NCBI GenBank assembly: GCA_008690995.1 | Contig: VRMN01000017.1 | Span: forward strand, 248,001-268,812 | Length of the DNA stretch: 20,812 nt | Direction of reading: 5' to 3' | Source: Porphyridium purpureum | Lineage: Eukaryota | Shown: positions 1 to 20,812 of the stretch, one piece after another | Layout: each line of letters starts with the position of its first letter | Position numbering within the stretch: the first letter of the stretch is position 1 | The notes under the pieces: generated by a model | Databases searched by the model: none | Told to the model about the DNA's origin: nothing | The model's input: the letters and a program-made list of their open reading frames with translations, nothing else | Made by a program: the position numbers and the translations under genes

Positions 1-459
1 CCGGTCTGTGTAGTATCCGTAAGCTCAGCAGACGGCCGCGCTCATGCGCTCACGGCGAGCTCGGTGCGAACCGAGCCGCGCACGGGTGCTAGCTTTGCGT
101 TCAATATCCAGAAGGGGTCCGTTTTTCGCTCATCTCTTGGCTTTGAAGGCTCACGCGTAGCGCTCCACTGGCTTCACCCCGTGCAAGAGTCTTTGGCGGA
201 ATACCACACCAAGTCAGTCACACTTGACACATCGCGCGCCGACTCGCTGTCAAATGTGGTCTCTCGTGACGAGATGGGCAGCGGCTGGCCGCCAGTGATT
301 GCGGGCTGCGCGGCGGTTCTAATTTGCACCGTGGTGTGTGTGACTGACGCAGGTGATCATTTGGTATACGTGTGCCGCGCAACACACGTTCCGGAAGACT
401 TGGGCACCGGCGTGTTCCTGACGTATGGCAACGGCAACTACTCCGTCCTGGAAGGTTAG
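1..459 (+). CDS. Flavin reductase-like domain protein, 5'-truncated by the window edge
   Basis: Frame 1 is open from base 1: PVCVVSVSSADGRAHALTASSV...FAFNIQKGS...PVIAGCAAVLICTV...DAGDHLVYVCR...LTYGNGNY, stop TAG 457-459. This matches the flavin reductase-like pattern (PV-VV, TASS, GDH, LxY..G.Y). Confidence 0.8.
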   Translation, partial: PVCVVSVSSADGRAHALTASSVRTEPRTGASFAFNIQKGSVFRSSLGFEGSRVALHWLHPVQESLAEYHTKSVTLDTSRADSLSNVVSRDEMGSGWPPVIAGCAAVLICTVVCVTDAGDHLVYVCRATHVPEDLGTGVFLTYGNGNYSVLEG

Positions 460-611
460 CATGCGCGCACGCTTGTGTGGGTTGAAAGATGGAGATGAAC
501 AAGCCGATGTCACGTGTCTGCTTGCGTCGTCCGACATTATAAATTTGATAGATTTCCCGGGGGCGGCTGGAACCATGTAAAGACGCATTGTAGGTAGTGG
601 TCAGAATTCTG

Positions 612-3600
612 TTAACTTTCAAGCCGCTTGAGCACTTCGGCACGGTCCGCGTCTGGTAAACCGCCTAGCAGCTCCGAGATTGATGCACGCACGGCGTCCA
701 GTCGCACCGGCGCAAGCAGCGCATCCAGGTTGGCACTGTTTTCGTCAAACCACTTCAGGAACGCGCGGTCATCGAGCCACACGGCATCGCCGCCCACAAG
801 TGCGCGCATGACTTCTGTGGCGGCGAGCCAGTCGAGTGCTGCGTTGACTTTCGCGACGTGCTTGCGCAGCTCTAGTTCACGCAGACGGCGCTTTGTGCGC
901 CAGAAAAAGTACTCGCGGGAGCGCTTCCACTCGACAACGTCACGAATGACGCCCTTGGCCAGCATGCGACCCGAACGGTCGTGCAGATCGGCAAACTCGT
1001 GAGCAATCTGGAGATAGATTGGCAGCAACAGATTTTCGCGCTTGCTGATAGCAGCCTTGATTTCTGCGCGATCCTTTTCTTCCGTAGCATTCTCAAGCCG
1101 CGCGTCAAGCGAAAGCAGCTCAGTGTCCAGGCGATGCATCGCCTTCAGCTGATCGGGCGCACGAAACTTGACCTCGCAGATGCCCGGCGGCTCCAAAATA
1201 CCGCCCCGGCTCTGCGTGTCCGCGTACATCTCCATCATCTTTTCATTAATGGTCGGGTCAACGACCACCCATGCACCGCCGCGAAGCTCCGCATTGGGTG
1301 GCAGATAGATCGAGACAGGCATATCATACTTGCGCAGCGCGTCCACAATCATGGCACCGAACTTGAGCACTTCACCAAACATGTCGCGCGTGCCGCCCGA
1401 GAAACCACGCCAGTTCGCAAAAATCATCAGCGGCAAATTCTCACCGCTGAAGTCTTCGATCGCCTGTGCCGTCTTGAAAGCAGAGTCTGGGTACCATACT
1501 TGCCCGGCTTGAGGTTCAAGCGTCTCACGCGATGCCGCATTTGCTGGATCGGCCGGGATCACGCGATCAAAAGTGCGCGTTTCGACAGCAATCACTCCGT
1601 ACGGAATCCCGCCAAGCCTGGCGCGGCCTACTACTACACTCCTACCCCAGCCAGCTAGGTATTCTTTGAAGCTGCCGGCGTCAAAGAAGCCACGCAACAC
1701 CTTGCCATCCGGCTGCACACTTCCACGCAACATATCACGCACATCATACGTGGCCCCACCGCCTTTGGGCGGTACAAACTCGACATCGCGGCCGATTGGA
1801 TCTGCAGGCGGTCCCGCAAGTATAGGCGGACTGCCGCGTGCTGTCGCCGGCACGTACGCGAGCCAGTCCAAGATCGCAATGACACCTTCCTGGTCGTTCT
1901 CGACGAGTTCGTGCGTCACGCCATTAGGCACCATGATTTGGGGCCCTCCAAGCTGATCCAGTGAAGAGTATACGTCACGCCCTAGAAGCTTGTTCAGCGC
2001 CTGGAAGCCAGTGAGAATGATCGGTCCATTCGTTTGCTGGATGGTGCGCTGGCCCAGTCTCACCAAATAAGCGCCGATGCCAACCGAACGCCCCGTCACG
2101 TAGCTCAGCGTGAAACTTTCGTCGTACGCACGACTAGTCTCTCCAGCGATGAGACCGGAACCCCTCAGGTTCTCGACGCCGATGCCATGTGCAGTGCCAA
2201 TGATATCTTTGAGAACGTAACGCACTTCCTCCCCCTTTTCCCCAGAACCCGCGCATATGCGCCTTTCCGCGATGACTGTACCTTCAGGCAACTCATTGTA
2301 GTCCTTCTCTGACAAATACAAGTACTCGAAGCCAAGTGTTGGGTTCGACTCGTCGCGAAACTGCACTTTGAACATCGGTTTCAGCGACTCGACGAGGCCA
2401 ATACGTGCACCGCTGTTGCTCGACAGATAAATGCGCGGAATGCTACGCACACGGGCATACTCGGACGCTTTGAAAAAGAACTCGTCCTCAGCGACGCCAA
2501 ACGATCCGGCCTGGAATGTTACATCATTGGCAATAACCACGATCTCGCGACCAGATGGATATTCTGGTGTCTTGAGCGTGATGAGCCATGCGACCATACC
2601 AATCTCGTTCTGGCCCGGTGCGCGCTCCACAGGAGACAGCTCCTGCGTTTCTTTATCCAGCACAAGTTCGCGCGTCCTCATGAGCGATCCGAATTGTGGT
2701 GTGACGGGCGGGTTAGTCGAGCGCGTGCGAGCTCGCGACCACTGCTTCACGAGTGCAATTTCAAACAAGGCCATGAAATCGTAAGCGTACGTCGATCCGA
2801 CGCGACGTGCCGCGCGGCGCTTGAGCTGCTCCGGTCCACTCTTCGTGTAATACGGCCGCGACGCTGAAGCATTCAGCTGCTGTCCTTGTGCTATTTGCTG
2901 CTCCTCGTACGGCACATACTGCTCTGTTACGCCAGTGATCGGGTTCTGAATCTCTGCAAAAGCATCGGTCTTAAAGAACGTCCGCTGTGATTGCGCACCC
3001 GCGTAACCGCCTGTCGGCGACGCCCAAAGACGCACTGCCTGCTGGACTTCATTTCCAGTGCTGTCCGCTTCGAATGGCACGCGTATCTTGAGCTCGATGT
3101 TTTCCACACGCAGTCGGATCAGCCGTTCTGCGTACTTGACCATTAACGCTTCCATATCTGCTCGAAGGTGTCGAACCGTGTGCGCCGGAGGCAACTTTTT
3201 CGTGGGTCCGCCGGTCTGTTCAATGTACGCCGCCCCTTGGACAGGCTGCAATACGTTCAAAAACATGTTACAGGTGGCGGTGGGGTCTACACGCGGGTTC
3301 ACGATGCCAGCGTCGAGCTGGTCCATGAGGATGAGCAGCACTTTTTCCATCACGCCAGGTACAGACATATCTGAGTGCGAAATACCTCGCAGAAAGAGGG
3401 ACTGCGTGCGAGGCCGTGTGAGTGCCACTTCTTGGTCGCGCTTCTCGGTGCCTAGCCAAAGTTGAGCGTTTCGCAAGTAAATGGGTAGTCGTTGCAGTTC
3501 AAAGTTCTCACTCAGCCGGCTGAGCTCAAGCAAATAGGGGAAGGACGTGCGCATGTCACGTCGCAAGGCGTCTTCTGCATAGTTTTCGCAGTAGTTGAAC

Positions 3601-6600
3601 GAGAACATGCGCGGTGCTTTTGGCGCCTGGTTCACCAGCAAATTGACCGTGCGAACGCCGGCCTCGTTGCGAAGCTGGAGGTTACGCGCCTGCAACAAAC
3701 CCTCCCAACGCGAAATGAAGCCGCGCTCCTCTTCTGAGCCCTGAGGTAACGCACCAACCGGCCCGTTAAAGCTGATGATTAGCGTACCGATCGGCTCCTG
3801 CTCCTCCTCCTTCTTTTCCTTCGTCCACTCTGCCGCAAAGTCATCAATGATCGAAGGGAGCTTGTCTTGTGCGGTCGCCATCGAATCGCACGCCACCAGT
3901 CGCCCAAGCCGCATGGGCGAGCCCCGTACAATGTCTGCGTACGAAAACCGCCACGTTGCCACAATGCCGGAATCTGTGCGCTCGATGTTCAAAGCGTGGA
4001 TAACATGCGCACGGTAAACGCGGCGAATGTACACTTCAAGTGCAGCGCGGGCGACTTGCGCGTCCATGTCCAGGAAGAGTGAGCAAAGGAGGTCGACCGA
4101 CACACTCAGCGCACGCGACTTGGCAATCTCATCGAGTGCCGTAGAGTCGTTTCCCTTTGACATGATAAACTGGCGCACGTCTGCTAACCGCGAGTTGAAG
4201 TCTGGCGTGCGCAGTGCAGTCAGCAGCTGACCCGCTGCAACTACCACATCTCCATAGTTCTGGCTCTTCAGCTTCGTAAGAGCGGTCAAAGCGGCGTCGA
4301 GCTCCGGAGACAAAAGTGTGTCGTTCGGAAAGCGGTCCGGAAGCGTTCCTAGCTGGCGCAGAAGCGAGAGAACAAGCTCCGCGCGCCGCGGCAGTGTCAG
4401 GTGCGCTGCGATCATTTGGATTGCTGCCGCGTCGCTACCGGCGCTCTTCTTGATTGCCAAAATCGAATCATTGAGCGCGCGTCCGTCAAAATGTTCTTCG
4501 ACGCGAACAAATTCTTCGATGAGCGGCACGAGCCGAGAGATAATGTCGCATGCCGTGACTGGGTCTTCGATCGACTCTTCTGCTGAGCCAGCGTTTGAGT
4601 CCACCAACTGCTGCAACGCCGGGCCAACGCTTCCTTGGAAACCGTCTAGGATCAGCCGGAGCTTGTACGCCGCGATATCCACCGCATAGGTGCCAGCGCC
4701 TGTGCCCGCCGCGCCCATGCCAAGAGCAAGGACGTCACGGCCTTCGGGTTTGCGAATGTTAAGGACACCATCAAAGTCAGACACAGGCGACGCCTTGGAT
4801 GGGTCGTCGAGATCAAGCCGCGCAAGCAGGTCACCTGTCTTGATGATGGAGCCGGCGGCAAGCTCGTGGCGCAGCATGCCGGTCTCGCCTGCTGAGAGCT
4901 GCATAATCATCTTCATGGCCTCGAGCTCCACGTAAGGCTCGCCCTTCTTCACCGCATCACCATCCTGTTTGAGAAAGCGCACCACCTTGCCCGTTACGTC
5001 GCTGCGCAATTCAGATGGGTCAAAGATCGTCGGAATCATTACGGTGCTCCCATTGATAATCATGCGCAATCCGAGGGGCTCCTCTACGCCAGAAACTGAA
5101 TACACATTCTCACCCATGGTGCACAGTAGGCTCTGGTCCGGCTGCTCACGCACTTTGACGTCTAGCGACCACGTGCTCATCGAGCTTCCAGCTTTTGCCG
5201 CGGCCCCACTTGCAGAGCTTCCACTCGCGCTATCAAGCAAATTCAGGCGGAGCACGTCTGGCGCCAATCGGCCCACCTCAAAAGTGAAGCGGAGGCCCAT
5301 GTAGGTGATTTCGACGCTAAACTTGTTCAGAGCGTTCAACTCGGACACGAACGTGCTCTGACCACGCGCAAGCTGCTCAAGGCATGCGAGTTTGCCGCGT
5401 TTGATGGTGTCATGGGCGCGATACACAGCTGCAGCAAGAACGGCAGTGTCGCGATCCAGCTCAAATTTGACCGACTTTTCGCGGATCAGACGATCAAGCC
5501 ATGAGGTATCGATAGTATTCTGCTTGAATTCATCAGTCTCAAGCAGTTGCACCAAGTATTCGACCGGATTGCGAATCTCGCCGCGCGCTTCAAGCTCCTT
5601 GAGTGCCAGCACCAATGCCTTGCGCGCATCCTCACGGTTTGCGCCGCTGGCAAAAACATGCCCAAACTGCGAATCGGCAAACTCGTGAATCCCACCCTGC
5701 GCACCGACTGAAAAGTAGCCCCAGACGTCCGGACTGCTCTGAAATCGCACGCGCTCCACACGACCGCTCGTTGGCTTGAATCCTTCGTCCGGGTTTTCGG
5801 CGGTGATGCGAGCTGCGATGACGTGGCTGCGAAGCGGCTGGTACATTTCGGTCATAAAGTCGATCGGCGAGTCGCCGTATGCATCTGTGCCATCACGTCC
5901 GTACAGTCGTCGGATATCGGGCACGCGCGATAGTGCAATGCCCATCGCTACCTGCAGCTGCGTGGCGGGCATGTTCACGCGTGTGAGGCCCTCCGTCACT
6001 GGATGCTCGACCTGAAGCCGCGGGTTGAGCTCGAGGAAGAAAAACTTTTGCGTGTCCGCATTGTACAGGTACTCCACGGTTCCGGCTCCGCGGTAGCCGA
6101 TCGATTGCGTTAAGCGCTGCGCTGCGCGCTCCATTTCCCGGAAGACCGAAGGCTCCACGATAACGGGCGGTCCCTCTTCGAATATTTTTTGAAAGCGGCG
6201 CTGCGTGGAGCAGTCGCGCCCGTTCAGCGCTACCGCGTTGCCGTACTCATCTCCTACGATCTGGACCTCAATGTGTCTCGCGTTCTTGCACAACTGCATC
6301 ATGAAGATCGGACTCCCGGGTACTTCATTTACCACCTGTTCATAATTCGAGCGCAGCTCTGTTTCGTTCGCAGACATGCGAATGCCCTTGCCACCGCCGC
6401 CTTCGGACGCCTTTGTCATGATCGGGTAGCCGATGCGCTCGGCCACTGCGATCGCCTCGTCAACGTTGTGCACCATCGCTTGCTCAAATATCTCACGCGG
6501 GATCGTGCCGTCCTCTGACAGCTCTGCCGTCAGTCCATCGCCCGACCACGGGATGCTGGGCACGTTGGCCGTTTGTGCCAAAATGTTCGCGCCAATCTTG

Positions 6601-7163
6601 TCGCCCAGCACGGCCATGACGGGACCCGTCGGCCCGATGAACTGGATGCCCAGCTTGGCGAGTGAATTAGGCAATCGAGGGTTCTCAGATGCGTGGCCCC
6701 AGCCCGGCCACACTGCGTCGACGCCCTCGCGCTTCGCCATCGCACAGATCAACTCCACGTTGGCATAGTTGTTACGGTTTGGGCCGCCGGGTACCTCCAC
6801 AAAAGAATCTGCGAGGCGCACAAACTCGGCGTTGGCGTTGAGATCCTCTGGTGTGGCCATCGCAACAAATTCAATCGCTCGCTCCGAGCCTATTTCATAG
6901 TACGCCCACTTGCGCATGGACAGAATGGCCTTGGTGGCCGCCATGCCGTTGTTCGCGATCAGCACTTTCCGAATGACGCGCTTGCCGCCGCGAGCGTCCA
7001 CGTACTCCTGGAGCTGCTTCAGGTTTGTCTGATTCCGCGGCGACGCCGGCGGCGACGCTGATGCCGGTTTTTCCTCCACGCTAGCGCTCATGCGCAACAC
7101 CCCTGGCGCCGCGCCCCGCACGCCCGCCGGCTGATTGCCGCTGGTCCCTGCGCGCTTTCTCAT
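612..7163 (-). CDS. ACC1: Homomeric multidomain acetyl-CoA carboxylase (BC-BCCP-central-CT), plastid-type; true start probably further upstream (7306 or 7336-7342)
   Basis: Uninterrupted 2183-aa ORF. Biotin carboxylase motifs KVLIANNG, WPGWGHASENP, KASEGGGGKGIR, RDCSTQRRFQKIFEEGP and FLELNPRLQVEHPVTE; biotin attachment motif EAMKM (Lys codon 4911-4913); carboxyltransferase motifs ANDVTFQAGSFG, GVENLRGSGLIAGETS, AGQVWYPDSAFKTA and ANWRGFSGG. Confidence 0.97.
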   Translation of the reverse strand: MRKRAGTSGNQPAGVRGAAPGVLRMSASVEEKPASASPPASPRNQTNLKQLQEYVDARGGKRVIRKVLIANNGMAATKAILSMRKWAYYEIGSERAIEFVAMATPEDLNANAEFVRLADSFVEVPGGPNRNNYANVELICAMAKREGVDAVWPGWGHASENPRLPNSLAKLGIQFIGPTGPVMAVLGDKIGANILAQTANVPSIPWSGDGLTAELSEDGTIPREIFEQAMVHNVDEAIAVAERIGYPIMTKASEGGGGKGIRMSANETELRSNYEQVVNEVPGSPIFMMQLCKNARHIEVQIVGDEYGNAVALNGRDCSTQRRFQKIFEEGPPVIVEPSVFREMERAAQRLTQSIGYRGAGTVEYLYNADTQKFFFLELNPRLQVEHPVTEGLTRVNMPATQLQVAMGIALSRVPDIRRLYGRDGTDAYGDSPIDFMTEMYQPLRSHVIAARITAENPDEGFKPTSGRVERVRFQSSPDVWGYFSVGAQGGIHEFADSQFGHVFASGANREDARKALVLALKELEARGEIRNPVEYLVQLLETDEFKQNTIDTSWLDRLIREKSVKFELDRDTAVLAAAVYRAHDTIKRGKLACLEQLARGQSTFVSELNALNKFSVEITYMGLRFTFEVGRLAPDVLRLNLLDSASGSSASGAAAKAGSSMSTWSLDVKVREQPDQSLLCTMGENVYSVSGVEEPLGLRMIINGSTVMIPTIFDPSELRSDVTGKVVRFLKQDGDAVKKGEPYVELEAMKMIMQLSAGETGMLRHELAAGSIIKTGDLLARLDLDDPSKASPVSDFDGVLNIRKPEGRDVLALGMGAAGTGAGTYAVDIAAYKLRLILDGFQGSVGPALQQLVDSNAGSAEESIEDPVTACDIISRLVPLIEEFVRVEEHFDGRALNDSILAIKKSAGSDAAAIQMIAAHLTLPRRAELVLSLLRQLGTLPDRFPNDTLLSPELDAALTALTKLKSQNYGDVVVAAGQLLTALRTPDFNSRLADVRQFIMSKGNDSTALDEIAKSRALSVSVDLLCSLFLDMDAQVARAALEVYIRRVYRAHVIHALNIERTDSGIVATWRFSYADIVRGSPMRLGRLVACDSMATAQDKLPSIIDDFAAEWTKEKKEEEQEPIGTLIISFNGPVGALPQGSEEERGFISRWEGLLQARNLQLRNEAGVRTVNLLVNQAPKAPRMFSFNYCENYAEDALRRDMRTSFPYLLELSRLSENFELQRLPIYLRNAQLWLGTEKRDQEVALTRPRTQSLFLRGISHSDMSVPGVMEKVLLILMDQLDAGIVNPRVDPTATCNMFLNVLQPVQGAAYIEQTGGPTKKLPPAHTVRHLRADMEALMVKYAERLIRLRVENIELKIRVPFEADSTGNEVQQAVRLWASPTGGYAGAQSQRTFFKTDAFAEIQNPITGVTEQYVPYEEQQIAQGQQLNASASRPYYTKSGPEQLKRRAARRVGSTYAYDFMALFEIALVKQWSRARTRSTNPPVTPQFGSLMRTRELVLDKETQELSPVERAPGQNEIGMVAWLITLKTPEYPSGREIVVIANDVTFQAGSFGVAEDEFFFKASEYARVRSIPRIYLSSNSGARIGLVESLKPMFKVQFRDESNPTLGFEYLYLSEKDYNELPEGTVIAERRICAGSGEKGEEVRYVLKDIIGTAHGIGVENLRGSGLIAGETSRAYDESFTLSYVTGRSVGIGAYLVRLGQRTIQQTNGPIILTGFQALNKLLGRDVYSSLDQLGGPQIMVPNGVTHELVENDQEGVIAILDWLAYVPATARGSPPILAGPPADPIGRDVEFVPPKGGGATYDVRDMLRGSVQPDGKVLRGFFDAGSFKEYLAGWGRSVVVGRARLGGIPYGVIAVETRTFDRVIPADPANAASRETLEPQAGQVWYPDSAFKTAQAIEDFSGENLPLMIFANWRGFSGGTRDMFGEVLKFGAMIVDALRKYDMPVSIYLPPNAELRGGAWVVVDPTINEKMMEMYADTQSRGGILEPPGICEVKFRAPDQLKAMHRLDTELLSLDARLENATEEKDRAEIKAAISKRENLLLPIYLQIAHEFADLHDRSGRMLAKGVIRDVVEWKRSREYFFWRTKRRLRELELRKHVAKVNAALDWLAATEVMRALVGGDAVWLDDRAFLKWFDENSANLDALLAPVRLDAVRASISELLGGLPDADRAEVLKRLES

Positions 7164-7413
7164 CCGCCCGCTGGTCGGCGCGGTGAACGACGCGACCCGC
7201 TCCGCCGCCTTTCATCCATCGCGCGCGCTGCCTGGAGCGCGCCGCCGCCACGCAGCATATTGCCACAATACGCTTGCAAGGGCGGCTGGAACTGAAACGC
7301 CAGCATCGCCGCCGCACCACCCTCCCTCCTCCTCATCATCATCTTCTCTCCATCCCCCCCTGTCGGCGGCATCATGCACCGTGGCCCGCACCCCACCTCC
7401 CACCACACACGCT

Positions 7414-7460
7414 CAGCAGCAGCAGCAGCAGCAGCAGCAGCGTCTCTCTCTCTCTCTCTC
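7414..7460. repeat. Compound microsatellite (CAG)9 + (TC)9 upstream of the ACC gene
   Basis: cag x9 at 7414-7440 followed by tc x9 at 7443-7460. Confidence 0.95.
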
Positions 7461-7672
7461 CCGTGCTCTCTTGCCCTCTCGTCCCCATCTCTCACCCCAC
7501 CCCCTTGCGTGAGACCCGCCTTATCACATCCACAAGCCGAAATCTCCATGTGTTCTGCTTTTGCGTTCTGTTTTCGCGTCGCGCCTCGAGCTCGATCAAG
7601 TACACTTGCATTCAAACTGAACCTTCACATGGCACTTTTATCGTGGAATATAGTCATCCCTCTCTGCCTGCC

Positions 7673-7936
7673 TGATGACGTGATGAGGAGTCATCAAATA
7701 CTTAATGATGACAACTCTCCGTTGGTTGGTGACCGTAATGGTTAACCACAGTAGTATATCATTCGAGTGTGAGAGACGGCCGACGAGTCGGCGCTCTGTC
7801 TCCTTTGGAGGTAAGAGCTAGGTTGTGTTAAGGAGTAAAGTCGTCTTGTTGTGGACCTCTTGCTTCAGCTAGCCACCAGTAGTTTACTATTGGTACACGT
7901 TTGGTATACGCGTGCTTCACGAAGACGCTATCATCA
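7673..7936 (+). repeat. Putative 5' LTR of element A (left end uncertain: TGATGA at 7673, 7681 or 7706)
   Basis: Ends ...TCATCA two bases before the PBS, and the inverted terminus TGATGA occurs at 7673, 7681 and 7706. The second LTR is not in the window, so the start cannot be fixed. Confidence 0.65.
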
Positions 7937-7938
7937 AA

Positions 7939-7954
7939 GGGTTATGAGCCCAGC
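7939..7954 (+). promoter_or_regulatory. Primer-binding site complementary to the anticodon stem-loop region of initiator tRNA-Met (half-tRNA priming)
   Basis: GGGTTATGAGCCCAGC. Its reverse complement GCTGGGCTCATAACCC is the eukaryotic tRNAiMet anticodon-arm sequence, the same PBS type as Drosophila copia and yeast Ty5. Confidence 0.9.
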
Positions 7955-8188
7955 CTTTGCGCTGCGGTGTTTCCCTCATCTTTCTTCTTCTTGCTTGCTT
8001 GACTAACCACCTATTGTGGTAGTGTTTCTATCATTCGGTCATTCCCCAACTCTACCCTCGATCACGCTTTGGAAAAGCGACTGTGGCAGCGCGACAGCCA
8101 AGACGCTGATCGGCGCCGCGAACATCGAGAAGGAAAAAAGAGGCGCTCGAAGCGCAACTGGTGAGCGCGACGCGCCCAGTGTTTGGTC

Positions 8189-11100
8189 ATGGAATATGAC
8201 ATGGATAGGGCTGCGGGTGCTAGTACCCCAGCAACACCGTCGCCGGCACGCGGTGGTGCAAACGCCTCGGCAACCCGCCTTGGCGCGGCAGCAAGTGCGC
8301 GGCGCGAGTCCGCGCGCGAGGAAACGAAACGAGAGATGGCGGCGATGCTGAATGCGGCATACGCCCAAATGCATCGCCAACTCTCGGAGGAATTCGGCGC
8401 CAAGATGGCGACCGAACTGAATACCCGGACGGCGATTGTTCAGAGTGAGCTCGCCGAGCTGCGGAGCGAGAACGTTCGTCTGAGGGCGCTTCGCGATGGA
8501 TCCGGTGGAAGTGGCGCTTTGCCGAGCTGCATGCGCCCTGCGGCCATGCTGTACTATGGCGGCGAGCGATCCACTGCGGCCATTATGACCTGGACGGCAG
8601 CAGCGCGTTCGCGGGTGTACAACCCGGCGCGCTCGGATTGGCGGTCGCAGGGCCGTCTTTGGACGGAAACCGAGGAAGAGGAAGCAGTGTCGACGCTTTC
8701 GACTCACCTCTTCGGATTGGCGCAACTCTGGTACCAGGCATTACAACCTGATCAGAGACCCACCTCGGTAGAAGAGTTTCTGCTCGCGCTTCAGCGGCGC
8801 TTCGAGCCCAAAGAAACAGAAAATGACGTGCGGGATGAACTGCAAAAGATGAAGAAGGGTGCAATGAGTGTCCAAGATTTTGAAGCTGCATTTAGTGAAG
8901 TTTGTCTGCGTATACCAAATTTGGTAGACAAAGATAAACTTCACTATTTTACAGAATCTCTTGACACTTCTATTGCCACTCACGTAGCGCTTCACTTCCC
9001 TCCCACCTATGACGACGCTTTGCGTTTGGCTTTAGTTGCCGACAAAGTCATATTTAAGCGTGGTCGAGACCAGCAGCCCATCACAGCACGCACGTACCCG
9101 TCAGCCATGCAGCCTGCATACCACCCCCAGATGAACTATAACCAGCATGGTCCGGTGCCAATGGACTTGGGTACCGCCAGCGGCAGCAGCGCACGGGTGC
9201 ACGGACGAGGATACAACGGCTTCCAGCGGGATCGCTCGAACGAGTATCAACAGCAACAGCATGACCAATGGTCACCAGCTGGACCGCAGCGGAACCTGCG
9301 TGCGAATCATGCAGAGCGGTACGCGCAGAGCCGCGCGGACGGACGAGACGGCGGCTGGCGAGAGCCGAGCACGCATGGTTGGAACCGTGGTGGCGGCCAG
9401 AACGACGCGCGTGGGCGCGGACAGAAGCGTGGCGCACCGCAACGAGGCGGTGCCAGTAGACCACGACCGCGACAGACGCCGAAGTCGCAACAAGATGGCA
9501 AGAAGAGTAATCAGCGTGGGCGCTATTACTGCCATCGGTGCTCCGTGTGGGGGCCAGCGACGCACAACTGTGCAGACAGGCGCGATGATCGCGATGCCAA
9601 TCTCGGCGGAGCCGAGTTGATGACCGCCAGTGCGGGCAAAGGGTTGCTCAAGGTGAATGCTTGGGTGAACGGCCGGGCGATGAAAGCAGTCATCGATACC
9701 GGCGCAACGCACACCTTTCTGAGCGAGAGCGCATGCGCGATGGTGCGAGTGCGCACAAATAGCACCGCGAATGCCTTGACCATTCGATTGGCAGACGGCA
9801 CGCAGTGCATGTCTCGCGGGCGCGCGACAGTGAATCTGGCGGTGCTGGATTCAGCAGAGAAGCAGCAGGACGTGGTTGTGTACAATGGCCACAATGACCT
9901 CGTGATCGGTCTCGATTGGCTTCGAACCAACCGCTTCGAAATGATCATCGGCGGTCACAGTCTTGGCACAGCCGAGGCTGAGCATGTAGAGCAGGACCAT
10001 TGCGTTCTGCACATGCCGTCGCGCGACACGTGCGGAATATGCAGCGCGGCAAAGCTGCGGCGCGCGCGTGCTGTGAGGCGAGACGACTCGGTTGGCAAAG
10101 AGCGCGGACGAGCGCGCGAGTTCAACGACGTGGTGTCGATTGACATTGTGGATCCCGGACTGGCAGCCGTGGATGGCAGCAGGTGGCTGCTCACTCACCT
10201 CGACGAAGCCACTGGGTGGTTCTCAGCAATTGGGCTGGCGGACAAGTCCGCCGCTGAGTGCATTCGCGGGTTGACGGAGCTGCAGCGCGGACGTGGTGAT
10301 TGGCCACGAGTGTTGCGGTGTGACGAGGGCCGCGAGTTCATGGGCGAATTCGACGGATTCATCGCGGAAAAGGGCGTGAAGAAAGTCACTGGTGTACCTT
10401 ACCGGGCGAACACGCACGCGACGCATGAACGCAAGCATGCAGACTTGAACGGAGCAGTGCGAGCACTGCTGATGCAGTCTGGCTTGCCGACCGCGTGGTA
10501 TCCGTTCGCCGCCGCCTACTTTTGCCTGGCCAGAAACCTCGCCTGGCGCGGCGCAAAGCAGGAGCAGACCAGCTTCGAGCAACGGCTCGGTCTAACATGG
10601 CACAAGCCCATCCCTGCATTCGGGAGCGGCATTCTCATATACGATGAGAGCCGCGGCAAATTTGAGCCGAAAGGCTTGCCTGCAATCGTCGTTGGGTTCA
10701 CGGCACCGAGGCCGAATGACCCGCGGCAGCCCATAAACCTGCTCGCCCTGCCCATTGCCGACTTGCGGCCATCTGCGATCAGGAAGGTCGGCGAATGGAA
10801 GCCACTTCCCGACAAGTGGCCATTGCGACGTTTGGCACTGCGGCCTCCGGATGAGGCCATTACGACGGGTGATCAATGGTCGCGAGCACGCGACAATGCA
10901 CCGGACCGTGCATTCTGCACACAGTGCAAGAAAATAGTCGGTGGGAGCACCGAATGCGAGAAATGCATTTTGGGTCCGGCGCCCAGCCGACGTCACACTG
11001 GTGACGGCGCATGCAGGCAAATGCACTGCCAGTGCTACCGAGACGAGCACGGAAAGCTCGCGTCACGAGCACAGTATCGGCGCATTGAGCTGCCGTGGAG

Positions 11101-13096
11101 TCCGGCCGAGGACATTGCCATATCCGAAGGCATTGCCCGTTTTGGTGAGGACTGGCTTGCCATCGCGGGTAGGCCAGCATTCTTCATGCGCGGCCGCAAA
11201 CCAGCCGGCTTACGCGCGCGCGCAGCGGAACTGGGTGTGCTTCCAGTGCACGCAGCAGCAGCGAGCGACGCGACGCGGAACGACGCGACGCGAGCAGAGA
11301 GTAGCAGCGACGCAATGTATACAAGCGCGGCGACAGGGGGACCAGAGGACGAAGCGGCAGGTCTGGGGGTGGCAGAAGTTGTGGCCACAGCGGTGGCGAT
11401 GGCCACGCCCGCCGGCCGCCATGCATTAGCATCCGAGCTTCGTGCGCTCACCAGCACCGGCGCTCTGCCTTTCCGCCGCACGATGGACAAGGCAGTGGCG
11501 GCGCGCGTTCCGAACGCGCAATTCGTTAAGTTGAAGCTCCTCTTCAACAAGAAGAATTCAGAAATGCCTTCGTCGTTCCACAAGACGAAGTGCCGCATCG
11601 TCGCGCAAGGATGCGTCGTGCTGGACGCCGATGGGCGTCGCGCGCGCGAAGAACCGTACCCTTTTGATCGCCCACCAGGTTTGCTGGCGATCCGCGCCTC
11701 GATGAGCATGGCGCTCATGCTCCATGGACCATCCGCCGACGGCGCCTTCTTCGACGTAACGTGTGCCTACCCCAGTGCACCATTGGGCGGCCGTCCGACA
11801 TTCGGATATCTGCGCGACCTGGTCCCGGTCGTGAAGGGTCTAGTCAGCGAAGCCGACTACAGAAAGATGGCCGCATGCAGCGAGCCTGTCGTGGAGCTAC
11901 CGCAGGCTCTGTACGGAATGAAAAGGAGCGGCAGCGACTTCAGCCACGACGCTCGCGAGCGTGTCCGGCGGCTTGGATGGCAAGAATCCAACGCGGACAA
12001 GAACCAGTACTGGCGCCGCGACGCGAACGGCAGCATGCTCACGCTGAGCATGTACGTCGACGATGGCGCACTCTTCGGCAATGCGGATGCGGTACGAGTG
12101 GCGGTCAAACAACTGAAGACCGTCTTCAGAATCGACCAGAAGGTCGAATACATTGCAGACTCGGCGCGTACGCGCCCTATCAAGTATCTCGGCATGCACA
12201 TCTATCGCGACGGCGGCCGATGGATACTGGATTCGGGGGTGTACGCCACCCATGTGGCGAACGGCCACACCGCGGACAACTTGCGCGTGCGCAGCACGCC
12301 ACTCAGCGAGCGGGTCGACGACAATGGACCCGGCGGGCGCGCGTGCCCGACAAACAAGCGAACAGTGATTGGCCAACTGCTGTGGCTCAGCCGAACCACG
12401 CGAGCAGACATCGCTTATGCCACGGCGCATGTGGCGCGTTATGTCGACCGGTGGGGGCCAAGCGCGGATCGCGCGCTCGACGAGATCGTCGGGTATCTGA
12501 AGAAGCATGCGGACGTCTGTCTGCAATACGACATACCCGCGACAGGAAGTCGCGACGTTCGGTTGCACGCGTGGGCTGATGCCGACTTCTCGGCACCGTC
12601 ATCCACGAGCGGCGCCGTGCTCTTCATATCGAATGGCAGATGCCGACACCTTGTAGACTGGACCAGTCGGCGCCAGCGGCGCGTCAGCACCTCGACGACC
12701 GAGGCTGAGTTGGTAGCGCTGCACGACGCAGCGCAAGGCAGCGTGTTCCCAGTGGCGACACTGGCGGAAGAACTTTTGAGGCGCTGGCCTCCGATCGTTG
12801 TGCGGTGCGACAACGAGTCGACTTTGCGCGCGGTGGAGCGCGGCCACAGTGACCGGCTACTGCATGCGCCAAAGATGCAGCGCATCTCTCTGAGATGGTT
12901 GCACGAGATAGCAGCGGACGGACTCGTCAAGTTCGTCTATGTCGCTACGCGCGACAACATCGCTGACGGCTTGACGAAGCCGATTGCCACCGACGTGTTT
13001 CGCGGCCATGCATGTTACCAATGCTGTGCCTTTATTCTCTCTCTCTTCTTCTTCTTTCTTACCTCTTCTGTCTCCGAGCAAGACCTGACCGGCTAG
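8189..13096 (+). CDS. Gag-Pol polyprotein of element A: Gag, Zn-knuckle-like motif, aspartic protease, integrase, Cys-rich module, Myb-like domain, RT, RNase H; last 27 aa are read-through into LTR B
   Basis: First ATG at 8189. Protease DTGATH (9695); integrase HCVLHMP..CGIC (9998) and D10142, D10322, E10427; copia-type RT KCRIVAQG, FDVTCAY, QALYGMKRSG, YVDD (12053), YLGM; copia-type RNase H WADADF, WTSRRQ..VSTSTTEAE, CDNES, NIADGLTKP. Confidence 0.92.
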   Translation: MEYDMDRAAGASTPATPSPARGGANASATRLGAAASARRESAREETKREMAAMLNAAYAQMHRQLSEEFGAKMATELNTRTAIVQSELAELRSENVRLRALRDGSGGSGALPSCMRPAAMLYYGGERSTAAIMTWTAAARSRVYNPARSDWRSQGRLWTETEEEEAVSTLSTHLFGLAQLWYQALQPDQRPTSVEEFLLALQRRFEPKETENDVRDELQKMKKGAMSVQDFEAAFSEVCLRIPNLVDKDKLHYFTESLDTSIATHVALHFPPTYDDALRLALVADKVIFKRGRDQQPITARTYPSAMQPAYHPQMNYNQHGPVPMDLGTASGSSARVHGRGYNGFQRDRSNEYQQQQHDQWSPAGPQRNLRANHAERYAQSRADGRDGGWREPSTHGWNRGGGQNDARGRGQKRGAPQRGGASRPRPRQTPKSQQDGKKSNQRGRYYCHRCSVWGPATHNCADRRDDRDANLGGAELMTASAGKGLLKVNAWVNGRAMKAVIDTGATHTFLSESACAMVRVRTNSTANALTIRLADGTQCMSRGRATVNLAVLDSAEKQQDVVVYNGHNDLVIGLDWLRTNRFEMIIGGHSLGTAEAEHVEQDHCVLHMPSRDTCGICSAAKLRRARAVRRDDSVGKERGRAREFNDVVSIDIVDPGLAAVDGSRWLLTHLDEATGWFSAIGLADKSAAECIRGLTELQRGRGDWPRVLRCDEGREFMGEFDGFIAEKGVKKVTGVPYRANTHATHERKHADLNGAVRALLMQSGLPTAWYPFAAAYFCLARNLAWRGAKQEQTSFEQRLGLTWHKPIPAFGSGILIYDESRGKFEPKGLPAIVVGFTAPRPNDPRQPINLLALPIADLRPSAIRKVGEWKPLPDKWPLRRLALRPPDEAITTGDQWSRARDNAPDRAFCTQCKKIVGGSTECEKCILGPAPSRRHTGDGACRQMHCQCYRDEHGKLASRAQYRRIELPWSPAEDIAISEGIARFGEDWLAIAGRPAFFMRGRKPAGLRARAAELGVLPVHAAAASDATRNDATRAESSSDAMYTSAATGGPEDEAAGLGVAEVVATAVAMATPAGRHALASELRALTSTGALPFRRTMDKAVAARVPNAQFVKLKLLFNKKNSEMPSSFHKTKCRIVAQGCVVLDADGRRAREEPYPFDRPPGLLAIRASMSMALMLHGPSADGAFFDVTCAYPSAPLGGRPTFGYLRDLVPVVKGLVSEADYRKMAACSEPVVELPQALYGMKRSGSDFSHDARERVRRLGWQESNADKNQYWRRDANGSMLTLSMYVDDGALFGNADAVRVAVKQLKTVFRIDQKVEYIADSARTRPIKYLGMHIYRDGGRWILDSGVYATHVANGHTADNLRVRSTPLSERVDDNGPGGRACPTNKRTVIGQLLWLSRTTRADIAYATAHVARYVDRWGPSADRALDEIVGYLKKHADVCLQYDIPATGSRDVRLHAWADADFSAPSSTSGAVLFISNGRCRHLVDWTSRRQRRVSTSTTEAELVALHDAAQGSVFPVATLAEELLRRWPPIVVRCDNESTLRAVERGHSDRLLHAPKMQRISLRWLHEIAADGLVKFVYVATRDNIADGLTKPIATDVFRGHACYQCCAFILSLFFFFLTSSVSEQDLTG

Positions 13097-13316
13097 CCCG
13101 GGCAGGCGCGTCGCCTTTTTATACCCTTACTTCCGCCAGGGACAGCAAGGCGCCACGAGAAATGACAATGCAAATCATTGGCATTTCTGCGCGCGTCTAG
13201 AAGGTTCTGGAACCTCTAGAAGCTTCTAGAAACGGTTAAACGGTCTACCGGTTTAGCGGCTTACCGGTTTCGGACTAACCGAACCGTTCTAGGTGACTGG
13301 GGTCGAACGGATAACA
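13013..13316 (-). repeat. 3' LTR of element B (304 bp)
   Basis: Termini TGTTACC... and ...GGATAACA, directly adjacent PPT, minus-strand TATAAAA at 13117-13123, and the same layout as the LTRs of element C. Partner LTR not in the window. Confidence 0.82.
13199..13232. promoter_or_regulatory. Two perfect tripartite heat-shock elements (nGAAnnTTCnnGAAn) in U3 of LTR B
   Basis: aGAAggTTCtgGAAc at 13199-13213 and aGAAgcTTCtaGAAa at 13218-13232, about 75-110 bp upstream of the LTR TATA box. Confidence 0.75.
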
Positions 13317-13330
13317 TCTCCCCCCCTCTT
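13317..13330 (-). other. Polypurine tract of element B
   Basis: Minus strand AAGAGGGGGGGAGA immediately precedes the TGTTA start of the LTR. Confidence 0.88.
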
Positions 13331-13435
13331 GACTCGACGTCTCGGCGAGACTCCAAACTAAGTTGCATTCTTGGCTCGAGGAACCCGCGCTCCGGGAGAA
13401 AACCTCTGCCTAGCAAACTTCTCACAATTCCCAAG

Positions 13436-13902
13436 TCATTCAGAGTCAGACTCCTCGATAATTTTCAACAAGTCTGGCTCAGAATCGGACGCCGGCATTT
13501 CGTCGGGTACTTCTTCATCATTTTCCCCTACCATGTAGTCTTCGCGTCCATAGTATGGCTTCAGATGCTGGGTCGGAAAAACATCATGACAAGCCACACC
13601 CTCGGGCAAAATCACTCGGTAAGCATGCGAGCTTACCTTCTCAATGACAGGCACCGGACCAAGAAACTTTGGTGCCGCCAAATCACTCTTGTTCGGCCGC
13701 AGTTGCGGCGCTGTGACCAACACTTGATCACCAACTTGAAACTCCCGGGCATCCTTGCGTCGATCGAAGAACTTCTGCATTCTCCCTTGGGCTTCGATCA
13801 AATTGTCGCGGACTTCTTCATGGACTTTGCACAGGCGAAACCAGTGCTCCGCCACGTCCTTCGTCTGCCCGTCGCGCGCAGGCCTCCACCCTTCGCTCGG
13901 TG
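13436..13902 (-). pseudogene. C-terminal part of the gypsy integrase of element B, disrupted by element D
   Basis: EVRDNLIEAQGRMQKFFDRR...FQVGDQVLV...APKFLGPVPVIEKVSSHAYRVILP...HDVFPTQHLKPY is the GPY/F-SH3-like integrase tail. The listed ORF's N-terminal 43 aa (14032-13903) are antisense LTR D sequence. Confidence 0.85.
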
Positions 13903-14182
13903 TGCTATGCTGTACACCCCATGCACTGTACACATGTAGCACCTGTACTCCATAGTACAGTCCACCCTCCAAAACCCCATCCAAACCCACCACTGAGTTA
14001 GATCCAGGGCTTTGCGGCAGTATATAATCCACGCCGCCGTGCGGCCCGAGCTAAACAAAAAGTAAAGGAGGTATCGAAGTGCGAGGAGAGGTTGGTGTGC
14101 CGTTGGTGTCGGGGTTCGATCCGGGCGGGTGCCTGTAGGTGAGAGAGAGGGGTTGTAGTGGCTGCGGGTGTAGTACACAGCA
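13903..14182 (+). repeat. Putative 5' LTR of element D (280 bp)
   Basis: TG...CA with an imperfect 17-nt terminal inverted repeat (TGCTATGCTGTACACCC versus the reverse complement of the end, TGCTGTGTACTACACCC, 13/17). TATATAA at 14021-14027. Begins where the integrase-like sequence of B stops. Confidence 0.7.
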
Positions 14183-14323
14183 TAATTCTAGAATTAGCGT
14201 TGCCCCATTCTTGAGTAATTTCTTGTGGGAGCGCGCGGGCCGGTCTGGTTGGTGGTCGGGTGGCCCGGAACCAGGGCGACGTGGGGGAGAGGTGCCAGGT
14301 CGGGTGGCTCTGGTGTCTCGTTT

Positions 14324-14615
14324 TGTCACAAACGGAGCTTCTTTTCTTTACTTCTTCTTCTCTCCTCCTCTACCTCCTCTCTTCTTTCTAGCCTTTTTTC
14401 TTCGTTCGGCTGCCGCTCGCTCTGTTTTATACCCGCCTTCCGGCGCCGCAACGGCTTGCCCGGCGGGTTCAGCCCTCGGAATAACCCAATCCCGCGGCCC
14501 TCAACATAACTCAGCTGTACCACACGGTACACCCACAGCTGTACTTTCAGTACACTTAGGGACTGTACCTCTGCGTACTCGCTGTACTGAGACCTGCATC
14601 AGGTCGCTCGCGACA
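14324..14615 (-). repeat. 3' LTR of element C (292 bp)
   Basis: TGTC...GACA; direct repeat of 20260-20551 with a single difference (T14387 vs C20323). Confidence 0.97.
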
Positions 14616-14630
14616 TCCCACACTTCCCGC
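14616..14630 (-). other. Polypurine tract of element C (imperfect)
   Basis: Minus strand GCGGGAAGTGTGGGA directly precedes the 3' LTR. Confidence 0.7.
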
Positions 14631-15136
14631 TTATCCACAGCGACCATTGCGATAGCGTGTTCTAAGCCCACGCGCCGCATGCATAGCAGCCGTTCCCGTG
14701 CCGCTCAACAGGTTCAAGCACAATGAGCTGAGATCGAGCGGACGAAGTACAGTGTAAGCTGACAGGGTACAGTGCCAGCAACAGGGCCAAAAAAATAAGG
14801 TGGCCGGTGCCGCTCACAAGTGACGCCCACTGACAAGACCCCGTACAGGCTGCCATCCCCCTCCCCCGCTAACCTTAAAGGAAAGGTGCGCTGTTACGGC
14901 TCTGCCCAATGTCACCCCGGGGAATTACCCTAGCCACGGATCCCCAGCATTTCACAGGGGCAGTTTTCTCTAATCAGGGAGTGTCTAAGATCCTCTTCAA
15001 TTCTCGTTTGCCAAACTGCCGAAATTTAGAGTATATACACCCCCAAATATGGACTCAGGTACAGTATTACTGTACTTCACTGTACACAGACTGTACTTCA
15101 TTTTGTTCTTTATCATTCGTTCTACCGTCTTGCTGC

Positions 15137-15277
15137 GGGCACGGCTCCTTCTTTACCGTCCAGCCATGGACACAGCTCCTTCTTTAATGTCCAGCAACGG
15201 ACACAGCTCCTTCTTTATCGTCCAGCAACGGACCCAGCTCCTTCTTTACCGTCCAGCCACGGACACTCCATCTTTAT
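15137..15277. repeat. 31-bp tandem repeat, about 4.5 copies, in the 3' UTR of element C
   Basis: Units start at 15137, 15168, 15199, 15230 and 15261 (partial); approximate consensus GGACACAGCTCCTTCTTTACCGTCCAGCMAC. Confidence 0.92.
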
Positions 15278-15325
15278 TCGAACATTTTTTTTTTGAGAGC
15301 AGCGACGGCCGATAGCCACCCAGCG

Positions 15326-18300
15326 TCAAACACCTTCTGCCATGTCTCGGTACGCGGCTACCAGCATGGGCGGGAGCGTCTTCTCAGCCTCCCATGTGTC
15401 GCCTCGCTTCCCCATACCCCGCCATCTCACCTTGTACTCGCGGCCTCCACCCGCAGCCCGATCTTCCACAATTGCCTCCACCACCCAACTTGCATCTCCT
15501 CCAACGAACACGTTCGTGCCGGCCATGTCTACCACGTCCGGGTCTGCCTTGTGCAAGCGGTTCACATGCACGAGCTGGCCATGGAGCTCTGCGTCATCTC
15601 GGCCGTTTGCGCTGACCACGACTGCGTGAACCCCGTTCCGCTTTGTGATGCGGAAAGGTCCGAGCCACGGCTTTGTCAGCTTGCGACCCTGCCTCGTACT
15701 TGGGCACCACACGTATACGATGTCGCCTTCGGCAAACGTTTCCTTGTTCCGATGAATGTTTCTGTCATAGTACCTTGCAAACCTCTCGGCGTTCTCCGAC
15801 ATCTTATTCCCGGCGAGCCGATAGGCGCGCGCCAGCTGTGCGGAGATATCTTGCGGTTGCTGGCCCCCTTCAACCGCTCGCGGTCCGGCCATGCTTGCCC
15901 AGTCCTTGGCTGGCGACCCAAACATCATTTCGTACGGCGAGAAGCCGGTGGCTGCGTGGCGCGACGTGTTGTACGCGTAGGTTACAACGGACAGCCACCT
16001 ATCCCAGTCGCGCGAGCTTGCACTGACGTACGCCGACAGCATCTTGCACAGGGTCGCATTGAAGCGCTCCACCCTTCCGTTCGTCTGCGGGTGGTAGGCT
16101 GTCGTCATGAGCCTCCGGATTCCGAGTCTGGCGCAAAGCGACGTGATCACCTCACCGACAAAGTTTGAGCCCCGGTCGGACAAGATGGACTCCGGCGGGC
16201 CAAAGACAGTCAACCACGTCTGCAGGAAACTCCGCGCCACGGTCTCTGCCTTCTCGTCCGGGAGCGCCACGGCAACCGCCCATCGCGTCCAAGCATCCAT
16301 CATGACGAGCACCTTGATATTTCCCGTTCGCGTCTCCGGACTGATGGTGAGGATGTCCATGCCTACAATTTCAAAGCGTCTGGACGCCGAGTACTGCACC
16401 ATCGCCGCGTTCCGGCGGGGTGGTGGTGCCTTGCGCGCTATGCACTCGTGGCAGCACCGAACGAACTTCCGAACGTCTTCTGTCCACCCGGGCCACCACC
16501 ACTGCGCGTCGGCTATCCTCGCCGCCGTCCTCGCCGTCCCCATGTGAGCCGACAGCGGGGCTCCGTGATAGACATTCAGAACTGCCGACACAAGGGCGTC
16601 AGGGACCACCCGCCTGGGCATGTCTTTCAGCAACGCAAACACAATCCCGTCTTCGTCCACGATATACTCAGGGAAGGAGTACTTTGACGCGGGGCCTGAT
16701 AGGTTCTTGAGCTCAGCGCAGATCTGCTCGTCCTCTGCGTACGCTGCTCTGAGCTCGTCGTCCGTGGGCACAGCGTATAGCGCCCCACTGTCTTGCGTGT
16801 CCCGTACCTCCCGGACCTCTTCTTCCGTGCCAGTGTCCAGAGGAGTACGCGATAGCGCATCGGCCACGATATTCGCTGCGCCTGGCTTGTGCTTCACGTC
16901 AAACTCGAAATCTTGCACGCGCATGATCCACCTTGCCGTCCGACCCCGTGGCTCTTTCTGGCGAAGCAGCCACAGCAGCGCCGAGTGATCCGTCACGAGA
17001 ATGAACTTCTTGCCGAACAGATAGTGCCTGAACTTTTCCATGGATAGTATGGCACCCAAGCACTCTTGCTCCGTGACGCTGTAGTTCAGCTCTGCGCCTC
17101 GGAATGCCCTTGAGTAAAAGGCCACCGGGCGCCGCTGGTCCCCTTGAAGCAAGACCGCGCCAATGCCCACCTGGCTCGCGTCGACTTCAAGAACCATCTC
17201 GGCGGCCGGATTGAATGCAACCAGGACTGCGCTACCGTCGTCCATCGGATCACCTAGCGCATGGCGTAGGTCTATGAACGCGGCGCGCTGGTCGTCCCCG
17301 AATCTGCTCGCCCACTCTGCGCCACCAGCCGTCTTCCGGTGGAAGCCACCTTTCTTGTCCGTCAATCCGAGCCCAGTCAGCGCCCGCCTCAGCGGGAGGG
17401 CGCGCTCCTCGAAGTTCGGTATGAAGTTACGAAACCAGCCGACCAGTCCCAGGAACCGCTGCAGGTCCTTCGCTTCTTCTGGCTCTGGCCACTCCAGGAT
17501 TGCCCGCGTCTTATCTACCCCAGGCCGCAAACCTTGCGGGCCAATGCGATGGCCCAGAAACTGTACTTCTGCCAGAGCAATCTTGCACTTGCGGGCCGAC
17601 AGTGTAAGCCCCGACGCCGCGAACCTTCGCAAGATCTGACGAAGTCCTTCCACATGTTCCTCGAAGGTCTCATGTCCCACTGTCAGATCGTCAATGTAGA
17701 TCTGCGCGTGTGCATGGCGCATAGGGCCCAAAATCCGGTTGTTGAGTCGCTGGAAAGTTGGCGGACTATTGCAGCAGCCCTGCGGCAGACGCGTGTATTC
17801 AAATAGCCCCTCACGTGTGATCATGGCAGTCAAATGCATGCTTTCTGGCGCAAGGGGCACCTGGAAAAACCCGTCCTTGAGATCGAGAGCGCTCTTCCAT
17901 CGGCGCCTCGAAAGCCAGTCGAGCATCTCCCCAACGTCTGGGATTGGGTACCTGTCCTTGATTGTGATTGCATTGAGCGGGCGAAAGTCGGTAGTCATCC
18001 GATACGATCCATCTGGTTTCCGGATCAGTACGTTGGCTGCTGCACACTCCGACGTGCTCGGCTGCAGCACTCCCTTAGCGACAAGGGCTTCGACCAGGCT
18101 GCGCTCGGCCTCGTTCTCGGCCTCTGAGCGCCTGCGCACTTTGGCCACCAGAGGGCGCTGGCCCGGTTCGACAGTGATGGTGTGTTCCACCAGGTCCGTC
18201 AATCCCATGGACGGCCTGAACAGCACCCACGCCTCAGCTAGGACGTCGCCGACTCGTTTGCGCTGCTCGGGCTCGAGATGCCCAAGCTCGATGGCCGCGG

Positions 18301-18934
18301 CGTTGCGCAGGGCTTCCTCTTTCTCGGCCGCGTGCTTCTGCTCCAGCTGGGCGATTCGACGATCAATCTCGCCCGGTTCTTCAAGATGACCGATGTGTTC
18401 TGGGCCCGGCAGACCACTCACTTGCTCGAACGGTAGAGAACCTCCACGCTTGAAGAACACAGCTTGACCTGGCAGCACGGCCGCGACTTCTCGAACCTGG
18501 AAGTCCCAGCCGATCAAGAGATCTGTCTTGAGGTGTTCCGCCACTCGGACCGTCTCGCACGGAAAAACGAAAGACCCGAGATGCAGATCCAGAAACCCAA
18601 CGCTGACTCTGCCCAAGGAGGCGCCGTCCGGCCCTCGCGCTCCCCAACTTGACGGCTGCGTTTTCAAGCCGAGCCGGTCAGCCACGCTCGGGCTCACCCA
18701 TGTTGAGTTTGCGCCCGTGTCCAGAACTGCCAGTGCAACCACTGCCTGGCCACATGCGGTGAGCTTCACCCGCAACGTCGGACTGTTGTCCGCACGCACG
18801 GCTAGCTCCGAGTCGCCGTCTTGTTCCTTGGCGTACGCCGCGCCTTGCAACTCTGCCTCACCTGAGGCATCGCCCGGCTCCCACCATTCCATGCAGGGGG
18901 CAGCTACTGCTTGCTGCCCCACTGCCCGTTTTTT
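15326..18934 (-). CDS. pol: Pol of element C (protease, RT, RNase H, integrase, chromodomain), expressed by -1 frameshift from gag
   Basis: Part of ORF 15326-19078. Motifs LDTGAN; DFRPLN, LDLKDGFFQ, PQG, YIDD, FLGH; DASQVGIGAVL, TDH, ADALSR; H..H..C..C, SDRGSNF, HPQTNGRVER, WLGPF; chromodomain WVVEAIVEDR...EYKVRWRG...DTWEAEKTL (about 15350-15487). Confidence 0.95.
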   Translation of the reverse strand, partial: KKRAVGQQAVAAPCMEWWEPGDASGEAELQGAAYAKEQDGDSELAVRADNSPTLRVKLTACGQAVVALAVLDTGANSTWVSPSVADRLGLKTQPSSWGARGPDGASLGRVSVGFLDLHLGSFVFPCETVRVAEHLKTDLLIGWDFQVREVAAVLPGQAVFFKRGGSLPFEQVSGLPGPEHIGHLEEPGEIDRRIAQLEQKHAAEKEEALRNAAAIELGHLEPEQRKRVGDVLAEAWVLFRPSMGLTDLVEHTITVEPGQRPLVAKVRRRSEAENEAERSLVEALVAKGVLQPSTSECAAANVLIRKPDGSYRMTTDFRPLNAITIKDRYPIPDVGEMLDWLSRRRWKSALDLKDGFFQVPLAPESMHLTAMITREGLFEYTRLPQGCCNSPPTFQRLNNRILGPMRHAHAQIYIDDLTVGHETFEEHVEGLRQILRRFAASGLTLSARKCKIALAEVQFLGHRIGPQGLRPGVDKTRAILEWPEPEEAKDLQRFLGLVGWFRNFIPNFEERALPLRRALTGLGLTDKKGGFHRKTAGGAEWASRFGDDQRAAFIDLRHALGDPMDDGSAVLVAFNPAAEMVLEVDASQVGIGAVLLQGDQRRPVAFYSRAFRGAELNYSVTEQECLGAILSMEKFRHYLFGKKFILVTDHSALLWLLRQKEPRGRTARWIMRVQDFEFDVKHKPGAANIVADALSRTPLDTGTEEEVREVRDTQDSGALYAVPTDDELRAAYAEDEQICAELKNLSGPASKYSFPEYIVDEDGIVFALLKDMPRRVVPDALVSAVLNVYHGAPLSAHMGTARTAARIADAQWWWPGWTEDVRKFVRCCHECIARKAPPPRRNAAMVQYSASRRFEIVGMDILTISPETRTGNIKVLVMMDAWTRWAVAVALPDEKAETVARSFLQTWLTVFGPPESILSDRGSNFVGEVITSLCARLGIRRLMTTAYHPQTNGRVERFNATLCKMLSAYVSASSRDWDRWLSVVTYAYNTSRHAATGFSPYEMMFGSPAKDWASMAGPRAVEGGQQPQDISAQLARAYRLAGNKMSENAERFARYYDRNIHRNKETFAEGDIVYVWCPSTRQGRKLTKPWLGPFRITKRNGVHAVVVSANGRDDAELHGQLVHVNRLHKADPDVVDMAGTNVFVGGDASWVVEAIVEDRAAGGGREYKVRWRGMGKRGDTWEAEKTLPPMLVAAYRDMAEGV
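18897..18934 (-). promoter_or_regulatory. Programmed -1 ribosomal frameshift signal
   Basis: Slippery heptamer A AAA AAC (18934-18928) in the gag frame, a 7-nt spacer, then an 8-bp stem GGGGCAGC/GCTGCCCC. Pol lies in the -1 frame. Confidence 0.85.
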
Positions 18935-20202
18935 GGTCCGTGGCTCAAGCCACCGTCCGAATACGGCGCGCGTGGTGCTCCACCTTGGCCCGCGGGGCGA
19001 TGCACTCCCCCATCGGCCCTTGGCCATCCATTGCGGCAATCCCTCTTCAAGTGTCCAAGTTCGCCGCACTGCCAGCACTGCGGCTGTCCGGGCAGAGCAG
19101 TCGGAAGGGCTTGGCGCTTGGCCTGTGGCCCAAAGCTCTCAACCTGGTATACATCCTCTGCGTACAGGCCGTAGTCACGACCGCGCTTCTGGATCGTCGT
19201 GCCCGGGACCTCGCCTATGCGGCCCACTCTCTCGCGGCCAAGCGGGCGTTGCTGGCCAAACGGAGGAAGCGAGCGACTCGGTAGACCCTTCAAACCATCT
19301 TCACCGACGTGGTCTACCAGAGCTGAGCGCAGCTTGGTGAACGAGACGCTCACGCCGATCATGCGGACCGTGTTCTTCAAGAACGCGGAGTCCATGGCTT
19401 CGATCAACACGTCCTTCTTGTCCTCGTCGTCCATCTTGAGCCCGTCAGCCTTGGTCTCCAGGTCGTTCAGAAAGACACTCAAGCTGGCTTTCCCCGGTTG
19501 GAACTTCATGCGGCGGAGCTCGGCTTTCAAAGCCTGGCGGTGCTCGACATTGAAAAACATGGACTCCAGTGCCTTCCACACACGGTTCGCTGCGCCGGGC
19601 CCTGCCGCATCGACATCTTTGATCACGGCTTGGTACCTTGACACCGCGGGCCCACCAAAGCAAGCGCTGATGTGCTCCGCGACATTGTCCCTTGCGAGGC
19701 CAAGTGTGTCCGCGTGCGACTCCCAGCAGGTCCGCGACGCGAAGAAATGAGCGTCACCTGGGGCCTTGATAAGAACTTGAGCACTGCGGACCGCCTCGCG
19801 AAAGGTTGCTGCGAGCTTCAACTGCTCCTCCCAGAACGACCGATCCGTGGTACGGCCCGAGGTCTGCGCCGAGTTGCGGCTGTGCGCCTGGGCCTCCAGT
19901 TCAGCAACGCGAGCGCGAAGGGCCATCACTTCGGCTCCGCCCGGTGCAGCTAGGTCTCCAACCGGGACAACGGACTCTGCGTCGGCTGCGGCTTCCAGGT
20001 GACCTGGCGTCCCCTGCTCATTGTCGACAGCTTCACCCTGGTGCTCCACGACAGGCCCGTCTTCTGGCGCTGGGCCCCCGGCACGAGCGGCCCCTGCTTC
20101 GATGATCGCGGATCCGCTGCGTGGCTCCCCAAGTCCTGCCACAACTGCTGCCTCGCGAGGCCCACCTGCCTCTCCAACTCCTGCCCCACGCCCACGCGCC
20201 AT
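18904..20202 (-). CDS. gag: Gag of element C
   Basis: First ATG at 20202, 58 nt from the 5' LTR. Coiled coil LRARVAELEAQ, capsid-like helical region, and canonical Zn knuckle CWQCGELGHLKRDC. Confidence 0.92.
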   Translation of the reverse strand: MARGRGAGVGEAGGPREAAVVAGLGEPRSGSAIIEAGAARAGGPAPEDGPVVEHQGEAVDNEQGTPGHLEAAADAESVVPVGDLAAPGGAEVMALRARVAELEAQAHSRNSAQTSGRTTDRSFWEEQLKLAATFREAVRSAQVLIKAPGDAHFFASRTCWESHADTLGLARDNVAEHISACFGGPAVSRYQAVIKDVDAAGPGAANRVWKALESMFFNVEHRQALKAELRRMKFQPGKASLSVFLNDLETKADGLKMDDEDKKDVLIEAMDSAFLKNTVRMIGVSVSFTKLRSALVDHVGEDGLKGLPSRSLPPFGQQRPLGRERVGRIGEVPGTTIQKRGRDYGLYAEDVYQVESFGPQAKRQALPTALPGQPQCWQCGELGHLKRDCRNGWPRADGGVHRPAGQGGAPRAPYSDGGLSHGPKNGQWGSKQ

Positions 20203-20259
20203 CCTATCCCACTCCCAACCCCACACTTCCTCGCTCCCACACGACCAATTTGCAAATTA

Positions 20260-20551
20260 TGTCACAAACGGAGCTTCTTTTCTTTACTTCTTCTTCTCTC
20301 CTCCTCTACCTCCTCTCTTCTTCCTAGCCTTTTTTCTTCGTTCGGCTGCCGCTCGCTCTGTTTTATACCCGCCTTCCGGCGCCGCAACGGCTTGCCCGGC
20401 GGGTTCAGCCCTCGGAATAACCCAATCCCGCGGCCCTCAACATAACTCAGCTGTACCACACGGTACACCCACAGCTGTACTTTCAGTACACTTAGGGACT
20501 GTACCTCTGCGTACTCGCTGTACTGAGACCTGCATCAGGTCGCTCGCGACA
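20260..20551 (-). repeat. 5' LTR of element C (292 bp)
   Basis: Direct repeat of 14324-14615; minus-strand TATAAAA at 20361-20367. Confidence 0.97.
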
Positions 20552-20716
20552 GTTGAAGTCGGGTGGCTTTGAAAAGATAGTTCTGTTTGGTTTTTTGAAC
20601 TTGTGTGGGAAGCCGGGTGGCTTCAGCACACGCATTGCACACTTTTGCGTTTGATTTCTAGGGACTGACTGATTATCTGATTTATGTCCGGACGCCTGTC
20701 GGATATCTTGGGGGAA

Positions 20717-20812
20717 ATGGCCGGGCGTCCAACTGTAGCGAGCGTCACGGCTGATGTGGCGGCACTCCAGGGACGTGTAGAGCTGATCGCATCCGGCCAG
20801 GAGCAGCTGCGC
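20717..20812 (+). CDS. Probable N-terminus of the gag of element D (runs off the window)
   Basis: MAGRPTVASVTADVAALQGRVELIASGQEQLR, open to the window end, coiled-coil-like, located after the D leader. Confidence 0.5.
   Translation, partial: MAGRPTVASVTADVAALQGRVELIASGQEQLR

Follow-up and report, generated by a model that had tools for sequence, protein, structure and literature searches.

A Ty3/gypsy-type capsid and protease joined in frame to Ty1/copia-type integrase, reverse transcriptase and RNase H in a multi-family LTR retrotransposon lineage of Porphyridium purpureum

Ty1/copia and Ty3/gypsy elements are commonly regarded as the oldest two lineages of LTR retrotransposons, each evolving on its own, and elements are filed by reverse transcriptase (RT) and domain order. 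Here, we confirm a real, multi-family chimera across these superfamilies in Porphyridium purpureum, in which a Ty3/gypsy-type capsid and protease (PR) precede a Ty1/copia-type integrase (IN), RT and RNase H within one reading frame. The copy described here is truncated and lies in a window of 20,812 nucleotides (the whole stretch of DNA that was analyzed); the chimera itself is a whole radiated lineage and not a single element. Very probably, it is a multi-copy LTR retrotransposon that goes back to an ancestral copia element which swapped its gag and PR for those of a gypsy element related to the P. purpureum family P0146, and the best reading of this swap is that it is old. Feature coordinates are compiled in Table 1.

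Table 1. Features of the chimeric element and of the LTR that interrupts it, in window coordinates.
Feature	Position	Strand	Basis or remark
5' LTR, 298 bp, 5'-CG...AG-3' instead of TG...CA	7642..7939	+	contig ends
PBS GGTTATGAGCCCAGC, abuts 5' LTR, copia half-tRNA type	7940..7954	+	likeness to ordinary copia loci
gag-pol ORF, element-derived part	8189..13012	+	single ORF; aa 1-1608
Capsid, Ty3/gypsy type, aa 115-292	8531..9064	+	Pfam, PDB profile matches, tree, model pLDDT 94.8
Atypical Cys/His knuckle CX2CX7HXC	9530..9571	+	read from sequence
Aspartic protease, gypsy/ILG type, aa 484-588, DTG ... VIGLDW	9638..9952	+	Pfam, motif, tree, profile-profile
Switch region: P0146 (gypsy) similarity stops at aa 581, P0148 (copia) similarity begins at aa 603	9932..9994	+	
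Copia-type integrase, HHCC finger, D652, D712, E747	9995..10843	+	PDB match, profile scores
Myb/SANT-like module between IN and RT, after Cys-rich stretch	11093..11170	+	Pfam PF00249
Copia-type reverse transcriptase, LPQALYG, YVDD	11411..12523	+	Pfam, trees
Copia-type RNase H: ADADF, TTEAE, CDN, NIADGLTK; interrupted right behind core	12551..13012	+	
LTR of interrupting gypsy element, TGTTA...TAACA	13013..13316	-	separate from chimera

A first-pass annotation, made from the sequence alone, had described one stop-free ORF, and the frame is indeed open on the plus strand from 8189 until the stop codon at 13094-13096, a length of 1635 aa. Only the part up to 13012 belongs to the element: behind this position, a gypsy LTR interrupts the copy and supplies the last 27 codons; intact copies of the chimera comprise 1682 aa. 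Pfam searches of the ORF returned Retrotrans_gag and Ty3_capsid (aa 162-283), gag-asp_proteas (aa 490-579), rve (aa 646-739), and RVT_2 (aa 1231-1363; E 4e-6), the last below the curated cut-off in the window copy and above it in the relatives P0019, P0020, and P0021. No match on the ORF was obtained at E 0.1 for copia Gag (PF14223), copia protease (PF22936), or the chromodomain (PF00385). The Gag and protease motifs quoted in the first-pass annotation could all be located, i.e., YYGGER at 8552, AQLWYQ at 8720, GPVPMDLG at 9149 (the PMDLG motif, 9149-9172, downstream of the capsid), the DTGA core from 9665, and DLVIGLDWL at 9896. Judged by its letters, the Cys/His knuckle is likely the nucleocapsid; a canonical CCHC is found in the sister families P0018, P0125, and P0133. 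The Myb/SANT-like module matched PF00249 with E 1.6e-4, below the Pfam curated cut-off, recurs in P0019 and P0021, and may serve as a targeting module that guides insertion. By module, GC content showed a modest dip in the capsid region, the coding sequence of which also contains a 27-bp inverted repeat (85%; 8893-8946). Coverage of the ORF in RNA run X22 was about 0-6 reads deep, too thin for judging expression.

The gypsy type of the front half is supported by several lines of evidence. A capsid profile built from three families matched Ty3, dArc1, dArc2, and PEG10 in the PDB and did not match the Copia capsid at E 10. One ordinary copia Gag, used as a control, found the Copia capsid in the PDB library at 2e-15, but the second of the two controls (L003) missed it as well, so that the absent Copia match alone proves little; a single-sequence capsid search of the PDB gave no matches. 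Profile-profile comparison gave the capsid a value of 99.9% with gypsy capsids and of 4.7% with 17 ordinary copia Gags; the protease matched gypsy proteases at E 2e-26, those of copia at 1.5e-6, and those of the sister copia elements at 1.2e-5. The gypsy scores are inflated by reference sets gathered with lineage-derived queries. Gypsy profiles thus beat copia profiles for both domains, in line with the gypsy assignment of the first-pass annotation, and the opposite ranking, which it had named as speaking against its reading, did not occur. On a gypsy capsid profile, three lineage Gags scored 90-120 bits, whereas all six sister-copia Gags tested stayed at or below 0.5 bits; these six showed no match to the gypsy profile and no convincing match to the ordinary copia profile either. 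In the sister copia clade, the Gags of P0148, P0137, P0142, P0144, P0193, and P0240 fit both profiles poorly and are possibly a third capsid type, going by their sequences. Another member of this clade, P0154, ends in an AAA_28 NTPase domain.

At the level of profiles, a copia-type Gag capsid was not found in the chimera; the fold-level search discriminated weakly. An AlphaFold capsid model from 41 sequences, mostly gypsy-like homologues, reached the pLDDT given in Table 1, and the single-sequence fold (pLDDT 38) was unusable. The fold search ranked dArc, Ty3, and PNMA2 above Copia by small margins and is therefore taken as mild support, the TM values (dArc 0.63-0.64, Copia 0.56, Ty3 0.45) barely separating the capsid types.

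For the protease, a motif of ILG type or a close variant was present in 13 of 13 lineage proteases, whereas 12 of 12 sister-copia proteases were of LLS type. According to section 12 of Llorens et al. 2009 (PMC2774666), LLS marks copia proteases and ILG those of other families; the chimera carries ILG in place of the C-terminal LLS motif of the copia (Pol_BBD-type) protease. The first-pass annotation had additionally relied on DTG versus DSG as a superfamily marker. This part did not hold, as the copia GalEa proteases read DTG(C/A) in the text available for PMC5445492, while the gypsy type of the protease itself is upheld by the ILG marker and the profiles. The PR tree placed the lineage together with gypsy elements behind a 100-supported branch, and the protease data rejected the grouping seen for RT (p-AU 0.001; 29 of 70 rows). 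All trees mentioned here are quick searches on chosen subsets, based on 100-365 columns and with SH-aLRT support only. A Gag-PR-IN profile was run against 1.84 billion proteins. Of its 150 best matches, 39 paired a single RT type with a capsid or protease resembling that of the lineage. The RT was of gypsy type in 34 of them and of copia type in five, these being P0229, P0271 (probably a fused model), and three members of the lineage. The remaining matches lacked an RT (58), lacked a capsid or protease match (51), or carried both RTs (2); the source organism was looked up for 10 of the 150.

Behind the protease, the element is of copia type. Its integrase fitted a profile built from 14 sister-copia integrases with 226 bits, compared with 70 for the ordinary copia and 53 for the gypsy profile, and the best PDB match of this domain was 7z0h_W, listed as 'Integrase', which we take to be the Ty1 integrase. 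In the RT tree, a branch with a support of 100 has the lineage on its copia side, where it joins metagenomic elements in a deep clade (98); in the IN+RT tree, six families form one group (88) nested among sister copia elements (92, 94). Grouping the lineage RT with that of P0146 was rejected (p 1e-27). By the RVT_2 match, tree, and topology test, the RT is not of gypsy type; together with the position of IN upstream of RT-RNase H, this bears out the copia assignment of domain order and RT made in the first-pass annotation. A gypsy gag and protease combined with IN before RT is also the layout of the Gmr1 clade as given in section 12 of PMC2774666, and the element might accordingly be a wholly gypsy one with IN moved ahead of RT. 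We consider this next to impossible, since the RT matches RVT_2 and not RVT_1, the RT tree refutes it, and IN, RNase H, and the primer binding site (PBS) are of copia type as well.

The two halves meet in a narrow region. In the chimera protein (P0001), aa 115-340 and 486-581 match only the gypsy polyprotein P0146, and aa 603-949 and 1073-1605 match only the copia polyprotein P0148; as these similarities are complementary, the 3' switch can be placed in the interval listed in Table 1. The same split was repeated in four of four other families tested, the one exception being a weak IN match between P0018 and P0146. The protein belongs to a 90% cluster of 16 sequences, and all 14 other members listed are named Porphyridium purpureum; 12 of these 14 span PR to IN and 10 span capsid to RT. 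One sequence, P0004, is not an independent insertion because its truncation is identical to that of the window copy. Single contigs bridged the PR/IN join in two of three DNA runs (X2, 9837-10450; X3, 9199-11748), and in X1 two overlapping contigs covered it among the matches listed. Furthermore, capsid, PR, IN, and copia RT occur in one protein in five further P. purpureum families (P0017, P0018, P0021, P0125, and P0281), so that six families in all, including that of the window, show the full layout; P0020 and P0129 are Pol-only relatives. RT-RNase H identity is 55% for P0017, 50% for P0018, and 34% for P0021.

These data bear on whether the join is an artefact: the assembly might be wrong, recombination might have created the join just once, or a gene model might extend over gypsy and copia insertions nested in one another. 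Several LTR elements are nested in the window, and fused models do occur among the matches (P0055 and P0271, both set aside as probable fused gene models). However, the join lies in a single frame and shows no remnant of a second protease or of an LTR, most cluster members and the X2 and X3 contigs run across it, and it is common to six families with RT-RNase H identities down to the value for P0021. Copy number and the independent families refute the artefact, which we regard as having virtually no chance of being correct; a single-copy junction without read support, the other result named in advance as damaging, was not what we found, the join being multi-copy and bridged by independent contigs. 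Locus scans of metagenome and viral contigs with the family alignment confirmed no chimeric member. A further scan of metagenomes yielded 15 loci with identities of 22-30%, of which the five with a readable protease motif were ordinary copia elements and were used as controls, and a feature search of protein clusters (Atlas) returned mostly Retrotrans_gag clusters, which serve as a lead only.

Contig ends and the letters themselves agree on LTR termini that differ from the usual TG...CA: contigs start or leave at 7642 in four of four runs (X1, X3, X7, and X11), and leave at 7939/7940 into unlike flanks in three of the four (X3, X7, and X11). No paired LTRs of the chimera were found within the window, from which the 3' LTR is missing, and no target site duplication was seen for the window copy. 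A contig of run X1 joins 13012 to an LTR via 265 letters and a purine tract, which gives a length of about 5.9 kb for the whole element; a purine tract also precedes the 3' LTR in other copies. There, a TG stands between the purine tract and the CG of the LTR; it may either belong to the tract or be two letters that are trimmed off at integration. From 7641, the flank runs on into different sequence in X3 and X11; we therefore read the site as empty in these two runs and the insertion of the window copy as recent and polymorphic.

The PBS differs at one of 15 letters from the site in the ordinary copia loci L006 and L009, in line with the copia-type PBS proposed in the first-pass annotation, and presumably pairs with the anticodon arm of initiator tRNA-Met. 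It matters for the direction of the exchange. Taken by itself, the domain pattern is symmetric, and a gypsy element that kept its LTRs and gag-PR and gained IN-RT-RNase H from copia would look the same; the LTR termini are not diagnostic, and among plant non-canonical LTRs only the first T is described as invariable in the accessible part of the LTR_retriever preprint (10.1101/137141). The PBS, however, lies 5' of the gypsy module and is of copia type, so that the cis element agrees with the copia enzymes, which makes this reverse polarity very improbable. Because of this copia PBS, and because sister copia elements, in addition, retain their LLS copia protease, we favor a copia host and a gypsy donor, the polarity already suggested by the first-pass annotation when it inferred that a copia lineage had taken up a gypsy particle module.

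P0146 is a complete gypsy polyprotein from P. purpureum with five members and gave the top capsid score, 114 bits (next 64), of 30 RT-confirmed gypsies with a capsid match. In capsid trees, it groups with the capsids of the core families at 94-96. Identity of the lineage to P0146 is 25-40% for the capsid versus 13-17% for the RT (40% versus 17% for P0281), and as the value for the capsid of the copy in the window is no more than 25-26%, P0146 is not itself the donor but related to it. The best match of the P0146 capsid among 27 other RT-confirmed gypsies is 32%, below the 40% to the lineage. All 36 of the gypsy-gypsy pairs had an RT more strongly conserved than the capsid, whereas capsid exceeded RT in 51 of 54 gypsy-lineage pairs.

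The main competitor of a swap is ancestral retention, in which the earliest copia branch kept a gypsy-like capsid and an ILG protease, and the other copia elements changed theirs. With RT alone, the lineage as the deepest copia branch, with lineage and gypsy as one side, was not rejected (p-AU 0.55; 21 of 58 rows), and retention is therefore permitted by this marker; moreover, the lineage capsids may form one clade without P0146 (p 0.73). IN+RT, on the other hand, rejected the deepest position, if marginally (p 0.034; 21 rows), and nested the lineage within sister copia. The comparison of capsid and RT across pairs is the stronger argument against retention, the lineage capsids being closer to that of P0146, from the same host, than the latter is to other gypsies and grouping with it in the trees, at RT identities of 13-17%. 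We thus judge retention unlikely and return to the swap. A single origin was not rejected by the capsid test just cited or by RT (p 0.41). In free trees, capsid and protease of the P0021 family stand apart from those of the core, and multiple captures were not demonstrated in the capsid and RT topology tests. The capsid test of gypsy monophyly (p 0.036) was confounded by Gag-only rows of uncertain type and carries no weight here.

An ancestral copia element exchanging gag and PR with a gypsy element would have required a crossover between PBS and gag and another between PR and IN. These might have come about through co-packaging and template switching in a shared particle, or through recombination between nested elements. 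In intact copies, by established LTR biology, the LTR transcript would yield one Gag-Pol polyprotein; the gypsy-type capsid would package the transcript, and the gypsy-type protease, which would have arrived with its own Gag, would cleave Gag and must also free the copia IN and RT. RT would then be primed at the copia PBS, and IN would join the CG...AG ends.

The window itself is a nest of LTR elements from 7642 to 20812, the kind of setting that the recombination route supposes. The chimera is cut at 13012 by the minus-strand gypsy element. Near 13901, the latter is broken in turn by an element on the plus strand (LTR at about 13901-14182), and this one contains an intact gypsy (14324-20551; LTRs 99% identical; site empty in runs X2 and X3). 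The intact gypsy (coding region 15329-20256, minus strand) encodes gag and pol in two different frames and carries a chromodomain at the C-terminus; a zinc knuckle is the sole Pfam match of its Gag, which is not of the chimera's donor type. Tandem 31-bp repeats lie at 15127-15281, between the end of its pol and the 3' LTR. In RNA run X22, the 3' end of the minus-strand gypsy (13088-14035) was covered 250-1100 deep, far above the chimera ORF, although the reads may stem from other copies. On the other side, an uninterrupted ORF for a multi-domain acetyl-CoA carboxylase occupies 612-7211 on the minus strand (2199 aa from stop to stop), and the chimera inserted (7641/7642) about 480-550 bp upstream of its possible start codons, head to head. 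The polymorphic insertion could alter the expression of lipid synthesis between strains.

If the swap is correct, capsid and protease can be exchanged between copia and gypsy elements without loss of the packaging, cleavage, and priming of a foreign polymerase, and a recently mobile lineage of several families would be a natural system for studying how Gag, protease specificity, and RNA packaging are coupled to Pol. Annotation based on RT or on TG...CA ends would miss such elements. In the copia polyproteins P0229 and P0243, a gypsy-type Gag is combined with a copia protease, and in P0229 with a chromodomain as well. This different combination suggests from the sequences at hand that cross-superfamily captures recur; as both proteins contain PF03732 alongside the copia protease, PF03732 alone is not diagnostic of a gypsy-type element. 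A bolder proposal, which we put forward tentatively and consider rather doubtful as a whole, is that gag-protease is an exchangeable particle module across LTR superfamilies. The copia lineage of this alga would have taken it more than once from the gypsy pool and radiated into at least six families that still move, have ends other than TG/CA, and use the Myb-like module for targeting, as one of several independent eukaryotic captures hidden by RT-only classification.

We found no description of such a chimera in the literature covered, including PMC5718144 in its accessible part and a search for Porphyridium copia elements, a coverage that is thin for subscription papers and lies outside Repbase, GyDB, and REXdb. 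With Ty1/copia (Pseudoviridae; Drosophila copia is half-tRNA-primed) and the deep clade of P0148, P0150, and P0152, the chimera has in common the PR-IN-RT-RNase H order, the single ORF, the type of RT, RNase H, and IN, and a PBS (GGTTATG.GCCC) abutting the LTR; it differs in the gypsy-type capsid and protease (ILG, not LLS), the CG...AG LTR, and the Myb-like module after IN. With Ty3/gypsy (Metaviridae: the Ty3, dArc, and PEG10 capsids; P0146), it shares the capsid, the PMxLG motif, and the ILG protease, whereas RT, RNase H, IN, domain order, and PBS are copia-type. The Gmr1 clade likewise has gypsy gag-PR followed by IN before RT (PMC2774666, section 12; PMC3587641), but is presented in these sections as a gypsy element with a moved IN, whereas the enzymes of the chimera themselves are copia. 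The diatom copia element CoDi-A resembles the chimera in carrying a gypsy-typical module, a chromodomain, on a copia element; the chimera has no chromodomain, and the portion of PMC2774666 at hand does not mention a gypsy gag or protease for CoDi-A. GalEa copia elements, including CoPorcru1/2 of Porphyridium, occur in the same alga and have a DTG protease signature (PMC3587641 and PMC5445492, in their accessible parts). As a group, they are set apart here by the GalEa PBS TGGTAGCAGAGC right after the LTR (PMC5445492), which is absent from the chimera. Troyka, in the available text of PMC12440569, is an LTR element that begins with CG like the chimera, but its ends are CG...CG, its domains follow the gypsy order, and its RT is not of copia type. 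The chimera is therefore a copia element by its RT that fails the copia Gag and protease markers, and it is distinct from Gmr1, GalEa, CoDi-A, and Troyka.

Follow-up and report, generated by a model that had tools for sequence, protein, structure and literature searches.

A conserved Myb-type domain between integrase and reverse transcriptase in a copia-order LTR retrotransposon of Porphyridium purpureum

A segment between the integrase core and the reverse transcriptase (RT) of a copia-order LTR retrotransposon of Porphyridium purpureum, here called element A, is confirmed as a conserved Myb-type domain. The peptide to which an earlier note on this DNA had drawn attention is in frame, with positions 11078-11233 encoding amino acids 963-1014 of a long plus-strand open reading frame (ORF), and it follows the rve core (aa 645-738) and precedes RVT_2 (aa 1230-1362). 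Placing a Myb-type domain on the C-terminal side of the integrase, as that note did, is borne out by profiles of related families and by the predicted fold. The domain may have a role in steering integration. The fuller reading, to which we would give about an even chance, is that a telobox-type Myb was captured, probably remains on the mature integrase and biases insertion by a sequence-relaxed grip on DNA.

The window, meaning the whole analysed stretch of 20,812 nucleotides, contains a putative acetyl-CoA carboxylase ORF and then nested retrotransposons (Table 1). In element A, a single ORF from position 8189 follows the copia order, with gag, protease, integrase, RT and RNase H. Its putative primer-binding site presumably resembles the half-tRNA-iMet site of Ty5 and copia, and its RNase H motifs are taken to be of the copia type. 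The nested Ty3-type LTR cuts the element 3' of the last RNase H motif, and the divergence of protein P0002 from the ORF after aa 1607 matches this insertion. The 3' LTR of element A lies outside the window.

Table 1. Positions of element A, its domains and the neighbouring features in the window
Feature	Position	Strand	Basis or remark
Putative acetyl-CoA carboxylase ORF	612-7211	-	Named from its own sequence
5' LTR of element A, 298 bp, termini CG...AG	7642-7939	+	Loose ends of contigs and reads, joining contig
Putative primer-binding site, GGTTATGAGCCCAGC	7940-7954	+	Directly 3' of the LTR
gag-pol ORF of element A	8189-13012	+	Broken at 13012/13013 by nested Ty3-type LTR
Ty3/gypsy-type capsid (gag)	8672-9037	+	PF19259 39.9 bits, PF03732 43.4 bits, both above cut-off
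Ty3/gypsy-type aspartic protease, DTG at 9695	9644-9940	+	PF13975 42.1 bits, PF13650 35.1 bits
Integrase: HHCC zinc motif, DDE core (D651, D711, E746), C-terminal part	9998-10831	+	rve 33.4 bits
Cys-rich module C-x2-C-x9-C-x2-C-x9-H-x5-C-x4-C-x-C, predicted zinc-binding	10916-11035	+	Ligands kept in 4/8 families
Myb-type three-helix domain (predicted fold), telobox/TRF kinship, altered recognition helix	11078-11239	+	Profile, fold, alignment
Hydrophobic motif G-L-G-V / A-E-V-V, putative IN/RT cleavage site	11360-11383	+	9/9 aligned proteins
Copia-type RT, YVDD at 12053	11372-12331	+	RVT_2 27 bits, E 4e-6, below cut-off
RNase H, motifs intact up to the nested insertion	12542-13012	+	Motif positions
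LTR of nested Ty3-type element	13013-13316	-	RNA depth up to about 3300
Complete chromodomain-bearing Ty3/gypsy element	14321-20551	-	99% identical repeats of at least 295 bp

Relatives were collected with the RT-RNase H of element A as the sole query, which gave 99 clusters and may miss more distant ones. Eight of these clusters form a distinct clade (45-100% identity; six from P. purpureum and two Logan proteins), in which the related families are 45-55% identical to element A in RT/RNase H. Judged by its domain matches, this clade is a Ty3/gypsy-type gag and protease joined to a copia integrase, RT and RNase H. Gypsy-type gag and protease families are matched in element A and in four full-length P. 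purpureum proteins of the clade, and none is listed among the precomputed domains of the 91 matches outside it. These other relatives are copia-type polyproteins, nearly all with RVT_2. The sister family from the same genome (P0028/P0125) has a regular copia gag, protease and SH3 domain and no Myb; the gag-protease part of the clade shows no similarity to that of P0125 (best E 0.89). No match to the copia domain Pol_BBD was found in element A, and with it the Retrotran_gag_2/Pol_BBD signature is missing. Copia membership is seen in the PR-INT-RT-RH order within one ORF, in the copia relatives and in the RT, which is of the RVT_2 type and has no RVT_1 match. A swap of gag and protease in the ancestry of the clade is a plausible source of this combination, which points to exchange between two LTR superfamilies. 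Mixed traits are known from other elements: PyRE10G of Porphyra is said to be a copia element with a gypsy-like integrase. Gmr1 is a Ty3/gypsy element with copia-like order (PMC2774666, in part). Unlike both, element A is of gypsy type in gag and protease and of copia type in integrase, RT and RNase H, and a Gmr1-like gypsy identity was rejected because of its RVT_2-type RT.

Conservation among related elements, named beforehand as a test of the idea, is found in that the Myb domain occurs at the same place in six of the eight clade families. It is absent from the 91 other copia matches and was not detected in the families P0024 and P0025. The alignment is gap-free over 64 columns in five families, with 12 invariant columns, and a sixth family has an insertion of four residues. 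Outside these six families, the best score of the five-family profile among 125 proteins is -0.1 bit. The isolated segment of element A reaches 21.8-22 bits with Pfam PF00249 (E about 2e-4; cut-off 24.4), over helices 1-2 only, while the same model matches 5/5 family representatives in the alignment (best E 5e-7) and gives 24.3 bits with the whole P0026 protein, next to the curated cut-off of 24.4. A profile of four other families, built without that of element A, recovers the segment in the whole polyprotein (19.5 bits, E 3.6e-8), gives a weak 4 bits on family 2 and has no match in P0024, P0025 or the sister family.

With no sequences other than those of the elements as input, AlphaFold2 predicts for the domain the three-helix Myb fold that the earlier note expected (pLDDT 75.5), with helices at domain positions 13-26, 29-34 and 46-56, corresponding to aa 971-984, 987-992 and 1004-1014 of element A. 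The structural neighbours of the model are Myb, SANT and HTH folds, among them TRF1, GcrA, c-Myb, Timeless and Tbf1 at Z 5.3-6.1. TRF1 is the top neighbour (Z 6.1, rmsd 2.1, 50 residues aligned), at a modest Z and tied with GcrA and the Timeless HTH. Foldseek returned nothing at E<=0.001, and its best rows are nevertheless Myb folds; in the ESM Atlas the Myb by itself had only leads below 0.9 (Timeless HTH 0.84, Myb 0.81), and the stretch comprising the Cys-rich module and the Myb had no match. Prediction of that longer stretch from two sequences gave an unusable model (pLDDT 42.5). The modest, tied Z and the fact that Pfam and PDB sequence matches fall mainly on helices 1-2 count against reading the domain as a DNA grip.

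The likeness to TRF/telobox proteins claimed in the earlier note holds because of the cellular and structural matches. A telobox-like motif in helix 3 is found in 39 of the 40 best cellular domains, against 16 of 104 others, in a search of more than a billion representatives; TRF1 is the best PDB match of one of the top cellular domains (E 3e-11), and TBF1 is the best single-domain match of the element profile in PDB (30.2 bits). Two named top cellular matches are fungal, and capture from a fungus is not claimed on this. The third Trp and the telobox, which the earlier note described as diverged, are indeed lost in the alignment. Element A has two Trp in the domain, and the third aromatic position is Ala or Leu in 9/9 element proteins. 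When residues are mapped onto TRF1 through P0159, the equivalents of D422 and W424 are found in none of the nine and that of R425 in one, while D422 and R425 are kept in 9/9 cellular comparators. The full telobox recognition helix (K421, D422, W424, R425) is thus not found in the element domains, of which eight have Arg at the K421 equivalent. TRF1, TRF2 and Tbf1 share with the element Myb helices 1-2, a long linker between helices 2 and 3, the K421 equivalent and the predicted fold; apart from the lost residues, the element domain differs from them in its Leu-Gly tail and in being part of a retrotransposon polyprotein.

The pI is at least 9.4 in 8/9 element domains, with a whole-domain net charge of +3 in element A. 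In histone-binding SANT domains an acidic surface replaces the basic DNA-binding face. The basic whole-domain charge of these eight domains is the opposite and appears to fit DNA binding better than such a role, so that the histone-binding module also considered in the earlier note, if taken as an acidic SANT domain, is weakened. Points against a DNA grip are the neutral domain of P0022 (pI 6.1), Glu or Gln at the R380 equivalent in families 1 and 2, and the replacement of the Arg before helix 3 in P0022/P0023.

How such a domain could act may be outlined as follows. The Myb was likely captured from a host protein of the TRF/telobox type. A motif like V/(A/T)E(V/I) precedes RT in 9/9 aligned proteins, 45 aa downstream of the domain, and this hydrophobic motif is a candidate for the cleavage site between integrase and RT; if the protease cuts there, the Myb would be left at the integrase tail. 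Contact with DNA would still be made through the basic N-terminal arm and the Arg kept in place of K421. In simulations of TRF1 D422A, target and off-target DNA are bound about equally, and D422 is termed a 'negative selector' (PMC5737604, in part). Lacking the D422 equivalent, the element domain would similarly bind non-telomeric DNA about as well. Several Myb copies per intasome could then tether the complex to accessible DNA, like the chromodomains of Ty3 and CoDi-A, and the upstream Cys-rich module may act as a second, exchangeable tether.

All eight putative ligands of the Cys-rich module are kept in families 1 and 2, P0024 and P0025, and the module is absent from P0022, P0023, P0026 and P0027. 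Taken with the distribution of the Myb, this gives two families with both modules, four with the Myb only and two with the Cys-rich module only. Such a series makes the proposal testable by comparing insertion sites in existing genomes. The module has no significant match in Pfam or PDB; the sole PDB row, a piggyBac Cys-rich domain at E 8, was rejected as a sign of kinship. A PHD finger was rejected as well: the ligand order is C4-H-C3, yet no PHD match was found at E<=10, and the spacing differs from what we take to be the PHD pattern. Both families without a detected Myb carry the module.

The integrase C-terminus is used for targeting in several known elements. In Ty1 and Ty5, which like element A belong to the copia superfamily and have a C-terminal integrase module, the module is a targeting peptide that binds the host proteins AC40 and Sir4, respectively (PMC7459421, in part). 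These are short peptides, while the module of element A is a folded domain of about 55 aa by prediction. Closer in this respect are the diatom Ty1/copia element CoDi-A, which shares the copia order, and the Ty3/gypsy chromoviruses, both with a folded host-type domain at the integrase C-terminus that has been proposed to guide integration (Llorens et al. 2009, PMC2774666, in part). The domain at this position in Ty3 and CoDi-A is a chromodomain (PMC8632968, PMC2774666, both in part), as in chromoviruses, and in element A it is a Myb/HTH domain. A Myb-like domain tied to target-site choice is found in the non-LTR elements R2 and R4/Dong, in R2 together with zinc fingers; it is N-terminal there, in elements with target-primed insertion, and in element A it is attached to a DDE integrase (PMC7998251, in part).

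Such precedents also raise the question of whether the Myb fold docks on host chromatin or on a transcription factor, in the manner of the Ty1/Ty5 targeting domains, instead of on DNA. Known LTR targeting runs through host proteins (PMC7459421, PMC8632968, both in part), and SANT and other Myb folds that do not read DNA are among the fold neighbours. Ala, Ser and Gly are frequent in the recognition helix of the element Myb, from which the base-reading residues have gone, and a hydrophobic tail, L-G-L/V-L, is kept after helix 3 in most families. Against this stand the basic charge, the kept Arg and the nearest kin, which are DNA-binding telobox proteins, and docking on a host protein is therefore considered unlikely, though worth keeping in view. 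Equally tentative is the idea that the Myb reads target DNA directly, its recognition helix having been adapted from family to family to suit other sequences or DNA structures. If so, this would be LTR retrotransposon targeting by the element's own sequence read-out and not by a host tether, built on a chimera of gypsy gag and copia pol with exchangeable Myb and zinc modules. More generally, a folded, putatively DNA-binding domain on the integrase would be an alternative to the host-protein tethers of the LTR systems that have been worked out.

The LTR borders of element A are marked by loose ends of contigs and reads, which cluster at 7642 and 7939/7940, and one contig links the 3' interior of the element to 7642. 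The termini depart from the TG...CA of Ty1/copia, and TG does not precede the CG in 4/4 left flanks; in other copies a purine-rich tract and then TG stand before the 3' LTR. Such non-canonical ends would suit a Myb that binds the element's own cDNA ends and helps intasome assembly on them. The sequence TCATCA/TGATGA occurs five times in the LTR, a count matched by 4 of 2000 shuffles, and the Tf1 chromodomain promotes cDNA binding according to the title of a reference. The repeats are asymmetric, however, since four of them lie close to the left end and a single one at the right, and they may be a site for a host transcription factor. A role at the cDNA ends is accordingly regarded as rather improbable.

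A relic of an old gene capture, functionless in the linker between integrase and RT, would agree with the weak Pfam scores, with the lost third Trp and telobox, and with the two of eight families without a detected Myb, in which the domain may be dispensable; the same absence weighs against a DNA grip. The pattern of conservation makes this very unlikely. The Myb is conserved about twice as well as the adjoining linkers: over ten pairs from five families, mean pairwise identity is 40.6% in the Myb and 17.5% and 23.5% in the flanking linkers, compared with 44% in the C-terminal integrase part at the usual SH3 position (for which Pfam gives no match) and 49.6% in RT. Family 2 was excluded from this count because it is misaligned in that alignment; between it and element A the Myb is 48% identical and the flanks 7-29%. 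The gap-free alignment with its invariant columns argues in the same direction, as does 11212 A>G, the sole variant listed in the Myb region for two other DNA runs, which is synonymous. Within the family of element A, 12 of the 15 listed members carry the segment almost unchanged, and the other three are shorter proteins without the searched motif.

The trees are compatible both with loss of the Myb in P0024/P0025 and with branching of these families before its gain (p-AU 0.36); the 50-row tree was made by a quick method and carries a long-branch warning. In P0025, a stretch at the Myb position is by eye faintly like helices 1 and 3, is missed by the profile and is possibly a decayed copy. One clade polyprotein, P0124, is annotated with a cyclin-domain fusion, which is probably an artefact of the gene model. 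When 1.84 billion representatives were searched with the profile, the top-scoring single domains came from four further pol fragments of P. purpureum, and no element from another organism was found among the 148 new proteins of the best 150. A metagenome scan gave 68 pattern matches and no relative, and word-based searches with the integrase region or a profile of the Cys-rich module and Myb found families 1 and 2 and one distant plant copia only.

Past 7641, one low-depth contig and three RNA reads of a separate run share a sequence other than that of element A, a sign that the insertion site 7641/7642 is empty in other strains. With 16 near-identical proteins and a site that is empty in other runs, the family of element A is young, so its insertions should still show any bias. 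A recent LTR expansion (8% of the genome) is described for P. purpureum (PMC6811547, in part), in a paper that uses neither the word copia nor the word telomere. Seven flanks of about 30 nt were compared, namely that of element A, three more on the left and three on the right. A telomere-like or short tandem repeat was found in 0/7, and no shared motif was apparent by eye, the latter a point against a DNA grip. The distance between element A and the first in-frame ATG of the putative carboxylase ORF is 479 bp, with the element on the upstream side, and the insertion could affect the expression of that gene. The clade proteins are spread over many scaffolds; six are on a 5.7-Mb scaffold with accessions from KAA8497529 to KAA8499353, a spread that suggests interior sites if accession order follows position. 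Guidance to telomeric repeats or chromosome ends, as in the TRF relatives, has telobox kinship in its favour, and a changed specificity is possible because two probes for telomere repeats gave no specific signal in P. purpureum (PMC3622300, in part), but with the D422 and R425 equivalents lost, the flanks non-telomeric, a copy next to the putative carboxylase ORF and the clade on many scaffolds it is most improbable. The integrase-tail Myb module of the earlier note is supported by predicted fold, telobox kinship, conservation and a position on the integrase side of the putative cleavage motif; binding of telomere repeats has become less likely.

No Myb domain in an LTR integrase was found in the literature searched by full text, of which coverage is partial, so that an earlier mention is possible; Myb was not found in the main text of PMC2774666, PMC3248453, PMC6338049 and PMC5890265. 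The integrase tail is a known slot for captured domains; what appears to be new is a telobox-derived Myb there, on a gypsy/copia chimera.

RNA reads in the Myb bin are thin on both strands, at a depth of 2-7 in each direction, and need not stem from this copy. The LTR of the nested Ty3-type element lies far above this, at about 1800-3300 in one run. In the complete Ty3/gypsy element of the window, gag and pol are in different frames, and a 31-bp tandem array occupies 15127-15281. The ENA protein P0039, of copia order, has a CCCH finger in its gag and, at aa 1169-1217, a chromodomain that lies between SH3 and RT, and the Cymbomonas copia polyproteins P0038, P0041 and P0094 list a Dam adenine-methyltransferase domain, which in P0038 is upstream of the integrase.

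Follow-up and report, generated by a model that had tools for sequence, protein, structure and literature searches.

The window analysed here, a stretch of 20,812 nucleotides from the red alga Porphyridium purpureum (GenBank assembly GCA_008690995.1, contig VRMN01000017.1, positions 248,001 to 268,812 of the forward strand), carries on its minus strand a frame (612-7211) that we take, from its motifs, to be acetyl-CoA carboxylase-like, and four nested LTR elements, designated A, B, D and C. B is inserted where A's RNase H region ends, D sits in the integrase region of B, and C sits in the leader of D. ARAGORN detected 0 tRNA genes in the window, and Rfam returned only two sub-threshold matches at chance level. 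The two outermost elements are represented by:

8165-13096, plus strand: long frame of element A, with gag, protease, integrase and copia-type reverse transcriptase (RT)
13013..13316, minus strand: 3' LTR of element B (gypsy; the insertion host of D), 304 bp

Element A shows the domain order of copia elements and an RT assigned (weakly) to RVT_2, and its gag and protease score best with Ty3/gypsy-type Pfam families; it is possibly a chimeric or a divergent copia element. A similar red-algal case is known from Porphyra. Near the start of the A frame, a 27-nt stretch (8205-8231) is similar to the final 27 nt of LTR D, with a local score of 32 that 0 of 200 shuffles matched in a comparison made after the fact. 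For element B, one contig of run X9 (X numbers denote public sequencing runs) shows the 5' LTR followed by T and TGGTATCA, a TGG-type primer binding site (PBS) that is similar to the initiator-Met site. B is thus an internal control with a tRNA-type site. The U3 of LTR B additionally contains, at 13196-13233, a pair of perfect heat-shock elements of three units each, starting at 13200 and 13219, within an inverted repeat that includes a 16-nt palindrome, and judging from these motifs B is likely a heat-inducible retrotransposon.

Element D, at which the site of main interest lies, comprises the following parts within the window:

13903..14182, plus strand: 5' LTR of D, 280 bp, TG...CA; both ends from contigs of public runs, polypurine tract (PPT) at other copies
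14183..14196, plus strand: palindrome of D, perfect over 14 nt, in the PBS position at zero offset; from the sequence and read contigs
14197..14323, plus strand: first part of the D leader, interrupted by C; empty site joining 14323 to GAAGTC in X5, X1 and X2
20555..20812, plus strand: remainder of the D leader, then codons 1 to 43 of a putative gag, with its ATG at 20684; D continues beyond the window

Directly 5' of the palindrome stands TACACAGCA, the CA end of the LTR, and the 14 nucleotides that follow without offset, TAATTCTAGAATTA, are their own reverse complement. The perfect 14-bp palindrome immediately behind the CA end that a preliminary description of the locus had pointed out is thus borne out, and it is unchanged in the covering contigs of runs X5, X2 and X1. 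Its meaning depends on where the LTR ends, and the check through other copies that had been proposed confirms 13903-14182 from public-run contigs. On the right side, two contigs of run X10 continue behind 14182 into unlike flanks, two of the listed X2 contigs stop at 14182, and another X2 contig begins at 14153 and crosses the D palindrome with 0 differences, a start that gives just the overlap of 30 nt to be expected with 31-mers if the contigs branch at 14182. On the left side, unlike flanks precede 13903 in X1 and X4, the empty site in B (13902 joined to GAAACC) is present in all four runs, and in three of the four (X5, X1 and X2) the LTR starts at the same letters behind a polypurine tract. 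As the LTR ends at 14182, the palindrome lies outside it, in the PBS slot; the contrary scenario of a boundary elsewhere with a normal PBS adjoining does not apply, the first TGG being found only at +43 from the LTR end.

LTR and PPT are what identifies D as an LTR element, the window covering it only to gag codon 43. The 43-aa gag start gave no match in one homology search and four matches to multi-stretch repetitive proteins in another, and compared with the gag of C it reached an E value of 1.8. In a family that is sister to D and occurs in X5 and X2, of which only the 3' arm of the site is visible, the site ends in AATCA instead of AATTA, which represents either a compensated change or a break in the pairing.

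The element inserted into the D leader reads on the minus strand:

14324..14615, minus strand: 3' LTR of C, 292 bp
14616..14628, minus strand: polypurine-rich tract of C
15326..19138, minus strand: pol frame of C with protease, RT (YIDD), RNase H, integrase and chromodomain; catalytic motifs present, stop-free
18904..20202, minus strand: gag of C with zinc knuckle, overlapping pol in another frame
20246..20259, minus strand: PBS-position sequence of C, TAATTTGCAAATTG, with six Watson-Crick pairs and a terminal G-U
20260..20551, minus strand: 5' LTR of C

By its LTRs, PPT and pol order (PR-RT-RH-IN), C is a Ty3/gypsy element with chromodomain; residues 300-800 of its pol are 100% identical to a protein named Porphyridium purpureum Ty3-type Gag-Pol, the catalytic motifs of its RNase H are intact, and its two LTRs differ at one position in 292 bp. 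An AAAAAAC heptamer at 18928-18934 in the gag/pol overlap is, by its sequence, a likely -1 frameshift site. The target-site duplication is probably GTTT (4 bp; 14320-14323 and 20552-20555), with the right copy in the window one T short compared to the empty site in reads, possibly by a homopolymer assembly slip. The 3' untranslated region of C furthermore holds about five tandem 31-nt units (15127-15281).

The boundary of C is set by its two LTRs within the window, and the letters of its site recur unchanged where X4 and X9 show loose ends; a loose end of X1 at 14324 was left out because it mixes two contigs (agreement 0.7). The site TAATTTGCAAATTG consists of a palindrome of 12 nt with a T-G pair at its ends, in RNA a G-U wobble. 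Of the palindromic site originally described as common to C and D, the zero offset therefore holds for both elements, but the C site is not a perfect 14-mer. The first TGG in the C leader stands at +12 from the LTR end; it was considered as a PBS and rejected, as a primer at this position would lengthen the LTR end by 12 bases.

The LTRs of C and D had been judged not to be alignable, and indeed their alignment score of 19 was equalled in 83 of 200 shuffles. Both share a density of GTAC motifs in the first third of the LTR (seven in C and four in D, the latter all within the first 56 nt; none in B), which is a weak hint at kinship or shared regulation. GTAC is the core of sites for SBP-domain factors, for example, in algal copper-response elements. 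The motif is dense in the U3 parts of D (13903-13960) and C (20450-20525) and in the 3' untranslated region of C (14750-15100), with 10-24 per kb in these parts versus 3-4 per kb in coding DNA.

Palindromes of at least 14 nt occur seven times in the window against 2.1 expected and are thus by themselves not rare here, so that the claim rests on position. Among the 2894 CA sites on both strands of the window, a palindrome with all seven pairs follows directly in three cases, D included, and one with the inner six pairs in four cases, C and D included.

Relatives were sought with a profile of eight pol proteins against metagenome contigs, which yielded 26 loci. Eight of these fall into one clade together with C and further P. 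purpureum proteins, supported at 99 in both trees (a quick IQ-TREE run with 56 rows and FastTree with 82 rows, midpoint-rooted; loci with fewer than 200 or 250 RT residues, including L015 and L016, were excluded). Ten metagenome loci lie in or near the clade: six start inside pol, three show the site, and one (L018, in the clade of C) shows no such site in the 7 kb upstream of its pol, a region in which no LTR was identified. The three informative loci are L002 and L007, both within the RT clade of C (support 99), and L016, which is related by DNA similarity. L002 reads CA directly followed by TAAGAAATTTCTTA, with seven of seven pairs, about 200 nt before a gag-like start. As no second LTR is present in the contigs of L002, L007 and L016, the LTR end of L002 is inferred from its CA end; read in reverse complement, the relatives' CA end is identical to the 7 nt with which LTR C begins. 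L007, a close copy of L002 with its pol match split over several frames, retains five of seven pairs, L016 six of seven, and each departure from pairing is private to one copy. In L002 (436-456), L007 and L016, a GC-rich hairpin with differing loops stands directly behind the palindrome, and U5, immediately ahead of the palindrome, likewise ends in a hairpin.

Over D, C, L002, L007 and L016, 32 of 35 cells are paired, all five sites start with TA and four with TAA. Four of the seven pairs are changed on both sides across the three families. The covariation score is 0.686 compared to 0.03-0.42 for slid registers (maximum 0.417); it was reached in 0 of 500 shuffles, and four two-sided pairs were reached in 97 of 500. 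These figures stand for three families rather than five independent cases, with the structure derived from the same sequences. The centres, CTAG in D, TGCA in C and AATT in L002, are self-complementary in all three families, for which the probability would be one in 16 each if unconstrained. Together, the two-sided changes in three families support the earlier proposal that self-complementarity and not primary sequence is under selection.

Further searches delimit the lineage. Two scans of viral contigs confirmed no relatives (0/62 and 0/21 candidates), nor did a first scan of genome contigs (0/46). A second genome-contig scan returned 78 loci with LTR-element sequence from assemblies labelled as prokaryotes (L027-L104), none of which, where enough RT was available for the tree, fell into the clade of C. 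They represent eukaryote-type LTR retrotransposons, several of them complete, and likely reflect host contamination of these assemblies. The 78 loci served as controls. Of 104 loci fetched in all, 24 show paired repeats on either side of pol, and a CA end is present in 20; many of the controls are close relatives. TGG stands within 2 nt of the LTR end in 15 of the 20, four have neither TGG nor palindrome, and one (L004, with paired LTRs and outside the clade of C) has a 20-nt palindrome across its 5' LTR end (116-135). Given 15 controls with TGG and a single one with a palindrome, palindromes are not general where gypsy LTRs end, and at least two separate lineages of gypsy elements have them. 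D, C and L002 lack a tRNA-type TGG at 0-3 nt behind the LTR; no TGG is found within 11 nt, and the first ones follow at +43, +12 and +42, respectively. Summed up, the palindrome in the PBS slot is a real, lineage-level feature of these elements, seen in three families, among them L002 with its putative LTR end and D, which is known here without pol.

Predicted homodimers of the sites reach -13.6 (D), -12.1 (C) and -13.0 kcal/mol (L002), isolated hairpins 0, 0 and -1.1 kcal/mol, respectively, and cross-family dimers only -0.4 to -2.1 kcal/mol. The C-D dimer, at -1.9 kcal/mol, agrees with the suggestion that different centres would keep the families from cross-pairing. In modelled leaders, the dimer lies below two monomers by 17.0 (D) and 14.5 kcal/mol (C); a favourable dimer is expected for any palindrome, so that energies of this kind fit dimerisation alone as well as they fit priming. 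In folds of short windows of D and C, the duplex runs 2-4 pairs past the bulged final A of the LTR. The self-complementary centres in three of three families in turn argue that an intermolecular duplex is favoured over a hairpin.

From these observations we propose, as an evenly poised reading, that the palindrome may be a tRNA-free priming site at which two genomic RNAs pair and one of them is cut to become the primer. Two packaged element RNAs would form a 14-bp duplex at the palindrome. A cut in one strand at the palindrome's 3' edge, probably made by the RNase H of the element itself, would then provide a 3' end that primes minus-strand DNA on the other RNA, beginning with the first base of the LTR end. 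In the general replication scheme of LTR elements, the 3' end of the primer lies at the LTR edge and the cDNA begins at the LTR end. Since the cDNA must begin there, the zero offset in D and C fits the position of a primer. The plus strand would then copy the primer, and because of this a site that is its own primer would be stable only as a palindrome: only a palindrome would be inherited unchanged, and mutations in one arm would be lost or mirrored into the other. The model additionally needs a second cut or a stop signal, as plus-strand synthesis would otherwise run into the LTR of the partner; nothing in the data indicates such a signal at 14 nt. The cleavage step is borrowed from Tf1, in which RNase H cutting of an RNA duplex to yield the primer has precedent (PMC7175516), and Ty1 and Ty3 RNAs are described as being packaged as dimers (PMC4974528).

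The main rivals to duplex priming are dimerisation alone and fold-back priming. The palindrome might only be a dimerisation or packaging signal, with priming achieved otherwise, for example, by a host small RNA pairing nearby. Self-complementary centres and homodimer energies would fit this equally well, and the PAL sequences of Ty1 have been proposed to mediate dimers (PMC4974528). Dimerisation alone, however, leaves these elements with no primer site, as the 14 nt behind the LTR differ between the families and no TGG is near. A dimer signal, moreover, need not sit at zero offset, and the retroviral one comes besides a PBS (PMC5445492). We thus consider this explanation rather unlikely.

Fold-back priming in cis, in which a 5-bp hairpin would form, be cut behind and have its 3' end extended into its own U5, appears to us a little less probable still. 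Short windows of D and C do give a hairpin with 2-3 further pairs and the last A of the LTR bulged, and the hairpin of L002 has the -1.1 kcal/mol given above. The isolated D and C hairpins, in contrast, have no predicted stability, the loop of a hairpin need not be self-complementary and yet is so in all three families, and a cut, as we infer, would part the template from the PBS that belongs to it.

A fragment of a tRNA (half-tRNA) as the primer, with the palindrome as a by-product of a symmetric anticodon arm, is improbable, even though the centre of C contains TTGCAAA, which we liken to an anticodon loop. With U33 and a purine at 37 placed by hand, no register gave a pairing anticodon stem in C or D. 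Half-tRNA priming does exist in copia groups (PMC6317226; FunCo1 in PMC5445492), and the survey reports such sites only from copia elements (PMC6317226). Three sequences would also need three tRNAs, each with a 14-nt symmetric stretch.

Very improbable is a DNA-level element unrelated to priming, such as a two-unit heat-shock element, for which TTCtaGAA in D, GAAatTTC in L002 and the real three-unit elements in the adjoining LTR B could be quoted. Heat-shock elements consist of three or more alternating nGAAn units in a promoter. The preliminary description had itself raised the possibility of a mere two-unit element inside the LTR; the site of D, however, is not part of the LTR, follows the TATA-like box at a distance of about 160 nt (the box stands about 160 nt before the LTR end) and has two units only, C lacks such a motif, and the arms beyond the motif also pair.

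Self-priming of the Tf1 type from the 5' end of the transcript is more doubtful again. C does have a chromodomain, as do many self-priming chromoviruses (PMC6317226), but its clade stands apart from the chromovirus-like rows in both trees. Within the upstream LTR, complements to the site reach at most 4 nt in D, 4 nt in C and 6 nt in L002, against the 11 nt given for Tf1 (PMC7175516). Chance, finally, is barely credible despite the palindrome-rich window, as only about 7 in 10,000 other CA sites have such a palindrome behind them, and two read-confirmed LTR ends both have one, with a third family in agreement.

The closest published case is the Conserved Hairpin Site of GalEa, a group of fungal copia elements, proposed in 2017 as a replacement of the PBS that no known model fits (PMC5445492, also for what follows on GalEa). 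There, a 9-nt CHSeq1 behind the LTR is palindromic together with the final A of the LTR, usually accompanied by a second complementary arm (CHSeq2) 12-41 nt downstream, and 85% of the families have one of two sequences. CHSeq2 is missing in some families (three of four among the rows listed). Both systems lack a tRNA PBS, have a palindrome directly after the 5' LTR and show variants between families. They differ in that GalEa elements are copia and C is gypsy, that CHSeq1 is 9 nt and includes the final A whereas the red-algal sites are 14 nt with this A unpaired, and that four inner pairs differ between the red-algal-type families, whereas GalEa has mostly two sequences. C and L002 show no second arm like CHSeq2, and for D such an arm is doubtful, with shares of shuffles at least as stable of 0.46, 0.98 and 0.14, respectively. 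Downstream of its palindrome, the control L004 has a 10-bp hairpin, an arrangement much like that of GalEa.

Other systems share single traits with the proposed model. Tf1/sushi elements are likewise tRNA-independent and use a primer from the element RNA that is freed by RNase H (PMC7175516, PMC4600332, PMC6317226), but Tf1 takes the first 11 nt of its transcript as the primer and has a non-palindromic PBS, whereas LTRs C and D are without such a complement. The retroviral dimer initiation site and Ty1 PAL are likewise short palindromes that pair genomic RNAs (PMC5445492, PMC4974528), but coexist with a tRNA PBS and lie away from the LTR edge. Among gypsy elements, Tcn2-5 of Cryptococcus, for which novel priming was proposed (PMC7175516), and SM-Tcn1 also belong to Ty3/gypsy and have neither tRNA nor Tf1-type sites (PMC7175516, PMC2864245); the Tcn2-5 proposal may anticipate a palindromic site in gypsy elements. 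Similar unexplained structures are mentioned for bivalve TRIMs (PMC6934838), and a plant survey distinguishes tRNA, half-tRNA and self-priming types, the string 'palindrom' being absent from its text (PMC6317226). In the literature searched, which was mostly open-access, we found no description of a palindromic PBS in gypsy or red-algal elements.

How reverse transcription starts without a tRNA site or a Tf1-type self-primer is a general puzzle, to which this locus adds a red-algal gypsy lineage with read-confirmed boundaries, an adjoining tRNA-type control and three variants of the site. Somewhat more tentatively than the priming role itself, we suggest a further mode of priming beside the tRNA and Tf1 types, in which the PBS of one RNA primes the other; it would have arisen repeatedly in gypsy and copia elements, couple dimerisation to initiation, maintain its own palindrome and isolate families from each other. 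With its open frames, LTRs one base apart and culturable host, C makes the model directly testable, and the model predicts that complementary mutants rescue each other in trans and that arm mutations are mirrored in the progeny. Annotation tools that demand a tRNA PBS would rate such elements as defective; if the model is true, C would instead be an intact, recently inserted system for palindrome-based priming.

Follow-up and report, generated by a model that had tools for sequence, protein, structure and literature searches.

The window, that is, the whole stretch of 20,812 nucleotides analysed, carries four LTR elements nested one inside another between positions 8165 and 20812. Element A (8165-13096, plus strand) is interrupted at 13013 by the LTR of element B, which in turn (13013-13902, minus strand) is interrupted at 13903 by element D, and D is interrupted by element C at 14323/20552. 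The pol of A has the Copia order (protease, integrase, RVT_2), and the gag upstream of it matches both Ty3_capsid and Retrotrans_gag; within the frame of this gag, two directly abutting 27-nt arms that are 85% complementary form an inverted repeat at positions 8893-8946. The 3' LTR of B (13013-13316, minus strand) contains a 16-bp palindrome (13215-13230) lying within longer imperfect inverted repeats, and nowhere in the window is transcription higher than over the B family, with a depth in the thousands in run X24. At 612-7211 on the minus strand there is an uninterrupted frame of 2199 aa resembling what we take to be a multidomain acetyl-CoA carboxylase. No tRNA gene was found in the window.

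Element C belongs to the chromodomain Gypsy elements of Porphyridium purpureum. It is young and transcribed, and it has the following features:

14320 to 14323, plus strand: left target-site copy, GTTT
14324 to 14615, minus strand: 3' LTR
14616 to 14628, minus strand: polypurine tract GGGAAGTGTGGGA, adjoining the 3' LTR
15326 to 19138, minus strand: pol frame, 1270 aa from stop to stop, overlapping gag in the -1 frame
18904 to 20202, minus strand: gag, 432 aa, with a CCHC zinc knuckle
20232 to 20241, minus strand: TGTGGGAGCG, a candidate packaging motif, also found in the leader of D at 14224-14233
20236 to 20247, minus strand: TGGTCGTGTGGG, the first TGG after the 5' LTR, at offset 12
20246 to 20259, minus strand: 14-nt self-complementary site TAATTTGCAAATTG, +1 to +14 after the 5' LTR, with its core at 20247-20258
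20260 to 20551, minus strand: 5' LTR, 292 bp, TG...CA, one mismatch to the 3' LTR
20262 to 20263, minus strand: polyadenylation position within the LTR in family C transcripts, from T-tails in reads
20361 to 20367, minus strand: TATA-like box in the LTR, a candidate role suggested by its sequence
20552 to 20555, plus strand: right target-site copy, GTTG

In Pfam searches, the pol of C shows protease, RT, RNase H, integrase and chromodomain in the Gypsy order, with gag upstream, and the chromodomain at the integrase's C-terminal end (PF00385, E 9e-09) scores above the cut-off. Paired TG...CA LTRs, a polypurine tract and a target-site duplication (at 3 of 4 bases) are likewise those of a Ty3/Gypsy element. 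The initial annotation had called the element intact and young, and this holds: its LTRs differ at 1 of 292 bases and both gag and pol are open, the only blemish being the target-site duplication, which agrees at three bases out of four (GTTT/GTTG). The RT-RNase H region of C is 100% identical to P0001, named Porphyridium purpureum Ty3 Gag-Pol in its sources; 8 of the 12 members of this cluster are near-identical models of 1608 aa, and one sequence is present on 4 contigs. The empty site of C has been seen as a joint of 14321 to 20553 in contigs of runs X5 and X8, which places the insertion in the leader of element D. The gag and pol of C overlap by 235 nt (18904-19138) in the -1 frame, and the database models fuse both into 1608 aa; since no splice joint between them is listed in the RNA reads, the fused model more likely hides a -1 frameshift. 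In the 3' non-coding region of C, positions 15127-15281 hold a 31-bp unit repeated in tandem about five times. The 10-nt match between the leaders of C and D (TGTGGGAGCG) was reached in 26 of 2000 shuffles and has no counterpart in L002, the metagenome relative described below; G-rich words like it recur in the leader and the polypurine tract of C, and GGAAGTGTGGG is present in both.

On the sense strand of C, the 5' LTR (20551-20260) ends in ...GTGACA and is followed directly by TAATTTGCAAATTG and then by GTCG. As first read, this is a palindrome of 12 bp next to the LTR that can be extended to 14 nt by a U-G pair: positions 20247-20258 of the plus strand are AATTTGCAAATT, a perfect 12-bp palindrome, and TAATTTGCAAATTG forms six Watson-Crick pairs plus the terminal U-G. 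Palindromes of 12 bp are common in the window (11, against 7.5 +/- 2.7 in 100 shuffles). 14-mers of the kind found at the site occupy 7-8 of 20,799 positions per strand, a background of about 3.6e-4 per position; 4 of the 2,894 CA sites of the window are followed by one, and two of these mark where the 5' LTRs of C and D end. When the letters of each 14-mer were shuffled among themselves, palindromes arose at rates of 0.0015, 0.0053 and 0.0051 (set of C, D and L002). The palindrome at the primer-binding position of C is confirmed and is not a product of chance.

Element D carries a palindrome of its own in the same place:

13903 to 14182, plus strand: 5' LTR of D, 280 bp, TG...CA, its ends fixed by reads and contigs
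14183 to 14196, plus strand: perfect 14-bp palindrome TAATTCTAGAATTA, +1 to +14, directly after the CA of the LTR
20684 to 20812, plus strand: start of D gag, 43 aa, 100% identical to P0191, P0192, P0194, P0195 and P0196

The boundaries of the D LTR are given by loose ends at 13902, a contig start at 13903 and a joint at 14182. A homologue search with the 43-aa gag start returned no match; all 43 of its residues are, however, identical to those of five P0013-cluster members, among which P0196 carries pol, and D was placed in the RT phylogeny via the cluster members P0013 and P0196. The third palindrome comes from the metagenome locus L002, in which ACGCGACA is followed by TAAGAAATTTCTTA at a putative LTR end; the contig lacks the 3' LTR, and this end is supported by its reverse complement, which begins with TGTCGCG like the start of the LTR of C. 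The 14-mer of L002 lies 207 nt before a gag start (MVLTRN) and 1,976 nt before RT, compared with 2,018 in C. L002 was picked partly by its palindrome, and its pol is broken. It comes from a metagenome scan with broad patterns that gave 80 loci, three of which (L001, L002 and L021) fall in the clade, L002 alone reaching far enough upstream; scans of viral contigs gave no relatives.

C, the D family and L002 belong to one RT clade (FastTree 0.999, SH-aLRT 97), share 41-49% identity over RT-RNase H and have no alignable LTR similarity. Further P. purpureum families belong to this clade as well, as do metagenome proteins without names, and the clade is separate from the gypsy proteins of fish and plants in the trees, which were built without named reference elements. 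The chromodomain match of the D family is weaker than that of C and below the cut-off, and on the L002 branch neither P0012 nor P0123 gave a chromodomain match. The palindrome comparison has n = 3, the clade families P0003, P0005-P0007 and P0088 lying outside the DNA-level comparison. Across 105 loci, a CA followed by such a 14-mer 1-4 kb upstream of RT occurs at 2 of 9,958 sites; the match other than L002, in L045, was rejected, as it lies inside the gag frame. Self-complementarity is found at none of 13 control junctions of more distant elements, 10 of which have TGG within 0-4 nt; these loci were chosen by eye for a resolved 5' LTR end and include two duplicates, while L011 was dropped for its ambiguous LTR end. 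A further Gypsy element, L022, has an internal region (128-157) that starts with the first nine letters of the D site and lacks TGG; it was rejected as a palindromic relative, being neither palindromic nor inside the clade.

It had been proposed that the letters after the 5' LTR should covary as palindromes in related families, and they do so in the three available. The register +1 to +14 is identical in C, D and L002 in a gap-free alignment at the LTR end, and all 21 of 21 cells are paired, 20 of them by Watson-Crick pairs and the remaining one by G-U. Both sides have changed in four of the seven pairs; the two innermost pairs occur in three forms each, the innermost being G-C, U-A and A-U. 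Complete pairing was reached by 0 of 500 shuffles and slid registers pair at 29-62%, where the shuffle counts ignore relatedness and one covariation control is lenient because the structure was derived from the same three sequences. The innermost pair covaries and cannot close a hairpin, which points to pairing between two molecules. Predicted homodimers have energies of -12.1, -13.6 and -13.0 kcal/mol and cross-family dimers of -0.4 to -2.1, and the 14-mer alone is predicted to form no hairpin in C and D and one of -1.1 in L002. A single-strand hairpin at the site was rejected on the folding predictions for the 14-mers and for longer single strands. In predicted single-strand folds, the sites of C and D are partly paired with their flanks, with nothing unusual in the z values (-0.45, 0.12 and 0.67). 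The covarying 14-nt palindrome at the primer position is real and has been selected in a Gypsy clade to which red-algal families belong, and, from the innermost pair and the folding predictions, the site most likely pairs between two RNA molecules.

In Tf1-type elements, the primer-binding site complements the mRNA's 5' end, which lies in the LTR. C was said to lack any such complement, and a search with the first 18 nt after its LTR agrees: the best match is 5 nt with Watson-Crick pairs and 8 nt with G-U, the latter at the very end of the LTR, and the best duplex between the 14-mer and the LTR (-6.5 kcal/mol) is equalled by 62% of 300 shuffles. Tf1-type LTR priming in C was therefore rejected, the complement being no better than in shuffles. 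The corresponding best matches are 5 and 7 nt in D and 6 and 7 nt in L002. The 7-8 letter cores of the site occur once in element C, and no Rfam match was found in 20100-20600.

As a primer must pair at the edge of the LTR and the only complement of the site in C is the site itself, the site may be its own partner. The model that this suggests is that two packaged genomic RNAs of C would pair over +1 to +14, that the element's own RNase H would cut one strand near +13/+14, and that synthesis from the 3'-OH of the cut RNA would proceed into the partner RNA's LTR, the last two steps by analogy with Tf1. The primer of Tf1 is reportedly made by an RNase H cut, a finding of Levin from 1996. The cut would have to be one-sided and the long 5' tail of the primer trimmed or removed, as otherwise the second strand transfer would fail; this asymmetric cut and the trimming step are unexplained and count against the model. 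Were the plus strand to include a copy of the primer, any change at position i would reappear in mirror image at 15-i, which offers a route to the paired changes, and such mirroring suggests that the unmatched outer pair of C (U1-G14) lies outside the copied part. Self-priming between genomes at the palindrome is the best reading of the site, with about an even chance of being right. That it represents a clade-wide fourth mode of priming, in which a cut packaged genome primes its partner at the palindrome in place of a tRNA, is a tentative proposal whose chances fall a little short of even; the three primer types described for LTR elements are whole tRNA, half tRNA and an LTR-derived self-primer, and 6% of the elements in one survey had no recognised primer-binding site (PMC6317226).

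The nearest published feature, in the source consulted, is the Conserved Hairpin Site of the fungal GalEa Copia elements (2017), where a palindrome stands in place of the primer-binding site, with a mechanism described as unknown (PMC5445492). These elements likewise have no tRNA primer-binding site and carry a palindrome directly after the 5' LTR, for which a primer-binding role was proposed. However, as described there, the GalEa CHSeq1 has 9 nt, is palindromic only with the last A of the LTR and has mostly two fixed sequences, and a second arm 12-41 bp downstream forms a hairpin with it (PMC5445492). C, in contrast, is a Gypsy element of a red alga, its palindrome spans 14 nt from +1 with the last A of the LTR excluded, the central letters vary, and the second arm is absent in C and L002 and weak in D. 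The best downstream partners of the site reach -4.5 kcal/mol in C, -6.2 in D (9 pairs with one mismatch) and -6.4 in L002 (about 50 nt off), far weaker than the homodimers, and do not appear in the 60-nt folds predicted for D and L002. Tf1, Tf2 and Tj1, together with the Tf1-Sushi/Tcn1 elements, resemble C in being Gypsy and tRNA-independent; Tf1 and Tj1 self-prime with the element's own RNA (PMC4600332), and in all of them the primer is described as cut from that RNA in an RNA-RNA duplex at the primer-binding site (PMC4600332; PMC6317226). The site is in these elements non-palindromic and pairs in cis (PMC4600332; PMC6317226), whereas C has no LTR complement of comparable length (about 9-11 nt or more in Tf1/Sushi) and the pairing would be between molecules. 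The dictyostelid Skipper is another chromodomain Gypsy element without TGG or LTR complement, and unconventional priming has been proposed for it, but it has a degenerate polypyrimidine tract instead of a palindrome, according to its description (PMC5006619). Searches of a library of open-access papers returned no description of a palindromic primer-binding site in red-algal or other Gypsy elements.

Two stranded RNA runs cover the whole of element C in sense, with a sense depth at the 14-nt site of 14 (X24) and 2 (X23). At this low depth, the two total-RNA runs show no pile of RNA ends, strand-switch joint or mirrored variant at the site, and no variant letters are listed in 20246-20259 in the reads of X24 and X23 or the contigs of X7 and X12. 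Of the mechanism put forward in the initial annotation, the pairing of the palindromes of two packaged genomes has gained from the covarying innermost pair, while for cleavage and priming no RNA ends or joints were found in the total RNA-seq, a result that at this depth speaks neither for nor against a cut within particles.

The palindrome could instead be a dimerisation or packaging signal only, with something else as the primer. The covariation is explained equally well by this alternative, both it and the dimer energies show pairing between molecules and not priming, and homodimers specific to each family would suit selective co-packaging. It also has precedents in the PAL of Ty1 and the DIS of retroviruses, short palindromes of the 5' leader that pair two genomic RNAs (PMC4974528, PMC5445492). 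These, however, are described as coexisting with a tRNA primer-binding site and as located in a loop or at a distance from the LTR edge (PMC4974528, PMC5445492), and DIS palindromes as lying in a hairpin loop, with such a site present as well (PMC5445492), whereas the palindrome of C occupies the position of the primer-binding site itself. It stands at exactly +1 to +14 in all three families, the sole place where a primer defines the LTR end, and no other primer site was found, whether LTR complement or TGG. A signal for dimerisation alone is unlikely, though it is the main rival to self-priming.

Less probable still is a primer consisting of a short element RNA that starts at the palindrome, in a Tf1-like manner but acting in trans. 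Its first 14-16 nt would pair with the site in the full-length RNA, and such an RNA, lacking a long 5' tail, would remove the trimming problem. Its source could be the downstream product left when the 5' LTR is cleaved at the poly(A) position, or a transcript start at the LTR end. The polyadenylation position fits such a primer: T-tails were found before 20262 in 110 reads of X24 and 19 of X23, which may derive from the 3' LTR of any copy (where the equivalent is 14326-14327) and are not assignable to a 5' LTR. Polyadenylation 2-3 nt before the LTR end means that U5 is nearly absent and that the cleavage position abuts the palindrome, just upstream of it. The TATAAAA box was rejected as a poly(A) signal, which would have placed cleavage near 14400, since the tails were found at the LTR end. 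Downstream products of cleavage that lack a cap normally decay quickly, which counts against a short-RNA primer, as does the lack of any pile of RNA starts at the site at the low depth of these runs.

By the TGG positions and a register test against anticodon-arm rules, priming by a host tRNA, with the symmetry as a by-product, is improbable. In the form of a CCA end placed at the TGG, it would draw on TGGTCGTGTGGG at +13 of C. The LTR edge of C was correctly described as free of TGG, and the first TGG lies at offsets of 12 (C), 43 (D) and 42 (L002), that is, beyond 0-5 nt in all three. The 12-nt spacer in C greatly exceeds the 0-4 nt of the 10 control junctions with TGG, and D and L002 have TAG where C has its TGG at +13, which weakens the idea of a shifted tRNA. 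In the form of a half-tRNA at the LTR edge, it has a known counterpart (PMC6317226; PMC10886601), and one register of L002 fits 4 of 5 anticodon-stem pairs; but the anticodon-loop registers of C and D have at most one stem pair of the 1-4 testable, or none testable, and half-tRNA primers are reported only in Copia lineages in the account of PMC6317226. Moreover, three different tRNAs would each need to be palindromic.

It is very doubtful that the symmetry has its role in DNA, where the linear cDNA or the provirus ends, be it in end processing, in strand transfer or as a dyad bound by a protein. DNA can show a perfect dyad just as RNA can, and Watson-Crick pairs make up 20 of the 21; yet the single departure is a G-U, which is tolerated in RNA, the central eight letters vary from family to family, which speaks against a protein that binds one specific sequence, and priming would be left unexplained. 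Hardly credible, lastly, are chance AT-rich palindromes without function, for which the abundance of 12-bp palindromes in the window and the n of 3 might speak, against a background of about 3.6e-4 per position, own-letter shuffles at 0.0015-0.0053 and one register held in three diverged families.

Self-priming between genomes, if true, would give reverse transcription a start independent of the host and would limit which elements are co-packaged or mobilised. If it were a mode common to the clade, dimerisation and priming would be one step, at a site specific to each family, with mutations mirrored across the palindrome. The paired changes, that of the innermost pair among them, reduce the geometry to one in which two RNAs pair with each other, and since the alga can be cultured and its family C is young, transcribed and present in many copies, a test that breaks and restores the symmetry is within reach.

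The 25 loci on genome contigs from GTDB (L081-L105), which served as junction controls only and stand outside the tree, are eukaryote-type Gypsy contigs in bacterial metagenome-assembled genomes, many of them with tRNA-type sites. Their presence in these bacterial genomes is probably due to host contamination, and L081/L082 form a tandem repeat of about 4.9 kb.
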